Assembly: GCA_016194335.1 (NCBI GenBank)
Contig: JACQBR010000012.1
Location: 5,448 to 69,447, forward strand
DNA from: Candidatus Micrarchaeota archaeon
GTDB taxonomy: Archaea; Micrarchaeota; Micrarchaeia; Norongarragalinales; UBA97
Length of the DNA stretch: 64,000 nucleotides
Reading direction: 5' to 3'
Part shown: positions 1-64,000 of the stretch, piece after piece
Layout of the letters: the number at the start of each line of letters is the position of its first letter
How positions within the stretch are numbered: the first letter of the stretch is position 1
The notes under the pieces: model-generated
What the model saw: only the letters and a program-made list of their open reading frames with translations
The model's database searches: none
What the model was told of the DNA's origin: nothing
Made by a program: the position numbers and the translations under genes

Positions 1-284
1 ATTACTTGTGCAAAAGGCGATTGCGAAACCGCCGAATCGGGCGAGTTGTGCGGATGGCCCTGCGACGGATTCAAGGAATGCTTGTGCAAGCTTTCTGAAT
101 GCTGGCCGGATGCGTGCGTATGTCCTGAGTGGTGCGACAACGCGGAGTCCTTCGCCCTTCCCACTCCCAGGGCCAGGACTGCAAGAAGGAGGAAGAATAT
201 GATGGAGATGAAGTAATCGCCTTCCGCGGCGAAAAACCACGCGATAAGCACGAGGGCAGCCGCAATCCAGTAATTCAATTTCAT
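1..284 (-). CDS. small membrane protein, 3' end cut by the window edge (hydrophobic N-terminus, His/Ser-rich tail)
   Basis: ATG at 284 (minus) opens a frame that runs off the left edge: MKLNYWIAAALVLIAWFFAAEGDYFISIIFFLLLAVLALG... then HHSGHTHASGQHSESLHKH. It is absent from the ORF track because no stop is reached. Own translation. Confidence 0.35.
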   Translation of the reverse strand, partial: MKLNYWIAAALVLIAWFFAAEGDYFISIIFFLLLAVLALGVGRAKDSALSHHSGHTHASGQHSESLHKHSLNPSQGHPHNSPDSAVSQSPFAQV

Positions 285-324
285 CCTTGAAGTGTCACCC
301 ATCACAAGCGCAAATTTCCGGATT

Positions 325-627
325 CTAATAGCCCGCTCCCGGCGGGTACATTCCCGAAGGTCCCATTCCCGCCCCCTCGTCCCGCGTTGCGAGGATGATG
401 AAGATTGCGAAAAGCCCGCCGAGGACCACCCAGCTGGTGATGTCGGCAAGCAGGCCGAGGTAGAGCAGGATGGAAATCACCGCGCCGATGCCGCCCGCGA
501 GCATGAGGAACTTGTTTTTCGCCGTGAAAAGCGTCACGAGGACGAGGCCCGCGCCTATGACTGGGAGGTTGCTCTGGAACGCCAGCAGCGCGAGTATGAT
601 GAGGAAAAGAGAGGAAAAGTCGGCCAT
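325..627 (-). CDS. small integral membrane protein
   Basis: Internal ATG (MADFSSLFLIILALLAFQ...) leaves a 43-nt gap to the upstream gene. About 3 hydrophobic helices. Confidence 0.5.
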   Translation of the reverse strand: MADFSSLFLIILALLAFQSNLPVIGAGLVLVTLFTAKNKFLMLAGGIGAVISILLYLGLLADITSWVVLGGLFAIFIILATRDEGAGMGPSGMYPPGAGY

Positions 628-670
628 TTTTTTTACACCAGCAAGTTTTTTTCCAGGACGATTCAGCCAA

Positions 671-916
671 TTACCAGTCCCACGGCCGGAACGAGCCGAA
701 GAACGCATAGAGGAAAAGCACGAAGAAAAGCAGCCAGGCGAACCACGGGTAGGGGATGAGCAGGAGGAAGGTTATTACCGTCGTGATGAAAAGGGCGATT
801 GCCTTGGCTCCCACGATGCCGGGGTAGAACAGCCTGTAGAGCAGGACGAAATCGAGGATGAGGACGACGAGCCCCATTGCCTCGAAAAACTCCAGCACGG
901 GCAGGGCAGGCAGCAT
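671..916 (-). CDS. small integral membrane protein (FFE-motif paralog family)
   Basis: 81 aa and almost entirely hydrophobic. The N-terminal LPVLEFFEAMG motif is shared with 1944..2246 and 2274..2777. Confidence 0.55.
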   Translation of the reverse strand: MLPALPVLEFFEAMGLVVLILDFVLLYRLFYPGIVGAKAIALFITTVITFLLLIPYPWFAWLLFFVLFLYAFFGSFRPWDW

Positions 917-1094
917 GCTAATCGAGCTTACTTAAGGCCGCGGCGGCTTAAAAGAGTGACTCCCGCAAGGAGGGCGTTTTCTCTTGGCGGTGCGCGGCAA
1001 GCCTTTAAATAGTTGTAACTACTTATTAGTAGTAAGCAAATTGGTTAGTTGTAAGCGAATCGAATAGTAGTGAATAAATCGGAAGGATTTCACA

Positions 1095-1412
1095 ATGGCC
1101 AGCACTGCGGATATCTGGAACAGCTTTGGCGAGGACGGGTGGGTTTTCTTCCTCTTCATCTCGGCGGCGCTCGCCGTCTACCTCGGGCTCATCCCCAGCT
1201 ACGGTTCGGGCCTCCTAATCCAAACCTTGGGCAATATCGTGAGTATTCCACTCCAACTTGCGGAAATGGCGCTCGGGGCCAACCTCCTTTTGGGAATAGC
1301 CGTCGTAATACTGGCGCTGCTCTTCCTCCTCAACGGGGTGGGCGGCTATTTCGGGTTCGGCTTCCTCATAGCCTGCTTTTTCGGCTATTGGGTACTCACC
1401 ATAGGCGCTTAG
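1095..1412 (+). CDS. small integral membrane protein
   Basis: 105 aa with 3 predicted helices. An AT-rich tract with tttaaata lies about 90 nt upstream. Confidence 0.55.
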   Translation: MASTADIWNSFGEDGWVFFLFISAALAVYLGLIPSYGSGLLIQTLGNIVSIPLQLAEMALGANLLLGIAVVILALLFLLNGVGGYFGFGFLIACFFGYWVLTIGA

Positions 1413-1507
1413 AAGGGGAAAAGGACTGTTCCTGAACCCCCGCTCAGCAGAACAGTAATTGGCCTTTTCGCAAGGCTTTCCTGTTGTGCTCTAATTCCTT
1501 CTTTTGG

Positions 1508-1921
1508 CTATCTCGATCTCCGCCTGGCTTTCCTCGCCTTCAGGGCAGCGGCGTGCCGCCTCTGCAACTCGGCGCTTATCTTCCCCATCGCCTCCCTCTC
1601 CGCGTGCTTGAGATGGCGGTAGAGGCCGATGATGAATTCCCCCTCGTACATCGCCGCTGCCGCCACTATCCCCAAGACGGTGCCCACGGCCATCCAATAG
1701 GCTATTTTCGCCTGCACGAAATCCAAGTCGAGGAATTGCGCCGGGTCGGCGGCAAACTGCGCCAGCAGCTTGCGCGAGATGAACTCGTTGAGCGAGAGCA
1801 GCACGCCCACGAGCGCGACGCTGAGAAAGAGCCTCCACCCCGCGCTGCGCCATCCCGCCCTTGCGAAATGCGCGCGCCGATAAATCGTCCAAAAGCCCTT
1901 CAGTTCACGCCTCACGCCCAT
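1508..1921 (-). CDS. membrane protein with basic C-terminal tail
   Basis: 137 aa with two hydrophobic helices and a K/R-rich C-terminus. Confidence 0.5.
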   Translation of the reverse strand: MGVRRELKGFWTIYRRAHFARAGWRSAGWRLFLSVALVGVLLSLNEFISRKLLAQFAADPAQFLDLDFVQAKIAYWMAVGTVLGIVAAAAMYEGEFIIGLYRHLKHAEREAMGKISAELQRRHAAALKARKARRRSR

Positions 1922-1943
1922 AGTTCAACACTCTCCAGCAATT

Positions 1944-2246
1944 TCATTTCTTGCGCAGCATCCAGTAGAAGCCGGGAATCATGCCAAGCACGTAGAGGAT
2001 CCCTCCCGTGACGACAATCCACCCGAAGATGCCCAGCGCGCCGATGAACGGATGCTCGATGACGAGAAAGTAGATGAGCAGCCCCGCCACCACCATGGTG
2101 AGGATGGGAGAAAAACCCACTTTCTCCCTCGTCCAGTTGTAAAGCCAGTACGCCATGTAGAGAAGGACGAGCCACCAGAGGAGCTGGCCGAAAAAGCCTA
2201 TGTCGTCAAAAAAGCCCAGCGTGACAAGCGGAATGTGCAAAACCAT
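1944..2246 (-). CDS. small integral membrane protein (FFD/E-motif paralog family)
   Basis: 100 aa. IPLVTLGFFDDIGFFG...YWLY...IEHPFI aligns with PIALVSFFEDALGAVG...FWLY...FHSPVI of the next gene. Confidence 0.6.
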   Translation of the reverse strand: MVLHIPLVTLGFFDDIGFFGQLLWWLVLLYMAYWLYNWTREKVGFSPILTMVVAGLLIYFLVIEHPFIGALGIFGWIVVTGGILYVLGMIPGFYWMLRKK

Positions 2247-2273
2247 TGAATCAACCGTTGATTATTTCGTCCT

Positions 2274-2777
2274 CTAACGCATCCTTCTCATTCCCACCTG
2301 GGAGGAATACGCAGACGCAAACTGCTGCATCTGCGCCTCCGCCATCTGCTGGCGCGCCTGGTACTGCGCCATGAACTGGCGGTCCTCCTCGCCCAGCTGC
2401 GCTCCCTTCTGCATCTGCATCTGCAGGCGCTGGGCGCGCTCGCCCTCCATGTGCGCCTCGTGGTCGATGTTCTCGCCCATGCTTCCCTTGCCCATCAACG
2501 GAAAGAGGCCGAACATCAGCGTCTGCTGTATGAACATTCCGCTCGTCATCAGCAGCACGACGATGGCGAGGGTGAGGATGACGGGGGAGTGGAAGATGAT
2601 GAAATACGCAGCAATGAGGGAGACGAACCCGAGAATCATCTGGTTGTCCTGGAAGGTCATGTAAAGCCAGAAGAGGATGTAAACGAGGGCCATCAGCTTG
2701 ATTGCAAAGCCGATCTCCCCCACGGCGCCCAAGGCGTCCTCGAAAAACGAGACGAGGGCGATGGGGGGAAGGAGCAT
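2274..2777 (-). CDS. membrane protein (FFE-motif family) with Q/M-rich C-terminal tail
   Basis: Start chosen at ATG 2777 (MLLPPIALVSFFEDALG), with ttttaaac about 50 nt upstream on the gene strand. The track ORF extends to 2900. Confidence 0.55.
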   Translation of the reverse strand: MLLPPIALVSFFEDALGAVGEIGFAIKLMALVYILFWLYMTFQDNQMILGFVSLIAAYFIIFHSPVILTLAIVVLLMTSGMFIQQTLMFGLFPLMGKGSMGENIDHEAHMEGERAQRLQMQMQKGAQLGEEDRQFMAQYQARQQMAEAQMQQFASAYSSQVGMRRMR

Positions 2778-2957
2778 GAGGCAAACCCGAGGGGCGATTT
2801 TGTTGCAACCATTACTCAAACTTTGTTTAAAACTCCTTGCAAAACGCGCGAACCGCATACCCCCGCGATTTATTTTCATCAGCACTACCGGCAATCTCAC
2901 CCTGCCAGCGCGAGGCTGCTTGCATGCCTCGGCCCCAAAGCGGGCGGCGAAGGCAAC

Positions 2958-3470
2958 TCACCTCACCAGGGCGAGGCGCGCGAGGTAGACGATGCAAAGC
3001 AGTAGAAGCCCCAGGCCGAAGTGGCGCGCGCTTGCGGAAAAGCCGCGGGAAAGCGCGGTGGGATCGCCACGGTAGTCTTCGAAAGACGCCTTGCTCAATT
3101 CGCTTGCAGCGAGGAAGGCGAAAATCTGGGGGAAGAAAAAGAGGTAGTCGAAAGGATGGACTGCAAACGCGGCGAACGAGGCGTATTTCGCGCCTTCCAG
3201 CACGCCAGCCGCCACCGAGCCCAGCCCGAAAAACAACAGCCCGGCGACGAAGGTGAAGGCATAGGCGGTAACCACGCTGGCAATGTCCGCCACGAAAGGC
3301 CCGCTGGGCCCCGTTGCGAAAAGCTGGTAGTGGTAGAACGGCGAGAACACGGGCAGCACCACGCCCACCGCCGGAAGCGCGACGTAAGCCGCGATGGTGG
3401 CGAAGAAACACGCCACGCCAAGGTAGAACGACCAGCCAGCCACGGAAATCCCCCAACTTCTCTTGTCCAT
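2958..3470 (-). CDS. polytopic membrane protein
   Basis: Start chosen at ATG 3470 (MDKRSWGISVAGWSFYLGV...), with cttatttatcc about 25 nt upstream. The track ORF extends to 3581. Confidence 0.55.
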   Translation of the reverse strand: MDKRSWGISVAGWSFYLGVACFFATIAAYVALPAVGVVLPVFSPFYHYQLFATGPSGPFVADIASVVTAYAFTFVAGLLFFGLGSVAAGVLEGAKYASFAAFAVHPFDYLFFFPQIFAFLAASELSKASFEDYRGDPTALSRGFSASARHFGLGLLLLCIVYLARLALVR

Positions 3471-3611
3471 CTGAAGCGCTCGAAGGGATAAATAAGTATG
3501 CGAAGGTGGGCAAATGCGCTGAAAAAGGCGAATGGGGGAAGGGGGGAACGGTCCACGGGCTCCGTGATGAAACCCAGCCAAACAAACATGAATATATAAC
3601 TATACAAAGGG

Positions 3612-3623
3612 ATAGATATCTAT
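3612..3623. promoter_or_regulatory. perfect 12-bp palindrome atagatatctat, candidate operator/TATA for the vapBC pair
   Basis: Read directly. It sits just upstream of the antitoxin start codons (3628/3649) in an AT-rich divergent intergenic region. Confidence 0.35.
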
Positions 3624-3627
3624 ATAG

Positions 3628-3897
3628 GTGATGGGAATGGGTAACGTTATGGTGTCCTTGGATGAAAGGCACGAGTTGCTCCTAAGGACGATGGCGCGGG
3701 AAGTGAACGGCGGGAAGAAAGGCTCGTTAAGCAAGGTGATCGAGGCGGGCATTGATGAGCTTGCGAAAAGGGGGAAGCGCATAAGGGCGGCAAAAAGCCA
3801 GATTGCCATGATGAAAAAGGGCTTCAACTTGGGCCTTGGGGACAGGAAGATTTACGAAACGAGGGGCGAGCTTTACGACCGGCCGCATTCTCATTGA
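3628..3897 (+). CDS. type II antitoxin (ribbon-helix-helix/VapB-like)
   Basis: Small ORF overlapping the PIN gene. The N-terminal beta-strand-like MVSLDERHELLLRTMAREV suggests the true start may be ATG 3649. Confidence 0.6.
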   Translation: MMGMGNVMVSLDERHELLLRTMAREVNGGKKGSLSKVIEAGIDELAKRGKRIRAAKSQIAMMKKGFNLGLGDRKIYETRGELYDRPHSH

Positions 3898-4297
3898 CAC
3901 AAACGTGCTTGCATACGCATACGAAAACACCAGCCCCAAGCACGCGGCGGCGGCAAATGCCCTGGAAAAGGCGATTGAGGAAGGGACGGGCGTGCTTAGC
4001 GTGCAGAACCTCGCGGAGTTCTGCAGCTTCGCAACCGAAAAACTCCAGCTTAGAATTCCCCACGACCAAGTCAGGACGATAGTGCTTGAGCTTTCCGAAA
4101 GCATGGAAGTGGCGACTTACGACTCCCGGACGGTTGCCAGCGCGCTAAGCCTCTCAAGCATCCACAAAATCCATTTCTTCGACGCGCTGTTGGCGGCGAC
4201 GATGGAGAAGGAAGGCATCAGCGAGATAATGACGGAAAACGAGAGGGACTTCCGCAAAATCCCGTGGCTCACCGTAACCAACCCGTTCAAAAAATAG
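3836..4297 (+). CDS. vapC: PIN-domain ribonuclease toxin VapC
   Basis: ILIDTNVL near the N-terminus, FFDALLAATM and TENERDF acidic motifs. TTG start overlaps the antitoxin. Confidence 0.8.
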   Translation: MGTGRFTKRGASFTTGRILIDTNVLAYAYENTSPKHAAAANALEKAIEEGTGVLSVQNLAEFCSFATEKLQLRIPHDQVRTIVLELSESMEVATYDSRTVASALSLSSIHKIHFFDALLAATMEKEGISEIMTENERDFRKIPWLTVTNPFKK

Positions 4298-4322
4298 GCC
4301 TGCAGGCCCTCCCGAGGCGGAT

Positions 4323-4637
4323 TCAGATATTATAGTACTGCAAGTGCGGCACGCCGCCTATTTTTTTCGCGTCGGAGAGCTTGACCGAAATCACCTTGCC
4401 CGCCGCGGCAATGGCCTTCCCTCCCACGAGGTTGACGCTGTCCACGCCCTCAAGCATTTCCCCCAGCCTCTTTGCGCTCACGCGCTCGCCCTTGTAGAAC
4501 GGCGCGTAAGCCTTGAGGTCAAGCACCAGCCCCCCGCTTGAATAGGCCTTGCCAAGCAGTTCGGAATCGCACGCGGCGACTACCGTCCGGGTGACGCCCT
4601 GCAGCGTGCGCGTGTGGACCTTGGCGACAATGGGCAT
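4323..4637 (-). CDS. DUF424 family protein (conserved archaeal)
   Basis: VAACDSELLGK...YKGE...NLVGGKAIAAA...GGVPH pattern typical of DUF424. From memory. Confidence 0.75.
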   Translation of the reverse strand: MPIVAKVHTRTLQGVTRTVVAACDSELLGKAYSSGGLVLDLKAYAPFYKGERVSAKRLGEMLEGVDSVNLVGGKAIAAAGKVISVKLSDAKKIGGVPHLQYYNI

Positions 4638-4760
4638 GAAACTCCAAGAGCTTAGGGAGGGCGATTATTTAAACGGAATGCGGGCAGGACACCCCCCGGC
4701 AAAGCTCTGCCCAACGATGTTATTAAAAGCCGCGGCGGCAATATTTGGGTTGATTAGATA

Positions 4761-6983
4761 ATGGCACCTTATCAGAGCAGGAGAAAAATCGAATTGATTC
4801 CCGGAATCAATCCGAAAGATCTGGGAAACTATGCCGATGCTTACAACCGCGCAGGATTCTTTAAGCGCCGCCAAGTTAATGATCTTATTCGAAACGCCTC
4901 GGCGCACGGCTCAACCCCCGCGGAAATGGCTAAGGCGCTAGGTAAAGCAGGGCCTAAAGCGATTGCCCCAATTAATATAATCGGCTCTGATGCCGTGACA
5001 GCTTACGCCAAACTGGGGGAAAGAGCACTCAAACTCGTGCATGCAACGGGGGACAACTACAATGCCGCAGCTTTGGCAAAATATGGCGAGCGCGCTGCGC
5101 GCCCGATGGAAATGGCGAGCAACAACGGCAAGAACAAGGAGGCAGTGGAGAATGCGGCTGTAGTCATTCTCAACCACGACGTGAAGGGAATCAAGGCCTT
5201 GGAATCCCACCACGATTCGCTCAAACTCATTCTGCAGCACGGAGGGGCGCACGAGCCCGACATCGTGGAAATCCTCTCGAGCATGGGCAGGCCGGGCTTT
5301 ATGGCCTTGCGCAATCACGGCGTGGAGGCAATCGACCCGCTTTTGAGGCTTCGCACGCCAGCGGCGGAAGTTCTTTCAAAAACCGGCGGGCACCGCCTCG
5401 ACGCCATCAGGCAGGGGGGGATGCAGGCAATCAATTTCGGGAACGAGTTGGGCGAAGACGCGTTCCACATTGTAGCCGACCACGGCAGGGGCGTTATCAA
5501 CCTCATCAAGAGGCTCAAGCCCGATGCGCAGGCGGACGCGGTGAAGGCGGCGCACTCCCACGGGGAGGACTTTCTTGCGCTTCTCAACAGGCACATCCGC
5601 TCGGGGTATGGCGAGCACGTTGCAAAGGCAGTGGCAAGCGACGGGCAGGCTGCCATCAACCACATCACTTCATTTGGCAGGGAGGCGGCAAAGGCAATTG
5701 CCGAAAACCCCCAGCGCGGCAGGGAGCTTCTGGACTTGTACGGCGAGGACGCGGCCCTTCCGATGGACAGGTTCGGCCCCGACGCCGGGGAATTCATTTT
5801 TGAAAAAGGGAGGCCCGCGGGAACGGTGCTCCGCCACGTGATGGCATTCGAGCCTGACGAGAGGATGGCTAGAAGAACCGCGGCTGACGTGATCAAACGC
5901 GTGCGCGGCGCACGCGGCGACGAGATTCTCCACCTTCTCAACACGCCAACCGCGCAGGAAAGCAAGGCCGTGCTCGATGCGATTCGCACTCACAAGGACA
6001 AGGCAATAGACTTCATGCTCGACCAGGGAACTTCAGCCGCCGCCGTGCTGCTCCACCCGCGCGCGAGGGAAATGATCCCGCTGATGAGGGAGCATTCCAA
6101 CGCGGCTGATGCGTTCAGCCGGTTCACGCATGACAACGGCCTGCTCAGCGACGCCTTGGACATTGCGAAAAAATTCGGCTCGCGGAGCCTTGAAGTCTTG
6201 GCCAACCACGAGGTTCACGGCCTCAACGCGATTAAGAACCACGGGATGGACGCGCTGGGCTTGATTGAGCGTTTTCATAATATTGCACTCCCTTACGGCC
6301 GTGCCGTTGCCCAAACGATTTCCGAACGCGGCCAAGAGGGAATCGACTTCATCAACGCGCACGGCGAAGGGGGCGTGAGGCTGCTCTCAATGCACGGCTT
6401 TGAGCGGGCAAAGGAATTGATTGAAGAGCAGAGGCGGCAGGAAGAGGAGAGAAGACGGCAGGAGGAAGAGAGGCGGAGGCAGGCGGAAGATAGAAGGCGC
6501 TCTGCGGAGGAAGGCGCGAGGGAACGGGCTGAGCGAAGGCAACGCGCCGCGGAGGAAGATAAGAGAAGAAGGCAGGCGCGGCGCGGATACGCCGAAGAGC
6601 AAGAACAGGAGAGGTATACTCCAGACAATTTCAGAGGCCCCGTCAATGCTACCGAGCGGAAGATTCACGAGCAGTGGCTGGAGAACGCAGACCAACTTCG
6701 CCAGTTGGGCCTTCACATCATGCTTGGCCGCAGCGAGGCCGGCCCACGAAACGCAGTAACCACAATTGCCGACGGCATCTACTTCACCAAGATACACTCG
6801 CCCGAAGAGCTCAAGTTCCTTAGGACAGCCGTGAGAAAGGCGATGGTAGTATACCACCCCGACAGGCTTGAAAATGCCGAAAGGTTTGGGCCCGACGGGA
6901 AAAAGGAGGGGCAGAAACTCGCTACATACGTCTTCAAGAGGTTGAACGAGGTTTTCACCCGCCTAAAGAACGAGGGTTACTGA
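4761..6983 (+). CDS. repeat protein with charged coiled coil and C-terminal J-domain (HPD motif)
   Basis: C-terminus LRTAVRKAMVVYHPDRLEN...ATYVFKRLNEVFTRL fits J-domain helix II, HPD and helix III. It is preceded by EEQRRQEEERRRQEEERRRQAEDRRR and by many HG-x2-A-(I/L/F)-x2-(L/I) repeats. Confidence 0.7.
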   Translation: MAPYQSRRKIELIPGINPKDLGNYADAYNRAGFFKRRQVNDLIRNASAHGSTPAEMAKALGKAGPKAIAPINIIGSDAVTAYAKLGERALKLVHATGDNYNAAALAKYGERAARPMEMASNNGKNKEAVENAAVVILNHDVKGIKALESHHDSLKLILQHGGAHEPDIVEILSSMGRPGFMALRNHGVEAIDPLLRLRTPAAEVLSKTGGHRLDAIRQGGMQAINFGNELGEDAFHIVADHGRGVINLIKRLKPDAQADAVKAAHSHGEDFLALLNRHIRSGYGEHVAKAVASDGQAAINHITSFGREAAKAIAENPQRGRELLDLYGEDAALPMDRFGPDAGEFIFEKGRPAGTVLRHVMAFEPDERMARRTAADVIKRVRGARGDEILHLLNTPTAQESKAVLDAIRTHKDKAIDFMLDQGTSAAAVLLHPRAREMIPLMREHSNAADAFSRFTHDNGLLSDALDIAKKFGSRSLEVLANHEVHGLNAIKNHGMDALGLIERFHNIALPYGRAVAQTISERGQEGIDFINAHGEGGVRLLSMHGFERAKELIEEQRRQEEERRRQEEERRRQAEDRRRSAEEGARERAERRQRAAEEDKRRRQARRGYAEEQEQERYTPDNFRGPVNATERKIHEQWLENADQLRQLGLHIMLGRSEAGPRNAVTTIADGIYFTKIHSPEELKFLRTAVRKAMVVYHPDRLENAERFGPDGKKEGQKLATYVFKRLNEVFTRLKNEGY

Positions 6984-7047
6984 CGATAATTGCCAACAGG
7001 TTTTGAGCCACGATGGCAGCAGGGGGATGGTGCCATCAACTATTTTT

Positions 7048-7671
7048 TCAGCACTTCACCGACTGCATAATAAGGTTGGCCAGCGGCAGGTCGGGAAGCA
7101 GCGCTTCGGGAACGGCTTCCGTAACTGCAATGGAATACTCCCTCCCGTCGGGCGTTTTGCACCCGTTGATGAACGCCTGCCTTCCGTAGAAAGGCCCGAG
7201 GCCCTCGATGTTTGGCGTGTGCTGGTAGAGGAGGAAAGCCTGCTTGCCGCCTATCGCAGTTTCCTGCTGGAGTTCAATCTCGTCCTTGCCGTAGGAAGAG
7301 GCGATTTGGGCAAAGTCATCCGCACTCACGCTTTGGGGCAGCGTGCGGATTTCGTAAGACTCGACTAGGTCACCAACGCCGCCGCGGATGACGATTGCCG
7401 TGCTGTCGTTGTAAGTGTACAAGTCGCGCTCGATGGAATAACCAGCGGGATAGGCGGCGGTAAAGCCGTAGTCGGAGTCCTTGTAATGAAGAAGCGTCGC
7501 TCCTCCGGTGGAGTTGAACTGCTCGGCGTTCTTCATAGCCTGGTTCTTGCCGAAAGTCATCTCCCGATATGACGGAGAATTGGCGGCATAGACGAACACC
7601 GCCGCCAATGCCGCAACCAGAACCAGCCCGATTATCGCGGGCGTTGACGATTTGCCTTTCTTGACTTCCAT
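7048..7671 (-). CDS. N-terminally anchored extracytoplasmic protein, likely co-transcribed with the giant gene
   Basis: MEVKKGKSSTPAIIGLVLVAALAAVFVYAA anchor. It starts 22 nt downstream of the giant ORF stop on the same strand. Confidence 0.6.
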   Translation of the reverse strand: MEVKKGKSSTPAIIGLVLVAALAAVFVYAANSPSYREMTFGKNQAMKNAEQFNSTGGATLLHYKDSDYGFTAAYPAGYSIERDLYTYNDSTAIVIRGGVGDLVESYEIRTLPQSVSADDFAQIASSYGKDEIELQQETAIGGKQAFLLYQHTPNIEGLGPFYGRQAFINGCKTPDGREYSIAVTEAVPEALLPDLPLANLIMQSVKC

Positions 7672-7692
7672 TTCAGTTCACTCTTTGAAAAT

Positions 7693-10600
7693 TCATGTCG
7701 GGGAGATTGGAGTCACCGTAATCTTGCCAAAACCATTCGTAACGGGTGTGGGCGCGGGCTGGAAGACCGAGTTGTAAAGCGCGAGGGCCTCCTGGTCGGG
7801 CTTGGTCGGCTCTTCCTTCTTTGCCGCGGGTTTCGCTGCGGGCTTGTCCTCTGCGCTTGGCTTGAAAGTCGGGCGCTTGGCACTCGCCGCCGCTCCCGCC
7901 GTTGCGGGGGTTGTCTGCACGGGCTTGGAGTTGAACCCGAGCACGAGGGTGTAGCGCCCGTCGGCCTTCTGCACCATGTTCACGCACGCCTTGTTCCCGT
8001 CATCCGCCTTGCAGAAGTTTTCGTAAACCTGCGTCGTAATGCAGCCGCCCTGCGCGTTGCCCTCGCAATAGCGGTGGACGCTGGGCAGGCCGTTGGAAAG
8101 AGTGCCGCCCGGCGGGTTGTGAAGCACGACAATGTCGCTCACTCCCGCATACGCAAGCGCCTCGACGGGCTTGACGTTAGCGGAGACGCCCAACGCCGCG
8201 ACAAACTGCGCAAGCGTCCCCACGCCCTTGAGGACGTTGACCAAGCGCTTGGCCTTGGCTGCTGCAATAACCCCTTCTGAAACGCCCACAACGGTTCCCT
8301 TGAGGGCATTTCTCTCCGCATTGATGAAAAGAACTTTGACATCGTTGTGCCACTTATCCAGCGTATCGATGATTTTCATATCCTTCTTTATGCCTGTGCT
8401 TTTCGCTTCGACTTCAGCAACGAATTCGGGCGTGAATACCTCCTCCAGCGTTTGAGTAGGAAATGCCTCCTTCAAACCCGGACCCCACTGAAGCGGCTTG
8501 CTTGCATCGCCCAGCTTGGAGCGTATGGCATCCAAACTCGCCTTGTCTTTGAAGATGCTCTTGCCCCCCGGAGGGAACTTAAGCTCCCCGAATTCCTTCG
8601 CCGCGGCCCTGCCGTAATTCCTTGCCGAAACCTCCAAAGCGGGCTTGATGGCGGTTTGGAAGCGAGTCATTTGGACGGAGTCAAAAACAATCTTGGAAGC
8701 TACTCCGGCGCCCAAACCGTACTTTAACGTCGGAGGTGCTACCCCTGGCCTTACGCTCATCACTTCCGACAGTGCATCTTTAATTGCGCGAGGGTCGTGA
8801 GGAAACTTCCCCCCGTCAACCTGCGCCTTCCATTCCTGAATAAATCCTTTTATGAACTCGTTCTTGTCGTCAAGCTTTGTTGATGCAAACTGGGCGTCGG
8901 TGAAGAATTCCCGCGATAACTGGCGGTAAAGAATGGCACTCGGCACTGCCGACTGTTCTATCGCCCTCCCCACCTGGAACGTCGCGCGCCTGCCGGCGAC
9001 AAATGCGGGCGCGGCTTGCTCGCCAAAGAATGAGGAAGTGGCTTCGCCAGCTCCAATGAGCGCAACGTTTGGAATGCTAAGCGTCCCCTCCCTGCTCGCC
9101 TCGCTCACGATGTTCCTTCCCACCGATGCGAAGCTATTTGTGACTGCGGCCGCGCCCGTCGCGCCTTTTGCAACGGTAAAACCGCTTTGGGAAAGCCCGC
9201 CGAGGATGATGCTGGAGAAGACATTCTGCACGCAGGAATTTATCACGCGGCACTCACCTCCAGAAGCGCTGCCCGTATGGATTGTTGCGCCTGCTCCAGA
9301 AGGTATTAGGCTTATGCCGCAGGTAATCCCGCCGGACGCCAATGCCTTGCCGGTGTAAGTGGCGAACCAGCCTAACGCCCCCGCCAGCGGAAGCAATCCT
9401 GCTGCAGTAGCCGCGCCTGCGGCCGTGGTAAGCGCGGCTGTCACGGCCAAGCCGCCTCCGAACACCGTACCCAGCTGTGAGATGCCGTGCTGGGTGCAGA
9501 ATCCGGGCCCGTCGTAGTAAGTGCTTTTCACAAACCCGAATTCGTCCCCGCGCGCCTGGACGTCCTGGTTGTACAGGGCGTTAAACGCGCTGATGGCCAC
9601 GCGCTCGTCGTCCTTGCTGTCGTCCCCACCGTAAGGCCCGGTTTGGAACGCGCCGAGGAACGGCAGGATGCTTAGGGAACTGATGCTCTCAAGCCCCTTG
9701 CTGCCGAACCGGCTGGCCACTGCTATGGGACTCCAGCTTACCTGCTCCCTGCCCACTATAACTTCAGGGTCGGTGAGCTGGTCAGTCGCCCGCGGCTCGC
9801 CGGAAAGCAGCGCGAAGTTTGAAATCTTGCCGTCGCACGAGGCGACTTTCCTGATTTTTGAATTGAAGTTGACTGCATTGAGCCACGCAAAGTGGTCGTT
9901 AGCGCCCTGCTGGAAGAAGTTTGACGGCACGTCGGGCAGGTTCACGCGCGTCTCGATGAGGTAAATGCCGCAGGAACTCAAGTCCTCCCCATCCATCCTG
10001 ACGCCGTTGCCTGCAGGCAGCCACTTCCCTCCGCTGAACGCTTCCCTCCCCGCTTTTGCCAAATCGTCTTTAGAAACGGCCGCGGGCCCGGCTTTTTGGA
10101 CTACCAGCGTCTTTACCACGCTGCCGCCCACGCTCTTGGTGAAAGTCTCCGCGGCCTTGAGGTCGGTGGCGGTTGGAGAATGGCTTATGAAAACGCCGTC
10201 CATCGCGTCCCTAAGGGCGGAAATGTGCGACTTGAAAGTCTCGGCCACCTGCTCATTCGAGCAGAAGTATTCCTCGCACCGCGTGAAGTCGGCAGTGGAG
10301 GCCGAGGTGGAGCCTGCCGGAGTGCCCGTGTTGGCATTGACGGGAGTGGAGGATTGGAATTGGAGGACGGAAGTTCGTTTCCCTCCGCCATCCCCCTTAA
10401 GGCTTATTGCCGAAAGTTGGGAAAGCGAGTCGGCGTCCTGAACCAACCCGGCTTTCTTGGGGACGCAGGATTTCGTTGCCTTGTCGTAATCCATTGCAAT
10501 TTTTGGATCAGTGCAGCAAATGTCGCGAGGGTGGAATGAATCCTTAGCGCCGTTGCCTTCGCAGAACATCGCCTTTTCCTTATTGTTAAGTTTGGCCGCG

Positions 10601-13600
10601 TCAGCGCCTTGAGCATCTGATGCGCAGTGGCCTCCCGGCACGGACAGCGCGGCTCCCGATTCGCTTGAGAACTGGCAATTCTCGTTGCCTTCTGCAACCG
10701 CCGCAGCCGGCTTCTGCTCCGCGCCTGAAGCGGGAGTTCCGGGCGTGATGGAAATGGATGGCTTGTTCTCCTGCGCATTTGCATTCGCGCCTGCGGGGGG
10801 CTCGCGCGTTACAATCGATTTTATTGTTGGTTGCGACCGAGTGAGGGCCGGGCAACTGAGAGAATTGACTGCCGTGGGACAGAGCGTCCCCTGCGGCGAG
10901 CCGGTTGCCTTGTAGAATGCGTAAGCCCCGTTCTGCGCGTCTGGCTTAAAGACGTTGAACCGCACGGTCACCACCGTCTTGTCGTCCGTCTTGGCACCAC
11001 CAGCACCATCGTCTTTCAGGACGGTTCCGGTGATGGAAAGTTCGGCGTCGAAAATTTGCTGCTTGCCGTCGGCCATAGTCTTGGGCAACTCCGCGGCGGG
11101 AGAGCAGGCGGCGAGGGCGGATGTTCCTTTCTGGAGTTTTTGCCCGTCAATCTCCGGCCCCGCAAACGACGGGCCGATGCCTGCGTTGAGTTTGGAAATG
11201 TCGGTGGAATCGGGCACAATCCTGCATATGATGCCGCCGGCCTTGCCTTCAGGCCACTTTGCCGAAAGCGAGATTGGCGTGATGAGGTTGTTCACGATTG
11301 CGAAGTATTGCGTCTGGCCGGGTTCGGGCGTCTTGAAGAAAATCCCGCCTCCTTCCATCGTCTGGGTTTCAGTTGATGTATCTATCGAGCTTGCGTGCGT
11401 AACGTGAAAGCCGTTGAGCCGCAGGCGCCGGTTGAGTTCCGCGGCGTTCTCGCACTTGCCGGTGTCCTTCTTCACCTCAATCTTGATTTTCAGCTCGTTG
11501 GACTGCACGGCCGCGCCGGGCGTGGCGCCTGCCTGCTGCTTTCCCGAAAACTTCACCGTCCCTGTAATCGCGTTCTCGCCCGTGTGGTCCTGCGTGACGC
11601 AGCCGGTGACGGGGTCGGTGATTCCCGCATCCAGCGGGATGGTTGCAACGACGTCCACGAATCCTGGTTCGGTGCGCACGCCGGGAATGAACGGATCGCG
11701 CGCGTTCTTATCACTCCCGCCCGCCTTGAACCAAGCGATGTTCTTCACGTCAAACCAGCCTTGCGAACCGGCAGTCCCCGCGAATGCAGTCTGGTCGATA
11801 AGCAGGTTGACTCCCACTGCGCCGAGGTTGGTGAGTTTCGCCTTCATGCTCTGCGGCTTGAGGCCGTCAGTGCCGTCGGTGAAGGCGAATTGCAGCTCGT
11901 CGGGATGCTCGGTTGAATCCGCCTCGGCAAGCAGCTGCGGCGTCCCTTCGGCAGAGCCGGGGTTGACCTTCACAGTCCCCACTGAAGAGGGGTTGGCGCA
12001 AAGCGTGAAGACCACGGGCTTGCCGGTCTTCACGTCAACAGCGGGCTTGGTGTGGGCCTCGTGCGTCTTCTCGTGCTCAATCTCGAAATCGCGGCGGTCG
12101 TCCACGCACGCGTCGTTGCTCGGGCGCTTCTGGTCACAGCCGGCGGCGCCCACGTTCCCGAACTGCATTTTCTCCGTCCCGCCAACGAGGCCGAGGATTT
12201 CCTGCGAGCCGGCAAATTCGGAAACCTGCCTGCACTTTTCCTGATCGGGGAATGTCACCACTCCCGATGCGATGCTCGTGGGGCTTTCACCAACGGAGTC
12301 GAGCGGAAGGATGAACCGCGTGATGGTGGGGAAGAACATCGTGATTTGCCGCGCCGACTCGTCCGTGGGGTTGCAGGCGGCGAGGGTGATTTGTGCTCCG
12401 GAAGAAAATTCAATGAACTTGCGGTCGCCTGCGGCCAGGCTAGGCCGGACGCGGGCGTTGGTGACGGTAACCTGGATGCTTTGGGGAAGGATGGCGCGCC
12501 TGGTGGTTGCCGAAGTAGTTTCGAAAACCACAGGGCTGGCGCACGATTGCATCGTGGCAACTGCCGCGCCGCCCCTTTGTTCAACCGTTGCGCTTCCCAC
12601 GTCAATGTAGCCCCTGAACGGCGCCTTGAGCACGAGCTGGCCGGGCCGCTCGCCCGTGAGGCTCACCAAGGAAGTTTCGGCAAAGGAAAATCTCACTGGA
12701 GTGCCTGCGGGGATGGAGAGTGAAAGCAACGACGACGCTGCGCTGCGGGTGGAAGGCGCGCCGAGGCCGGGGAGCGAAGCCGGGCCAAGGGCGGAGGGAG
12801 AGCCGCCCTGCTGGGAGGGGTTGGAAGAGCCGGACTGAAGCTGGCCGAAAGCGTTTTGCCCGCTGCCGCCCGAAAAGCCTGTGCTTGGAGAGAATTGGGC
12901 AAACCTGCTTGCAGCTTGCGCGCCCGCGGGGCCGATGCCGGGGATGAAGACATTCACGCCGTTTTCAAGCTTGAGGGCGTATTCGGCGCCCACTTTGGCG
13001 ATTTGCGCCTTTGGCGAGTAGAAAATGTTCCACGCGAACGGGAAGATGAGGGAATAGCCGTCGGGCGTTGCGGAGGCCCACTCCTGCTGGATCAGGAAGT
13101 TTGAGCCTTCTTCCACTGAAATCATCTTGTCCGCGCCAAGGCGGGATGAAAACGGCGAATTGGATGGGCCTGTTGCCGAAGACGAGCCCAATCCCGCTCC
13201 GCCAGTTCCCGCAAATCCCGAAAGGCCCATCCCTCCCTGCGGGAATGCAATCCTGCCCCCTCCCCGCAGCTGGAAGATTGTCGCCTGGGTTTGCGGGTCG
13301 CTATACTGCCTCGCGCCAGGGAGGGAAAACTGCGCCTTTGCTGGAAACGACTTGATTTCCTGAAGCCCGTCGGTGCTGAAGTCTATTGGATGCAGTTCAA
13401 TTGTGCTGAAGGCCGGAAGGGAGTAGGTTACCCTGTTGTTCCTCGCGTCAATCACGGGCCGCGCGTTCTTGGGAAGGAGAAGCTCGTCAAAATCGCCTGC
13501 AATCACATAACCCCGGTCTTCCGGCGCAACTGCCTTGCCCCCCGCCACGGTGAGGGTGAGGCCAAGTGGCAGGAGAAGCCTCCAGCCGCTTGCGTATGCT

Positions 13601-16600
13601 GAATTCTCGCGACGCAACTTGGATGCGGAATCCGCCCTTGCCGCAAGCGGGAGAAACATCGCGTAAGAGGGGCTTATCGAAACGCCTTGCGGCACGCTTA
13701 CCGAGCGGGTCCCGCCGCCGAGTGAAGCAGCTGAAGCCGCGGCGGAAGCTGCGGTGATTGTGGAGGTTGCTGATTGGGAGCCTGCGAATGAGCCTGCGAA
13801 TGAATTGGCTGAAGTCTGGGAGCCTGCGAATGAGCCTGCGAATGAATTGGCTGAATTGAGCGTGTTTCCGGCGCCGAAAATGATTCCCAGCCCGTCGCCG
13901 AGTTTCACCACAAGCGTGCCGTCGTTACCCGCCTGGAATACCTTGGCATTGTCGGGAATGGAGAACACCGCGTCGGCAGGGAGGAATACCGGCTCGAGGT
14001 TGCTTCCGATGCTTGCGTCAATCGGCTGCACCTGCACCAAAGCGCCTGCCGCGAGCTTGGATGCGAACCGCTCCTTGCCGGAGGCGTCCGCAGTTTTCTC
14101 AACGGGAATGATTTTCGGAATTATGAGTTCAGTCGCCCCCTCGAGAATCGACTTTGTCGAATCGGCATTGTCAATGGGGGAAGTGGATGAGGTGAGGATG
14201 ATGTTCGCCGGCGCGGTGAACTTGAGCACGCGGAATTTCGTGCCCCTCGAATCGGCCGAGCTGGAAGTGGAGAGAAGCTCCTGCGAGGGGTAGAACACCG
14301 TGCCTGCGGGGAGGGAAATCCCTTCGGCCTTCACGGCCATGTCGGCGTTGAACGTAATCGTGCCGCGGGTGAATTGCACGATGAAAGTCCCGTCCTGCGC
14401 CTTGGGCAGCACGCGGGCAGTTGGAGGAATTTGGAGAAGCGCGTCAATGGGAAGCGAGAAGGCCACGCGGCCGCCTGCAGGCACTTGGCTGAGGATGAGG
14501 GGGATGACGGAAATCCTCCCGCCCGCCTGCACTGAATACACCTGCATCCCCTGGTCACCCTTTTCGCGAAGCGGCGGCGAAACGCCGGCAGGCAGGCGCA
14601 GCTCCGTGTCCGAAAGGATGACGCTTGTCGAGCCGTCGGCATTCGCGTATGCCTTCGCATCGCCGGGGACCTTGATTGTTGAAGGGACGGGAAGGGCGAG
14701 GGAATACGCGGGAAAGCCAGCGGAGCTCACAAGCGACTGCTCGCGCAGTGAAGCGGCGGAGGCCGGGAGTGGCGAGACGATTCCGGGGCTGAACGTGACC
14801 GTGTCGCCCTGCTGGATGAGCACTTCGCTGAGTTGCGGCCTCACGCCCTGCTGGCCGAACTGCACTTTCCTCGCGTCGACAATGAGGTCGCGGTCGAAAA
14901 CCACCCGGCCGCCGTTGCCGAAATCAACCGTGCGCGAGCCGTCGGGAGCAAGGGGAAGCACCCTCGACGCGGCGCCAAGTTGCAGCGTGAGCTCAAAGGG
15001 AAGCGTAATGTGGTCGCCTGCAATCCTGCCGCTGTAAATGGGAAGCACGCGGACGGGCGCAAAGCCGGGGACGTAAAGCTGCTGCACGCCCACGCCACCT
15101 GAGAGTTGCGAAAGCGGCGCCGGGGAACTGCCCGGCGGGAAACGGATTTCCGTAGTTGCGTCAAAAACGCTCAGCGTCCCGTCGGGATTGTTGTAAAACG
15201 CGCTTTGCGAACGGACTACGGCCTTGAACGCTGCGGGGAGGGAAAACTCGTAGCTCGCAGCCTGGCCAAACGAAGACCACGAGTCGAAGGCAAGCGGGCG
15301 GTAGAGCTGGGGGGTGAGGACAATTTGGCTTGAGGAGGGGACGAGGAGAACGTTCGAACGCTGGGAGGCCGACGCTGCCAATGCGGAATAAGGCGATTGG
15401 TAGGGAATGCCGCCGGGGTTGGCGTAGGGCGATGCGAACTGCCCTGCGAAAGGCTGGAATGCGTTGAAGGTGTTGAATCCCGACGGGAAACCCAGCCCGC
15501 CCAACCCCCCGAATCCCCCCAGCCCCGCTGCGCCAACTGCCGTTGGGGTGGTGAGGGAAGCGCCTGAGAATTTTGCGCGCATTCCCCCTGCAAATTCCAC
15601 TGCCAGCCCGCCTGGCGCGTTCTCGTCCACGAGGGCGTCGGGCGGCAGTTCCATCTGGATTTCAAACGGAAGGATAAGCGCAGGGCCGAGCACGTTGAGG
15701 CCGAAGGGCGCCGAAGTGATGCGGCCGCCTGCCGGAACGGTCGCAACGATTCCGCGCGCGTCGCGAGTGGGAACGCCGGCGCCCGTGAGGATAATCTGCG
15801 TCCCGAGGCCTTGGACCGTTGCAATGAGGGAACCTCCACGCCGGACGATTCTCGATTCCTGCGGGAGGATTACGGTTGCGGCAAAAGGCATCACCACCTC
15901 GCGCCCGCCGTTCTGCCTCTCGGCCACGAGGTTCGGCGGGAGAAGGGCGTTGGTGCCCTGCGGCCATTGGATAGTCCTGCTTGAGGACGCACCCGCCTTC
16001 TGCGCAGACGCGCCGGGGAATTGCGCCACGCTGCCGTCTGGGAGAAACACGGTCACCCCGCCGCCCTTTTCCACCACGCGGCCGCTTGGAGGGATTGAAA
16101 GCGTCACGTCAAGCGGCAGGCTCACCGCAACGTTGCCGTCGAAACTTATTTGCCCAAGGGGCTGCACCTGCACTTGAGTGTTGGGAGGGACTTCCGCAAC
16201 GTTGCTGCCCGCGGACGGGACGAACTGCGTGATGCGCGGCAGGGTGATGACGAGGTTGGCATCCTGCAAGACCGCCTGGGAATGGCCCGTCTGGGTGGAG
16301 AGGATTTCCGCGTCAAGCGGCACGCCCAATTGCGAGCGCATTGGGAGGGAGAATGAAAACGCGCCGTTTGGAAGCGGCCTGAAGAAGTCTGGCGAGTCGG
16401 GCACTGAAACTTGCGTGCCTTGCGGCGCGACAACCGTGGCAATGCCGGTTGCCGAAGCGGGCGAGAGCTCCGCGGGAGTGGCGAAGGTGATGACCTCATC
16501 GCTTGAGAGCCACACGCCAATTATCCCTCCGGTGTCTTCCGGCTTGCTCACGCGCAGGGCGGGGGGCACGTCAATTGAAAGCTGGGCTGGAAGGACAAAG

Positions 16601-19600
16601 GCCCTGTTCGCCCTCGCGGCGAGATGAATCTCGTCAATGGGGTTGGGCGGCTTGGCTGTTTGCTCCACAACCTGCCCCACCTGCCCCGCCGGGACTCCCC
16701 CCACTGCAGCGTAGAAGTTGGTGACGGCATTTGCGGGCATGCTCGCGATGGAAATTCCCTTGTCGTCGGTGGTGATGCGGCCGGTGCGCGGGAATGCCAC
16801 CACGATGTCCTTGAGCTCCAGAAGCGTCGTGCCGTCCTTCTGCACGGTGGTCTTGCCCGATGCGGGAAGGACGAACGAGTAGGGAGTGGGAAGGACGAAG
16901 CGGTAGTCCCGCACGGACGCCGAGAGGGAAGACGCGCGGATGGGAATGATGACGCCGGGGGTGAATACCACGGGCGTGTTTTCAGGCGCGCGGACTACGT
17001 TGCCCTGCAATACCGAGCCCGTGCCGAAAAGGCCCCGCGCGCCGGGAAACTCGGCGTACACCTGTCCGTCGGGACGCGTGCGCGAAAGCGCGCCTTGCGG
17101 AAGCGCCACTGCAAGCTCGAGGGGAAGCGTGCGCTCCTCTCCCAGGACAAAGAATTCCTTCGGCTCGATTGAAAGGGCCATTCCCGCCTGCAAGAGAGCG
17201 GTGCCGCCCTTTTCCCTGGGAGTGAGCTTCGCGCTTGAGGGGATGGTGGCCTTGAACGAATCGCCCACCAGCACGGTCGCCTTTTCCGCACGCAGCACCT
17301 GCACGCTCTCGTCAAATGAAATCACAAGCGCGTAGGGAAGGGTGGCTGAAACCGCGCCGTTTGCCCCACCAGCAGCCCCGCCTGCCACGCTGAACTTGCC
17401 GCCGGGAAGCAAAAGCGCGCTGCCCGCCGGAATGCGCACGAAGGAAGAGAATGCATTGGAGGCGGACGATGGGTTTGGTTGTGATTGTGCATTGGAAGTT
17501 CCAGGATTGGACGAACTTGCAGGGGCCAACGCTATTGAACCGATGGAATTCACGTCCTGCAGGGCAAGTTCGGCAGGCGCGGAGAACCCAACGGGCGTGC
17601 CGTCGGGAAGCAGGACCGCGACGCCTTGCGTGGTCTGTTTTGCACGCGCCTCAAAAGGCAGGGGGACGGTGGCGTCGAAAGGCAGCGTGAGCCGCGAGAG
17701 GCTCTCGAGCCTGATTTCGGGAACCGCACTGATGCGCGTACTGGCGGAAGGCGAGAGCGCGTCGGTGAAGAGGAGGCCGGGATACTGGCCCTTGGGCGTG
17801 AGGGCTGCTGATTTGGAAAGGTGCAGGTCGTAGGACGGCAGCGCGGCGACTTTTTCCGACTGGGCCTCGACGATTTTGGTCCCTGCCGGAATGCCGATTG
17901 AATAGGGCAGGGCCGGCCGGAGGACAAACCCGCCGTCTGAAGCATAGGTGATGTAACCCTGCGGGAATGATGCCTTGCTTGATGCGGGGATGAACGCCTG
18001 CCTCGAACCGTCCAACTCCTGACTGCCTACCGAAGCGTCGGGCGAGAGGGAAATCACCTCGCCGCTAAAGAGGGCGATTGTCTTTGCACCCCCGGCCTCC
18101 TCGTAACGCGCGTCGGGAGGGATGGAGAGGATGAGCGCAACCGGAAGGGAGTAAAACGAATTTCTTGAGGTTGCAGCCCGCAAGTCAATTGGGGTGAATG
18201 AGAACTGCGCGTTGGGTTGGATGGCCGCCACCCGCACGGACTCGCCTTGGGAAATTTGCGCGTCGGAGGGAAGCGAAAGGTCAAAACCGGGAAGGAACGC
18301 CACGATGCTTCCCGAGCGCTGGGCAAGCTGGATGTCGCGGTCAAGCTCAAGGGCAACGGGAATGGGAAACTTCAGCGAATAGCCTCCCGACGCGCCTGCG
18401 GACATCACTGAAGGCGGCAGGAGGAGGGGGGCGTTGGCCGGAAGGGAAACTTCAAGCGAACCGTCCGAATTTGCGGTTTGCCTCACCGCCTCGGCGGGAA
18501 AGCCGAAAACCGCGCCGCTTGGAAGCTGGGCCGAGAATGTCGAGTCGGGGTTGGATGAGGCGATGGTGTTGGCGGGAAGCGAAAGCCTCACGGGAATGGG
18601 AATGCGCGCCATTGCGTTGCCCCGCGTGTCGAGGCGGCCAAGCGGGCTTACTATAATGGGCGTGGAGGCGGGAATGGAGACGGTGCGGCCTTCCGACGCG
18701 CCGGGCGCGCCTGAAAACGATGCGCTTTGGGGGAGGGACACCTGCAGGCTTCCCAAAAGCACCACGCTTTTCCCGTTTGCATTAACCACTGCAACGTCGG
18801 CCGGAACCACCAATGACGACGCGACGGGAAGCGTGAGGGTGAGCACTTGCGTCGCGAGGTCCAACACCGCCTGCGGCGCCTCGACGATAATTTCCTTGCC
18901 GAAGGGAACCTCGATTTTCCTTCCCTGTCCCTGCACTACCGACTCGCTGGAGAACGCGATGAGGCTCCCGCTTGAAAGCTGCATTGCCGTGCTGCCGTCG
19001 TCATTCGGCCTTACCTTGGCATCGGCAGGCGCGGTTATGCGCAGCGTGAGTGGAAGCGTCACGCGAACGGGGTTGGGCGGCATGCAGGTGCCGCTCGCGC
19101 CAATCGTGAGCGAAACGGGGAGAGTGCGTTTTGAAGTGAGCCCCTGGAACGACGCCCATAGTGCGAGCGTGCCGCCCTGGCGGGACTCGTCGAAAATGCA
19201 CGAGCCGGGATTGCGCGATGCGGGGTCGGCGGATGCCGTGAGGGTGAAAGAGCCGGACTGGCCCGGAGGAATTTCAAGCGAGAGCGGCTCGATGCGCAAT
19301 CCCCTCAGGCTGCTCAACTCCTCGTTGACCAGAAGCGGGTGGGGCGCGTCGTTGCTTACGGTAACCAATTGCGAGCCGTCGGCCTTGAGGGGCGGGGAGA
19401 GCTTTATCTCAACGGATTGCACATCCACTCGCCACGAGGAATCAATGGGCTGTTGGGAAATCTTCGCGCTTGCCACAAACGGGATTTCAACCGCCTGGCG
19501 CACGCCGCCCGCGCTTGCCGAAACGCGCACCCTCCCGCGCACGGTTTCCTCCAGCTGGCCGCCCTTTTGCGAGAGGCCCAATACGAAATCGGAAATGCGC

Positions 19601-22600
19601 GCCTGCAGCAGGGCGTTGAACGCCCCCCTCGCGGGCACGCGGACCGACTCCTGCGGGAGTGCGGAAATGTCGAGAATCTTGGGGATGGAATCTTTCGAGA
19701 CGCTGATGGAAAAGCCCACTTCGTTTTCAAGCAGGTTCTCAACCGTGACGGGCGCGCTTGCAACCTCGCCCTTTGCCGCCACGCTCAGCTCCACGCCCGC
19801 CTCCTTGGCAGCGATGAAGTTTTTCGCAGTGACGGGAATGCGCGTGCGTGAAATTGAAAAACCCGATGCCTCCGCCGAAAGCGCCACGCCCCCCACTGAC
19901 GATGGCGAAATGGCATCGGCAACGTAAGTGCCCCGCTCGGCAGGGTCTTCAACGGCCTCGACCACCCGGCCGAGCGCGTCGTCCTGCACGCCGCCGAGCA
20001 CCACGCGCGCCTTGCCCACGGGAATGCCGAGGGAATCCCTCACCTTCACCTTCACTTGCGAAGGCACGAGGGCGGTGAACGAAAGCGGTGCGTACTGCAC
20101 GGAAAGCGACTGGACGCCCTGGGAATTCACGCGGACGAAAAACGTCTTTTGGTACGCCACGGTGCCGTCCTTCTTCAGGGTGAGGGCGAGGGCGGCGTTG
20201 TTCGACACCCTCTGGCTGCGCAGGGAGAACGAAACGCCGTTGCCCGAAATCGGGATGGAGGCAGTTGAGGAATCGTCATCGGCCTTCACCGGCGGCGACT
20301 GCACCCCCCCGGACTGCGCGTTTTCAACATTGATGGAAATGCCCGCGGACTGCAGCGCCGCTTCGGAAGTGCCGTTGGCGCCCAGCACGAGGACGCGGAG
20401 GTAAAACTGCTTTGCCACCTCGCTCTCGAACCCCGGCGCGGGCATTGCCGTGCCGTCCTGCTCGAACGAGGCGGCCACGCACAACCCGTTTTGGCAGATG
20501 CCCTCAAAACCGATGTTGGCCGATTCGGAAAGCGCGTTTGCCAGAAGCTCGCTTTTCTTCACTCCCGCGTCGGCATCGTCGGGATTGCGCAGCACCGTGG
20601 GCGCTTCGGTGCCTGCGCCCGCGACGTAGGCAGTGCGGTAATTGAGCGTTGCCTTGCCGGCAGTTACCTGCGCGGTTTGCACGATTACGGAAATTTCCCT
20701 CGTTCCGGAAAACTTGCCGAACACCGCCTCGACCCACGCGAGCTTGCCAGAGGCATCCTGGTTGGCGTTCTGCGTCGCGGCCTGGGCAGCTGCCTGCACC
20801 GAGGTTTGCACTACCGGCGGGAATGGGGATAGTTGGGATGCTGCCGATTGGCTTGTTGGGGATGGAGATGACGATGGGTTTTGCTGGCCCGTTGAAGATG
20901 GAGATTGCGCCGATGGGTTTGTTCCCGCTGCCCCGGCCGCCCCAAGGGAATCGGCTGCCGTTAAGGCCGCAAGCGCTGGAGGCACGAAATTCCTTGCAGC
21001 TTCGAAGTCCGCCCCGTAAAGCACGCGGCCCGCGCCAGGCGCGTCAAACCCCACAATCACGGCATTCTTGGAAGCGAGGGAATCGCCTGCACTTCCGATT
21101 GAGACGAACGCGTGCGCCTCGTCAAAATCGATTGGCGCGGCGCGGAGGATGAACCTCGCGCGGTATTGCGAAGCCGGCGCGAGGGTGCCAACCCTGTTTC
21201 CGGCAAGGTCGTAAAATCCCGCGAATTCCATTCTCGTCCCAGACGCGAGGGCCGAGGGAATGAGTTCCGCCCGCACTTTCGCCTCGGAATTTGCGGTGAT
21301 TGCAAAGGAGCTGGTGAAGAAATCGTCATACCCCCCGGCTCGGACCACCGCCGTTGCGCCCTGGCCTTCCGGCGCGTCGATGAGGCAAGTGCCTGCCGAG
21401 TCGGTGACGCAGGTGAGCGAAGGGGCTTTGGAGGAAGCTGAAGACGGCGATGGACTGGAATACGCACCTGTTGGTGAGGTTGGGGATGAAGAGCCTGCGG
21501 AAGCTGTTGATGAAGCTTGGGCCGATGCGGTTGCCGAGGTTCCTGAAGTTGATGGAGCTGATTGGTATGGCAATCCCGCAATTGAAAGCGCCACCCTCGC
21601 TCCCGAAACGGGCTTGAGGCCGTAGTGGTCCAGCACGAGCAGCCGCGCCTTTCCCGTCCCGCGTGCGAGGGAAATTTCAACCGATGCGTTGCCCGATTGC
21701 ATTGCAAACGCGGCCTCCCCCAAACGGCCTTGCACCGACGCGACTGCAACCAGCGCGGTTGCCGGAACGTCGTCAAAATACTGCACCCCGTCCGGGCCGG
21801 TGATTCTCTCGCCCGTTCCCAATGGGGTGCGGTCCTTGGAGTAGAGGGCGATGCTCGCGCCGCCCGCGTCGCTGCCGTCGTAATTCCCCGCGTGGGCCTT
21901 GAGCCTGCCGCTGTTCTGCGCCGTGGCCTTTGCCAACGCGATTTTTTTCTGCGGGCCTGAAACCGACGGGATGAACAGCGGGAGAAATCCCGGGGCGTAC
22001 GCGCTTAGGGCGTAGGAAGACTTGGAATCGGCCTTGAAGTCGTAAGTGCCGTCAAACGGCTTTTCCTCGTCGGCAATGGAATACTGGCCCGAAGGCGTTT
22101 TGGAATAAAGCCTCAACAGCGGGTTTTCAACGAGCTTGGCACCGTCCGCGGCGGAGTCGTAAACCTCAACGTGAAGCGTGGAGGGGCCTTCCGCCTTGCG
22201 CACCTGCACTTCCACGGTAGTGTCGGCGGCAACGGTGATTGAATCGCTTGCGTTGGCGGCATACCCGTCCCTCGACGCCTTGAGCACAACCACCTGCCCA
22301 AGGTCGGTCTCGGAAGTTTGCGTCATTCCGTCGTCGGCAGTTGCGAGGTTGGCAACCATCGCCCTCGTCGCCGCGTCCCGCACTTCAACTTGCGCGGCCG
22401 GAACGGGCTTTCTCTTCCCGTCGGCAATTTCGAAAACAAACGCCTTTACCGTCCCGCGCTTTGCAGTTGGAATTGCCTGGAGCGCAATAGCGCCGAGGAA
22501 CGAGTCGCCGGAGCCCGAAACCTGGTTGGTAAGCGTCTTGTCGGTGAATCCCGGCGCGCTAATCTTGACGTGGAAAGTGGCGTTGGCGTCGAGGGTGAAA

Positions 22601-23178
22601 GCGGGCTTGAATCCCTTTGCAGGTTCGAAAAGGGGATTCCAAAGCTCGTCGTAAAGGACGGTGGTTACCTTGTCGGGGTCTGTGGGGCCGGAAACCTCCA
22701 TCGAAACGGTGACTTTCTTCAAAGCCACGGGCGCGGTTGATAGGGAAACTTCAGCGACCTTTCCGGCAGCGATGTCCTGGAAGGCGTCAGCGTTCTTGTA
22801 ATCGGGATAGAACGCGCTCACGTGCACCTGCTCGGTTGAAGGCAGGCCGGAGAAAGTGACGACCCCCTGCGCGTCAGTCTGGCCGGTTTTTTGCGCAAAC
22901 GACGAGCTGCCCGCAGTGCTCGTGACCTTCACCGTCGCGCCCTGGAGCGGAGTTCCGTCCGTGGCAGTGAGCGTCACCTTGAGGTCGCCCACCTTCGGCG
23001 CAAGAAGCGCCGGCGCTGCCATGAAATAGGCGCCTGCGAGAATGAGGAGAAGCAGCAGGGCGAAAAACGGCAGGCTGGGCACGCCCTTCCCCTCCAGCCA
23101 GTCGGCTGCGTCGCGAAGCGGCACTCCCCGCTCGGAGGCCCAATCCAGAAAATCTTCCCAGTTCTCCTGCAAGCCCAC
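7693..23178 (-). CDS. giant (5,161 aa) membrane-anchored repeat-rich, Cys-rich surface protein
   Basis: Uninterrupted frame with GTG start, an N-terminal TM helix, Big/CarboxypepD_reg-like segments, dozens of degenerate 70-80-aa units, a Cys-rich C-terminal third and hydrophobic G/A-rich segments. Confidence 0.85.
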   Translation of the reverse strand: MGLQENWEDFLDWASERGVPLRDAADWLEGKGVPSLPFFALLLLLILAGAYFMAAPALLAPKVGDLKVTLTATDGTPLQGATVKVTSTAGSSSFAQKTGQTDAQGVVTFSGLPSTEQVHVSAFYPDYKNADAFQDIAAGKVAEVSLSTAPVALKKVTVSMEVSGPTDPDKVTTVLYDELWNPLFEPAKGFKPAFTLDANATFHVKISAPGFTDKTLTNQVSGSGDSFLGAIALQAIPTAKRGTVKAFVFEIADGKRKPVPAAQVEVRDAATRAMVANLATADDGMTQTSETDLGQVVVLKASRDGYAANASDSITVAADTTVEVQVRKAEGPSTLHVEVYDSAADGAKLVENPLLRLYSKTPSGQYSIADEEKPFDGTYDFKADSKSSYALSAYAPGFLPLFIPSVSGPQKKIALAKATAQNSGRLKAHAGNYDGSDAGGASIALYSKDRTPLGTGERITGPDGVQYFDDVPATALVAVASVQGRLGEAAFAMQSGNASVEISLARGTGKARLLVLDHYGLKPVSGARVALSIAGLPYQSAPSTSGTSATASAQASSTASAGSSSPTSPTGAYSSPSPSSASSKAPSLTCVTDSAGTCLIDAPEGQGATAVVRAGGYDDFFTSSFAITANSEAKVRAELIPSALASGTRMEFAGFYDLAGNRVGTLAPASQYRARFILRAAPIDFDEAHAFVSIGSAGDSLASKNAVIVGFDAPGAGRVLYGADFEAARNFVPPALAALTAADSLGAAGAAGTNPSAQSPSSTGQQNPSSSPSPTSQSAASQLSPFPPVVQTSVQAAAQAATQNANQDASGKLAWVEAVFGKFSGTREISVIVQTAQVTAGKATLNYRTAYVAGAGTEAPTVLRNPDDADAGVKKSELLANALSESANIGFEGICQNGLCVAASFEQDGTAMPAPGFESEVAKQFYLRVLVLGANGTSEAALQSAGISINVENAQSGGVQSPPVKADDDSSTASIPISGNGVSFSLRSQRVSNNAALALTLKKDGTVAYQKTFFVRVNSQGVQSLSVQYAPLSFTALVPSQVKVKVRDSLGIPVGKARVVLGGVQDDALGRVVEAVEDPAERGTYVADAISPSSVGGVALSAEASGFSISRTRIPVTAKNFIAAKEAGVELSVAAKGEVASAPVTVENLLENEVGFSISVSKDSIPKILDISALPQESVRVPARGAFNALLQARISDFVLGLSQKGGQLEETVRGRVRVSASAGGVRQAVEIPFVASAKISQQPIDSSWRVDVQSVEIKLSPPLKADGSQLVTVSNDAPHPLLVNEELSSLRGLRIEPLSLEIPPGQSGSFTLTASADPASRNPGSCIFDESRQGGTLALWASFQGLTSKRTLPVSLTIGASGTCMPPNPVRVTLPLTLRITAPADAKVRPNDDGSTAMQLSSGSLIAFSSESVVQGQGRKIEVPFGKEIIVEAPQAVLDLATQVLTLTLPVASSLVVPADVAVVNANGKSVVLLGSLQVSLPQSASFSGAPGASEGRTVSIPASTPIIVSPLGRLDTRGNAMARIPIPVRLSLPANTIASSNPDSTFSAQLPSGAVFGFPAEAVRQTANSDGSLEVSLPANAPLLLPPSVMSAGASGGYSLKFPIPVALELDRDIQLAQRSGSIVAFLPGFDLSLPSDAQISQGESVRVAAIQPNAQFSFTPIDLRAATSRNSFYSLPVALILSIPPDARYEEAGGAKTIALFSGEVISLSPDASVGSQELDGSRQAFIPASSKASFPQGYITYASDGGFVLRPALPYSIGIPAGTKIVEAQSEKVAALPSYDLHLSKSAALTPKGQYPGLLFTDALSPSASTRISAVPEIRLESLSRLTLPFDATVPLPFEARAKQTTQGVAVLLPDGTPVGFSAPAELALQDVNSIGSIALAPASSSNPGTSNAQSQPNPSSASNAFSSFVRIPAGSALLLPGGKFSVAGGAAGGANGAVSATLPYALVISFDESVQVLRAEKATVLVGDSFKATIPSSAKLTPREKGGTALLQAGMALSIEPKEFFVLGEERTLPLELAVALPQGALSRTRPDGQVYAEFPGARGLFGTGSVLQGNVVRAPENTPVVFTPGVIIPIRASSLSASVRDYRFVLPTPYSFVLPASGKTTVQKDGTTLLELKDIVVAFPRTGRITTDDKGISIASMPANAVTNFYAAVGGVPAGQVGQVVEQTAKPPNPIDEIHLAARANRAFVLPAQLSIDVPPALRVSKPEDTGGIIGVWLSSDEVITFATPAELSPASATGIATVVAPQGTQVSVPDSPDFFRPLPNGAFSFSLPMRSQLGVPLDAEILSTQTGHSQAVLQDANLVITLPRITQFVPSAGSNVAEVPPNTQVQVQPLGQISFDGNVAVSLPLDVTLSIPPSGRVVEKGGGVTVFLPDGSVAQFPGASAQKAGASSSRTIQWPQGTNALLPPNLVAERQNGGREVVMPFAATVILPQESRIVRRGGSLIATVQGLGTQIILTGAGVPTRDARGIVATVPAGGRITSAPFGLNVLGPALILPFEIQMELPPDALVDENAPGGLAVEFAGGMRAKFSGASLTTPTAVGAAGLGGFGGLGGLGFPSGFNTFNAFQPFAGQFASPYANPGGIPYQSPYSALAASASQRSNVLLVPSSSQIVLTPQLYRPLAFDSWSSFGQAASYEFSLPAAFKAVVRSQSAFYNNPDGTLSVFDATTEIRFPPGSSPAPLSQLSGGVGVQQLYVPGFAPVRVLPIYSGRIAGDHITLPFELTLQLGAASRVLPLAPDGSRTVDFGNGGRVVFDRDLIVDARKVQFGQQGVRPQLSEVLIQQGDTVTFSPGIVSPLPASAASLREQSLVSSAGFPAYSLALPVPSTIKVPGDAKAYANADGSTSVILSDTELRLPAGVSPPLREKGDQGMQVYSVQAGGRISVIPLILSQVPAGGRVAFSLPIDALLQIPPTARVLPKAQDGTFIVQFTRGTITFNADMAVKAEGISLPAGTVFYPSQELLSTSSSADSRGTKFRVLKFTAPANIILTSSTSPIDNADSTKSILEGATELIIPKIIPVEKTADASGKERFASKLAAGALVQVQPIDASIGSNLEPVFLPADAVFSIPDNAKVFQAGNDGTLVVKLGDGLGIIFGAGNTLNSANSFAGSFAGSQTSANSFAGSFAGSQSATSTITAASAAASAASLGGGTRSVSVPQGVSISPSYAMFLPLAARADSASKLRRENSAYASGWRLLLPLGLTLTVAGGKAVAPEDRGYVIAGDFDELLLPKNARPVIDARNNRVTYSLPAFSTIELHPIDFSTDGLQEIKSFPAKAQFSLPGARQYSDPQTQATIFQLRGGGRIAFPQGGMGLSGFAGTGGAGLGSSSATGPSNSPFSSRLGADKMISVEEGSNFLIQQEWASATPDGYSLIFPFAWNIFYSPKAQIAKVGAEYALKLENGVNVFIPGIGPAGAQAASRFAQFSPSTGFSGGSGQNAFGQLQSGSSNPSQQGGSPSALGPASLPGLGAPSTRSAASSLLSLSIPAGTPVRFSFAETSLVSLTGERPGQLVLKAPFRGYIDVGSATVEQRGGAAVATMQSCASPVVFETTSATTRRAILPQSIQVTVTNARVRPSLAAGDRKFIEFSSGAQITLAACNPTDESARQITMFFPTITRFILPLDSVGESPTSIASGVVTFPDQEKCRQVSEFAGSQEILGLVGGTEKMQFGNVGAAGCDQKRPSNDACVDDRRDFEIEHEKTHEAHTKPAVDVKTGKPVVFTLCANPSSVGTVKVNPGSAEGTPQLLAEADSTEHPDELQFAFTDGTDGLKPQSMKAKLTNLGAVGVNLLIDQTAFAGTAGSQGWFDVKNIAWFKAGGSDKNARDPFIPGVRTEPGFVDVVATIPLDAGITDPVTGCVTQDHTGENAITGTVKFSGKQQAGATPGAAVQSNELKIKIEVKKDTGKCENAAELNRRLRLNGFHVTHASSIDTSTETQTMEGGGIFFKTPEPGQTQYFAIVNNLITPISLSAKWPEGKAGGIICRIVPDSTDISKLNAGIGPSFAGPEIDGQKLQKGTSALAACSPAAELPKTMADGKQQIFDAELSITGTVLKDDGAGGAKTDDKTVVTVRFNVFKPDAQNGAYAFYKATGSPQGTLCPTAVNSLSCPALTRSQPTIKSIVTREPPAGANANAQENKPSISITPGTPASGAEQKPAAAVAEGNENCQFSSESGAALSVPGGHCASDAQGADAAKLNNKEKAMFCEGNGAKDSFHPRDICCTDPKIAMDYDKATKSCVPKKAGLVQDADSLSQLSAISLKGDGGGKRTSVLQFQSSTPVNANTGTPAGSTSASTADFTRCEEYFCSNEQVAETFKSHISALRDAMDGVFISHSPTATDLKAAETFTKSVGGSVVKTLVVQKAGPAAVSKDDLAKAGREAFSGGKWLPAGNGVRMDGEDLSSCGIYLIETRVNLPDVPSNFFQQGANDHFAWLNAVNFNSKIRKVASCDGKISNFALLSGEPRATDQLTDPEVIVGREQVSWSPIAVASRFGSKGLESISSLSILPFLGAFQTGPYGGDDSKDDERVAISAFNALYNQDVQARGDEFGFVKSTYYDGPGFCTQHGISQLGTVFGGGLAVTAALTTAAGAATAAGLLPLAGALGWFATYTGKALASGGITCGISLIPSGAGATIHTGSASGGECRVINSCVQNVFSSIILGGLSQSGFTVAKGATGAAAVTNSFASVGRNIVSEASREGTLSIPNVALIGAGEATSSFFGEQAAPAFVAGRRATFQVGRAIEQSAVPSAILYRQLSREFFTDAQFASTKLDDKNEFIKGFIQEWKAQVDGGKFPHDPRAIKDALSEVMSVRPGVAPPTLKYGLGAGVASKIVFDSVQMTRFQTAIKPALEVSARNYGRAAAKEFGELKFPPGGKSIFKDKASLDAIRSKLGDASKPLQWGPGLKEAFPTQTLEEVFTPEFVAEVEAKSTGIKKDMKIIDTLDKWHNDVKVLFINAERNALKGTVVGVSEGVIAAAKAKRLVNVLKGVGTLAQFVAALGVSANVKPVEALAYAGVSDIVVLHNPPGGTLSNGLPSVHRYCEGNAQGGCITTQVYENFCKADDGNKACVNMVQKADGRYTLVLGFNSKPVQTTPATAGAAASAKRPTFKPSAEDKPAAKPAAKKEEPTKPDQEALALYNSVFQPAPTPVTNGFGKITVTPISPT
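13776..13855 (-). repeat. in-frame tandem duplication (38-nt exact copies, 42-nt period) inside the giant gene
   Basis: gggagcctgcgaatgagcctgcgaatgaattggctgaa occurs at 13776-13813 and 13818-13855. It encodes SANSFAGSFAGSQ(T/S) twice. Confidence 0.9.
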
Positions 23179-23609
23179 TTTGAGAAAAGCCCCCCACCAA
23201 GTTGGCGGCCCTTAACTCCCCTGGTGCAATCAATGCCGAAAACCCGGCATTTCCCCCTTTGGCACCCGCGCCGCCCTGACTTCTTTTAATTACTGATGAC
23301 AGGCATTTAAACATGCTCTTTAAAACCCACGCTGTATGAGCGGGACGCGGAAGTTGGGAAGCGCGGGAGGGATAGATGCCCCTTTTTATTTGTTCGGGGG
23401 GCTTTGTAATTTGCGGCAATTGTCGGGCTGCAGGCTGGTTCGCCGCGTTGCCATACCAAGACTGAGGTTCTGCTCAAGCTGACGTTTTGTTACGCTGCCG
23501 TTTCCAATCTGAGGTTTTTGTTATCCGGCTGATGTTCTTGCGGTTTTGTCAGTTTGTTTGCATCGGTTTGTTTTAATTTGGTTATCTTGTTGGAGAGGTG
23601 CTTTGAAAA

Positions 23610-24761
23610 ATGACTGACGGGGCGCATTCCGGTTTGGTGGAGCGGAACACTTTCTACATCGCAGTCGCACTCCTCGCGGTGCTTCTCATTGCGGCAAGCG
23701 CGTTTCTCTGGGTGCGCATTGCCAAGGTGGGCGCGCAGGTCGATTCGCTAAACGCCCCGGACACCGCGGCCCTTGCCGGCAGGATGGCGGCGCTGGAGGC
23801 GAAAGTGGCGGCACTTGACCAGAAGGTCAACCCCGCCATCAAGATGGCGATGCTTTACGACTCTTCCGACAATTTCTCATTCCCGGCAATGGCAAGCCAG
23901 CAGGAAATCCGCAACGCCCTCAAGCCGCAGAACATCGCGGTCGAGTTCAAGGACGTTGCGGGCAGGCAGGACCAATACCGCAAGGCGGGTTTCAACGCAT
24001 ACCCAATAATGTTCATCCCGCAGGACGCGATTGACTCCCACCCGCAGCTTGCCGCGATTGCCCCCACGCTCCCGCCAGCGACGCTTGACGGGGTGGACGG
24101 CCGCAGGTTCGAGGCAATGGGCTTTGTCACCAACGCAAAAACCCTTCTTGAAACCAGCTGCACCCAGTCAAACGGCCGCGTTTCTCTCTACGAGTTCGGC
24201 AGCCTCGACTGCTTCCAGTGCGGAAGGGCATACGCCGACGCCAAGACGGTGGGAGGCGAGTTGAACAACAGCGTGGACTTCGCGTTCAGGCACTACCCGA
24301 GGGAGGGAAGCAACTTCAGCTACATTGCGGCAGAGGCGGCCGAATGCGCCCGCGAGCAGGGCAAGTTCGACCAGTTCGTCTCCGAAGTATACTCCCGCCA
24401 GAACGCAAGCGATGCGCAAAACAGCTTCAGCCCAGAGATGCTCAACACGTCCGCAAAGTTCGTCGGGCTCGACTTGGGAAGCTTCAACGCCTGCATATCA
24501 AGCGGAAGCAAGCAGGCGCGCGTGAACGCAGACTCCACCGAGGCGGTCGTGTCCTACTACCTGCGCGTGCAGCCCGCGTTCGTCGTGGATTGCAAGTACG
24601 CATTCACCCCCGCAAGCCCCGCGCAACTCCGCCAGTCGATTTGCAGGGCAAGGCCGGACGCGTGCGGAAACTCCACCAAGCCGCCCTCGCCAGCCATTCC
24701 CATCGAGGTAATCAAGGCCCTGACAACCTCGCCAAACGGCTCGGCGGGAAACTCGGGCTGA
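23610..24761 (+). CDS. membrane-anchored DsbA-like thioredoxin-fold thiol:disulfide oxidoreductase
   Basis: N-terminal TM helix (FYIAVALLAVLLIAASAFLWV), a CFQC active-site motif in SLYEFGSLDCFQCGRAY, and later AAEAAECAREQGKFDQF. GGAGAGGTG lies upstream of the ATG. Confidence 0.75.
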   Translation: MTDGAHSGLVERNTFYIAVALLAVLLIAASAFLWVRIAKVGAQVDSLNAPDTAALAGRMAALEAKVAALDQKVNPAIKMAMLYDSSDNFSFPAMASQQEIRNALKPQNIAVEFKDVAGRQDQYRKAGFNAYPIMFIPQDAIDSHPQLAAIAPTLPPATLDGVDGRRFEAMGFVTNAKTLLETSCTQSNGRVSLYEFGSLDCFQCGRAYADAKTVGGELNNSVDFAFRHYPREGSNFSYIAAEAAECAREQGKFDQFVSEVYSRQNASDAQNSFSPEMLNTSAKFVGLDLGSFNACISSGSKQARVNADSTEAVVSYYLRVQPAFVVDCKYAFTPASPAQLRQSICRARPDACGNSTKPPSPAIPIEVIKALTTSPNGSAGNSG

Positions 24762-24767
24762 GCGCCT

Positions 24768-24780
24768 CTTTTTTGTTTTG
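24768..24780 (+). terminator. oligo-T tract after the dsbA-like gene
   Basis: cttttttgttttg lies immediately after the stop. Archaeal terminators are typically T-runs. Confidence 0.4.
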
Positions 24781-24856
24781 AGTTTCATTCCCTCTTTTCT
24801 TTTCATAATAGGCTCCGAACGCACAGCTATTTATAGAACAATCTATAGAAACCGTA

Positions 24857-25105
24857 TTGGTGATTGCCTTGTACACCAGCATCCAAATCCTGCCACAAAC
24901 CCGCCAGAAACTGGCCCAGCTCAAGGAAGGCCCGCGCGAGACTTACGACAATGTCCTGAACAAGCTGGTAGAACTCGTTCCCGCCCGGGACGACGAGGGG
25001 GAGTTCACAGACGAATTCCGCATCGGCCTTCTTAACGCCCGGCTTGAACTAAAGAGGGGCGGCGCCATTGGCCACGGCGAGCTGAAAAAACGTCTGGGGC
25101 TTTGA
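24857..25105 (+). CDS. type II antitoxin partnered with RelE
   Basis: GTG start and a 4-nt overlap with the toxin. It is a paralog of 28519..28776 (shared ...KLAxLKExxREsYDxVxxKLVxLVPxxDeEGe...). Confidence 0.6.
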   Translation: MVIALYTSIQILPQTRQKLAQLKEGPRETYDNVLNKLVELVPARDDEGEFTDEFRIGLLNARLELKRGGAIGHGELKKRLGL

Positions 25106-25371
25106 CGGACCCCATGACTCCTTGGAGAATCAACTGGTCCTCGGATGCCGCGCGCTTCCTCAGCGGCATGGAGCGCGGGGAGGCAAGGCGCATCGTCGCG
25201 AAGCTGGAGGCCGCTTCAAGGGAGCCGCAACGCCATTTCTCAAGGCTCTCCGGCCATGACGATTACAAGCTCAGGGTGGGCGACTACCGCGTGATAGCGT
25301 TGCTAATGCACTCGGAAAAAACAATCTTCGTTGAAAAAATCAGCCACAGGAAGAACATCTACAAGAAATAG
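25102..25371 (+). CDS. relE: RelE/ParE-family toxin
   Basis: YKLRVGDYRVIALL...IFVEKISHRKNIY matches the RelE/StbE core. Confidence 0.8.
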   Translation: MTDPMTPWRINWSSDAARFLSGMERGEARRIVAKLEAASREPQRHFSRLSGHDDYKLRVGDYRVIALLMHSEKTIFVEKISHRKNIYKK

Positions 25372-25389
25372 GAGGAACGGTTCGGCAAT

Positions 25390-26076
25390 ATGCAGAACTC
25401 CCCAAGGCAAATCTTTCCCGGCGTTTTCCTCATCCGGGGCCGCATTGCCACGGCCAGCCTCGCGCCGGGCTTCCGCGTCTATAACGAGGACACGGAAAAA
25501 ATCGGCGGCGTGCAATACCGCCTGTGGAACGCGCGGAAAAGCAAGCTGGGCGCGGCCATCGTCAAGGGGCTCAAAAACCTCCCGATAACCCCCGGGGGGA
25601 GCGTGCTTTACATCGGGGCGGCAAGCGGCACCACCGCGTCCCACGTGAGCGACATCGTGACCGGGGAGGGGGTGGTTTTCTGCGTCGAGTTCGCCCCCCG
25701 CGCCGTGCGCGACCTCGTGAAGGTGTGCGAAAGGCGGGAGAACATGCTTCCCATTCCCGAAGACGCCAGGACGCCTGAAAACTACGCCGATGTCGTTGCG
25801 GAAGAGGCGCCGGACGGGGTTGACGCGGTTTTCCAGGACGTGGCCGACCCCGAACAGGTGCGCATCCTCAAAATCAACTGCGAACGCTTTCTCAAGAAAG
25901 GCGGCACCGCCCTCCTCGCTCTCAAGGCGCGAAGCATAAGCGGAACGGGCGACCCGCAGGAGATTTACGCCCGCGTGCTAAGGGAAGTGCAAACGGATTT
26001 TGAGGTGGTGCAGCGCATCGACCTGGCGCCCTACGACATCGACCACATGTTCCTCGCGCTGAGGAAAAAAAGCTGA
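25390..26076 (+). CDS. flpA: fibrillarin (box C/D rRNA/tRNA 2'-O-methyltransferase)
   Basis: YRLWNARKSKLGAAI, VLYIGAASGTTASHVSDIV (SAM motif) and DVADPEQVRIL. Confidence 0.95.
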   Translation: MQNSPRQIFPGVFLIRGRIATASLAPGFRVYNEDTEKIGGVQYRLWNARKSKLGAAIVKGLKNLPITPGGSVLYIGAASGTTASHVSDIVTGEGVVFCVEFAPRAVRDLVKVCERRENMLPIPEDARTPENYADVVAEEAPDGVDAVFQDVADPEQVRILKINCERFLKKGGTALLALKARSISGTGDPQEIYARVLREVQTDFEVVQRIDLAPYDIDHMFLALRKKS

Positions 26077-26130
26077 TTGGGGAAGAAAACTCATTCGTCA
26101 CAACTTGGCCGCAAAGCCAAATCCCCTTTT

Positions 26131-26778
26131 TTACAGGCTCAACTCCATCACGGCCATTCCGGGCAAGTCAACCAATGCCGCCTTCCCCTCAAGAAGGGGG
26201 GGCAGCTTCACCAGTTTGGTTTTTCCCAGCGTCTGCGTCCCGCGCGCCTCGTGGATGTGGCCGCAGACGCAAAGCGCGGGCTGGAATTTGTTGATGGCGT
26301 CGAGAATGGATTTGCTCCCCACGTGCTTTCCGGCGGCCGTGAGGTCGGCGCACGTGCCCAACGGCGGGTTGTGCGGCGCGAAAATAGTTTTGGAATCAAT
26401 CCCCGCATTTGCAAGCATTCCGGCAATTTCCCCTTCGGTGAATTCAACAGGCGTGCCGAAAGGCGTGGTGAGCGAGCCGCCCAGCCCGACGATGTTGAAA
26501 TCGCCGACTTCAACCCTCCGGCAGTGGATGGAAATTCCCTTGCGCGACAGCCACGAGTGCACTTCCGGCGGGTCCATGTTCCCCCCAACGGCGAGTGCGC
26601 GGACGCCCGCCTCCTCGACAACCGCGATAAGCTCCTGCGCGTAGGAAAGCGGGCCGCGCGTGGTGAGGTCGCCGACTGCGAGGGCCAAGTCAGGCCGGGC
26701 GGATTGGATGAATTGGCCCAGGGCCCTTGGCGCCTGCCCGGCCAAATGGGCGTCCGAGAAGCAAAGCAGTTTCATCAA
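26131..26778 (-). CDS. metallophosphoesterase (calcineurin-like)
   Basis: Motifs FSDAH, GDLTTRG, GGNMD and CGHIHE occur in the canonical order. Confidence 0.8.
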   Translation of the reverse strand: MMKLLCFSDAHLAGQAPRALGQFIQSARPDLALAVGDLTTRGPLSYAQELIAVVEEAGVRALAVGGNMDPPEVHSWLSRKGISIHCRRVEVGDFNIVGLGGSLTTPFGTPVEFTEGEIAGMLANAGIDSKTIFAPHNPPLGTCADLTAAGKHVGSKSILDAINKFQPALCVCGHIHEARGTQTLGKTKLVKLPPLLEGKAALVDLPGMAVMELSL

Positions 26779-26891
26779 TCGAAAGTAGGCCGGGGGGAAT
26801 TGATTAGCCTTTTGCAGGAAGAATGAACGGGCGGAGGGATTGATTAATTGAACTGGAAACGAGAGATTTAAGCAATCACGGAGGAAGCCAC

Positions 26892-27236
26892 TACTTCCCT
26901 AAGGTCTTGAGAATCCCCTTCAGTTGTGATTTCAGCTTGGGCAAATCGTCAGCAATCACCGCGTGGGTAAGTTCGAGGTCTATGCCGAAATAGTGATGCG
27001 CCAATTTGTCCCGAAGGCCGGCGATCTTGGCCCAAGGGAACTTCAGGATGACTGTTCCTGAATGCATCCGGAATGTTCTTTGTCGCCTCTCCGATTACCT
27101 CCAAGCGCCTCAGGACCGCATCCTGAAGCTGTCCACTGCGGAGAAAATCGTCCTTGTCGGAACTCTTGACGTACTGTTCTATCCGGTCAATGCTTTCAAG
27201 AATGTGCTTGAGAAAAATCTCGACATCCTTGCTCAA
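26892..27236 (-). pseudogene. HEPN (DUF86/HepT) toxin gene with a +1 frameshift just before the Rx4-6H active site
   Basis: Frame 1 reads ...DAVLRRLEVIGEATKNIPDAFRNSHPEVP and then garbage to the stop at 26949. Shifting one base at about 27034-27035 gives WAKIAGLRDKLAHHYFGIDLELTHAVIADDLPKLKSQLKGILKTLGK*, ending at 26892. Confidence 0.75.
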
Positions 27237-27541
27237 AATATTCCCACTTCCTCGCGCATGATGCGGTTTTTAAGAAGGGGATTCACCGAATCGTACGTAA
27301 GGAGGTCCACCGAAATTCCCACGGCCCTTTCAAGTTCATTCTCCAAGCCTATAAGGTCAAGCAGGCTTTTTTTAGAGCCATATTTCACGAGCATGTCAAT
27401 GTCGCTTTTTCGCGTGGCCTTTCCGGCGGCAAAAGAGCCGAAAATCCCGGCCCTCACGATGCCATGCCTCTTGAGAATCGAGGTTAATGTGGGAATGATC
27501 TTTTTCATCTTGGCGTCCAATGTCGATGCACCCTTAAGCAC
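27233..27541 (-). CDS. nucleotidyltransferase (MNT) antitoxin
   Basis: GIFGSFAAGKATRKSDIDMLV motif and a 4-nt overlap with the HEPN gene. Confidence 0.8.
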   Translation of the reverse strand: MLKGASTLDAKMKKIIPTLTSILKRHGIVRAGIFGSFAAGKATRKSDIDMLVKYGSKKSLLDLIGLENELERAVGISVDLLTYDSVNPLLKNRIMREEVGIF

Positions 27542-27566
27542 ATATGATGGAAAATGCGTTATTTAA

Positions 27567-28274
27567 CTATAGCCCCTCCTGCCGGGGGGTATGCGCCTTC
27601 CTCTCCTTCCAGTACTCGTAAACCGCCGGGAGGAACGAGAGGAGCACGACTATCGCCACGACGAAATAGATGTTGCGCTCGATGTCGGGGATTTTCGTGC
27701 CAAGGTAGTAGCCCAAAAGCGTCATCGTGGCGACCCAGGCGATTGCTCCTGAAATGTTGAAAACCGCGAACCTGCGGTAGGGCATTTCCATCGCCCCCGC
27801 GACGACGGGCGCGAACGTTCGGACGACGGGGACGAAGCGCGCGAGGAAAATCGCCTTGCCGCCGTGCCTGTCGTAAAACGCCTTTGCACGCAGCAAGTGG
27901 CTCCTGCGGAAAATGAGGGAGTCCCTGCGCTCGAAGAGGAATTTCCCCGCCCTCTTGCCTATCGAATAGCTCACGAAATCGCCCACAATTGCAGCTGCCA
28001 TCAGGAGGAAGTTGAGGAAAACGATGTCGAGGTCGCCCTTCGCCGCGAATATTCCGGCAGTGACGAGGAGGGAGTCGCCGGGGAGGAAAAACCCCACGAA
28101 CAGGCCCGTTTCGGCAAAAATAATTGCCGCCATCACCAAGTAGCCGCCGGTCTTCACCAGCGCGGGTAGGTCGTAGAGCGAGTGGATGAGTTGGGAAAGT
28201 TGGTCGAGCATCGTTTGGTCACAAACCTCATTTATTGAAAGCTGCCGGCCTAGTTCAACCGGATTTTTTTTCAA
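27567..28274 (-). CDS. DedA-family membrane protein
   Basis: GDFVSYSIGKRAG...FLARFVPVVRTFAPVVAGA signature in a polytopic protein. Confidence 0.85.
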   Translation of the reverse strand: MKKNPVELGRQLSINEVCDQTMLDQLSQLIHSLYDLPALVKTGGYLVMAAIIFAETGLFVGFFLPGDSLLVTAGIFAAKGDLDIVFLNFLLMAAAIVGDFVSYSIGKRAGKFLFERRDSLIFRRSHLLRAKAFYDRHGGKAIFLARFVPVVRTFAPVVAGAMEMPYRRFAVFNISGAIAWVATMTLLGYYLGTKIPDIERNIYFVVAIVVLLSFLPAVYEYWKERKAHTPRQEGL

Positions 28275-28522
28275 TCGTATACGTTCTTGCGGTGGCCCAT
28301 GGCCGTTATGAAAACTTTCTTGCCGGTTTGGTCAATTAAGGCCAAAACCCTCCAGTCGCCAACCCTAAGCTTGTAGAGTTCGCTGCCTGCGAGGCGCTTG
28401 AAAAAATGAAGCGGATCCGCCGCAGACTGGCTTATTCTCACCGCAATCCTCCGTCCAACCGGACGGTCAACCCGCTCGATGATTGAAAGCGCTTCTTGCG
28501 AATACTCCACTTCGTAAGTCAA
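28271..28522 (-). CDS. relE: RelE/ParE-family toxin (second copy)
   Basis: YKLRVGDWRVLALID...VFITAMGHRKNVY and a 4-nt overlap with the upstream antitoxin. Confidence 0.8.
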   Translation of the reverse strand: MTYEVEYSQEALSIIERVDRPVGRRIAVRISQSAADPLHFFKRLAGSELYKLRVGDWRVLALIDQTGKKVFITAMGHRKNVYD

Positions 28523-28776
28523 AGTCGGCCCATCCCCAGTCGTTTTAGCACTTCCTTCTGCGAGTGTGCCCTTCCTTTCTTTGCATCAAGAAGCCCTTGG
28601 AGGACGCTGGCCCGGAAGGCCGGGCGATATGCGCCTTCCTCGTCCCCTTCGGGCACGAGACTTACCAGCTTGGAAACCACCTCATCGTAACTCTCGCGGC
28701 GGTATTCCTTCAAGCCTGCGAGCTTGTCCCTGTTTGCAGTGCTCACGAGAATCGTAGTATAGCTCATTATAATCAC
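28519..28776 (-). CDS. type II antitoxin (paralog of 24857..25105)
   Basis: Gene order, overlap with the toxin, and sequence similarity to the other antitoxin. Confidence 0.6.
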   Translation of the reverse strand: MIIMSYTTILVSTANRDKLAGLKEYRRESYDEVVSKLVSLVPEGDEEGAYRPAFRASVLQGLLDAKKGRAHSQKEVLKRLGMGRL

Positions 28777-28912
28777 CTATAGCAGCCTATGCGGTTCCGC
28801 ATTAAAATGGCTTTCCATTGCGGCTGTAAAAGCCTGAAGGCTGCGGCCAGATGAATGCACCCTCAACCCTGCGCTGCCGTTAGGCCAGAACGCCCCTTCC
28901 GCAATCGCCTTT

Positions 28913-28983
28913 TGGCCGTGCGGGGCCTTTGCGCCCGCCTACCCCTGCGCCGCCGTGATGGTAAGCACGCCGCTGTAAGTGCC
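28913..28983 (-). pseudogene. relic of the 3' end and 3' flank of a LamG-glycoprotein paralog
   Basis: Minus strand encodes GTYSGVLTITAAQG* (stop at 28939-28941), followed by the same ggccgtgcggggc 3'-flank motif seen after the intact gene at 31434-31448. Confidence 0.6.
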
Positions 28984-29075
28984 AATGCCGTGAAGCCATT
29001 CCGCACACGGGCCGAATTCCGGTTGTGCAAACTGTTATTATGCTTATTGCACATAATTCACTTGAGGTGCTTTGG

Positions 29076-29297
29076 ATGACTAACGTCACTCTTGCCGTTC
29101 CCATCGGCATGAAAAAGGAAATGGATGAATTTCCCGTAATCAACTGGTCGGAAGTGGCGAGGCAGGCGTTTGCGGAAACGATTAAGGAATTGAAGCTGCT
29201 AAAGAAAATCACCGCCAAGAGCAGGCTAACCGAAGGGCAGGCGTTTGAGCTTGGAAGAAAAATCAACGCATCAATAGCCAGGAAGCATGGCGCATGA
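29076..29297 (+). CDS. antitoxin partnered with the PIN toxin
   Basis: MTNVTLAVPIGMKKEMDEF... is a small ORF overlapping the PIN gene by 11 nt. The track ORF starts at 29025. Confidence 0.5.
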   Translation: MTNVTLAVPIGMKKEMDEFPVINWSEVARQAFAETIKELKLLKKITAKSRLTEGQAFELGRKINASIARKHGA

Positions 29298-29709
29298 TGA
29301 CATGCCCCTTCTAGTGGTAGACACAAACGTAGTCCTCTCCGCCGCAATCGCGCGGAGCTACACGCTGGACCTTACTTTCAATCCGCAGCTGACGCTGATA
29401 GCCCCGGAATTCATCCACTCGGAAATCGAAGGCCACCTTGGAGAGATTGCCGGAAAATCCGGCTTGGATGAATCCGGGCTTCGGCAGTTGTTTGATTCGA
29501 TATTCCGCAGGATTACAGTTCTCAGCGAAGTGGAGTACGAAAAGTTCAGGGACGCTGCAATGGCAGCCAGCCCGGACAAGGACGACTGGCCGTTCTTCGC
29601 CCTTGCGCTGAAGGAAAACTGCGGAATCTGGAGCAATGAAAAGCGGCTCAAGAAACAAGACGAAGTGAGAGTATCATCTACCCGGGAAATTGCCAGCCTC
29701 CTGCATTAA
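29287..29709 (+). CDS. PIN-domain toxin
   Basis: LLVVDTNVVLSA near the N-terminus, DKDDWPFFALAL, and 140 aa length. Confidence 0.75.
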   Translation: MAHDDMPLLVVDTNVVLSAAIARSYTLDLTFNPQLTLIAPEFIHSEIEGHLGEIAGKSGLDESGLRQLFDSIFRRITVLSEVEYEKFRDAAMAASPDKDDWPFFALALKENCGIWSNEKRLKKQDEVRVSSTREIASLLH

Positions 29710-29725
29710 GCTTGAGGCCCACAGC

Positions 29726-29845
29726 TCACTCCTGCGCCGCCGTGATGGTGAGCACGCCGGAGTAAGTGCCGGACGGCTGGCCGGAGTCGATGGCAATGAG
29801 GAACCACGCCGTGCGGTTGGTTGCCGTCCCGTCGGCGCTGGGAGC
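29726..29845 (-). pseudogene. relic of the last 39 codons plus stop of a LamG-glycoprotein paralog
   Basis: Minus strand reads APSADGTATNRTAWFLIAIDSGQPSGTYSGVLTITAAQE*. By hand alignment, 111 of 117 nt are identical to 31454-31570. Confidence 0.8.
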
Positions 29846-29863
29846 GAAAATTCAAAAACAGGG

Positions 29864-30202
29864 CTAAACGGCATCCAGCCCTTCACGCAGGGCGCGCATG
29901 ACCAGCGGGTTTTTCCCCGCCACCAGCCGCTTGAACTCTCTTGGGGTGTACGCAAGCGCGTCGACGCCAATGCTCCCGTCGCCCAAGCCGATAACCTTGC
30001 CAATCCGGTCGAAGAAGCGCTCCTCGAACTCGCCGACAACGAGGAAATCCGCGTCGCTGCCCTCGTGAAAATCGCCGCGCGCAAAGCTGCCGAAGAGCAC
30101 GAGCCGCTGCGGCTTGAGTGCGGAGATTATCCTGTGGCAAAGCCGCCTTATCCTGCCGATTCTCTCGTCGCTGCCAAGACTCTTCCGGCATAGCTCACAC
30201 AC
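29864..30202 (-). CDS. nucleotidyltransferase-domain protein (MNT-like)
   Basis: LVLFGSFARGDFHEGSDADFLVV motif. Confidence 0.75.
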   Translation of the reverse strand: MCELCRKSLGSDERIGRIRRLCHRIISALKPQRLVLFGSFARGDFHEGSDADFLVVGEFEERFFDRIGKVIGLGDGSIGVDALAYTPREFKRLVAGKNPLVMRALREGLDAV

Positions 30203-30257
30203 TTTTCCGCATCCTCCTTCTTGTAAAACTCGTGGGGCGAACCGTCCGGCAGGGGCC

Positions 30258-30665
30258 CTAAGGCTGCTTGGGAAGGATTTGCTTTGCCCAGTTGTGGAAT
30301 CTTTGGGCCTGCTTGATTATTTGCCTGGCTTCGCTTTCAGACGGCTCGTCCGGCTCGTATTCGATCAATGTCTTCCGGTCAATGATGCTCAGGAACTGCC
30401 GGGCCTTCTCCTGCATTTCGGGGTTGTTGATTTTCTTCAGGAGGCTTGCGGCATCCTCGTGCCTTTGGCCTGCCGACCGCTCCCCCAGAAAGTAAGTCGT
30501 AACCGCGTCGCAGGAAGATATTGCGCAGTGGACGGCGGCCAGGCTGGCGCCATTCCAGTTCTCTTCCGCTTCGGCGGCCTCCATTGATTGAAAGAACGAG
30601 ATTGCCTTGTGGAGGTATGCGGCGTACTTGTGCCCGTCTATTTTCCTGACCTGCACTTCCTTCAA
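30258..30665 (-). CDS. HEPN-domain protein (toxin of the NTase-HEPN pair)
   Basis: Helical 135-aa protein with ERSAGQRHED (R-x-H type motif) and a 4-nt overlap with the upstream NTase gene. Confidence 0.7.
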   Translation of the reverse strand: MKEVQVRKIDGHKYAAYLHKAISFFQSMEAAEAEENWNGASLAAVHCAISSCDAVTTYFLGERSAGQRHEDAASLLKKINNPEMQEKARQFLSIIDRKTLIEYEPDEPSESEARQIIKQAQRFHNWAKQILPKQP

Positions 30666-31288
30666 AGGAATTCACCGTCGTAGATTACTATCCCGTCCTT
30701 GCTTATGTTCCGCATCAGCTCGGAGCCCTTCTTTTCCCTTGCCTCTTCACGGGTGTATACTACTGGCATCAGGGGGTTGCCCAGCACTTCAAGCAAACGG
30801 GATGACACGTCCAGGACCTTCTCGTGGACTGCGGCCTTGTGCCGGTGGTGCGAAACGATGACGAGGATGTCGACGTCGCTGGTCGGCCGCTCCTGCGCGC
30901 GCGCCACGGAACCAAACAGCACTATCCTGTCCACTTTGCCCCTCAGACCAATCTCCTCATCAAGTTCACGGCCTATAAGTGCCGGAATCTGCCGTTCGGC
31001 GCTTGACAGCGGAAGAAGCCACTTGATCACCACGTGCTGCAGGTTAGCCGACCAAACTACCGCCGAACCTGCCCGGATGGCCCTGACCATGCCGTATTGG
31101 TTCAGTTTTTCAAGGGCCTTGTTGGTCTGGGATTGCGATACCCGGGCTTTAAGCGCAAGCTGGCGCCCGGTATATCTTACTCCGGGAACATTGAGCAGGG
31201 TTTCGAGCACCCTGGCCTTAGAGCGGCTGCCGGCAACTTCCGACAAGACATTGTGAAACCTCATTTCCGGCATCCCCCGATAACGCAC
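30662..31288 (-). CDS. winged-helix plus nucleotidyltransferase fusion (antitoxin/regulator)
   Basis: N-terminal wHTH-like SRSKARVLETLL...YTGRQLALKARVSQSQTNKALEKL, then IVLFGSVARAQERPTSDVDILVIV. Confidence 0.75.
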   Translation of the reverse strand: MRYRGMPEMRFHNVLSEVAGSRSKARVLETLLNVPGVRYTGRQLALKARVSQSQTNKALEKLNQYGMVRAIRAGSAVVWSANLQHVVIKWLLPLSSAERQIPALIGRELDEEIGLRGKVDRIVLFGSVARAQERPTSDVDILVIVSHHRHKAAVHEKVLDVSSRLLEVLGNPLMPVVYTREEAREKKGSELMRNISKDGIVIYDGEFL

Positions 31289-31307
31289 GCTCTACATCAT
31301 CTCTAGC

Positions 31308-31343
31308 AATCAAACACATATATACTTTACCAAACACGTGTTT
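31308..31343. promoter_or_regulatory. candidate operator: 14-bp perfect palindrome caaacacgtgtttg plus an extra half-site aatcaaacaca
   Basis: Read directly. It lies 20-55 nt upstream of the wHTH-NTase start (31288), interleaved with atatatac and tttataaaata TATA-like tracts. Confidence 0.4.
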
Positions 31344-31450
31344 GATTTATAAAATACTGCCCCGGATGCTAGTCCGCCCAAATTTGGCAGCGGCCCCTTG
31401 CTGCTGACGGGCTGAACACGAGCTGAAAAGTGCCTGGCCGTGCGGGGCTT

Positions 31451-34126
31451 CTACCCCTGCGTTGCCGTGATTGTGAGCACGCCGGAGTAAGTGCCGGACG
31501 GCTGGCCGGAGTCGATGGCAATGAGGAACCACGCCGTCCGGTTGGTTGCCGTCCCGTCGGCGCTGGGGGCAAGGTCGTAAGTGGTGTTGTAAGTTGAAGC
31601 CGAGTTGGGAATCTGGAGAAAGTCGCTGCCAGCCCCGCCTGTGGAGAAGCTGTACCACTGGTTTGAGGCGTTGATGTCCTTCTTGCCTGACGAAGTGAGG
31701 TTGGTCGACTCGAACTTCGCGTCAACCTGCACGTTGCCCCAGTTCGTCACGTTGCTCACCTGCACAGACGAGTTTGAACCCGCGGCTATCGAGCCGTAGT
31801 TGATTGTGGAGGGACTGTGGCCGATTGCGATGAGCGAATTGACCGTGGCGGAGCTCTGGCGCGCGCCGTAGGCGTCAAGCGCGTCGGAGACTTTGAGCGC
31901 GCACACCCAGCCGCCCGACTCGAAGTAATACTGCAGCGCGAAACTGCAGTTGGCCGTCACGGTGTTGCCCGAAGAGCCTTGGAGCGAGCAGCTGTTGTTT
32001 GAAACCTGCGAGCCGATGATGCCGTAACCGGATTTCAGCGTGACGTTCTGGAGGAATGCCGAGTAGTTCGCCCCGGCGCTGGAGTTGAACGTCGCGCGGT
32101 ACTGAACGATTTTGCCCACCACGCCCAGAACGGAAGCGTTGCCGCCGTAATACTCGGAAGTGAAGGAAGTCCAGTTGGTTTCGTTCCCGGTTGCGTTGGT
32201 GGGGTTGCCAGAGTTGTAAAGGTGCACGACTTCGTCGGCTGAGAGCGAGCGGTTCCAGATTTTAACGTCGTCAACCAGGCCGTCGAAAAACGCGCCGTTC
32301 GCGTCGTTCTGGCCGATGACGAGGTTCTGACCGTTAGTGGCCGGGTTGAGGGTAAGGACGCTTGTCTGCACCACCGTGCCGTTGACGTAAGTTGAAATTT
32401 GCGAGCCGTTCCACGTGACCACCACCTGCTGCCAGGCGTTTGCGCGCAGGGGGCTTGAAGTGGTGGTCTGGCTCTTGAACGCCGCGCCGTCGCCGAATCC
32501 AGTGTAGACCTCGGCACTCTGCTGGTAGAGGAAATACCCCGTGAACGTGCCGGACACCCCTTCCTTCGTCAGGATGACGTGGTTGCTGCCGGTGACGACG
32601 CGCGGGTTAATCCAGGCGGCAATGGTGTAGTTGGCGATGATGTTGAAGAGAGGGCTCGCTGTGACGTTGATGAACTGCGTGCCGCCGTTGAACTTCAGGC
32701 AGTTGCCAATGACGCAGGTGGAATTGACCGTCGGGGCCGTGCCTGAAGAAGAGTTGCCGAAAGTGCCGTTGGCGTTGTAGCCGCTGAGGTCAAGGGAACT
32801 TCCCGTCACCGTCTCGTTGCCCGTCGAGTCGCCCAAATCCCACCAGCCCACGAGGCCCGTGTCGTTGAAAGAAAAGTTTTTCGCGCGCAACGCGAGGGAA
32901 ACGTTGGTGAAGTTGTTGATAAAACCGGAGTTGCCTCTCGTGGAATTCTTCTCCCAGGAGTAAAGCTGGGAAATTTCCGAGGCGCTCAAGGTGCGGTTCC
33001 AAAAGTGAACCTCGTCAATGCTGCCGTTGAAAAACCGTTGGAAACCGTCCTCGCTGCCAAGGGCAATCCGGTAATTTGCCGTGGAAACGCTTTCGTTTAA
33101 CGACAGGCTGGCGTTGAGGGCGCCGTCAATGTAGAGCCGCATGGTTGAGTTGTCGTAAGACCCCGCCAAATGGTGCCAAGCATATTGCGAAACGCCTGAG
33201 GACGAAAGGAGTGTCTTCAACTGGTTGCTGGCGGTGAGCATCCTAAACCGGTAATCGGTTCCGCTGTATCCAGCGAGAACAATCTGGTCGGTTGCGCCCG
33301 AACCCTTGTCAAAAATGTATAAGGCGCTGTTATAGTCGTTCATCCAGAGGCTTACCGTAAAATTGCCGCTTGACGTGAAACCGTCAAGGGAACCCGAATC
33401 GGGAATGAAGACGTTGCTGTTGCCGGCGAAATTGTAGCAACCGCCAATCAGGCACGAAGAATTGAAAACTGGACTGCTTCCGGCAGTGCCATTTCCCAGA
33501 CTCCCCGTATTGTTAAACCGGCTCGCGTCTTTCGTGTCGTTCTCAAAGTGAAGGTCGAGCACGACCGTGTCGTTGCCCAAGCCGTTGGCGTCCTTGGTGA
33601 GCCCGGCGGACTCGAACCAACTCCAATTCGCCTGCTGGAGGGTTTGCGTGCCGTTGGTGCGGTTGAGGACGATTGGTTGGGAGAAGTAAGTCCCGTTGCC
33701 TGCGAAGGTGTTGCTTGCGGAATACCACGCGGTGTAGACGCTTGCGCTCTGCGCGGTTAGGGTGTTGTTGAAAACGCCGAAAGAATTGTTGTTCACGCCG
33801 AAGTAGCTGAGGTTGTTGTTGGGAAACGAATAGGAATAGAGGCGGCCGGTTGCGTTAACCACGTCAACCGCGGTGTTGTTGTCGGTGGCAAGGGCCGAGC
33901 AGAAGACGGTGGTGGTTGACGGCCCGGGGTTGAGGTCGATCGTTGAAGGGAGGGTGGTGACGGCCGCGAGGTAGGGTGCCTTGTTGTTCACCGCCCCAGA
34001 GGTGGAGACCGTGCCGCTGCCGGCGGCGGAGGCGAATGGGACGGCATTAAGAATGAGGACGGCGAGCAGGATGCACGAGGCTGGAAGCAGGGGCAGATGT
34101 GCTTTCCCGCTGGATTTTCCTGACAA
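31451..34126 (-). CDS. secreted/anchored surface glycoprotein with repeated LamG (concanavalin-A-like lectin) domains
   Basis: N-terminal hydrophobic segment, several LHFEND...D.S.FNN.G...G....C..G.C..F.G modules ending in IDEV.IWNR.LSA.E, and very dense N-x-S/T sequons. TTG start with GGAGG upstream. Confidence 0.8.
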   Translation of the reverse strand: MSGKSSGKAHLPLLPASCILLAVLILNAVPFASAAGSGTVSTSGAVNNKAPYLAAVTTLPSTIDLNPGPSTTTVFCSALATDNNTAVDVVNATGRLYSYSFPNNNLSYFGVNNNSFGVFNNTLTAQSASVYTAWYSASNTFAGNGTYFSQPIVLNRTNGTQTLQQANWSWFESAGLTKDANGLGNDTVVLDLHFENDTKDASRFNNTGSLGNGTAGSSPVFNSSCLIGGCYNFAGNSNVFIPDSGSLDGFTSSGNFTVSLWMNDYNSALYIFDKGSGATDQIVLAGYSGTDYRFRMLTASNQLKTLLSSSGVSQYAWHHLAGSYDNSTMRLYIDGALNASLSLNESVSTANYRIALGSEDGFQRFFNGSIDEVHFWNRTLSASEISQLYSWEKNSTRGNSGFINNFTNVSLALRAKNFSFNDTGLVGWWDLGDSTGNETVTGSSLDLSGYNANGTFGNSSSGTAPTVNSTCVIGNCLKFNGGTQFINVTASPLFNIIANYTIAAWINPRVVTGSNHVILTKEGVSGTFTGYFLYQQSAEVYTGFGDGAAFKSQTTTSSPLRANAWQQVVVTWNGSQISTYVNGTVVQTSVLTLNPATNGQNLVIGQNDANGAFFDGLVDDVKIWNRSLSADEVVHLYNSGNPTNATGNETNWTSFTSEYYGGNASVLGVVGKIVQYRATFNSSAGANYSAFLQNVTLKSGYGIIGSQVSNNSCSLQGSSGNTVTANCSFALQYYFESGGWVCALKVSDALDAYGARQSSATVNSLIAIGHSPSTINYGSIAAGSNSSVQVSNVTNWGNVQVDAKFESTNLTSSGKKDINASNQWYSFSTGGAGSDFLQIPNSASTYNTTYDLAPSADGTATNRTAWFLIAIDSGQPSGTYSGVLTITATQG

Positions 34127-34443
34127 ACTTCCTCTTTCCTCCCCCTCTTGCGCAATAGCGTTATTCTCACTCCGTGCGCGGTTAAAAGGCTTGCGAGGGC
34201 AGTAGACCGCGCATAAAGCATCGGGATAGATTCCGCAAAAAAAAAACGAAGACCGTCGTGTTTTTGAGCGCGCCGCCGGTTGAGAGGTTTTCTCCGAAAA
34301 TGAAGGCGGCTAGGGCGTAGTTGTCCGTCCAGTAGGTGCTGATGTTGAGCGTGGGGTCGGTGAAGGGCAACGGGTGGGGGAGTTTGCCAGCGGCAAAAAG
34401 CTTAAATAGTTATCCAGCCATAGGATTATCCAGTGGTGGGATA

Positions 34444-35802
34444 ATGAAGTTTTACGACCGGGATGGTGAGCTTGAGGCGCTGAAGAGGGCGTGCTCTGGC
34501 AAGGGCGCCGAGATGGTCGTGATAAGCGGCAGGAGGCGGGTTGGCAAAAGCAGGCTGGTGGAGGAGTTTCTCAAGGGGCGGCCGCACGCCCGCGTGCTGG
34601 TTGTTCCCAAGGAGGAGAAGCAGGTTGCGGAAGATTTCGCCAAGGCGCTGGCGGACGAGTACGCCCCTTCGTTCGGCACGGTGAGGGAGGCGCTGGAGTA
34701 TTTTTTCACGAAGTCCGGCAAGCGGATTTTGCACGTCGACGAGTTTCCGAACTTGGCCGAAGTAAACCAGGCATTGCCTTACGAGTTCCAAAGCGCCTGG
34801 GAGAAGCACAAGGACGGTTCGTCGAAGGTTCTCATCTTTTCCGGTTCGTATGTCAGCATGATGGACAGGATTTTTACGCGCCAGAAAGCGCCCTTGTTCA
34901 ACCGGGCGGGGTATTACCTCCTGCTGCAGCCCCTGCCAATCAAAATCGTGTGGAAAATCCAGGAGGACATAGGCGTGAAGAGCGTTTCTGGAAAGGTCGA
35001 GAATTACTGCGTGTTCGGCGGAATCCCTTTTTACTACGAGCTGATTGAAAAGGGGGGCGCCAGCAACGTGATTGACCGCCTTTTTTTCGACGTTGCCGCC
35101 ACTTTGAAGGAGGAAGGCCAGAACCTGTTGAGGCAGGAGTTCGGCGCCGCGTACAAGAAATACTTCTCCATAATAGAGGCGATTGGCGCCGGCTTGGTTT
35201 CGGCAAACGAAATTGCAGGCAAGCTCGGCGTTTCGCAAACCACGCTGTCAAAATACCTGCTTTCCCTGCAGAGGGACTTTCGCCTCATAGAGAGGACGGT
35301 GCCGTTCGGCCAAAACCCTTCCCGAAGCAAGAAGGGAGTTTATTCCATCAAGGAGAATGTCATTGCCTTCTGGTTTGCCTGCGTAAACGGGAAGACCCGG
35401 CCGCCTTACGAAACCGAGTTTAACGAGTTCGTGGGCAGGCGGTTCGAGCCCTTCTGCCGCGAGTTTCTAGCCGAGCATCTCACGCGCCGGGGCGAGCAAG
35501 TTGTCAAAACCGGCAGGTGGTGGGGAAGTGCCGAGACGAAGCCGAAGGTTTTCGAGCAAAGGGAAATTGACGTCGTGGTTGAAACGCAGGATGCGCTTTA
35601 CGTTGGGGAATGCAAGTGGACAAAGGAAAAGGCCGGCGGGAAGGAACTCGAACGCCTCAAGGAATCGGCCAAGGGCTTGAAAACGAAAAAACCCCTCAAG
35701 TTCGTCCTCTTTTCGAAAAACGGCTTCAACACCAGTGAAAACGCCGAATGCCTGTTTTTCGACTTGAAAACAATCGGCAGTGAAATAGGCAAGTTTCACT
35801 GA
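34444..35802 (+). CDS. archaeal ATPase (Arch_ATPase) with C-terminal DUF234
   Basis: MKFYDRDGELEAL, Walker A ISGRRRVGKS, Walker B ILHVDEF, and a C-terminal EIDVVVE...YVGECKWT nuclease-like/DUF234 pattern. The track ORF starts earlier at 34336. Confidence 0.8.
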   Translation: MKFYDRDGELEALKRACSGKGAEMVVISGRRRVGKSRLVEEFLKGRPHARVLVVPKEEKQVAEDFAKALADEYAPSFGTVREALEYFFTKSGKRILHVDEFPNLAEVNQALPYEFQSAWEKHKDGSSKVLIFSGSYVSMMDRIFTRQKAPLFNRAGYYLLLQPLPIKIVWKIQEDIGVKSVSGKVENYCVFGGIPFYYELIEKGGASNVIDRLFFDVAATLKEEGQNLLRQEFGAAYKKYFSIIEAIGAGLVSANEIAGKLGVSQTTLSKYLLSLQRDFRLIERTVPFGQNPSRSKKGVYSIKENVIAFWFACVNGKTRPPYETEFNEFVGRRFEPFCREFLAEHLTRRGEQVVKTGRWWGSAETKPKVFEQREIDVVVETQDALYVGECKWTKEKAGGKELERLKESAKGLKTKKPLKFVLFSKNGFNTSENAECLFFDLKTIGSEIGKFH

Positions 35803-35933
35803 AATCGGCAGAGTTACCCAACGCCCATGACTGCACCATCTCGTTCCAACGGGAGAGAAACCCACAAACCCCCCCCCCGCCATTAGCTGTTGCATAACAG
35901 CGCATTGTCACATGACACTTAGCATTAGGCAAT

Positions 35934-38723
35934 TCAATGCGCCGCCGCGGTGATGGTCAGCACGCCGGAATACGCCCCCGCCCTCACGCCCGAGTCCATC
36001 GCGATGATGAAATACTGCGTGGCGTTGCTCGTGGCGCCCGACGCGCTTGGGCCGAGGTTGTAGGTGGTGTTGAATGCCGAAGTGGAGTTTGGCACTTGCC
36101 GGTAGTCGCTGCCGGTTCCCAGCGTGGAGAAGCTGTACCACTGGTTGGATGCGTTGATGTCGGCAAGGCCGGACGAGGTGAGGTTGGTCGACTCGAACTT
36201 CGCGTCGAGGGCGACGTTGCCGAAGTTCGTCACGTTCACCGCCTGCGCCGACGAATTGCTCCCCGGGTCTATCGAACCGTAGTTGATTGAGGAAGGCGAG
36301 GCGGAAAGGGCGAGGAGGGAATTGACAACGGCGTTTGACGTGTAGTTTGAAAACGCCCCGCTCGCGTCAGTGGCGTTAACGGCGCACCAGGCCAGCCCCG
36401 CGGTAAAGTAATACGGAAGGGCGAAGGAACAGTTTGCAGTGACGTTATTGCCCGACGCCCCCTGAAGGGAGCAGGAAGAGTTCAGCAAATTCATCCCGAC
36501 CACCCCGGTCCCGAGGTTGAGAGTCACGTTCTGCAGGAATGCGCTGTAGTTGCTCCCTCCGCTTGAGTTGAGCGACGCGCGGTACTGCACGAGCTTGCCC
36601 ACCACGTTGGAAACCGAGGCGTTCCCGCCGTAATACTCCGAAGTGAACGCCGACCAGTTGCCTTCCTGCCCCGTTGAGTTCGTCGGATTGCCCGCGTTGT
36701 AAAGCGCGGTAATCTCGCTTGCAGAGAGCGTGCGGTTCCAAATCTTTATGTCGTCGATGGAACCGTTGAATCTCTCGTTTGACGTGGCAGCATCGCCGCC
36801 GATGTAAACAGGAATCGTGAGCGAAGGGGTAGTGCACATGGCGGCCAATGCGCCAACTACTGGGGCGTTACCGTCAAAATAGAAGGTTATGGTTGAAGCT
36901 GAAAGACTGCCGTTTATTGCAACCGCGAGATGATGCCAAACGTTTGCCGATGGCGAAATGCTGGAACTGACAGATTGAATACCGCAAACCGAATTGGATG
37001 TGTAATAGACTAACGTGCCGGTATCCAAGCGAATCAGGGAAACCAGATTCCCGCCAGCTACACTCAAGTAAACCGCGTAAAGTGGCTGAAGCCCTGAAGA
37101 TGGATTGGATGGATTGAACCACGTGGAAATCGTTAAGTTTGTTTGCAACCCTTCCAGTGAGCCGGGGGTCCCTAAATTTACCAAGCCGCCAGTCCCGTCC
37201 AACTTCAGGCAATTCCCAACGGCGCAAGTCGTTGTGTTTAGAGTAACGCCGCCGACGAGTGCGCCGGTTATCCCATTCCCGCTCAAATCAAGCGTCTTGT
37301 TCGTCACGCTCTCGTTGCTTGACGAATCGCCCAAATCCCACCACCCCACGAGGCCAGAGTCGTTGAACGAATAGTTCTTCGCGCGGAACGCGAGGGAAAC
37401 GTTCGTGAAATTGTTGATGAAACCGCCATTGCCCTTGCCGGTGGAGTTGTATTCCCAAGAGTAAAGCTGGTTCACCTCGCTTGCCGAGAGGGAACGGTTG
37501 AAAATGTGCACTTCGTCAATCAAGCCGTTGAAGAACTGTGCTGTTCCGGGATTATTTCCCGCCCCGACAACTATTCCTTCGGTACTGTAGGAGAGTTTGA
37601 GGGTTGTCGTCAGGTTGAGTGCCCCGTCTATGTATAGCTTGGCGTTGTTTGAAGGCGCGGCGGCATCAATATTGGAAAAAGTGAGTCCCACAAAATGCCA
37701 ATCCCCATTGGCCAGATTTATGCCAGTTGACCGGTCTGCGCTATTTCCCCAATCATAAATTCCAAACAAATTACTGTTCAGAAACATCCCATAAGCTCCT
37801 TGCTTTACCACTATCCCCCGATAAGATGTGCCTGCGTTCGTAGTCTTAATCCATGCAAAAACGCTTCCGGTATTGATGTTTGTCGATGTTACCGGAGGTT
37901 CCGGCAAAGCAACATTGTCATCCCCGCCGTCAAACGTCAGGCACCCGCCCACCTGGCATCTGGAAGTCCACATCGCGCCAGTATTGTTGTTCACCACCGC
38001 CCCCGAATTGTTAAACCTGCTCGCGTCCTTCGTGTCATTCTCGAAATGAAGGTCGAGCACGACCGTGTCGTTGCCCAAGCCGTTGGCATCCTTGGTGAGC
38101 CCGGCGGACTCGAACCAGCTCCAATTCGCCTGCATGAGTGATTGGTTGGCGTTCGAGCGGTTCATCACCACGATTTGCGAGAAATACTGCCCCACGCCCG
38201 AGAAGGAATTGTTATTCGGAAAGAAGCCTGTAAAGACGCTTGCCGAGTCATTCAAATAAGTGCCGTTGAAACTCCCAAGCGAAAAGTTGCTCACGCCAAA
38301 GTGGCTGTAGGAAAAGTTGGGGACTGAATTGAGGAAGTAGAAAATGCCGTTGGCGCTTGAAACGTCCGCGGCGGTGTTGATGTCGGTCACGTTGGCGTAG
38401 CAGAAGACCGTCGTGTTGGAAGGCCCGGGGGAGAGGGTGATTGAGGATGGCGATACTGAAACGACGCCCATCGTGGGCGGGTTGTTCACGATGCCCGCGG
38501 AGGTAGTGGCGGAAGTGACCAGGCCGGTGAGGAGGGAAGGGGGATTTGACGCGGGGGAAATGCCCAACGCAGGAAAGCTGATTTTCAGCGCGGGGGAGGA
38601 GAGCAGCACGAGGAGGAACACGCAGAGGGTTAGCACAAGGGCGGCGGGGGTTGCCAAGGAATTCCCATCTTTAGCCACGGGCGGTCTCTTCTCCATCCAA
38701 ATGTGCTTCAAGCTGAAGGTCAT
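35934..38723 (-). CDS. second LamG-domain surface glycoprotein (paralog of 31451..34126)
   Basis: Same module grammar and long conserved blocks with the paralog. Start chosen at ATG 38723, about 25-30 nt downstream of tttaaatt. ATG 38696 or the track start 38798 are alternatives. Confidence 0.8.
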   Translation of the reverse strand: MTFSLKHIWMEKRPPVAKDGNSLATPAALVLTLCVFLLVLLSSPALKISFPALGISPASNPPSLLTGLVTSATTSAGIVNNPPTMGVVSVSPSSITLSPGPSNTTVFCYANVTDINTAADVSSANGIFYFLNSVPNFSYSHFGVSNFSLGSFNGTYLNDSASVFTGFFPNNNSFSGVGQYFSQIVVMNRSNANQSLMQANWSWFESAGLTKDANGLGNDTVVLDLHFENDTKDASRFNNSGAVVNNNTGAMWTSRCQVGGCLTFDGGDDNVALPEPPVTSTNINTGSVFAWIKTTNAGTSYRGIVVKQGAYGMFLNSNLFGIYDWGNSADRSTGINLANGDWHFVGLTFSNIDAAAPSNNAKLYIDGALNLTTTLKLSYSTEGIVVGAGNNPGTAQFFNGLIDEVHIFNRSLSASEVNQLYSWEYNSTGKGNGGFINNFTNVSLAFRAKNYSFNDSGLVGWWDLGDSSSNESVTNKTLDLSGNGITGALVGGVTLNTTTCAVGNCLKLDGTGGLVNLGTPGSLEGLQTNLTISTWFNPSNPSSGLQPLYAVYLSVAGGNLVSLIRLDTGTLVYYTSNSVCGIQSVSSSISPSANVWHHLAVAINGSLSASTITFYFDGNAPVVGALAAMCTTPSLTIPVYIGGDAATSNERFNGSIDDIKIWNRTLSASEITALYNAGNPTNSTGQEGNWSAFTSEYYGGNASVSNVVGKLVQYRASLNSSGGSNYSAFLQNVTLNLGTGVVGMNLLNSSCSLQGASGNNVTANCSFALPYYFTAGLAWCAVNATDASGAFSNYTSNAVVNSLLALSASPSSINYGSIDPGSNSSAQAVNVTNFGNVALDAKFESTNLTSSGLADINASNQWYSFSTLGTGSDYRQVPNSTSAFNTTYNLGPSASGATSNATQYFIIAMDSGVRAGAYSGVLTITAAAH

Positions 38724-38892
38724 ACTAATCACTTTAAGGGCGAATTTAAAGCCATCGCGGGGGCAGAGCTGGCAAGCAGCCTGAGTGCGCGGGGGCATTT
38801 ACTGATGAACTGGAGTTTGGGGAAGCGTTTGGACGCGCAAGCATCAGGAAAAAAAAATGGCGGGAAATTTCCCTCCCGGGTTTCCAGCCTGC

Positions 38893-40032
38893 TCAGCTCA
38901 CTATGGCGTCGAGCTTCTTTTTCCTCACCGCCTCCCTGATTTCCATCGCGATGCGCTGGCCCACCGAAACGGGCTTGCGCCAGTAGTAGCCCGTGTAGGG
39001 CGTCACGGCGGCGGTTTGGGCCCCGGAGGCGCAGAGGTGCGCGTCGAACGCGACGAACTCCTCGGAAGGCGGGCCGGGAACAATCACGCCTTCGAGCGAA
39101 AAAGGCCCGATGATGCCCGGGGGGTAGAGTTCCTTGGCCACCTTGGCGAATTTCTCGGCGGCCTCAAACCCCTTTTCGATTAGCGACTCGCGCAACGTGC
39201 TTGGGAAATAGCCGACGGAGGCGTACGACTGCCTCACCGCCCGCAGGACTTCCGACTGGTGCGCGCCCGGAAGCGAGAGGATGCCGTCGATGTTGGTCTG
39301 CCTCGGGACGTCCGCGCCGAGAAATTCGAGCTGCCCGTTCAGGGGGGAGCTGAAGAAATTGAGGTTCACGGCCGCGCCAACCACGAGTTCCTCAATCACC
39401 GCCTGCCTCACGATTGCCTCGGTGGAAATGCCCTGCCGCTCGAGGGCGGCAATGCCCCTCTCGTAATCGATGGAATTGCCCGCGATGAAGTACGGCGAAT
39501 GGAGGCTGCCGGGCTTTTCCTCCAGGGGCTTGACCACGGCGGGGCGGTCTATCTCCTGCGGCCGGGTGAAAACGCGGGGCGTGCGGATTTTGGCGTAATT
39601 GAGCATGAAATACTTGTCCCGGCCTCCCGCCTGCGGCTCTTCCGCGGCGAAAAGCGACCTGTTGCCGAAAATCGGGACGCTGAACCTGTTGAGGAGGGCG
39701 TCCAGCCCCACGTATTCGAGAAAGGCGTGGTGGGGGACGAAAATCGAGTTGTTGCGGCGCAGGTAGCCAGTCGCCCCGCCTTCGGCAAGTTCGGTAAACC
39801 AGTTGAGCACGAGGGCGTCGTCAACCATCCCCGCATCGCGGCCGAAAGCCCGCCTGGACTTGAAATAGTTGGAGTAAGTCTTTTCCCTCCCCTTCGCGCA
39901 CACTGCAATCGTGGGAAAGCCCTCGCGCTTCGCCCCGTCGAGAATGTCCAGCGCCGCGGAACTGCCGAGCGTGGAGATGGAAATCTTGCCGGGGGAATAC
40001 TCGCTTACCAACTTTCGCCCGTCAATGGCCAT
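38893..40032 (-). CDS. purP: 5-formaminoimidazole-4-carboxamide ribonucleotide (FAICAR) synthetase PurP
   Basis: Collinear with archaeal PurP from memory: ISTLGSSAALDILDGAKREGF, GNRSLFAAEE, NIDGILSLPG, IGPFSLEGV. Confidence 0.9.
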   Translation of the reverse strand: MAIDGRKLVSEYSPGKISISTLGSSAALDILDGAKREGFPTIAVCAKGREKTYSNYFKSRRAFGRDAGMVDDALVLNWFTELAEGGATGYLRRNNSIFVPHHAFLEYVGLDALLNRFSVPIFGNRSLFAAEEPQAGGRDKYFMLNYAKIRTPRVFTRPQEIDRPAVVKPLEEKPGSLHSPYFIAGNSIDYERGIAALERQGISTEAIVRQAVIEELVVGAAVNLNFFSSPLNGQLEFLGADVPRQTNIDGILSLPGAHQSEVLRAVRQSYASVGYFPSTLRESLIEKGFEAAEKFAKVAKELYPPGIIGPFSLEGVIVPGPPSEEFVAFDAHLCASGAQTAAVTPYTGYYWRKPVSVGQRIAMEIREAVRKKKLDAIVS

Positions 40033-40074
40033 AATTGCCTACCGGACTTAGAAAGGGAAAGCAGGCTTTAATTA

Positions 40075-40257
40075 TAGCGGATTGCAAAAGTAATGCCAAT
40101 GCCGCATTGCAATCCGCTAGTTGCAAACCAAGATAATAGCGGATTGCATAAATAATGAAACATTGCCAGCAATCCGCTAGTTGCAAATCGCACTTCTAAA
40201 GTTCCAGAATTAATGCGATTTGCTATAAGATTGCCGCAAGACTTTCTTGGTTTGCTA
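40075..40257. mobile_element. MITE-like structured element, copy L (123-nt core plus a 60-nt internal partial duplication), flanked by TA/TA
   Basis: Apart from the 60-nt insert at 40128-40187, it is identical to the reverse complement of 44262-44384. TA dinucleotides lie at 40073-74 and 40258-59. Contains a 13-bp stem (tagcggattgcaa/ttgcaatccgcta) and an 8-bp stem (aaatcgca/tgcgattt). Confidence 0.6.
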
Positions 40258-40327
40258 TAGTTTGCAAAAAGAGGCGGCGGGGGAATAGACTTCACTCAAT
40301 TTGCCAGGGCCTTTCCCAACTGCGGGT

Positions 40328-40975
40328 TTACCCAATGGAGGCAACCGCGTTTTGGTCGCCTTCGAAATCGATGAGCAGGTTATTGTTGACAAGCGCACGA
40401 AGGGCGGGCGAATCGTAGGGTTCTACACGCGTGAGCATCTGCCGGATTGCATTGTTGGCCCTTGCTTTCGACGCTTCAACGGCGTCCTTGACACGCGCGC
40501 CTTTGAGGAGCCGGTACGCCACTGCATTGGAAGCTTCAAGCACTGGCTTGGCGGACGGATCCCTAAGCGGCGTGGCCGCAAACTCGTTGACGCGCGGAAT
40601 CCAGAAGTCGCCCCTGTAGCCAACCACGGCCTTGGCGCCTTTCTTCACAGCCGACCTGCCTATTCCGTTGAGGCAGCCGCATGCGCGGATGAACGAAACC
40701 GTGCCTTGCAAAAGCCCTGCGTTGGAAGAGTCAATCACCACTTCGTCCTTATGGCCGCACACTTCGTCTTCCGAACCGTGGCCGTTGAATACCGCCAACT
40801 GTGGCCCGTTAGACAACCGCGCAGTGACGTTATTGCGGCAGTCATCCCCGCCATCTGCTTTCTCCACTCTCCAGTTCCGGCGCTCTGCCTCGTCAATGAT
40901 AGCTTGAGAATACGCGAACAAATAGCTGTTGCCTATGTCATGGCCGCTTCGGGCAATAAAGAGTTTCCGGCTCAT
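40328..40975 (-). CDS. minimal caspase/CHAT-like (clan CD-like) protein
   Basis: LAVFNGHGSED (strand-His-Gly) followed about 33 residues later by VSFIRACGC (strand-Ala-Cys), then KKGAKAVVGY as in CHAT domains. Last gene of a 3-gene overlapping operon. Confidence 0.5.
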   Translation of the reverse strand: MSRKLFIARSGHDIGNSYLFAYSQAIIDEAERRNWRVEKADGGDDCRNNVTARLSNGPQLAVFNGHGSEDEVCGHKDEVVIDSSNAGLLQGTVSFIRACGCLNGIGRSAVKKGAKAVVGYRGDFWIPRVNEFAATPLRDPSAKPVLEASNAVAYRLLKGARVKDAVEASKARANNAIRQMLTRVEPYDSPALRALVNNNLLIDFEGDQNAVASIG

Positions 40976-41193
40976 AAGCTCAACTTGCGTGAAAGCTTGG
41001 GCATTTCCCGGAGGAAATTCAGCTCCATTTCAATGGCGGCCTTGCCCACGTTGCTCCCGCCCATAACTTCCCGAATCAACTGCTCTTTGGTAAAATCGCC
41101 GAAACGGCCTATGGAAAAGCTGGAATTGGGGGGCATTGACTGCAACCTGGTCACTACGAGCTTCATCAAGTAATCGTCATCCATAAAGGTCAC
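40972..41193 (-). CDS. small protein of unknown function (cassette gene 2)
   Basis: 73 aa with 4-nt overlaps to both neighbours. Weak similarity to cassette gene 1. Confidence 0.55.
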   Translation of the reverse strand: MTFMDDDYLMKLVVTRLQSMPPNSSFSIGRFGDFTKEQLIREVMGGSNVGKAAIEMELNFLREMPKLSRKLSL

Positions 41194-41402
41194 TTCCCTT
41201 CGTCAACTGAAAGCAGGCCCAACTCATCCAGGTGCCGGAGAATCGAATCGCCGGTCTCGGTCCGTCCCTGAATCTCCAGAAAAGCGCTGTTCCAGTTGAA
41301 CGGCCGCTCATCAACCAGAACCACTATCTCCTCGCGCAGTTTCGCCGGAACTGCGGCGTAGGTCCTTACAAACATGGAACGCAGCAACTCAAGGTCCGGC
41401 AT
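41190..41402 (-). CDS. small protein of unknown function (cassette gene 1)
   Basis: 70 aa, first gene of the overlapping operon. Confidence 0.55.
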   Translation of the reverse strand: MPDLELLRSMFVRTYAAVPAKLREEIVVLVDERPFNWNSAFLEIQGRTETGDSILRHLDELGLLSVDEGK

Positions 41403-41458
41403 ATCCGTTCACCTTCAAATCCCTACAATGAAGACACAAACATATAGAAAACGACATT

Positions 41459-41500
41459 GGCTTTAATTAGTTTGCAAAAATAGGCGGGGGGAGAATAAAC
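41459..41500. repeat. 42-bp terminator/promoter module, intact copy (empty-site equivalent of the MITE-L insertion locus)
   Basis: ggctttaattagtttgcaaaaataggcggggggagaataaac matches 40064-40074 joined to 40260-40290 at 38 of 42 positions (hand alignment). On the minus strand it reads as a C-rich tract plus a T5 tract, then taattaaag. Confidence 0.6.
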
Positions 41501-41506
41501 GGGTTC

Positions 41507-42517
41507 TTACGCCTTGCCCTTACCCCGCCTGATTTCCGCCAACCTTTCCTCAAGCTGTTCCTTCAGGAGGGGCGCGATGAAGTTGCCCGTGAAGCAGTCG
41601 GCCTTGGCGGCAATTGCGAGCTTGCCCGCGAGTGCGCGCGCGATTCTCCCCCTCTGGTCTTTCGGGGCGCTGCGCAGCAGGGGCGACTGGAAAATCAGGC
41701 CGTGCTTGGGCGGCGGCGAGCGACCGTGCGTTCGCAGGTGCTTGAAAAGCGACTTCTCAGCCCCGATGACCTGGATGGTTGACGAGGGCATTTCGGCAAG
41801 CTTTTCCAAACTCCCCGCGGCTGAAAGCAGGCGCGCCGCGACGAGGGCGTCGGAGAGGTGAGCGACGTTCTTGAGGACGGCGTCCGCCTCGGCCCCGACG
41901 AACTTCTCAAGCTGCCTGCGCGACTCTCCCAGCGCAATCACCGCGTGGGAAAGGTCGCGAAGCGCGTTGGCCTGCTGGATGGTGAGGGGAGAGCCGAAGC
42001 TTTCATTTGCGCGCGAAGCGAGAGTGGTTGCCTTTGCCTCTCCGGCGATTTCGGAGAGCTTCCCGAAATCGATTGACTCGCGGCTTCCGAAGTTGGAGAC
42101 TATTTTGGCGTAAGTCTCCTCGCTCTCGATTGAGAATTCGGGGAAGTTGATCTTGAACCACTCGTCCATGCGGGTGAAGAGCAGACTCTTGGCGGAGTCA
42201 AGGTCGTCAATCGCGCGGATTGCCTGGATGAGGCTCGCGCCCTTGCCAGTGTAGGCCTCGCGCACCATTTCCTTCGCCTTTTTGAGAAGGAACAGCCTGT
42301 GGCCGACTTTCCGTCGGTCCCTCGACTGAATAGAGGCCTGGTTCACCGCCTCGCGAGGCTGGCCTCCTCCAGGCCGGGGGGAAAAGCCTGACGGCCTGCC
42401 TGAAGCGCTCCCGCCGGGCCTGCCGCCGAAACGCCTCGGGCCGCCGGGGCGGGAACTTGGGCCGCCCTTGCCCGGACCGCCGAAACGGCTTGAGGGGTGG
42501 AAATTCCTGTTTTTCAA
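41507..42517 (-). CDS. nop5: Nop5 (Nop56/58) box C/D snoRNP protein, with an RGG/P-rich N-terminus in place of the usual N-terminal domain
   Basis: NOSIC/Nop core: RMDEWFKINFPEF, ...IQVIGAEKSLFKHLRTHGRSPPPKHGLIFQSPLL..., RGRIARALAGKLAIAAKAD. The first ~65 aa are RFGGPGKGGPSSRPGGPRRFGGRPGG... Confidence 0.85.
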   Translation of the reverse strand: MKNRNFHPSSRFGGPGKGGPSSRPGGPRRFGGRPGGSASGRPSGFSPRPGGGQPREAVNQASIQSRDRRKVGHRLFLLKKAKEMVREAYTGKGASLIQAIRAIDDLDSAKSLLFTRMDEWFKINFPEFSIESEETYAKIVSNFGSRESIDFGKLSEIAGEAKATTLASRANESFGSPLTIQQANALRDLSHAVIALGESRRQLEKFVGAEADAVLKNVAHLSDALVAARLLSAAGSLEKLAEMPSSTIQVIGAEKSLFKHLRTHGRSPPPKHGLIFQSPLLRSAPKDQRGRIARALAGKLAIAAKADCFTGNFIAPLLKEQLEERLAEIRRGKGKA

Positions 42518-42662
42518 AAGGGATTACCTGCCAGACTGATTATGTGCGAATTGATTATTCCGGCAGCATATTTATAGCCCTGCACCCCACTAAGGAAATC
42601 ATCGTCAGGAATTTGGGCTTTTTGTTCCTAACTTTCTCTCAGTTATTAAGTATGGGAATTTG

Positions 42663-44198
42663 ATGCACATGGCAAAAGGCAAGGAAGAAAGGAAAGGCGT
42701 GGACGAGCTCTCCGCAAAAGTGATCAACCTCGCGGGCAGGCGCTTCCTCATCGTGCCCAACAGCGAAATCTACGGCGGCGCTGCGGGCTTTTACGACTTC
42801 GTTGGATACGGCGCGAGAATCAAGCGCAATGTGGAGAACGCGTGGTGGGGCCGGTTCGTCTCCGGCAGGGACGACGTGGTCCCTATGGAGGGAAGCATCA
42901 TCACCAACCCCAAAGTATGGAGGGCAAGCGGCCACCTCGAGTCTTTCAACGACCCGGCAATCGACTGCGCCAAGTGCAAGTCGCGCTTCAGGGCCGACCA
43001 CCTCATTGAGGAGGAGCTTTCCCTAAGCGTGGACGGCGTGACGATGGAGCGCTTGGAGAAGATGATGCGGGAGAACAAGATTGCCTGCCCCAAGTGCGGA
43101 GGCGCGCTCAACCTCATCAAGACATTCAACCTGATGTTCAAGACTTCAATCGGCGCGGGCGAAGGCTCGGACGCCGAGGCGTACCTCCGCCCCGAGACCG
43201 CCCAGGTGATTTTCGCAAACTTCAAGGCAGGCCTTGGCGCGGGGAGGGCCGGCCCGCCGTTCGGCATTGCACAGGTTGGCAAGGCGTTCCGCAACGAGAT
43301 TTCCCCACGCAACTTCGTCTTCCGAATGCGCGAATTCACTCAGATGGAACTGGAATACTTCGTCAACCCCGCCAAGCTCGACGACTGCCCTTCCCTAAGC
43401 GAGGCGCACCTCAAGCTCGAGATTCCCCTCCTCACTCCCGAAATGCACGAGAAGGGACAGCCTGCAAAAAAAACGGCGGTCGGCGACGCGCTCTCGCACA
43501 AAACCATCGGCACGAAGTGGCACGCGTACTGGCTGGCGGAATGCGTGATGTTCATCCAATCACTTGGCGTGAGGCCGGAAAACCTCAGGGCGAGGAAGCA
43601 CTCGGCTTCCGAACTGTCGCACTACTCCAGCGAGACTTGGGATGTCGAATACAATTACCCCTGGGGATTTCGGGAACTGATGGGAGTGGCGAACAGGACC
43701 GACTTCGACCTCCGCCAGCACTCGGCGCACAGCGGCAAGGAACTCACCGCGTTTGACGAGGAGCGGAAATTGAAATACGCCCCCCACGTGTTCGAACCGT
43801 CGTTCGGCGTGGAGCGCCTCGTTTTCACCATCCTGCTTGACGCCTATTCCGAATCGGTTCAGAAGGAAGGAAGCACGGTCATCCTCAAGCTCTCCCCCAA
43901 AGTCGCCCCGCTGCACGCGGGCGTGTTTCCGCTGATGAAGAAGGACGGCCTCGCGCAGAAGGCGCGGGAAGTGGAGAAGGCCCTCAAGGCCGCGGGGCTC
44001 GATGTGGAGTACGACGACGCCGGAAGCATCGGCAAGCGCTACGCGCGGATGGACGAGGTGGGCGTCCCACTCTGCATCACAATCGATTACGACACGCTTT
44101 CAAACGACACGGTCACCGTGCGCGACCGCGACACCGCGGCGCAGGTGCGCGTGAAGATAAGCGAGCTTGCACAGAAGATCCGGGCCGGAAGCGCGTAG
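42663..44198 (+). CDS. glyS: glycine--tRNA ligase (archaeal/eukaryotic-type class II)
   Basis: SEIYGGAAGFYDF, FRNEISPRNFVFRMREFTQMELEYF (motif 2), SFGVERLVF. ATG at 42663 (the track starts at TTG 42660). Confidence 0.95.
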   Translation: MHMAKGKEERKGVDELSAKVINLAGRRFLIVPNSEIYGGAAGFYDFVGYGARIKRNVENAWWGRFVSGRDDVVPMEGSIITNPKVWRASGHLESFNDPAIDCAKCKSRFRADHLIEEELSLSVDGVTMERLEKMMRENKIACPKCGGALNLIKTFNLMFKTSIGAGEGSDAEAYLRPETAQVIFANFKAGLGAGRAGPPFGIAQVGKAFRNEISPRNFVFRMREFTQMELEYFVNPAKLDDCPSLSEAHLKLEIPLLTPEMHEKGQPAKKTAVGDALSHKTIGTKWHAYWLAECVMFIQSLGVRPENLRARKHSASELSHYSSETWDVEYNYPWGFRELMGVANRTDFDLRQHSAHSGKELTAFDEERKLKYAPHVFEPSFGVERLVFTILLDAYSESVQKEGSTVILKLSPKVAPLHAGVFPLMKKDGLAQKAREVEKALKAAGLDVEYDDAGSIGKRYARMDEVGVPLCITIDYDTLSNDTVTVRDRDTAAQVRVKISELAQKIRAGSA

Positions 44199-44261
44199 CC
44201 CTTTTTGGGAGGGGGGAGAATGGGCCGCCAGCTGATACCGGATGCAATCCTGCGGTAATTA

Positions 44262-44384
44262 TAGCAAACCAAGAAAGTCTTGCGGCAATCTTATAGCAAA
44301 TCGCATTAATTCTGGAACTTTAGAAGTGCGATTTGCAACTAGCGGATTGCAATGCGGCATTGGCATTACTTTTGCAATCCGCTA
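44262..44384. mobile_element. MITE-like structured element, copy R (123 nt), flanked by TA/TA
   Basis: Exact reverse complement of copy L minus its 60-nt insert. TA at 44260-61 and 44385-86. It ends 14 nt before the ATG at 44399. Confidence 0.6.
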
Positions 44385-44398
44385 TAACCGGTGAATCC

Positions 44399-45019
44399 AT
44401 GAACCTCAAAGAGAAGGTGAGGGCGGAAATATCAGACCGGCTCTTGGGCCCGGACGGAATTCCAGCCGTTGAAAAATCGGTTGCTTTCTTAGCCCATGAC
44501 TTGAACAAAAGAGGGCAGCTCCTCAATTCCTACCCCGGCGTATTGCTGCTGGGCGACTGGCATGGCGAGGAAGTGACGCTGGAATTTTTTGAAAGCGTGA
44601 AAGAAGAGCTTGTGCTCCACCATCACTGCAATGCCTTTACGCTAAACGACATCAAGGCAAAGATGGATGATGCAAGTGCGGATACCCCGGAGATAAGCAC
44701 CGCCCAAATCAGGGACAAGGGGCTTGACGAGGCCGATATCGTGCTGTGGGTGGATGGGGATGGGAAAGGCACGGTTTCCGAAAGCTCGGTAATTTGCGGA
44801 AACCCCGGCTGGAACTCCAAATGCTTCCCTCTTGTGAAAGGAAAGCCGCAAGACCACGAAACCATCCTGGCCAGCAAGGACTACCTCAAGGATTTCGACA
44901 ACGATATTATATACTATGATTCCATTGATGAATTGCGGGCCCTGCTGGTCCAGCGCGGGCAGCACGCTTCGAGAGTCTGGGTAAAAACCCAATTGGCGGG
45001 CGAGAGGACTGCGGATTGA
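44399..45019 (+). CDS. hypothetical protein
   Basis: Start moved to ATG 44399 (MNLKEKV...) because the track start at 44333 lies inside the repeat element. No motif recognised. Confidence 0.55.
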   Translation: MNLKEKVRAEISDRLLGPDGIPAVEKSVAFLAHDLNKRGQLLNSYPGVLLLGDWHGEEVTLEFFESVKEELVLHHHCNAFTLNDIKAKMDDASADTPEISTAQIRDKGLDEADIVLWVDGDGKGTVSESSVICGNPGWNSKCFPLVKGKPQDHETILASKDYLKDFDNDIIYYDSIDELRALLVQRGQHASRVWVKTQLAGERTAD

Positions 45020-45061
45020 AATCCTGCGGCGGATACGGAAAGGCTGCAAACGAATCGGCGG

Positions 45062-45340
45062 ATGAGGGGAATGGACGACAGAATCTTGCGGAACTGGGGA
45101 ACGGTCTTTTCTGACGTGGACTGCGTAAGGGTACTCTTATACCTGGCTAAATACAATCCCGACACCCAGCTGCAGGGCATACTGGACAAGCTGAAGCTTC
45201 CGAAGGAAAAGGTTGAAGCCGCGATAAACAAGCTCATTAGCGCACAGATGGTCGAGTTGAAGGATACCTCCTTCACGCTCAGGAAGCCGGCACTCATTGC
45301 CGTGGACAATTTCATTGAACTGACCGCCCTCACTGCATAG
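45062..45340 (+). CDS. small winged-helix DNA-binding protein
   Basis: 92 aa. VRVLLYLAKYNPDTQLQGILDKLKLPKEKVEAAINKLISAQMVEL resembles an ArsR/MarR-type wHTH. Confidence 0.55.
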   Translation: MRGMDDRILRNWGTVFSDVDCVRVLLYLAKYNPDTQLQGILDKLKLPKEKVEAAINKLISAQMVELKDTSFTLRKPALIAVDNFIELTALTA

Positions 45341-45376
45341 GCTGGCAAGCTTCAGCGGACCCGTAGAGTTGTTGAC

Positions 45377-45649
45377 ATGGTCGCCGAACTTCTCCTCATT
45401 CCCGCGTGGATTCTCGCAATCGTGGCGCTGCTTTTCGTCGCCGTCACCCTCTTCCTCGTCGCATCCGCGCGCAAGCTGCTTGAAAACACGGTCTTGGGCC
45501 TCATTGCGCTCCTTGTCATCAACCTGCTGGGAAAGTCCGTGGGGTTCACCATTGGAATCAACTTCGTCTCCATCGCCGTCACGGCAATCCTCGGCCTCGC
45601 GGGAGTGGGCCTGCTCATCCTCCTGCACATCGCGGGAATCAAGCCGTGA
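45377..45649 (+). CDS. small membrane protein, BofA-like
   Basis: 90 aa with hydrophobic helices and GLIALLVINLLGKSVGFTIGINFVSIAVTAILGLAGVGLLILL, reminiscent of the BofA family (from memory). Confidence 0.5.
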   Translation: MVAELLLIPAWILAIVALLFVAVTLFLVASARKLLENTVLGLIALLVINLLGKSVGFTIGINFVSIAVTAILGLAGVGLLILLHIAGIKP

Positions 45650-45987
45650 GTGGGGCAAATGAACTTTTCAGGCAATAAAATGAAAATGCCGATTCGCAAG
45701 ATTCGTTCAACGCCTGCGGAAGCCGCGGGGCAATCGCAACGTCCCAGCGGGGCGAACAATGCGCGTCCGGCCTCGCGCCAAACCCCCTAGATAAAACCGC
45801 CCGCTTCCAACATTGGGGCGCTGCTATTGGCCCTCAAGACGCGGGAGAGGGTGCGGCTTGCCGAGGCAAGGGCGGGATGACGGCGCGGCCTTTTCCATTA
45901 TCCCATTCCCATAACGGCACCCCCCCAAGCTATTTTTAAAACTCCATTGCCAATAAGTTAGCCGTGTCACTGCATTTTCTCGCCGCA

Positions 45988-47001
45988 ATGAACAAATCAA
46001 GGACTGCGGAAGAATTCATCGAAAATCACCTCGTCCGGGGATTGGAGGGAGGGACTCCCCACCCGACGACGCAGCGCTCGTGCAGCAACAGGTACGTCAA
46101 AAAACTGGATGGGATGCTTCGCGACCCGGAGGGGCAGGGCAGGAAGTTGCGCGAGATAATGTTCATCAACAGGGAAACCGGGGGAAAATGCCTTTTCGGC
46201 ATTGAGCGGACGGTGTGGCTGGACCCGGAAATCATACGGAACCACGACGGGGCGCGGCATACGCAGCCGTTCGTGAGGCTGTTTAACAACGTGCGGCTCA
46301 ACATCCCTTCGATCGATTGGGAAAACTGCGCGAGGCACACGGGCATTTTGAGATACCCGCACGGGAACCTCAACCAATCTGGCGGGGAGAGGACGGCCGG
46401 GCGCGCAAGCGGCGGGGACTCCGGCCATCCCAAGAGCGTGTCGGAAGCGATTGCAATTCCCGCCGGCAACATCGCACACTGGCCCGGCGTGAGATTCAGC
46501 GCAAACCGCCCGGAACTTGCCATTGCCGAAGTCGGGGGAAGCGCATTCGAGAGGCTTAGGGAACTGGGAGAGCCGATGGACTTTCTGGCCATTTACCGCG
46601 ATTCGATATCGCTGCTTGGAAAAAACCGCAGCGCGATAGGTTATGCCAGGTCCTTTGCGTTGCCCGAAGACGCAAAACATCTATTCGGCCCCTCGGGCGA
46701 ACTCAAGAGGGGAATAGACCCGTTGGACTACTTCCTCAAACGCTACGCAAATTACGAAACGCTCGTCTCCCGGCTTGCCACGATCGCAACCAACCCCAAG
46801 TTCACGGAAAGGAAGAAAATCCGGATCATGGACACGGAACTGATGGTAGAAGACGTGTCGAAAGCCATCTCTGCCAACACTGGACTGAAGGGAGGCGGGG
46901 CTGACGCCGAGGCCAACAGGACATTCCCCCTGATGATAAGAAACGGGGGGGCCCACGCCAAGAAACTGGCTGAGAGGATCAAACAGCTGCTCAGAGCTTA
47001 G
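45988..47001 (+). CDS. hypothetical protein
   Basis: ATG 45988 (MNKSRTAEEF...); the track starts at GTG 45964. No recognisable motif. Confidence 0.55.
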   Translation: MNKSRTAEEFIENHLVRGLEGGTPHPTTQRSCSNRYVKKLDGMLRDPEGQGRKLREIMFINRETGGKCLFGIERTVWLDPEIIRNHDGARHTQPFVRLFNNVRLNIPSIDWENCARHTGILRYPHGNLNQSGGERTAGRASGGDSGHPKSVSEAIAIPAGNIAHWPGVRFSANRPELAIAEVGGSAFERLRELGEPMDFLAIYRDSISLLGKNRSAIGYARSFALPEDAKHLFGPSGELKRGIDPLDYFLKRYANYETLVSRLATIATNPKFTERKKIRIMDTELMVEDVSKAISANTGLKGGGADAEANRTFPLMIRNGGAHAKKLAERIKQLLRA

Positions 47002-47044
47002 ATGAACTCCGCCAAGCTCGCGGAAAATGCGCGCCGGGAAACCC

Positions 47045-50000
47045 CTATATGAACTCCGCCAGACTGACCTGCTTCTGCTCCTCGTTGTCGAAGATGCTCG
47101 CTATTTCCTTCTCGACAAGGACGAGGCGCTGGCGCAGGTAGTTGGGAAGCCCGTGCTTCTCCACCATCTGCTTTGAGATTCTGAGGTATTTCTCAATCCC
47201 GCCGCGGTTGATGGTGAGCAGGAGCTTGCCGTGGCACTTGAGGCACTTGCCAACGAGGGGCACGCGGCGGAATTTCGCGTTGCAGTCCACGCAGCGGAAC
47301 GACTGGCGCGAGAACGAGCGCAGGTTGCCGTAGAGGTCGGGAAAGAAATGCGAAAGCAGAATCCTTTCAGCCGCGCCGGGGGCGTCAACCGCGCGGATGC
47401 GCTCCATCAGTTCGATTTCCTTCTCCACCTTCTCCGCCATGTTGCCAAGCGTGACGTAAGAGCTCTGCACGCACGCGCCCTCAAGCGACGCGGCGTGGGT
47501 GAAACCCAGCCCCTCGAACTGCGCTTCCGTGCCCAGCCGCGTTGAAACGGTGTCGAGCTTCACTTCGGAAGGCGATGCGAACCGCAGGCTCGCGCGGTAG
47601 AACTCGAGGGGATAGCTGAAGCAAACGTCCATCGCGTGGACCTCGTCATCCACCTCGGTGGGGTCAAGCTCGACGGTAAGCACGAGCGGCGCGTCCATCT
47701 TCCCCCCGCGCGATTCGGGAAGGTATGTCTTGGAAAAGTTGAGGAGCGCGTCGAGGGAAAGCATGACCGCCAATTCATCGCCGTCGCAATTACGCCGTGT
47801 TGCGCAATGCAAATACGGGTGGGCGATAAGCGCGCGCGCCTTGCAGAAGCCGATGAGGCGGCAGGCGATTGCAGCGCTCGTGTGGGGCGCGAGGGCCATC
47901 AGCTGGATTCCGACGAGGTCGGCGGCTGTTGACGCGTTGTAGAAGGCCGGGAGGCCGTAGAACTTTTCGAGAAGGTCGTCCACGAATTGCGAGAGGGAAA
48001 GGAAATACCCGGCGGCGGACTCGTTGAGGATGACGTCCTGGGGCCGCAGCTCGAAAACCTGGCTGGCGCCCACCAGGTCGTTTCCCAAGTAATCCTTCGC
48101 GTAGCCGAGCTCGCGGAGCTTCTCAACTGGCGTGCCGCAGTCGCGGGGCGTGAAGTGCGTTGCGGGAATTTCGGTTGCGTCAAAACGCCCCGTCCCGTCG
48201 CGGAACACCGTCACGCCGTGCTTCGCCCGCAGCACGCCCTTTTCCAGAGGTTCGGGGGTCTTGCTCAATGAAATGAGCCCCATCACGGCCTTCACTTCCT
48301 CCGGCCGGCAATTCACCGCGTCGCACGCGGCCTTGAACTCGCTCGGCAGGGCGACGGGCTGCATTCCCGCGGGCTCGCCCTTGCCCCCGCACTTGCACGA
48401 CTCCTGGGAAAAGAGAAAGAGCGCGCCGCACTTGGAGCATTTCCTCGCGGGCAGGGTGTGCGCCCCGCATTGGATGCACCTGTTCTTCCAGTTTCCCGCG
48501 GCGCCGCACTTGCCGCACGCGCGGTAGTTCACTTCCACCTCGAGCTTTTCAGTCCCGTCGGAAATCATGCGCACCGCCTTGACCACGCTTCGGATTTTCC
48601 CGCCGTGAAGCCCTATTGGAAAGAGTGAGTTGACCGGCGGCTTCATCTTCCGGGGCTTGGCCTTCTCCGGCCGTCCCATGCTTGAGCCGATGTAAATGCC
48701 GGCCTTTGCCATCACCTTAATTCCGGAATGCTCGTTGGCGAAATCAAGCCCGCTTTTCTCCAATGCGGAGCCTGCGGAATCCACGGGCTTGATTGGAAAG
48801 ATTTTCCTCTTCCCAACAATTTCCCTCCCAACAATCCCCTTCCCTCCAATTTCCTTCACTTCAATAGGCTCTTCACTCGCGGCGAGGCCCAGGCTGGCCA
48901 GAAGCGCGGCCGAATCGTCGCCGGAAAAGGAGATTTCCTCCCCGGCCACGGAATGGGGAATGCAAAGCGTTTCAAGAATCGTCTTGCAGGCGGGGTCGGA
49001 ATTGGCAATCCTGAGGATGTTGGCGGGGGTGTCCAGACTGCCGTTTAGCGTGATGAAGTCTGCAACCTTTGCCGCGTCGAGGTAGGCAATGTCGTGCCAG
49101 AAGTAGGTGAAGCTGGGGGAAAGCGCAACGCCCGTCTTCCTGGAAAGTTCTATTGCCTCGTGCGCGGACATCGCGCGGACCTCCCCAACGCTTTTTTTCA
49201 CCCCGAGGGCCTCAAGTTCCTGCGCGTGCCACTCTTCGCAATAGCCGCTTGGCACGAGGAGGTGGTTGGCCTTGGAGAAATCGCCGTAGTTGCAGAGGAG
49301 GTCGCCGAGGAAAAGTATTTTCGAGACGCTTCCAGCAAGCGAGCGCGCCTGGCCTATGCTCTCCACCCGCACGACGCTGCCGTCAAAAAGGCGGACAACC
49401 GGCGGCTCAAGCTCGGCGCACGGGGTGATGACGGCGCCCTTGCCGGGACGCTCGATTTTCAGTTGCGTCCCCACTGCGGGAAACTCGCCGAGAATTTCCA
49501 TCGCCGCGGGGTGGATGGCCTTCGACGCGATTCCGGTAAGTGGCGTGCGGCCGTAGCGCAGACGGAAACCGCCGGGCCGCATGGGGTAGGAGAAGATTGG
49601 CCTGCCGGCGACAATCTCGTCCATGTATTTGGTGATTGGCTTTATCTCGGTTTTTTTCGAGTCCTGCTTGCTGACCTTGATGATTTTCTCAAGCCACGCC
49701 CAATCGAGGCCCTGCTTCCTGGAAATTTTCAGCACCTTCGCCGCCTTGAGGCAGAGGCCTTCGGACATCACCAGCGCCACTCCGCTGCGCACCTTGTTCG
49801 TCACCGTTTCCTGCACGACTTTCCCCGTCCCGTCCACCGTGCTGACCTTGAGGTCCTTTTTCACCGACACCTCATAGTCCTCGCTCGGCTCGCCGTCGAT
49901 GCATACGGGGCAGTTGCTTGCGATGTGGCGGATTTCCTCCTCGGTCGGCACGTACTGGCCCGCGCGCGTCTTGCGCGAGTAGAGGAAAATCTCCTCAACA

Positions 50001-50569
50001 TAGCGGTCGAGCTCGTCTTGGGTCGGGCGGTAATCGCCAATCCGGGCAATCTGGCGGCAGTAATCGGCAATGAGGAGCACCATCGCCTGTCCCGTGCCGC
50101 CAGCGCCGCGGATGGGCCCGGCAAAGCTCACGGCAAGGTAATCGCTCCCGTCGGGGTTTTTCCGAAGCGCAACGCGGCTCACGCCCTCGATGGGCGCGGA
50201 CACCACCCCTTCGGTGACAATCGCGAGGCCCGTGCGCACGGCCTGGTCGAGGCGGGCGACTTTCTCCCTCGCGCCCGTCGACTCGCCCATCCTCACCTCG
50301 CCGGCAAGCATTATTTCCTTCGCGATTTCAAAAGCCGCCGCGTCGCGGGGCCTGATGGCGCACACTTCGCGAATCCGCTCCGCAATCCCCGGCGGGCCCA
50401 CGAGCCCCTCCACCCGCGAGGCCACGTCGCGCGCCGGTGCGATTTCGACAAACTCCTCCGGGTCCAAACCCTGGCCGCGGGCCTTCTTCGCGACTTCGTA
50501 GGCAAGGTCGAAATTGGACTTCAGCTCGTCGAAATACGACCTGATGGCGGGGGAGGCGGGGTTGGGCAT
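47045..50569 (-). CDS. polC: DNA polymerase D (II) large subunit DP2
   Basis: N-terminus YFDELKSNFDLAYEVAKKARGQGLDPEEFVEIAPARDVASRVEGLVGPPGIAERIRE. Zn-finger clusters CGKCGAAGNWKNRCIQCG...CSKCG and CVDCNAKFRRVPLVGKCLKCHGKL. ATG at 50569 is preferred over GTG 50584. Confidence 0.95.
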   Translation of the reverse strand: MPNPASPAIRSYFDELKSNFDLAYEVAKKARGQGLDPEEFVEIAPARDVASRVEGLVGPPGIAERIREVCAIRPRDAAAFEIAKEIMLAGEVRMGESTGAREKVARLDQAVRTGLAIVTEGVVSAPIEGVSRVALRKNPDGSDYLAVSFAGPIRGAGGTGQAMVLLIADYCRQIARIGDYRPTQDELDRYVEEIFLYSRKTRAGQYVPTEEEIRHIASNCPVCIDGEPSEDYEVSVKKDLKVSTVDGTGKVVQETVTNKVRSGVALVMSEGLCLKAAKVLKISRKQGLDWAWLEKIIKVSKQDSKKTEIKPITKYMDEIVAGRPIFSYPMRPGGFRLRYGRTPLTGIASKAIHPAAMEILGEFPAVGTQLKIERPGKGAVITPCAELEPPVVRLFDGSVVRVESIGQARSLAGSVSKILFLGDLLCNYGDFSKANHLLVPSGYCEEWHAQELEALGVKKSVGEVRAMSAHEAIELSRKTGVALSPSFTYFWHDIAYLDAAKVADFITLNGSLDTPANILRIANSDPACKTILETLCIPHSVAGEEISFSGDDSAALLASLGLAASEEPIEVKEIGGKGIVGREIVGKRKIFPIKPVDSAGSALEKSGLDFANEHSGIKVMAKAGIYIGSSMGRPEKAKPRKMKPPVNSLFPIGLHGGKIRSVVKAVRMISDGTEKLEVEVNYRACGKCGAAGNWKNRCIQCGAHTLPARKCSKCGALFLFSQESCKCGGKGEPAGMQPVALPSEFKAACDAVNCRPEEVKAVMGLISLSKTPEPLEKGVLRAKHGVTVFRDGTGRFDATEIPATHFTPRDCGTPVEKLRELGYAKDYLGNDLVGASQVFELRPQDVILNESAAGYFLSLSQFVDDLLEKFYGLPAFYNASTAADLVGIQLMALAPHTSAAIACRLIGFCKARALIAHPYLHCATRRNCDGDELAVMLSLDALLNFSKTYLPESRGGKMDAPLVLTVELDPTEVDDEVHAMDVCFSYPLEFYRASLRFASPSEVKLDTVSTRLGTEAQFEGLGFTHAASLEGACVQSSYVTLGNMAEKVEKEIELMERIRAVDAPGAAERILLSHFFPDLYGNLRSFSRQSFRCVDCNAKFRRVPLVGKCLKCHGKLLLTINRGGIEKYLRISKQMVEKHGLPNYLRQRLVLVEKEIASIFDNEEQKQVSLAEFI

Positions 50570-50580
50570 CGTAAATGAAA

Positions 50581-51525
50581 TCACTTTTCGGCATTATTGC
50601 TTGCGGCAAGTTGGGAAACGAGGGCGTGGAGAAATCTTGCGTGCTGGTGCGATTCCGCAAGTGCAGTGCGGCGAATGGGCGAGGCCTGCAGGCCCATGAT
50701 TTCCAGCTCCCCCACGCCCAGCGCCCGGAGGGCGTTCCAATGCTTTCCGGCAGACGGCGAATTGTAGCCGAAGGAGAATGGCAGGCGGACCGCAAGTCCA
50801 TGGTGCGCCCCCGAGATTTTCGGCAACTTACTGCGGTTTTTCTGGATTTCCTCCAAGAATTCGGAAAACTTTTTGGGGTCCAACCCGCCGACAAGCGTGA
50901 TTAACCCCCGGGGGGGAAGGAAAATCACGGGTTCCCCTGTTGCCTTCTGCGCCGATTCGACTATGTCCCGCATCTCCGCGGGTCCGACAACCAGCACGGG
51001 CTGGTTTGCCCTTTCCTTTTCGAATGCAAATACCTTCACGACGAATTGCGGGGCGTGGGGCAGGCCATCAATTGCGCCATCAATTGCCTTAAGGTCGGGA
51101 TAAACCGTTTCACCCAGATTTTCCTTAACCGCCTTGCCCCACAATTGCCATTGGGAATCTGTCAGGTCGGGGTAGCCGGGGCGGTCCCTGGAAAGGATGG
51201 TAGAAATCTGCCCTCCAACGGCCCTGCCATCCCTCTTGCTGAAACCGGCAACATTCGCACTCCCTTCCTTAAGGCTCTCGGCCAGCCGCCTTACATCCTC
51301 CCACATTCTGCGAAGCGACCTGGGGTTTGCGGGAGAATAGCCGCTTAGAAAAGCCGCATTCCCGAAATGCCGGTGAAGGGGAGTGCCGTCAACCCGAGTT
51401 TCGAAAACCCTTTCCATAAGCTGGCTGCCGGCATTGTGGTCAACCCCCATCACCAGCACTTGCGGCTTGCGCCGCCCAAGCCTTCCCTCGATTTCTATTG
51501 GATGGGATACGTTGCGAAAATGCAT
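50581..51525 (-). CDS. hypothetical protein tightly linked upstream of polD-large
   Basis: Start chosen at ATG 51525 (MHFRNVSHPIEIEG...), 10 nt after the NUDIX stop. The stop lies 11 nt before the DP2 ATG (or overlaps the GTG). No motif recognised. Confidence 0.6.
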   Translation of the reverse strand: MHFRNVSHPIEIEGRLGRRKPQVLVMGVDHNAGSQLMERVFETRVDGTPLHRHFGNAAFLSGYSPANPRSLRRMWEDVRRLAESLKEGSANVAGFSKRDGRAVGGQISTILSRDRPGYPDLTDSQWQLWGKAVKENLGETVYPDLKAIDGAIDGLPHAPQFVVKVFAFEKERANQPVLVVGPAEMRDIVESAQKATGEPVIFLPPRGLITLVGGLDPKKFSEFLEEIQKNRSKLPKISGAHHGLAVRLPFSFGYNSPSAGKHWNALRALGVGELEIMGLQASPIRRTALAESHQHARFLHALVSQLAASNNAEK

Positions 51526-51535
51526 CCGAGCCACC

Positions 51536-52054
51536 TTACCTCCCGATTGCGTCAAGCGCCTCGAACGCCCACTTGCGGGCCTCGCCGAAAATCTCGCTTT
51601 GGGGAATGGCAAGCAATTCTTCCCTTGAAAACCATTTAATCCCTGCCTCGCCGTGGCCCTCGGCATCAACAATTGCGTTGCCGCCCACAAGCTTTGCGAA
51701 ATAGACCAAGTCGATGTGGTAGTGCGTCCCCTTCTCGATTTGCTCAAGCTGGATGTGGTGGGGCTGGGGGATGAGCAATGTCTCGTTTTCGGGCACGATG
51801 CGCCTCATTTCGTTGCCGCCCTCCAACTCCACCTCGAGGCCCGTCTCTTCCCTCACCTCGCGAATGGCGCACTCGTGGGGCAGTTCGTTCTCCTCCAGAT
51901 GCCCGCCGGGAGGGAGCCACGACGGGATTTTCTTGTGGCGCAACAGAAGAACGCGCAGCTCGCCCCGCGAAGTGCCGACTATGTAAACGACCGTAACAAA
52001 GTGGCGCTGGACTTTGGTCCTGGGAATAAGTTCTTGACGCTGAACTGCGGCCAT
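51536..52054 (-). CDS. NUDIX hydrolase
   Basis: Nudix box GGHLEENELPHECAIREVREETGLEV. Confidence 0.85.
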   Translation of the reverse strand: MAAVQRQELIPRTKVQRHFVTVVYIVGTSRGELRVLLLRHKKIPSWLPPGGHLEENELPHECAIREVREETGLEVELEGGNEMRRIVPENETLLIPQPHHIQLEQIEKGTHYHIDLVYFAKLVGGNAIVDAEGHGEAGIKWFSREELLAIPQSEIFGEARKWAFEALDAIGR

Positions 52055-52078
52055 AGGAATAAGTTTTGGGGCGGAAGT

Positions 52079-52090
52079 GCTTTAAACGCC
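52079..52090 (-). promoter_or_regulatory. TATA-like box (tttaaag on the gene strand) for the NUDIX-X-polD unit
   Basis: Located 27-32 nt upstream of the ATG at 52054, consistent with a leaderless or short-leader archaeal promoter. Confidence 0.4.
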
Positions 52091-52204
52091 TGCCGCGCAC
52101 AAAAAACCAGCCCTTGTTCCGGGAACGGAATATTCAGCCCTTCCCACTTCCGCGGAAAATGGGGTGCGCGCGAAAAGGCTGCAGGCACCCCCCGTGGACT
52201 GCAA

Positions 52205-52999
52205 TCAACCTTTCTTTTCCGCCGCAAGGAACGCCTTTGAAATCACGGAAAGGGTTTCTTTCGAGTTTGCCGCAACCACGCTTGTTGAGCCGAACTGCCA
52301 CGGCTTTCCGCGGGCGTCGCCCGTCACGCCGCCGGCCTCTTCGACAATCACCTTGGCCGCGGCAAAGTCCCACGGCGTGCTTGAGGGGTTGACGTACGCG
52401 GCTGTCCGGCCGCAGGCGACGTACGCCGCCTCGAGCGAAGTGGAGCCGAAAGAGCGGAAGCGCCGCACCTGCTGCTGAAGTTTCTTCACCACATCGAGCA
52501 TGCGCATGGTCTTCTCGAAATTCTTGGAAAACGACATTCCTATCAGCGAATGGCGCAGCGGGCGTTCGGTCACGAAAATCCTCTTGCCGTTTAAGTAAGC
52601 GCCGCGGTTGCGCTCGGCGTAAAACATCTCGCCCAAAGTCGGGTCGTAAATCACGCCGACTTTCGGCTCGCCTCCCCGCGCGAGCGCGATTGAAACGCAG
52701 TAGGCGGGAATGCCGGCGACGTAATTCACCGTCCCGTCAAGGGGGTCCACAAGCCACTTGGCGCTCTTGCCAGTGTCGATTTCGTCCTTGAGCGCGCCTG
52801 ACTCCTCGCCCAGGATGTCGTGCTTGGGAAAGTTCCTGCGGATTTCGCCGGTGATGAACTTCTGGGACGAAAAGTCGGCCTTCGTCACCACGTCGCGAAG
52901 CCCCTTGGGCCTCTCCCCAACGTCCTTGCGGAAGCTTTTCTTAAGCATCTCCCCCGCGTGCTGGGCAGTTGCGATTGCGAATTTAAGCTCGTCGGACAT
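52205..52999 (-). CDS. suhB: inositol monophosphatase / FBPase family protein
   Basis: WLVDPLDGTVNY and WDFAAAKVIVEEAGG motifs. Confidence 0.85.
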   Translation of the reverse strand: MSDELKFAIATAQHAGEMLKKSFRKDVGERPKGLRDVVTKADFSSQKFITGEIRRNFPKHDILGEESGALKDEIDTGKSAKWLVDPLDGTVNYVAGIPAYCVSIALARGGEPKVGVIYDPTLGEMFYAERNRGAYLNGKRIFVTERPLRHSLIGMSFSKNFEKTMRMLDVVKKLQQQVRRFRSFGSTSLEAAYVACGRTAAYVNPSSTPWDFAAAKVIVEEAGGVTGDARGKPWQFGSTSVVAANSKETLSVISKAFLAAEKKG

Positions 53000-53005
53000 G
53001 GGAAA

Positions 53006-56000
53006 TCAATCAACCTCATTCAAGATTATTTTTTCATCTTCCACGGAGATTCCATAGAGCTTAAAAACAAGCGAATCTATTCGCGATTCTGTTTTTTTAG
53101 TGTCAGCTCCAGCATCCCTCTTTTTAAGCTTAAGGATTTCTTTAACGGCATCTGAGATTTTATTTGCAATCGTAGCTTCTTCCTTATTTGTCGGGACCTT
53201 CATGGGAATTCTACTTAAAACTTTAGAGTTTAGTTGGAAATACCCCCCGCGCTTTTCAGGCGCAAGCCGTTTAACCGTAAAATTCACGAGTTTGGAATTT
53301 AGGACTCCAAGCGTAAAATAGTAGTCAAGCTTGGGCGAAACCCCAAAAACTCCCGCGGTCCCAAGTGCAAAGAGGACTTCCTTTTCGGCAGGAGCAAACC
53401 TTGCTTTGTTAGTCAATGCTGGCGTTACTATAAGCTTGTTTCTGGCTAAGTCGGCTTTGAAATACATATATGCAAACCAAGCGCCATGCAATTGTTCTGC
53501 AGTCTGTCCGTACCAAAGACGTTTCTCAAGAACCTGCTTTTTTCTAGAAAGATATTCGTACAGTTTAGGGGAGGCTGTCCGTAGCTCAATCTCGGTTGGC
53601 AGATAGTACCGGCCTTCCTTCCGGAAGTAGGGGAAAAGAGCTACGCGATCGCCGTATTCCACAAGATATCGCCTAACCTGCCTGCCCAACAAGAACGGCA
53701 CTACTTGATGATGCTCAGACTTCACACTTTCGGCCCGAAGATTTACTGTAGTAAAAATTTCGCCGTCATTAGTCCTCCGCCCCAAAAAGAGCCCATCGGA
53801 GCCCGTTTGGGCACCAGATATTATATCAGCCACTTCCCCAAGAGGCTTGCAATTGAAGAAATATTCCTCCAGCTTTGCTATTCGGGGATTTTCCAGCATC
53901 CATTCGGAGTTCCCTAATCTTTCTAGGTCCAGGGTGAAACGGTCGATATTTCTGTTGGAAACTCCGCCTATAATCTCATTCAAAGTGCCTGATTCAGGGG
54001 CATTGACGGAGATTATTTCAGTAGCTTGCAGCGATTCAGTAGCCAGGATTATTATCGTCGGGTAATTAGTAGCGTCTTCAAAAACTCCCGAGTCCTTGAA
54101 ATTGATTATCTGGCGGATATGCGAGTTCGAAATGATAAATTGCCGGAGTGCCCGTCCATAATCCCTTTTGAAGAACTGGTTGGAGCATATATAACCGAGC
54201 TTGCTGTTCTTATCCAAAAGTCTAATTCCCAATTCGATGAAAGGAACGTAAAGGTCATAATTGCCTTTGGCCGTTACATACGATTTCGAGTATGCCTCAC
54301 GGCTCCTCCGGTCCAATTGCTGGATTCTAACGTACGGCGGGTTTCCGACTACGAAGTCGTATTTCTTTTTTTTCAGTTCGTCGGTGGCTTCCTTGTCTTT
54401 CGCGAGGCTTTTTCCGGTCGAGCCGTAGAATTGCGGGAGGTTCGTCTGGTCCGCGGGCATTTCAAGCGAGTCCGTCTCGTAGACCTTGAAGCGGGGGACT
54501 TTGAAGCCCCTGTTTTCCTTCACTGCCTTGGAGTAGAGGTCAATCACTTGGAAAAGAAGGTTCATTTCCGTAATGCTCACTGCAAACGGGTTGATGTCAA
54601 AACCGTGGAGGTGCATTGCGACCGAACTCACGATTTCCTCGCACTCCTTGGGAGTGAGGCGCGAGTAAACGTCATGCCATTTGCTGTTGTCCAAAGCTTC
54701 CTTGGGAGTTGCCTTGCCGAACTTCACCGCCTGCCTCGCAATCAAGCGCCGCGCCGCCCGGACGAGAAAACCGCCCGAACCGCACGCCGGATCTATCAAG
54801 TCTTTTCCCTCAATCGCCTTTTGAGGGACGTACTCCACCGCATCTAGAATGTAGTCTATGACCTCCTCCGGAGTGTAGAACTCTCCCAGTCTCTTCCTCT
54901 CTTCCTTCGGCAAATACTTCTCGTAAAGCTTGCCGAGAATGTCGCGGTCTACCTTTGAGAAATTGAACTGGTTGAGGCTCCAGAGGACGCGATTGAGCAC
55001 TCGGTCAAGCTCGCCGTCGCCGCTCTCGTACCAATCAAGAGGGTTGTCCTTCTCGTAGAAGTGGTTGTAGATGCTCTTGGCCCCGCCGTATGAAAACTGG
55101 ACTATCTGCTTGAACACGCCGGTGTCGCCAAGGACGGGTTCGGCAAGCTGCTCGCGCAGGCGTTCAATCCCGCCGTTGGAAATCTTCTTCCCCAAAAGCC
55201 CCTTGTCCTCGCAAATCCTTATGAAAAGAAGCCGGTTCAGAAGCAGGTATATAGACTCCTTACAGAAGACTTGCTTGTTTTCCTCCTCTTTCTCATCGGG
55301 CCTGTTTGAAATGGCTTTCCAGATGAAGTAACCCGAAAAATCGGCGTATTTCTTGAATTTCCCCTCCGTCTTCAATTCGAAACGCGCAATGTCTGCCGCC
55401 TGCCTTGCGTTCTTGCCATTCATTCTCTTAAGCTGCTCAAGCTCGTCCTTCGTTTGCCTGTACTGCGCGTATCCCGCGTAATACTCGTCAAAGGCAGAGT
55501 AGGTGTATTGCTTGAGCAACTCGTTCGAAAGGTAATTGAGCTGCCCGAGCAATTTGCCAAATCCATCTCCTTCACAAACGTCTATCTTGGCGTAATACTG
55601 GTCAAAATGGGAATATTTCTCCCCGCTGCAAACCTGCTCTCTTGAAATGTTTCTTAAAAACAGGATTTGCCCAGTCTCCTGCGTCGTGAGCTTGCCTTCG
55701 CTCGCCCGCTTGGATTCGATTATGACCCTGATATTCAAGTCAACCTTAAGCTGGCGGGAGCCTTCCCGCACTTCCCAGAGTAGCATGCGATAGCCGTTGG
55801 CCAAACCTACGAAAAGAGTTGACGAATCCGCATATTTCCCCGCTTGGCCGCGCCATTTTTCGGCATCCAAATCCTCCTTGGGCCGCTTGGTTTCTATCAC
55901 GACAACACGCCTTCCATTCTCATCAAGAAGAGTGATGTCTGTCCTGCCCCGCTCGAAAATATATTCGTTGCCAGAGTAGCCAAGCACTTCCTTCACGAAA

Positions 56001-56116
56001 TGTTCCACAAAACGAGGGCTGAAATCATGCTCGAGAGTGTCGGGCGTTATCTCTGAATAGGTCTTCTTGAAAGCCTGCATGACCCTCTCGACAAAACTGA
56101 CTTCAGAATGAGCCAA
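53006..56116 (-). CDS. type IIG restriction endonuclease / N6-adenine DNA methyltransferase fusion (Eco57I/MmeI-like)
   Basis: N-terminal PD-(D/E)xK-like DITLLDENGRRVVVIETKRPKED, SAM motif DPACGSGGFL and catalytic VVGNPPYV. 1,036 aa with a TTG start and tttataaa about 35 nt upstream. Confidence 0.85.
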   Translation of the reverse strand: MAHSEVSFVERVMQAFKKTYSEITPDTLEHDFSPRFVEHFVKEVLGYSGNEYIFERGRTDITLLDENGRRVVVIETKRPKEDLDAEKWRGQAGKYADSSTLFVGLANGYRMLLWEVREGSRQLKVDLNIRVIIESKRASEGKLTTQETGQILFLRNISREQVCSGEKYSHFDQYYAKIDVCEGDGFGKLLGQLNYLSNELLKQYTYSAFDEYYAGYAQYRQTKDELEQLKRMNGKNARQAADIARFELKTEGKFKKYADFSGYFIWKAISNRPDEKEEENKQVFCKESIYLLLNRLLFIRICEDKGLLGKKISNGGIERLREQLAEPVLGDTGVFKQIVQFSYGGAKSIYNHFYEKDNPLDWYESGDGELDRVLNRVLWSLNQFNFSKVDRDILGKLYEKYLPKEERKRLGEFYTPEEVIDYILDAVEYVPQKAIEGKDLIDPACGSGGFLVRAARRLIARQAVKFGKATPKEALDNSKWHDVYSRLTPKECEEIVSSVAMHLHGFDINPFAVSITEMNLLFQVIDLYSKAVKENRGFKVPRFKVYETDSLEMPADQTNLPQFYGSTGKSLAKDKEATDELKKKKYDFVVGNPPYVRIQQLDRRSREAYSKSYVTAKGNYDLYVPFIELGIRLLDKNSKLGYICSNQFFKRDYGRALRQFIISNSHIRQIINFKDSGVFEDATNYPTIIILATESLQATEIISVNAPESGTLNEIIGGVSNRNIDRFTLDLERLGNSEWMLENPRIAKLEEYFFNCKPLGEVADIISGAQTGSDGLFLGRRTNDGEIFTTVNLRAESVKSEHHQVVPFLLGRQVRRYLVEYGDRVALFPYFRKEGRYYLPTEIELRTASPKLYEYLSRKKQVLEKRLWYGQTAEQLHGAWFAYMYFKADLARNKLIVTPALTNKARFAPAEKEVLFALGTAGVFGVSPKLDYYFTLGVLNSKLVNFTVKRLAPEKRGGYFQLNSKVLSRIPMKVPTNKEEATIANKISDAVKEILKLKKRDAGADTKKTESRIDSLVFKLYGISVEDEKIILNEVD

Positions 56117-56183
56117 CCCAAAATCCCCCAGTAGTGATAGAAACGCGTTTTTATAAATATAGTCAGAGTGGCTTGCCGGCCGT

Positions 56184-57683
56184 TCACTTGAAGTTCAGCA
56201 CGCTGATTTCGCCGGTCTTGCAGTGGTAGATGGGAAGCTGGCACGGCGTTGGGAGGTGCCCCTGCTTGAGCTGGTAGTCCGTGGTATCCTGCCAGGTGCC
56301 GCTGTTGATTATCGTCGTGCCGCGGTATGTGGCATAGCCGTTGTGGTGCACGTGGCCGAAGTGCATGATGTCGGGGACTTCGTTGATGAAGAGGTAGTCC
56401 TTGTGCTCGGGAACGATGGGGTTCTCGCCGTAGAGGGGGGAGAGGTGCCGGCGCCGCAGAAGTTCCACCCCCACTTTCTCGGGGTGGGTGGTCGAATCGC
56501 GCAGGCGGGGAATTGCCGAAGCCATCGAATAGTAGGAATCGCCGTGGAAGAGCATCGTCCTCAGGCCGTGCAGCTCGGCGATTGAAGGGTCGCCCGCAAA
56601 ATGAACGTTGGAATACCCGTCGAGATAGCGCGTGAACTCGCGGGGGAGGCGGGGGCGCGGCTGGGCGATCCTCACCGCGTCGTGGTTGCCGGGAATGACG
56701 ATAATCTCGATGTATTCGGGGATGTTCTTCACAAACTCGCTGAAAATCTCGTACTGCGTATAGACGTCCTTTGCCACGAGCTCCTTCTCCTGCGTGGGGT
56801 ACACGCCGATGCCGTCAACGACATCCCCGGCAATCGCGAGGTATTTCACCTTCCCCGCAATCTCCCTCCCCTCGCCCTCGCCGGAAAGGAACGACAGGAA
56901 TTTCGTGAACTGCTCGCGAAGGAAATAGCGGCTGCCTATCTGCAGGTCGCTCACCATAGCGATGGCCACGTCGTCTTGCGTCTTCCTCTTCTGCTTGAAC
57001 GGGATGTCTGGCCAGATTATTTCCTTCACGATGAACAGCCCGCCGTTGGAGAGGTAGCCGCTTAGCGTAATCACCTCGTCAAGCACAATGTCGGCGGCCA
57101 TTTCCCTCAATGCCGCTTCGGCGTCCTTGGGAACGAGGCACGGCTGGGTGCCCTCCTCGTCCTCCAGCTCGATGAGCGTGTGGCCGTTTTTAGTCACACG
57201 CTTGTCAAGGACGATTCCGACGATTGCGGCGTCCTTGCGCCCCGGCGTGGCGGCCTTTTGCAGCGAGCCCTTGAGCGCGGAACACTTGATGGGAGGGTTG
57301 GGCCGCTGGCGCATCAGGCTTGCCTCCCGCTCGAAACGGTCGCGGAAATACTCCACGAAATCCTCGACTTTTCCAGTGCAGTCGCTCTTGCCCGAAACGT
57401 CGGACTCCTCGTCCATTTTCACGCTTCCCACGATTTCCTTGGCGAATGGCTGGAACGCCGTCGTCCCCTTCACGACTGAAACCTGCATCGCCTTCTGCGC
57501 CTCGAAAATCTCCTCGGCAATTTCTTCAACGCGTTTTTTGGTGATGAATAATCCTCCCGGCGCTTCCACGGCCTTGCCTATAATCTCCCGGCAGTTCGTA
57601 TGCTCCACCACGTGGGAAAGCGCGTCCGGCGTGATGAGGAGCTTGCGCTCGCGCAAAACCGAGATGACCTCCTCACGATCCAT
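56184..57683 (-). CDS. polB: DNA polymerase D (II) small subunit DP1
   Basis: MDREEVISVLRERKLLITPDALSHVV N-terminus. Phosphoesterase motifs GDVVDGIGVY, IPGNHD and GHVHH. The 58-codon hydrophobic extension in the track ORF was rejected. Confidence 0.9.
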   Translation of the reverse strand: MDREEVISVLRERKLLITPDALSHVVEHTNCREIIGKAVEAPGGLFITKKRVEEIAEEIFEAQKAMQVSVVKGTTAFQPFAKEIVGSVKMDEESDVSGKSDCTGKVEDFVEYFRDRFEREASLMRQRPNPPIKCSALKGSLQKAATPGRKDAAIVGIVLDKRVTKNGHTLIELEDEEGTQPCLVPKDAEAALREMAADIVLDEVITLSGYLSNGGLFIVKEIIWPDIPFKQKRKTQDDVAIAMVSDLQIGSRYFLREQFTKFLSFLSGEGEGREIAGKVKYLAIAGDVVDGIGVYPTQEKELVAKDVYTQYEIFSEFVKNIPEYIEIIVIPGNHDAVRIAQPRPRLPREFTRYLDGYSNVHFAGDPSIAELHGLRTMLFHGDSYYSMASAIPRLRDSTTHPEKVGVELLRRRHLSPLYGENPIVPEHKDYLFINEVPDIMHFGHVHHNGYATYRGTTIINSGTWQDTTDYQLKQGHLPTPCQLPIYHCKTGEISVLNFK

Positions 57684-57857
57684 AAAACCCACGCTGCAAA
57701 ACGGCCTGGAAAGCCGATGAACGATAGAAGAGAGAAGCGAATGGTTAAAATGGCGCTGGGCGTGGGGGTTTCCAAACTGCAAATGAGAAGCCGCAACGGG
57801 AGAAAGAATCAGGAGAAACGGCAGGATGGAAAAGAAAAAAGCGGCCAAAGGAATCAT

Positions 57858-57896
57858 TTAAATAAATAAAAAAATAAAAAAATCGAAACGGGATTT
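57858..57896 (-). terminator. T-rich tract (gene strand) after amt
   Basis: The minus strand reads ...cgatttttttatttttttatttatttaa immediately after the amt stop. Confidence 0.4.
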
Positions 57897-59240
57897 TCAG
57901 TAATTATACCCCTCTTCCCCGTGCACGCTCACGTCGATTCCCGCCTTTTCCTCCTCGGCGGGGATGCGCAGGCCCATAAGCGCGTCGAGGACCTTGAGGA
58001 TGACGAAGGTCGCGGCGAATGCGTAAATGGCGCTTGCGGCAACTGCCACAATCTGGGGGAACATCTGGGAGGGATTGCCGAACAGGAGGCCGTTGGCCCC
58101 CGCGGCATTGATTGCCTTTTCCGCAAACACGCCGGTGAGAAGCGCCCCCACCATCCCGCCAACGCCGTGGCAGGCGAACACGTCGAGGGAATCGTCAATC
58201 GAGGTGTGCCTCGAGCGGATCACGAGCGCGACGTAAGTTGCAATGCCTCCAAGCACGCCAATTGCGATTGCCGACATGGGTCCGACGAAGCCCGAAGCGG
58301 GGGTGATTGCGACAAGGCCCGCCACTGCCCCCGTCGCCGCTGCAAGCGCGCTGGGCTTGCCGAAGTCCGCCCAGCTCAGAATCATCCAAACGAGCGCTGC
58401 CGCGGCTGCAGCGAGATTGGTGGCTGTAAACGCGCTTGCCGCAAGGCCGTTGGCGGCGAGTGCGCTGCCGGCGTTGAACCCGAACCACCCGAACCAAAGC
58501 AACGCCGCGCCCAGAAGCGTCATGGGGACGTTGTGCGCCCCGCCAGTTGCGCCCCGCTTGTAATCGTGCCTCTTGCCCACGACAATCGCCGCGGCAAGCG
58601 CCGAGAAACCCGCGCTCACGTGCACTACCGTGCCGCCCGCGAAATCAAGCGCGCCCATTGAATGCAGCCAGCCGCCCGCGCCCCACACCCAGTGCGCAAT
58701 CGGATCGTAGACGATGGTTGCCCACAGCGCGGTGAAGACCAGGAGCGTGCGGAATCGGATCCTGCTTGCAACCGCGCCGATGATGAGCGCGGGGGTGATT
58801 GCGGCAAACATCAGCTGGAAGAGCATGAAAACGGAGTGTGGAATCGTTGCGGCGTAATCGGCATTGGGCGCGGCGCCCACCCCGGAGAGCCCGAGGAAGT
58901 TGAGCCCGCCGATGATGCCCGAATAATCCCTGCCGAATGAAAGCGAATATCCGAGAATCACCCACTGGATTGAAACGAGCGCGAGAATCGCGATTGTCTG
59001 CTTGATGGTGGCGACCACGCTCTTGCGGCCCACCATCCCGCCGTAGAAAAGCCCCACTGCGGGAGTCATCAGCATCACAAGCGCGGCTGCGGTGAGGACC
59101 CAGGCGGTGTCGCCCGCGTTGAGGCCCGCAACATCCCTCTCGGCCGCAGCCTGCGTGCGGAAATAAAGGGCGCCCATTGAAAAAACAATCCCGATGACGA
59201 GAAGCATTGCAATCCAGGAATACAGCCGCGAGCTCAGCAT
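57897..59240 (-). CDS. amt: ammonium transporter Amt
   Basis: DFAGGTVVHVSAGFSALAAAIVVGKR signature and a polytopic sequence. ATG 59240 is preferred; the track ORF begins at TTG 59291. Confidence 0.95.
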   Translation of the reverse strand: MLSSRLYSWIAMLLVIGIVFSMGALYFRTQAAAERDVAGLNAGDTAWVLTAAALVMLMTPAVGLFYGGMVGRKSVVATIKQTIAILALVSIQWVILGYSLSFGRDYSGIIGGLNFLGLSGVGAAPNADYAATIPHSVFMLFQLMFAAITPALIIGAVASRIRFRTLLVFTALWATIVYDPIAHWVWGAGGWLHSMGALDFAGGTVVHVSAGFSALAAAIVVGKRHDYKRGATGGAHNVPMTLLGAALLWFGWFGFNAGSALAANGLAASAFTATNLAAAAAALVWMILSWADFGKPSALAAATGAVAGLVAITPASGFVGPMSAIAIGVLGGIATYVALVIRSRHTSIDDSLDVFACHGVGGMVGALLTGVFAEKAINAAGANGLLFGNPSQMFPQIVAVAASAIYAFAATFVILKVLDALMGLRIPAEEEKAGIDVSVHGEEGYNY

Positions 59241-59488
59241 TTTTCCAGCATCCCCCTCCACCACCTTTTTTGCCACTTTACAAAACTCCAACTCCGTTCA
59301 CTCCACCACAACAACCAGCCCCCTCCACCCGCCCATCTCAACAAAACTCCCACTCCGCCTGCCCCTTTCTACAAAATTCATCTCCTTTCACTCCCCTTTA
59401 CAACACTCCCCTCCCCTTGCTCCTGAAGCCCATTTGTTAAAACCCGGGAATTCATCGGCGCGAAAACGCAACCTCTTTCCCCGCGAAA

Positions 59489-59570
59489 TTTGCCTCGCTT
59501 GGGATTCCTTCACTCTTGCATCAAAACATTTCAGCCACTACGCCATACGGACTTTGCCTCGCTTGGGATT
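59489..59570. repeat. two exact 18-bp direct repeats tttgcctcgcttgggatt, 64 bp apart
   Basis: Located at 59489-59506 and 59553-59570 in the glnA-amt intergenic region. Confidence 0.8.
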
Positions 59571-59603
59571 GACTTGCTCTTTAGCTCCAGAACATCTGAA
59601 GTT

Positions 59604-60995
<1,392 letters not shown>

Positions 60996-61194
60996 GTTGC
61001 CGCTTACCTTCTCCAACCAGACCACCTCTGAAAGCAATGGCGGAAAGACTCCCACCTTCCCTACGGTTGTTATTGCTGAGGCAAAAACAATATTAACCTT
61101 TCTTTCGAAAAGATTATACAAATGTTTGGTTGTAAGCTGGAAAATCAAACAATAGTTTGGAAAACCTGAAAACGGCGAAAACCGCCAGCAATGC

Positions 61195-61306
61195 GGGGGG
61201 ATTTGGGACGATGGCAAAAGCTGAACGAATGTCAATCGGCAAAATGGGCGGGAGGGATTTGGGATGAGGGGAAAAACCGAACAAATGTCAATCGACGAGA
61301 CGGATG
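61195..61306 (+). repeat. tandem 56-bp duplication covering the lrp 5' end
   Basis: Unit 1 (61195-61250) and unit 2 (61251-61306) match at 38 of the first 46 positions. Each contains gatttggga and aatgtcaatcg. Confidence 0.75.
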
Positions 61307-61752
61307 GAAGGATTGTGCGGGAGCTTTCCCAAAACGGCCGCGACTCGTTCCGCACCATCGCCTCAAAGGTGGGCCTCTCCCCCGCAACGCTCATCGAGAG
61401 GGTGAAGCGGTTGGAGGGGGCGGGAATCGTCCTTGGCTACTCCGCGTGCATCAACCACTTCGAAATGGGATATTCCTTCGCGGCAATAATCGAGGTGACC
61501 ATCCGCAAGGGCGCGCTGCTGGAGGTGCAGAAGAGAATCGCGGCGCTTCCCGGTGTTGTGAGCGTCTACGACGTGACCGGGGAATACGATTCAATCGTCG
61601 TCGCGCGCGTAAAATCAAGGACGGAATTCTCGCGGCTGGTGAAGAGAATCCTCGCGCTCGAGCACGTGGAGAGGACCAACACGCACGTGGTGCTCAACGT
61701 GGTGAAGGAGAACGAGAGGATGATGCCGAACCCGATTTCGGCCCACGAATGA
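61285..61752 (+). CDS. lrp: Lrp/AsnC-family transcription regulator
   Basis: MSIDETDGRIVRELSQNGRDSFRTIASKVGLSPATLIERVKRLE (HTH) plus a C-terminal RAM/AsnC_trans_reg domain. ATG 61264 is the alternative start. Confidence 0.85.
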   Translation: MSIDETDGRIVRELSQNGRDSFRTIASKVGLSPATLIERVKRLEGAGIVLGYSACINHFEMGYSFAAIIEVTIRKGALLEVQKRIAALPGVVSVYDVTGEYDSIVVARVKSRTEFSRLVKRILALEHVERTNTHVVLNVVKENERMMPNPISAHE

Positions 61753-61828
61753 GGCGGATGGGGAGAGAGGGCGCACGGGGTGAAAGCGCGTTTCCTTGCG
61801 CGCCCCGCAAAAAGACAGGAGCGGAAAA

Positions 61829-62095
61829 CTACTCCTGCTCCCTTCCGGCATTGCCGTACTTGATTGCCTCGAGCTCGGAGAGGATGTTCCAAATCATCGT
61901 GCGCGCGTGCATGGGGAGGTTGATGTCGTTGCTCACCTCGTCAAGGGAGTAAATCGCTCCCGCGACCGCCTCGTTGGGATCGGGGTTTGCAAGCCTTTCC
62001 TTAGCGCGGCCGATTGCGGCCCTCACGTTCTTTGGCACGCTCGTGTCTTCAAGCAGCCCGTCGAGAAACGAGCCAATTTTCGACAAGTCAGCCAT
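61829..62095 (-). CDS. UPF0147 family protein (conserved archaeal)
   Basis: EDTSVPKNVRAAIGRAKERL...LDEVSNDINLPMHARTMIWNILSELE matches my memory of UPF0147. Confidence 0.75.
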   Translation of the reverse strand: MADLSKIGSFLDGLLEDTSVPKNVRAAIGRAKERLANPDPNEAVAGAIYSLDEVSNDINLPMHARTMIWNILSELEAIKYGNAGREQE

Positions 62096-62264
62096 ATCCG
62101 CATCAACCCCGTTGGGAAAGGAAAAACCCGTTCCAGCAAAACAAGAAAAACAAAACCGGCTTCAAACCAAAGTGCAAAACGAACAGACAAGTAGCTCTTA
62201 TGCCTCATTGGGCTTAAAATCGTTTCGCATCAAAGGGAGCGACGAGGGAATTGCCGCGCTGAAA

Positions 62265-62837
62265 CTATTTCTCCCACGGAAAGACGATGCGGCGTTCACC
62301 GGCCCTCATTTTGGCCCTCAACTCCTCAAACGCCGATTTGCTTTCCTCCTTCACCGCCTCGCGGTGCGCCACTATCATCCCCCTGAATTCGGCGTGAAGC
62401 TCCGGGGCGGACTTCATCCTCGGCTTCCCCTCCCGCCCCGAATGCCAGCCGATGCTTCCGCCGTGGGAGGAACGGCTCTTGAAAGCCGGCGTGAGGCGGA
62501 TCCTTTCGGCCAGCCTGAACAGTTGCTCTTGCGTGCCGTCGAAATACTTCAGCCGGTCAAGAATATCCAATTCCTCACCGGTGAGGGGAACTTTCACTTC
62601 TCCCTCGACCTCCATCAAAAAGCGCAGTTCCCTCAATGCGTCTTCCGCTGACGCCTCGATGACATTCTTGACGATGGGCTTGCCCTGCCGGTCAAGGACC
62701 ACCCCGCATTGCGGCTCGCCGTACTTCCTCCCCTTGGAATCGAGCAGCACGGGCCGGCCTCCCTTCCTGTCGGAAACCAGTTTTCCGTCAGGGCCGAATA
62801 CGGCCATCGAATAATCCAAGCGCCCGGGTTTTTCCAT
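62265..62837 (-). CDS. hypothetical protein
   Basis: 190-aa ORF with coding-like composition and no recognised motif. Confidence 0.5.
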   Translation of the reverse strand: MEKPGRLDYSMAVFGPDGKLVSDRKGGRPVLLDSKGRKYGEPQCGVVLDRQGKPIVKNVIEASAEDALRELRFLMEVEGEVKVPLTGEELDILDRLKYFDGTQEQLFRLAERIRLTPAFKSRSSHGGSIGWHSGREGKPRMKSAPELHAEFRGMIVAHREAVKEESKSAFEELRAKMRAGERRIVFPWEK

Positions 62838-63057
62838 TTTTATCCAATCCCTGAGGGGGCCATTGCAATAAAAGTTTTTTCAAACGCCCTTAAGCTCCTT
62901 CCTCGCGAGCATGAAGAGGTACTGCTCGCCCTCGTGCCAGAGGAACTCCGGCGGCTGGCCCGAAAGCATCGTGAGGCGCAAGTTCAGAAGCAAGCCAAAA
63001 CAACTCCCGAATACGGTGTTTGGGGGAGGGGGGGAAGCTGATAAAAAACGGGCGGAG

Positions 63058-63465
63058 CTATTTTCGGAGAAGGTATTCAAGCTCCGGCGTGGTGAGTTTG
63101 CTGCGAGTGGGCGGAACTTGGCAAATGGGGGGATTCGATTCCGGAATCGCGCCTGCCGCAGGCACGGATGGAATGGCTTCGGCTTGCCTTCCCTTCCCGT
63201 TCATCCTGGCAAAAGCGTCGTACTCCAGCCCGTAGGAAATGAGGGCGGCAAAGAAGAGGATGACGGCCGGGGCTAAGAGCAGCACGCGCACCTCCCGCCT
63301 CCCCTCCAGCGCCATGTCGGTGAGGAGCGTGAAGAGGGCGATGGAGGCGAAAAGGTGGGGCTTGAGCAGAAAGAAGGCTCCGCTGAACTTCACGGAGTTA
63401 TTCTGGGCGCCGGCGCTATTTGCGGCTTGTGCGCTTTCGGTAAGGGCGCGTAATTGCGTTGCCAA
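63058..63465 (-). CDS. hypothetical membrane protein
   Basis: Two hydrophobic segments (FFLLKPHLFASIALFTLL and VLLLAPAVILFFAALISYG). Confidence 0.4.
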   Translation of the reverse strand: MATQLRALTESAQAANSAGAQNNSVKFSGAFFLLKPHLFASIALFTLLTDMALEGRREVRVLLLAPAVILFFAALISYGLEYDAFARMNGKGRQAEAIPSVPAAGAIPESNPPICQVPPTRSKLTTPELEYLLRK

Positions 63466-63641
63466 TTCCCATGCTGTCGGGTATTTGCGGCTTGAGAGGG
63501 TAAGTATGGATATGGAGGGAGTATATACCCTGAAGGAAAGGAATATATTTTTTTAAGCGCAATAGTAACTTTGCCGTTGCAGCTGAATCCAGTTGTTGCC
63601 GAATCTGTTGCTGAATCGTTGTTGCCCAAGGTGCGAAAGTG

Positions 63642-64000
63642 ATGAACTCCGTGCGCAGGAAGGTCCAGAGGACGGGAACGTCCACGCTTGCGGTTTCGCT
63701 GCCCAAGGCGTGGGCGAAAAAATACGGCATCAGGCAGGGCGCTGAACTCTTCATCCGCGAGAACGGCGACGGAATGCTTTCCCTGAGCCCAACGGACCTC
63801 TCGGCGGCAAGCCAGCCGAAAACCGACCTCTGCGTCGACGACTACAAGGACATCGACTCGCTGAGGAGGAAATTCCTCGCCGCCTACCTCAACGGCTTCA
63901 CCATCATCCGCCTCCACTCCAAAGGGAAATTCCCTTCAAACATGCGGCGCGCGATTATCGAGGAGGCGCACAAGCTCATCGGGGTGGAAGCGACGGAAGA
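63642..64000 (+). CDS. AbrB/SpoVT-domain PhoU-like regulator, 3' end cut by the window edge
   Basis: Own translation: MNSVRRKVQRTGTSTLAVSLPKAWAKKYGIRQGAELFIRENGDGMLSL... No stop before 64000, so it is absent from the track. Confidence 0.7.
   Translation, partial: MNSVRRKVQRTGTSTLAVSLPKAWAKKYGIRQGAELFIRENGDGMLSLSPTDLSAASQPKTDLCVDDYKDIDSLRRKFLAAYLNGFTIIRLHSKGKFPSNMRRAIIEEAHKLIGVEATE

Follow-up and report, generated by a model that had tools for sequence, protein, structure and literature searches.

A giant membrane-anchored repeat protein of Candidatus Micrarchaeota, a candidate cell-surface tether of a DPANN episymbiont

Within the window (the whole 64-kb stretch of Candidatus Micrarchaeota DNA analyzed here), the ORF 7693-23178 on the minus strand is a real gene, whose giant product carries a single predicted membrane anchor, an array of all-beta repeats and a conserved C-terminal module. 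It belongs to the WEDFLDW-anchored giants, a widespread but unstudied family. We give roughly even chances to the proposal that this protein is a type-II-anchored cell-surface tether or adhesin of a Candidatus Micrarchaeota (DPANN) episymbiont, bearing a host-binding head; both the adhesin identity and host binding are what we infer from sequence.

An intact gene and its relatives

7693..23178, minus strand: giant gene, 5,161 codons plus stop; product ~532 kDa, pI ~5.8
13775..13855, no strand assigned: perfect 42-bp tandem duplication, 1.9 copies, encoding SANSFAGSFAGSQT (TRF)

ORF listing and translation confirmed the single uninterrupted 5,161-aa minus-strand frame reported in the initial annotation, which starts at GTG 23178, ends with the stop codon 7693-7695, contains no internal stops and takes up about one quarter of the window. 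GTG 23178 is the earliest possible start, given an in-frame stop 12 codons upstream. The runner-up ORF of the window has 1,179 aa, and the calculated chance of an open frame of 5,161 codons, at a stop frequency of ~3%, is ~e^-150. The window gave no match to Rfam families and no tRNA. The full-length protein is found in three assemblies (5161, 5147, and 5147 aa), the two other copies being 99% identical to the giant protein and differing mainly by one 14-aa unit. According to TRF, the 42-bp duplication is the sole DNA-level tandem repeat long enough for collapse; its copy number varies among assemblies and equals the 14-aa indel relative to P0001 and P0004. Moreover, two Logan contigs match window positions 1-10324 and 246-7967 at 99.9-100% identity and cover the 3′ end of the giant gene. 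The three assemblies, the two contigs and the single collapsible repeat largely answer the earlier worry about repeat collapse or hidden frameshifts. That the ORF is a pseudogene in decay or an artifact of assembly (a chimera or collapsed repeat) is next to impossible, as nothing but its extreme length and the one polymorphic 42-bp repeat speaks for it, while against it stand these intact copies, the identical contigs, protein repeats that at 22-35% identity are too diverged for collapse, and an intact colinear ortholog in a distant MAG (L004).

Relatives were recovered at five genome loci and 28 metagenome loci, encoding proteins of 1,520 to >4,689 aa. Four of the five genome relatives lie in Candidatus Micrarchaeota MAGs and the fifth in an archaeal MAG; together with a near-identical Candidatus Micrarchaeota protein and the archaeal neighbors in the window (fibrillarin, Nop5, PolD DP1/DP2, PurP), they bear out the original guess of a small-genome episymbiotic archaeon. 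In tblastn, the giant protein matched L004 (4e-161), L006 (3e-49), and L007 (2e-41). The L004 ortholog, at least 4,689 aa long, is colinear with it at 32-42% identity, and the N-terminal ~1,400 aa are also colinear with P0002 (BLASTP, aa 3-1483, E 4.6e-100). Short relatives have the same ends as the long forms with 2 repeats between them, vs. 23 in the long forms. The giants of low-GC archaeal contigs (2,800-3,070 aa) share their N-terminal ~1,250 aa with the Micrarchaeota clade, and the C-terminal modules of the Micrarchaeota (alignment A3) and low-GC (A9) clades show no similarity (hhalign probability 0.06%, E 0.76). Clade-specific C termini on shared N termini is the pattern that an adhesin with lineage-specific tips would produce. 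The window protein has the traits of the Micrarchaeota clade, namely the WEDFLDW motif with a single transmembrane (TM) helix, the C-terminal Cys module with its knob, and a downstream partner of ~210 aa. Pfam, NCBIfam, and PDB searches of the giant returned nothing beyond its first beta domain and no ligand-binding or lectin domain anywhere; no characterised adhesin family in Pfam or NCBIfam matched its tiles end to end, and a literature search found no description of a WEDFLDW-anchored family.

Anchor, repeat array, and C-terminal third

23074..23178, minus strand: conserved N-terminal motif, aa 1-35, xWEDFLDWxxExGxPxxxxxDxxExxGxPxLP; probably cytoplasmic
23005..23073, minus strand: single strong TM helix, a signal anchor, aa 36-58; Kyte-Doolittle 2.38, Hessa dG -1.4 kcal/mol
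22747..22983, minus strand: CarboxypepD_reg/prealbumin-like beta-sandwich, aa 66-144; PF13620 E 6.4e-12
21403..21594, minus strand: S/T/P/A-rich low-complexity linker, aa 529-592, ending at the Cys590/Cys598 pair
20758..20985, minus strand: second linker, S/P/Q/A-rich by composition, aa 732-807
19069..20751, minus strand: family-specific "mid" region, aa 810-1370, conserved Cys pairs 895/900 and 1327/1365
13159..19089, minus strand: ~75-aa all-beta repeats, 22 detected, aa 1364-3340 (self-HMM and shuffle control)
12319..12522, minus strand: outlying 23rd repeat unit, aa 3553-3620, carrying Cys3602 (self-HMM)
10282..12561, minus strand: Cys-bearing region between the array and the C-terminal module, aa 3540-4299 (Cys map)
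7921..10281, minus strand: conserved C-terminal module, aa 4300-5086, with 7 invariant Cys, a helical stretch and a Cys-bearing beta knob
9229..9510, minus strand: uncharged Gly/Ala-rich segment, aa 4557-4650, bracketed by invariant Cys4561 and Cys4643/4649 (C...N.CV)
7921..8181, minus strand: C-terminal knob, aa 5000-5086, Cys5038/5046/5056/5065; VKPVE...PS[IV]H..C

The WEDFLDW motif is the most strongly conserved stretch of the whole family: W7, F10, L11, D12, W13, G18, P20, D26, E29, G32, P34, L36, and P37 are invariant in 6 of 6 sequences (A5). It also starts the 28 metagenome loci, occurs once in the window, and is probably cytoplasmic. The short N-terminal stretch and one hydrophobic helix noted at the outset were recovered by both hydrophobicity scales, aa 36-58 being the sole segment with Hessa dG < 0 in the giant and in every relative; a Kyte-Doolittle value of at least 1.6 is otherwise reached by one borderline repeat segment (aa 1447-1465, 1.70). 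Charges flanking the helix are net -1 before and +1 after in the giant, leaving the positive-inside rule ambiguous, and favor N-in in the relatives. We infer a type-II topology, with the bulk of the protein extracellular.

Past the helix, the initial annotation had described beta-sandwich segments of the carboxypeptidase-regulatory type and S/T/P/Q-rich linkers, and both are present. PF13620 matches aa 66-144 above its curated cutoff (46.1 bits vs. a gathering cutoff of 32.3), spanning <2% of the protein; SpaA, Big_1, and bMG3 overlap this domain more weakly, and a self-trained HMM found no second PF13620-like copy in the giant at E<0.01. The domain opens a beta-rich region extending to ~aa 528. 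The mid region is 26-41% identical in five homologs (A4), its HMM matches 16 metagenome proteins, and the region has no Pfam match and gave 0 hits in a PDB profile search with A4.

The central array of degenerate 70-80-aa units likewise held up, resolving into 23 units with a self-trained HMM that gave 0-1 matches in twenty shuffles of the region. The units follow the motif LPhxhxhxhPxxAxV..DG..V.L..G..I.FP..A at a spacing of mostly ~75 aa (range 63-157) between aa 1369 and 3327, four low-complexity inserts break up the array, and the outlying unit aligns with P0002 aa 1511-1607. No family had at first been assignable to the repeat; homolog searches overturned this, placing repeat and C-terminal module in a recoverable family. 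An AF2 model of aa 2187-2419, computed from non-overlapping three-repeat tiles (A7), is all-beta (pLDDT 84.6) with 24 short strands, 8 per unit, and would fit an elongated all-beta form of the extracellular fiber first suggested. In Foldseek searches against the PDB, the best matches of this model were CPAP/TCP10 G-box chains (4bxr, 4lzf), which are weak (E 1.2e-3, probability 0.75, 15% identity, rmsd ~17 A, nearly all 233 residues aligned) and have a TM score of 0.14-0.19, elongated flexible shapes being expected to depress TM; the viral library gave no match at E<0.04. When the repeats are compared with those of L004, 21 of the 23 pair best with the unit of the same rank in the array, and nearly every such positional pair outscores the best paralog. 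Rod length and unit order have thus been preserved across a deep split (fibrillarin 58% identical), which is what one would expect if the rod served as a spacer with a set reach.

N-glycosylation sequons are strongly depleted in the giant (4 observed vs. 25.5+-4.6 expected), a near-absence that is unusual for an archaeal surface protein, and are enriched in the window's two Laminin_G_3 proteins.

The "cysteine-rich" label of the initial annotation overstates the composition (0.7% Cys overall, ~1.9% in the C-terminal third), but the C-terminal clustering that it described is real, with 30 of the 36 Cys in aa 3546-5065. The region aa 3540-4299 has no family match in Pfam or NCBIfam and is colinear with L004. 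In the C-terminal module, 7 Cys are invariant across five Micrarchaeota homologs (A3). Exhaustive phmmer with the module recovered a single relative cluster (P0002, E 3.5e-5), and its HMM matches L010 alone among metagenome proteins (E 1.3e-32). Neither the C-terminal 1,661 aa nor the alignments A3 and A4 had a significant match in sequence and profile searches of the PDB (best 0.033, antibody/CHMP3 noise), and Pfam at E<=5 gave nothing consistent across all A3 members. The AF2 model of the module is unusable (pLDDT 29.7, from an MSA of the giant and P0002 only), so that the "head" is defined by sequence alone.

The Gly/Ala-rich stretch proposed here stands, with a charge-free run at aa 4557-4610 whose dG is +2.6 to +4.9, while its hydrophobicity is only marginal: at dG +2.6 to +5 kcal/mol such segments are no classical TM helices, and these C-terminal hydrophobic segments, below the TM threshold, could simply be buried core. 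Invariant A3 columns surround the segment (C262, C344, N348, C350, V351), and similar Cys-bracketed segments occur in L010 and in low-GC relatives. The knob is recovered by BLAST in P0002 (E 8e-9) and L007 (E 2e-6), and the protein ends in ...GFGKITVTPISPT, with no hydrophobic C terminus.

Known classes were tried for the giant and rejected. An archaeal S-layer glycoprotein with a C-terminal PGF-CTERM or TM anchor does not fit its C terminus or its sequon count; there is no HemolysinCabind or RTX match for an RTX/type-I-secreted adhesin, Big_1 and Invasin_D3 being under their cutoffs; a nanohaloarchaeal SPEARE protein does not fit, no ATPase family appearing in any tile (E<=1), in NCBIfam or in the flanking genes; and the locus of a type IV pilus-associated surface protein is present in low-GC relatives, not in the window.

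Neighboring genes and the proposed tether

7048..7671, minus strand: downstream partner gene, 207 aa, N-terminal TM; begins 21 nt past the giant's stop
23610..24761, plus strand: membrane-anchored DsbA-like thioredoxin (CFQC), 383 aa, divergent to the giant gene; PF13462 E 2e-11

The giant gene is flanked by genes for the DsbA-like protein, the 207-aa partner, and a J-domain protein. The partner lies immediately 3′ of the giant gene in the window, L003, L006, and L007 (BLASTP E 6e-7), a count that leaves out L004, L005, and L009, whose loci end within the giant gene; its C171 and C207, the latter being the final residue, are invariant (A2). The DsbA-like gene holds the same divergent position in L004, L005, and L009, all of the long-form clade. 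CarboxypepD_reg/Big-type domains, S/T/P linkers, Cys pairs, and a syntenic DsbA-like protein are extracellular-type features of the predicted product.

In the model that we propose, the 35-residue motif would stay in the cytoplasm and the one TM helix would anchor the protein in the symbiont's own membrane, the ~5,100 residues past it being exported. Proximal beta-sandwich domains and flexible S/T/P linkers would then lead into a rod made up of 23 all-beta units, each of ~75 residues and differing in sequence, giving a fixed reach of tens of nm (an estimated 30-95 nm, depending on solenoid vs. meander stacking). At the distal end of the rod, a disulfide-stabilized C-terminal head would engage the host cell envelope; within the head, the uncharged loop rich in Gly and Ala between the cysteines might enter the host membrane, a speculative step. 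Disulfides of the giant are probably made by the DsbA-like oxidoreductase encoded next to it, and the ~210-aa membrane protein would be a co-transcribed, dedicated partner.

The main alternative, which we hold to be possible though clearly less probable, is that the giant is a structural envelope protein, an S-layer-associated spacer or coat that shapes the symbiont's surface with no direct host recognition. It would account for a membrane anchor with a repetitive beta-rich ectodomain, for the length conserved vs. L004 and for searches that found no binding domain, and large Cys-conserved "S-layer-like" proteins are common in archaeal surface loci (PMC4858521). The difference in repeat number among clades (2 vs. 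23) and heads that are specific to a clade suit an interaction module better than a lattice. Most known archaeal S-layer proteins have a C-terminal anchor or form a lattice, and carry abundant N-glycans; the anchor here is N-terminal, and sequons are depleted, unlike in the Laminin_G_3 proteins of the window.

In low-GC relatives, genes for a T2SSE ATPase and pilin-like proteins surround the giant gene, making up a type-IV-pilus-like locus. The ATPase is found in 15 low-GC loci with enough upstream sequence, at 75-96% mutual identity over its full length, and these loci also carry a conserved membrane protein of ~200-234 aa and class-III signal peptides (QGTIEYL, KGFNMFSA). For a tether, this is a predicted surface-appendage and attachment context. 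It could also mean that the giant is part of a type-IV-filament (pilus-like) machine, its N-terminal motif, the family's most conserved part, docking to a T2SSE/FlaI-type ATPase platform; the ectodomain would then serve as an anchor or a tip-like adhesin associated with the pilus, and the small downstream protein would supply a pilin-like subunit. The partners in L006 and L007 would suit this, as they start K-G-F-F followed by a hydrophobic run. However, no T2SSE ATPase, TadC, or clear pilin was found in the 64-kb window or beside the Micrarchaeota homologs, the window partner has KKG then KSST, a poor class-III site, and the pilus association may be clade-specific synteny. We consider such a machine unlikely, somewhat more so than a structural coat.

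An ambitious extension, to which we attach little probability, is that the WEDFLDW family is the contact apparatus of DPANN episymbionts. Taken as a whole, and with the same small probability, it would have the N-terminal motif, if cytoplasmic, couple to an ATPase platform of the type-IV-filament type; the rod, fixed at 23 units, act as a molecular ruler across both cell envelopes, with N-glycan avoidance keeping it slim enough for S-layer pores; and the head be conditionally membrane-active through a Gly/Ala segment that resembles a fusion loop, is stapled by disulfides and leads into a helical region, inserting in the host membrane and nucleating a cytoplasmic bridge for uptake of host material.

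Contact-dependent toxin delivery (CdiA-, Rhs- or polymorphic-toxin-like), with the downstream gene providing immunity, is very improbable. A filament with a C-terminal module and a small gene directly downstream would suit it, as would the resemblance of the Gly/Ala-rich segment to the glycine zippers that typify certain pore-forming toxins. Yet the C-terminal module is conserved, not swapped, in five Micrarchaeota homologs, the downstream protein is membrane-anchored and exported with conserved Cys, unlike a cytoplasmic immunity protein, and no pretoxin, FHA, Rhs, or toxin Pfam matches were found.

Significance and comparison with known systems

The molecular basis of DPANN host attachment and tapping is largely obscure, and the systems in culture implicate pili and giant surface proteins. 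To our knowledge, only the nanohaloarchaeal ones among DPANN giant surface proteins have been dissected. The WEDFLDW-anchored giants form a second family of giant anchored proteins, unrelated to the nanohaloarchaeal ones as far as the published descriptions set the two apart. This family reaches Micrarchaeota of groundwater and subsurface metagenomes and, via its N-terminal half, many low-GC archaeal contigs, in pilus-like loci. It offers testable parts: a putative 35-residue docking motif, a 23- or 2-unit rod, a dedicated partner, a DsbA-like oxidoreductase, and a head without known fold. As >90% of the giant has no Pfam or PDB counterpart, it is a source of new folds. Were the contact-apparatus proposal true, the family would be the long-sought DPANN host-contact machinery.

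In Nanohaloarchaeota, giant membrane-anchored ectoproteins have been proposed to bind hosts, among them SVXNc_0300 (9,409 aa) and the SPEARE of Ca. Nanohaloarchaeum antarcticus; a VirB4/TraG-like ATPase domain is part of SPEARE-type proteins, whose genes lie next to one for a second, VirB4-like ATPase (PMC10266531). Like these, the giant is a DPANN episymbiont protein of thousands of residues with a proposed role in host contact, an N-terminal export/anchor signal, long beta-rich Ig-like runs, and a distinct distal module. Unlike them, it has no ATPase or enzymatic domain and no ATPase in its flanking genes, and its WEDFLDW motif and 75-aa repeat are unmatched in curated Pfam/NCBIfam, no sequence homology having emerged; the separation from SPEARE is by description. 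Large secreted proteins with several conserved Cys are also encoded in archaeal type IV pilus loci, next to genes for the pilins and the pilus ATPase (Makarova, Koonin & Albers 2016, PMC4858521). Low-GC relatives share exactly the gene context of these adhesin or S-layer-like proteins; the window gene lies outside such a locus, and those proteins are far smaller, some of them C-terminally anchored.

With the CPAP/TCP10 G-box (4bxr, 4lzf), a single-layer beta-sheet rod, the repeat model would share an elongated all-beta structure of many short antiparallel strands; origin and sequence of the giant are unrelated. The staphylococcal SasG/Aap E-G5 rod is a further single-layer beta-sheet rod, and SasG was absent among the Foldseek matches of the repeat model. 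Giant bacterial adhesins of the RTX/LapA/SiiE/MpIBP type are built from BIg/cadherin-like repeats, contain RTX motifs that bind Ca2+, and cross an outer membrane by type I secretion, unlike the giant, which is archaeal, has an N-terminal TM anchor and lacks their repeats and RTX motifs in Pfam searches. In common with them, it would have a membrane-proximal anchor, an extender rod of tandem beta domains, and a distal binding region, with its reach set by repeat number.

Integrity of the giant reading frame

As the initial annotation claimed, a single giant open frame runs on the minus strand from GTG 23178 to the stop codon at 7693-7695, and its 5,161 codons contain no internal stop. An in-frame stop lies 12 codons before GTG 23178, and no earlier start codon is available between the two. 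The product (~532 kDa, pI ~5.8) is abundant in Ala, Ser and Gly, and the second-longest ORF of the window encodes 1,179 aa. tRNA and Rfam scans across the window returned no elements. We searched 1.84 billion cluster representatives exhaustively with phmmer, using the last 1,200 aa as query, and recovered a near-identical protein of 5,147 aa (P0001) at 99% identity, which NCBI assigns to Candidatus Micrarchaeota. Three assemblies each contribute one full-length member to the 90% cluster of the giant protein:

NCBI MBI5177189.1, [quoted passage not shown]
the 5,161-aa protein of the window itself, from an NCBI contig of 113.7 kb
a member from a Logan assembly

Apart from 31 substitutions, P0001 and the window protein differ in one 14-aa unit, which maps to a 42 bp x 1.9 repeat at 13775-13855; no other perfect tandem repeat occurs in the DNA of the gene. 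This duplication consists of SANSFAGSFAGSQT twice, and the single copy found in the two other assemblies indicates a small in-frame VNTR within one of the rod's low-complexity inserts. Moreover, two Logan contigs (SRR12113409, SRR12113410) match window positions 1-10324 and 246-7967 at 99.9-100%, and the protein repeats are mutually only 22-35% identical, too diverged for collapse in assembly. The full-length copies in three assemblies, the Logan matches and the diverged repeats rule out an assembly artefact; the giant gene is real. Of the eight differences that separate the window from the Logan contig L001, six are packed into 23 nt (9396-9418) inside the Gly/Ala-rich hydrophobic segment, comprising A4592L and four synonymous changes; the cluster represents either a local micro-hotspot or a patch of recombination between strains.

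Domain layout and repeat array of the giant protein

The initial annotation read the gene accurately: the proposed single hydrophobic N-terminal helix, carboxypeptidase-regulatory-type beta segment and low-complexity linkers were all recovered, in the following layout.

Domain layout of the giant protein
aa 1-35: acidic, Trp-rich motif
aa 36-58: sole strong TM helix (Kyte-Doolittle 2.38, Hessa dG -1.4)
aa 66-144: CarboxypepD_reg domain (E 6.4e-12, above cutoff), at the head of the beta-rich region
aa 529-592 and 732-807: S/T/P linkers
aa 810-1370: family-specific region with conserved Cys pairs
aa 1364-3340: repeat array
aa 3540-4299: cysteine-bearing region
aa 4300-5086: conserved C-terminal module
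aa 5087-5161: Lys/Pro/Ala tail

Beyond CarboxypepD_reg, Pfam (E<=1), NCBIfam, PDB sequence and profile searches gave no match. The N-terminal motif, which is probably cytoplasmic, is the best-conserved part of the family, with W7, F10, L11, D12, W13, G18, P20, D26, E29, G32 and P34 invariant in an alignment of six sequences.

A profile trained on the giant protein itself converged on 23 repeat units, mostly ~75 aa apart (range 63-157), with the motif LPhxhxhxhPxxAxV..DG..V.L..G..I.FP..A, while shuffled sequences gave 0-1 matches, in line with the long array of degenerate 70-80-aa units noted initially. We modeled three units (aa 2187-2419) with AlphaFold2, using six other tiles of the giant protein as the alignment, and obtained a structure (pLDDT 84.6, pTM 0.62) of 24 short strands, eight per unit, in which helix is almost absent. 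Of the 50 matches listed when this model was searched against PDB with Foldseek, none was to an Ig, Fn3 or parallel beta-helix protein; the top matches, which were weak, were to the CPAP single-layer beta-sheet G-box (E 1.2e-3, near full-length, low TM), and the viral library gave no match. We read the repeats as short antiparallel strands that together form an extended rod, which we estimate would be 30-95 nm long for 23 units, depending on whether the geometry is that of a solenoid (~1.3 nm per unit) or a meander (~3.8 nm per unit).

The ORF of the DeMMO2_14 relative (L004, contig JAGVFW010000008.1), which runs for at least 4,689 aa up to the end of the stretch analysed, is colinear with the giant protein at 32-42% identity and also has 23 repeats, compared with two in the short forms. 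Best L004 matches lie at the same ordinal position for 21 of the 23 window units, and almost every positional pair outscores the best paralog. Given that the fibrillarins of the two loci are only 58% identical, this positional orthology indicates that the array is old, has not been homogenised and has retained its length since the split.

The C-terminal module contains seven invariant Cys across five aligned Micrarchaeota sequences. Between invariant Cys4561 and the motif C...N.CV (Cys4643/4649) lies a 54-residue, charge-free Gly/Ala/Thr-rich run (aa 4557-4610), so that the Gly/Ala-rich character ascribed to the C-terminal segments stands; the run is only marginally hydrophobic (dG +2.6 to +4.9) and so does not qualify as a constitutive TM segment. 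The metagenome relative L010 and the low-GC proteins have comparable hydrophobic stretches, similarly placed and bracketed by Cys, as an analogy only, homology not being demonstrable. AlphaFold2 of aa 4300-5086 gave no assignable fold (pLDDT 29.7). On a speculative reading, drawn from composition and cysteine placement only, the module would be a head that inserts into a membrane.

Relatives and neighboring genes

Both aa 3-1483 of the giant protein (E 4.6e-100) and its C-terminal module align with P0002, a 2,809-aa protein from a Micrarchaeota MAG. In a scan that covered one genome per species, we found five loci: besides L004, these are L005, where the gene is cut by the contig end, L006 (2,556 aa), L007 (2,581 aa) and L008, which, like the P0002 locus L003, is a 10,959-bp contig, the two matching at the same position. 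Four of the five lie in MAGs titled Candidatus Micrarchaeota, and L004 is titled "archaeon" only. Genes neighboring the giant gene in the window are archaeal and informational (fibrillarin, Nop5, PolD DP2 and DP1, PurP, class II aaRS). A metagenome scan added 28 loci. Two are high in GC, namely the long-form L009, with 15 units or more, and L010 (3,463 aa); ~24 lie on low-GC contigs (30-42%) and encode proteins of 2,800-3,070 aa. Both low-GC contigs checked (L013, L020) carry archaeal neighbor genes. The low-GC proteins have the N-terminal motif, TM helix, beta domains and mid region in common with the giant protein; the C-terminal module is not shared, by either a profile search or a profile-profile comparison (hhalign E 0.76).

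Genes of the window
4761-6983, plus strand: 740-aa protein, convergent on the partner gene
7048-7671, minus strand: partner gene, 207 aa
31451-34126, minus strand: Laminin_G_3 protein, ~900 aa
34336-35802: ATPase_2/DUF234 gene
35934-38798, minus strand: paralogous Laminin_G_3 protein, ~900 aa
47045-50584: PolD DP2
50581-51747: unannotated 388-aa ORF
52205-52999: inositol monophosphatase
53006-56116, minus strand: Eco57I/MmeI-type fused restriction-modification enzyme, 1,036 aa
56184-57857: PolD DP1

The partner gene begins 21 nt past the giant gene's stop and comes after the giant gene at L003, L006 and L007 too. Its product carries a TM segment at the N-terminus and ends in one of its two invariant Cys. 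In the window, L004, L005 and L009, the giant gene has a divergently oriented neighbor encoding a membrane-anchored DsbA-like thioredoxin (CFQC), as would suit a cysteine-bearing protein that is exported and folds oxidatively. At the short-form loci the gene upstream of the giant gene instead encodes a fusion of a PIF1-type helicase with a WYL domain (L006 8186-9763 and L007 418-1983, both minus strand), so the oxidoreductase synteny is limited to the long-form clade.

Elsewhere in the window, the 740-aa protein, without a Pfam match, combines a coiled segment rich in Arg and Glu with a C-terminal HPD tripeptide (…VVYHPDR…) that recalls the J-domain motif; judged from its sequence it would be cytoplasmic, and it is probably unrelated to the giant gene. 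The Laminin_G_3 pair, with near-identical C-terminal ends (…GVLTITA…), flanks the ATPase_2/DUF234 gene; LamG expansions are typical of DPANN (PMC5498576). PolD DP2 and DP1 are separated by the phosphatase, the 388-aa ORF and the restriction-modification enzyme; the enzyme lies in a stretch with a GC of 0.50-0.52, lower than the 0.55-0.61 around it, and is possibly a horizontally acquired defence insert.

A proposed surface tether and its alternatives

The giant protein contains four N-x-S/T sequons, none after ~aa 1000, compared with 25.5+-4.6 in shuffles (z -4.7), and its L004 ortholog is likewise depleted (3 vs 25 expected). In contrast, the two Laminin_G_3 proteins are strongly enriched (49 and 46 vs ~21, z +6 to +7), and cytoplasmic controls have the expected counts. 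The organism thus seems to glycosylate its surface proteins and to leave the giant protein bare. Our results best fit a surface tether of fixed length with a type-II anchor and, at its distal end, a head specific to the clade, the function that fits best being a host-attachment device of an episymbiont.

A pilus-coupled role is a live alternative, because the relatives' genes are linked to type-IV-filament loci. In the low-GC clade the giant gene sits inside a conserved locus (L013, L014, L016, L020, L023, L025, L026, L028, L032, L036 and others) with a T2SSE-family ATPase of ~770 aa, a membrane protein of ~200-234 aa, pilin-like genes with archaeal class-III signal peptides (QGTIEYL) and a ~480-aa downstream protein beginning KGFNMFSA, an arrangement that resembles a type-IV-filament system with a giant protein among its components. 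The ATPase, the ~200-234-aa membrane protein and the class-III-signal genes have no counterpart in the 64-kb window. S-layer, RTX-adhesin and polymorphic-toxin assignments each miss at least one defining feature.

For the tether reading, a precedent comes from Nanohaloarchaeota, in which giant proteins anchored in the membrane have been described and proposed to contact hosts; those carry VirB4-like ATPase domains (PMC10266531), unlike the giant protein here. Giant DPANN surface proteins are already known as a phenomenon, of which ours is a variant; what is new is that an uncharacterised family can be recovered, that the units of its rod keep their positions, and that its partners and its probably cytoplasmic N-terminal motif are conserved.

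Follow-up and report, generated by a model that had tools for sequence, protein, structure and literature searches.

A cassette of three overlapping genes, named A, B, and C here, is located on the minus strand of the analyzed window of 64,000 nucleotides, which stems from a tiny symbiotic archaeon with a genome of 1.18 Mb. No described family or system corresponds to the trio, and the best reading of the data is that of an undescribed protease-based conflict module. Gene C encodes a candidate stand-alone minimal clan-CD cysteine protease, and A and B encode two small proteins that accompany it in nearly every genome in which it was found. None of the three products reached a curated threshold in Pfam, NCBIfam, PADLOC, or PHROG, and sequence-only and profile searches against the PDB returned nothing meaningful for A, B, or C.

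The three-gene locus

Gene A is the first gene of the operon (positions 41190 to 41402, minus strand, ATG start) and encodes a small partner protein of 70 amino acids. It is followed by gene B (40972 to 41193, minus strand) for the second small partner protein, which starts with GTG and comprises 73 amino acids, or 70 if an in-frame ATG three codons further into the gene is used. Gene C (40328 to 40975, minus strand, ATG start) encodes a protein of 215 amino acids. These reading frames agree in strand, length, and coordinates with those of the original prediction, which had also assigned 4-nt overlaps of the ATGA type to both gene borders. This is true for the overlap between the stop codon of B and the start codon of C (ATGA, 40975 to 40972), whereas the stop of A and the start of B share GTGA (41193 to 41190). 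A search of the region 39800 to 41700 against Rfam gave no match. Because dozens of other genomes contain conserved homologs of all three in identical order, A, B, and C can be regarded as real genes and not as chance open reading frames.

Fold and putative catalytic residues of protein C

The AlphaFold (AF2) model of C had a pLDDT of 94.1 and a pTM of 0.91 and, in Foldseek comparisons, corresponded to the alpha/beta/alpha sandwich of solved clan-CD enzymes, whose central sheet is mainly parallel. The best match in the PDB was the SAVED-CHAT protein 8tl0 (E = 3.8e-7), followed by gingipain R (1cvr, E = 1.4e-5) and then by legumain, Kgp, the CHAT protein of Craspase, separase, and C11, with TMq values of 0.44 to 0.62 for the top clan-CD matches. 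Most matches with an E value below 1e-3 were clan-CD peptidases, the exceptions being four chains of glutamate-receptor ATD with a TMq of about 0.28. In a viral library, the matches included a caspase-domain protein and a clostripain. As judged by this model, C has the clan-CD fold of the caspase/gingipain/CHAT type, also known as the caspase-hemoglobinase fold. Such a fold had been proposed from the sequence alone, with the remark that the protein was close to the minimum size for it, and the length of about 215 residues agrees with this remark.

Three motifs that had been highlighted in C, LAVFNGHGSED, VSFIRACGC, and KKGAKAVVGY (residues 111 to 120), were all recovered. The first contains His66 (codon CAC, 40778 to 40780, minus strand) as the putative catalytic histidine within NGHG, directly behind a strand formed by residues 60 to 64 in the model. 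The second contains Cys99 (codon TGC, 40679 to 40681, minus strand) as the putative catalytic cysteine within R-A-C, directly behind the strand of residues 93 to 97. Clan-CD enzymes are recognized by a His-Gly following a hydrophobic strand and a Cys with a preceding Ala or Gln following the next one. C possesses both motifs, His before Cys and each behind one of two consecutive hydrophobic strands, with a spacing of 33 residues between His66 and Cys99; in its family, the residue ahead of the Cys is Ala or Ser. Both residues were invariant in 17 of 17 close homologs and, together with Gly119 and Asp139, in all 59 diverse homologs, which shared 25 to 66% identity. Asp139 (codon GAT, 40559 to 40561, minus strand) is part of a conserved P-L-x-D motif in the loop behind the strand of residues 116 to 120 in the model. 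This aspartate may define the S1 specificity, which would suggest a basic residue at P1. Strict P1 specificity is a mark of clan-CD endopeptidases, and on account of the invariant Asp139, C would probably be specific for Arg or Lys at P1.

The only recurrent Pfam match of C was Peptidase_C25 (PF01364), with 18.3 bits and an E value of 0.0014, below the gathering cutoff of 23 bits. It spanned residues 27 to 103 and thus both His66 and Cys99, and it was found in only 4 of the 59 family members (E ≤ 0.1). The CHAT profile (PF12770) did not match C and matched 1 of the 59 members with an E value of 0.061. C14 (PF00656) was absent from the Pfam matches of C and from the 25 listed of the 30 Pfam families found for the 59 members, and C50 in Pfam did not match C. 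The family as a whole comprised 600 clusters at 50% identity (match E ≤ 0.001). One variant of 245 amino acids carried a C-terminal hydrophobic tail. Protein P0101 (1,078 amino acids, seven matching stretches) was rejected as a relative, being a low-complexity repeat protein.

Alternatively, C may not be a protease, and its histidine and cysteine may serve another chemistry or the structure of a generic flavodoxin-like alpha/beta fold. Flavodoxin-like oxidoreductases indeed appeared further down the Foldseek results, with E values of about 4e-3 and weaker and TMq values of 0.3 to 0.43, one homolog was annotated as “FMN-binding” in its source, and the PDB searches with the sequence only had given no match. 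However, the matches with E values below 1e-3 that belong to clan CD had higher TM scores (0.5 to 0.62) than the flavodoxin-like ones, the sole recurrent Pfam family covers the putative catalytic pair, and a His-Gly and an Ala-Cys behind consecutive hydrophobic strands, invariant in 59 sequences, are the signature of clan CD. A function other than that of a protease is therefore highly improbable.

The fixed trio and its distribution

The original prediction of a three-gene unit was borne out by the other genomes. Gene B adjoined C in all 34 distinct C loci and gene A did so in 32 to 33 of these, always upstream of B and C. Of 401 genomes of the phylum, 33 contained C, 36 contained B, and 34 contained A; these were the same genomes, and the coordinates of the genes abutted. 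Intact A and B genes were never located anywhere but immediately upstream of C, and the reading frames overlapped or abutted; the exceptions were decayed remnants, to judge from the appearance of two solitary A/B cases (G108 and G319). This arrangement points to co-translation of A, B, and C and to the formation of a complex with fixed stoichiometry.

The occurrence of the trio was patchy. It was present in 24 of the 155 genera and in about 8% of the genomes of the phylum and missing from three of three genomes of the same family, and decayed, pseudogenized copies were common. The C family occurs mainly in DPANN archaea and in bacteria with small genomes; in bacterial contigs, the trio was found beside RecR/YbaB/RF-1 and beside RecG/PBP1. 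A locus search with the alignment of close homologs yielded only two named genomes, both of them Micrarchaeota. A viral or plasmid origin of the trio was rejected, with no match in the INPHARED phages, PLSDB plasmids, or IMG/VR.

Neighborhood, flanking repeats, and mobility

The neighbors differed among the trio loci and were often defense or toxin-antitoxin (TA) genes. They included a DNA methylase with HNH, PemK, an SLFN-like helicase, DUF3800, and AAA_14/DUF4143, and furthermore PDDEXK, Bro-N, an rve integrase, Fic, and CopG. Several loci, above all the bacterial ones, stood among housekeeping genes and not in defense islands. At the loci with examined neighbors, no gene beyond A, B, and C was conserved. 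The trio had been considered as a possible housekeeping partner of nop5, in which case homologs should be conserved beside this gene across archaea. This reading was rejected because nop5 was absent from every other locus with examined neighbors and because the place downstream of nop5 is taken in relatives by a GmrSD_N-like gene or a PIN toxin instead of the trio.

Insertion hallmarks, which the original prediction had also named, were found on both sides of the cassette. One copy of a direct repeat (41457 to 41500) starts 6 nt past the stop codon of nop5. It contains an oligo-T run and the TATA-like box TAATTAAAG, which precedes the start codon of gene A by about 60 nt, and may function as a promoter or a terminator. 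The other copy (40247 to 40290) starts 37 nt past the stop codon of C and is interrupted on the purP side by a nested insertion. When positions 40073 to 40260 were excised in silico, the repeat lengthened to about 57 nt with about 84% identity. The 20-nt core of the repeat has just two occurrences in the entire genome of 1.18 Mb, and a reading of the repeat as a general regulatory motif was rejected for this reason. Comparable, locus-specific direct repeats flanked the trio at 5 of the 30 other loci scanned.

The nested insertion is a hairpin-rich, MITE-like element (40072 to 40262) between the cassette and purP and thus outside the cassette. An inverted copy is located at 44257 to 44387. The element had 46 matches in the genome, its core of about 95 nt was present in at least 30 copies with 95 to 100% identity, and the z-score of its fold was −6.8. 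Judged by this insertion, the spacer between the cassette and purP is an insertion hotspot, and the site downstream of nop5 is likewise one, as seen from the genes that occupy it in the relatives. On these grounds, the trio is regarded as an accessory, horizontally mobile cassette of about 1.2 kb. The designation as an “accessory or defense module” could be kept in its first part, given the patchy distribution and the variable context, but not as an assignment to a defense system, since A, B, and C had no match to the defense HMMs of PADLOC-DB 2.0 at E ≤ 1.

The same distribution may be read in a different way. Protein C, with A and B as adaptors, may be a processing or transpeptidase/ligase enzyme with an accessory role outside of any conflict in ultra-small symbionts, acting on a host-interaction or cell-surface protein. 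Legumain and GPI8 are clan-CD enzymes of this kind, and legumain-type ligases were among the fold neighbors of C. The concentration of the family in DPANN archaea and small-genome bacteria and the position of some loci amid metabolic or translation genes would also agree with such a role. An enzyme of this type is nevertheless quite unlikely, given the small share of genomes that contain the trio, its absence from close relatives, and the pseudogenized copies. Moreover, signal peptides and membrane segments were absent, with the 245-amino-acid variant as the exception, and no substrate gene was conserved nearby.

The partner proteins A and B

Neither partner matched a family in the libraries or an entry in the PDB searches used, and neither could be assigned to a family from the sequence alone beforehand. 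Their orthologs are about 65 to 75 amino acids long and conserved over the whole length, as are folded domains, and with A, B, and C devoid of signal peptides and membrane segments, A and B should be cytoplasmic. In an alignment of 32 orthologs of A, F11, P19, and W37 were invariant and Y15, R23, P34, A40, E43, and I54 nearly so. In 34 orthologs of B, this was the case for R16 and G50 and for P21 and G29, respectively. Many orthologs of A are acidic; across the family, the charge pattern did not display the classic contrast of an acidic antitoxin and a basic toxin. When inspected by eye, A exhibits a hydrophobic pattern like that of sigma region 4.

The AF2 model of B (pLDDT of 90) is composed of a helix, a beta-hairpin, a second helix, and a long helix. 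It had no structural neighbor in the PDB as judged with Foldseek; prefoldin beta was rejected as a fold relative because the best E value of 0.72 is not meaningful. A weak alignment of A with B had been claimed before. The profile-profile alignment with hhalign returned it in the same register over 50 columns but with a probability of 2.9% and P = 0.015, which is not statistically secure, and the HMMs of A and B did not cross-match. Paralogy of A and B is possible but unproven.

One small protein may be a DNA-binding repressor or anti-regulator, with the trio as a protease-dependent regulatory switch comparable to ImmR/ImmA, CapH/CapP, or DdrO/IrrE. In this case, C would cleave the small protein upon a stress or infection signal and change transcription of the cassette or of genes in a nearby island. 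The sequence of B recurrently resembled, although not significantly, the alpha2-alpha3 region of the winged-helix domains of OmpR/ArlR: Trans_reg_C in Pfam matched 4 of 34 B members (best E = 0.0035), and the top three PDB sequence matches of B were DNA-binding domains of ArlR with E values of about 1. The pattern in A mentioned above and the variable defense and TA genes adjoining the cassette would also fit. None of these sequence similarities of A or B is significant, however, and the helix-hairpin-helix-helix model of B had no HTH or winged-helix neighbor in the PDB. With no gene outside the trio conserved, there is no fixed regulated target, and the acidic character of many A orthologs is a further argument against a regulator, so that a switch of this type is considered unlikely.

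In a second scenario, one or both of the small proteins would be a precursor or cargo, and C would cut at a conserved basic position and thereby liberate an active product, such as a small toxin, a signal, or a structural protein. This would explain the strict linkage of the two small proteins to a protease, and each partner offers a conserved arginine, R16 in B (34 of 34 aligned members) and R23 in A (31 of 32), which would suit a basic P1 residue chosen by the invariant Asp139 of C. Maturation is rather unlikely nonetheless. A and B are conserved over their full length like folded domains and do not follow the pattern of a leader plus a variable core, R16 is part of a confidently predicted helix in the AF2 model of B and gives way to Asn in one ortholog from bacteria, and a transporter, a modification enzyme, or a signal peptide was present neither in the cassette nor near it.

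Proposed function

The trio shares with TA modules the compact operon and the patchy, mobile distribution. Classical TA systems, however, rarely employ a protease as the toxin, and no DNA-binding or antitoxin fold could be recognized in B. The trio, a self-contained, horizontally mobile module of ultra-small prokaryotes, quite possibly functions as a TA-like or defense-type proteolytic switch, although it would be too much to call this probable. Protein C would be the effector protease of the switch, and A and/or B would keep it inactive as a pseudo-substrate or adaptor. Alternatively, A and/or B may be the trigger that is cleaved. Loss or displacement of a partner would then unleash proteolysis by C. 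The roles of substrate, inhibitor, or adaptor that had been suggested for A and B from the sequence alone are candidates in this respect. A more specific and more tentative version of this proteolytic switch, which is conceivable but doubtful, holds that it is an undescribed conflict system common to DPANN archaea and small-genome bacteria and the smallest self-contained caspase-fold system known. In it, two mini-proteins with a new fold would control a bare clan-CD protease of 215 amino acids in trans, and the cassette of about 1.2 kb, without a recombinase of its own, would duplicate 20 to 60 nt of the target spacer upon insertion.

In eukaryotes, regulated cell death and immunity depend centrally on proteases with the caspase fold, and such proteases are increasingly found in bacterial defense, for instance in Craspase, in SAVED-CHAT, and in the activation of gasdermins. 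The C family reduces the clan-CD fold to a bare domain of about 215 residues with two dedicated mini-proteins. If the trio is a switch, it would provide a minimal, tractable model for the restraint and release of clan-CD proteases, and a widespread, unannotated conflict module would be added to the small gene repertoires of DPANN archaea and CPR-like organisms. The recurrent flanking duplications point to an uncharacterized insertion route for tiny gene cassettes.

Comparison with known systems

The gingipains RgpB and Kgp (1cvr, 4ief, and 4rbm), which belong to MEROPS family C25 of clan CD, have a fold like that of C, with E values of 1.4e-5 to 4e-4 and TMq values of 0.57 to 0.62 in Foldseek. 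The distance between His211 and Cys244 of RgpB is also 33 residues, and no Pfam family other than C25 matches C, which scores below the C25 threshold. In contrast to C, the catalytic domain of the gingipains is about twice as large. Moreover, C lacks a prodomain, an Ig-like domain, and a secretion signal, is cytoplasmic by prediction, and is encoded together with two small partners.

The best structural matches of C were CHAT proteases, SAVED-CHAT (8tl0) and the TPR-CHAT protein Csx29 of Craspase (8d9h and 7x8a), with E values of 3.8e-7 to 8e-4. CHAT immune proteases possess a caspase fold, act in conflict systems, and cut dedicated small partners, with Csx30 in Craspase as an example. Unlike these, C carries no sensor domain such as SAVED or TPR, there are no CRISPR or CBASS genes nearby, and A and B are unrelated to Csx30, Csx31, and RpoE as far as the family searches can tell.

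Separase (5fc2 and 5u1t) also shares the clan-CD fold with C in Foldseek. In the separase-securin pair and in the caspases and metacaspases (C50 and C14), the active site is freed by the removal of a small partner that blocks it, which is a parallel for the hypothesis about A/B and C only. Separase, which is eukaryotic, and the caspases and metacaspases are large, multidomain proteins, whereas C is small and has no Pfam match to C14 or C50.

In its architecture, the trio resembles the tripartite TA operons omega-epsilon-zeta and paaR2-paaA2-parE2, which likewise arrange two small genes and a larger one in overlapping frames, are patchy and mobile, lie beside TA or defense genes, and include decaying copies. 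No component of the trio is related to them in sequence or fold, and their toxin is a kinase or a gyrase poison, whereas the presumed toxin of the trio would be a protease. The gene order of the trio nevertheless resembles the regulator-antitoxin-toxin order of omega-epsilon-zeta.

Organization and insertion marks of the cassette

The cassette consists of three minus-strand genes, A (41402..41190, ATG start, 70 aa), B (41193..40972, GTG start, 73 aa, with an alternative in-frame ATG three codons downstream), and C (40975..40328, ATG start, 215 aa), all of which are present where the original prediction had placed them. The ATGA-type overlaps proposed for both junctions hold for B/C, but A/B overlaps by GTGA. 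The GC content of the region, 0.53 to 0.58, does not clearly deviate from that of the window.

The suspected insertion hallmarks were found in the form of a genome-unique 44-nt direct repeat with 80% identity. Its copies flank the cassette on either side (41457-41500 and 40247-40290), and its 20-nt core occurs just at these two sites in the whole 1.18-Mb assembly. The downstream copy is split by a MITE-like element nested within it (40072-40262); in silico removal of this element yielded a repeat of ~57 nt at roughly 84% identity. The repeat reaches from just past a stop codon via an oligo-T run to a TAATTAAAG box. The insertion appears to have duplicated the ancestral nop5-purP spacer together with its terminator and promoter; the cassette and purP are now each preceded by one copy, and either copy may act as a promoter. 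Of 31 distinct loci covered by a custom scan, five besides the window, all from other genomes, showed comparable repeats: L017 (964-986 / 2142-2164), L015, L020, L032, and L034, with scores of 15 to 54 versus a shuffle maximum of ≤13. These repeats are 20 to 60 nt long and differ in sequence at each locus, and at four of the five loci the downstream copy begins 2 to 40 nt past the C stop codon. Such a pattern points to target duplication through an insertion mechanism needing no cassette-encoded recombinase. The trio thus behaves as a ~1.2-kb insertable unit without a recombinase of its own.

The MITE-like element itself is hairpin rich (DNA fold z-score of −6.8). Its ~95-nt core (about 40134-40229) is present in at least 30 copies of 95 to 100% identity scattered over the 1.18-Mb genome and was inserted in a ~100-nt outer element, which has about six further copies. 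The composite recurs almost perfectly in inverted orientation 4 kb away at 44257-44387, so that the cassette, nop5, and glyS are enclosed between the two copies.

Protein C as a predicted clan-CD protease

Protein C stayed below the curated family threshold in all libraries searched (Pfam, NCBIfam, PADLOC, and PHROGs). NCBIfam, PADLOC, and PHROGs gave no match, and the sole Pfam contact was Peptidase_C25 (gingipain, clan CD), with 18.3 bits versus a cut-off of 23; it covers residues 27-103 and thus both His66 and Cys99. Membership in C25, CHAT, or C14 was excluded by profile criteria. A word-indexed search identified 17 close homologs at 49 to 66% identity, with a Micrarchaeia MAG as the only named organism, and when 1.84 billion cluster representatives were searched exhaustively with phmmer, 600 family proteins were identified at E ≤ 1e-3, of which 269 reached E ≤ 1e-10. 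Almost all of the family proteins are 195 to 245 aa long, which indicates a large and uniformly single-domain family. The metagenomic member P0132 (245 aa) carries an additional hydrophobic C-terminal tail (…IPPIIMGGLALLILFGR), suggesting that this variant of the mini protease is anchored in the membrane.

The motifs read from the sequence, LAVFNGHGSED (His66), VSFIRACGC (Cys99, 33 residues later), and KKGAKAVVGY (111-120), are all in place. Invariant in the 17 close homologs are N64-G65-H66-G67, F95, R97, C99, Y120, P136-L137-x-D139, S149-N150, and E185-P186-Y187; His66, Cys99, Gly119, and Asp139 are still invariant in 59 diverse members (25 to 66% identity), and this conservation supports a catalytic role. 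The AlphaFold2 model, built from a 17-sequence alignment (pLDDT 94.1, pTM 0.91), has the predicted order b1-a1-b2-a2-b3-[H66]-hairpin-a3-b4-[C99]-a4-b5-loop-three helices-b6. Clan-CD peptidases ranked highest in a Foldseek comparison with the PDB: SAVED-CHAT 8tl0 (E 3.8e-7), gingipain R 1cvr/4ief (E 1.4e-5, TMq about 0.6), legumain 6l4y, Kgp 4rbm, the Craspase CHAT 8d9h/7x8a, separase 5fc2/5u1t, and C11 6mzo. The clan-CD-type His/Cys order of the original prediction agrees with both the invariant dyad and the top structural matches. A viral library gave a Megaviridae caspase-domain protein and a Tupanvirus clostripain. Flavodoxin-like oxidoreductases were also among the Foldseek matches, with weaker E-values and lower TM scores only; a role of C other than that of a protease is highly improbable.

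Because of the clan-CD fold matches and the conserved dyad without any curated family threshold being reached, C forms, as judged by its model, a minimal and new clan-CD family. In the model, Asp139 is located in the loop after b5, which in caspases and legumain contributes to the S1 pocket, so that a preference of C for a basic P1 residue may reasonably be inferred.

The small proteins A and B

Two small open reading frames of 61 to 83 aa precede C in all long contigs examined. HMMs and the alignments A3 (A, 32 sequences) and A4 (B, 34 sequences) were derived from 40-odd loci. B adjoins C in all 34 distinct C loci and A, by HMM, in 32, with a divergent A recognized by eye at one further locus. 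When 401 genomes of the phylum were scanned, the profile for C matched 33 of them, that for B 36, and that for A 34; the matches came from the same genomes, with abutting coordinates and in the order A, B, C. The few unmatched cases were fragments or remnants (G196, G092, G311:C62, G108, and G319). Owing to this constant adjacency and co-occurrence, with exceptions only among fragments and remnants, A and B are obligate partners of C, and the three genes of the cassette, whose frames overlap, are strictly linked. Maturation of A and B by C, which such a linkage might also serve, is unlikely. Among the remnants, L060 (G319:C31) retains an intact solitary B-like gene at 1919-2158, with A and C unrecognizable, and L059 (G108:C1) only an A fragment at ~2491-2625.

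Neither A nor B matched any family or PDB sequence significantly. B showed a recurrent, non-significant likeness to OmpR/ArlR winged-helix domains over their alpha2-alpha3 region, seen in Pfam for 4 of 34 members and in the PDB for the three best matches. Beside this likeness may be set the use of the trio as a regulatory protease switch, which is rather unlikely. The AlphaFold2 model of B (pLDDT 90) has a helix at 6-18, a beta-hairpin at 25-35, a helix at 36-45, and a long helix at 48-72, and it had no structural neighbor (best E 0.72). The proposed resemblance between A and B was recovered by hhalign in the same register, pairing an invariant Pro (A P19/B P21) and Gly (A G51/B G50), but with a probability of 2.9% (P = 0.015) and without cross-matching HMMs; paralogy of both is possible.

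Distribution and genomic context

The trio is carried by about 8% of the genomes of the phylum, in 24 of 155 genera, and was absent from all three genomes of the same family. Its distribution is accessory, mobile, and decaying. In the window, the neighbors are housekeeping genes, Nop5 (PF01798) upstream and a PurP-type DUF1246/DUF1297 protein downstream, with a divergent glycyl-tRNA synthetase gene beyond nop5; the glyS-nop5 adjacency is retained in the relatives G115 and G337, where the fetched flank extends far enough. The site downstream of nop5 is in same-family relatives a variable hotspot with other cargo: an unknown 174-aa gene and a GmrSD_N-like gene in L050 (G115:C14:63000-71000, 3241-4924) and a PIN toxin followed by dCMP/dCTP deaminase genes in L051 (G306:C26, 1339-2818). 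At other loci, the neighbors of the trio are all different and often conflict related, including a DNA methylase with HNH, Vsr, PemK, an SLFN-like helicase, DUF3800, AAA_14/DUF4143, PDDEXK, Bro-N, an rve integrase, Fic, and CopG. A non-conflict accessory role of the trio is decidedly unlikely.

The trio is also present in clearly bacterial contexts, one adjoining DNA polymerase III delta', YbaB, RecR, RF-1, S6, SSB, and L31 and another RecG and a PBP1 transglycosylase/transpeptidase. The A, B, and C HMMs match strongly there, which shows a cross-domain spread. Searches of phage, plasmid, and IMG/VR collections gave no relatives.

Some features of the window lie outside the cassette. Nop5 (41507-42517) has an N-terminal Gly/Pro/Arg-rich low-complexity stretch of about 65 residues, with the Pfam Nop domain starting as late as residue 103; the frames of relatives across nop5 are open for 450 to 610 aa. 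In archaea, nop5 is normally paired with flpA (fibrillarin). The fibrillarin gene (PF01269, 252 bits) is located at ~25405-26061 (G000:C8:30852-31508), about 15 kb from nop5 and not directly downstream, so that this pairing is broken here. A 954-aa protein at 35934-38798, probably a glycoprotein of the cell surface, combines two Laminin_G_3 (concanavalin-like) domains with a very large number of N-x-S/T sequons.

Possible function and known systems

Full-text literature searches found no description of the C family or of the trio. By its predicted fold, C is a real and undescribed family of putative clan-CD proteases in a fixed three-gene mobile cassette. Tentatively, with a likelihood somewhat below even, A-B-C may be a conflict module. 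The three products would form a complex in which C would be the effector protease, probably cutting after Arg or Lys; A and/or B would restrain C or serve as its trigger substrates, and the trio would work as a toxin-antitoxin-like or defense-type switch. The small-small-large order of A-B-C recalls operons of regulator, antitoxin, and toxin such as omega-epsilon-zeta, and the pairing of C with A and B recalls Craspase with Csx30/31, a caspase-fold protease with dedicated small proteins.
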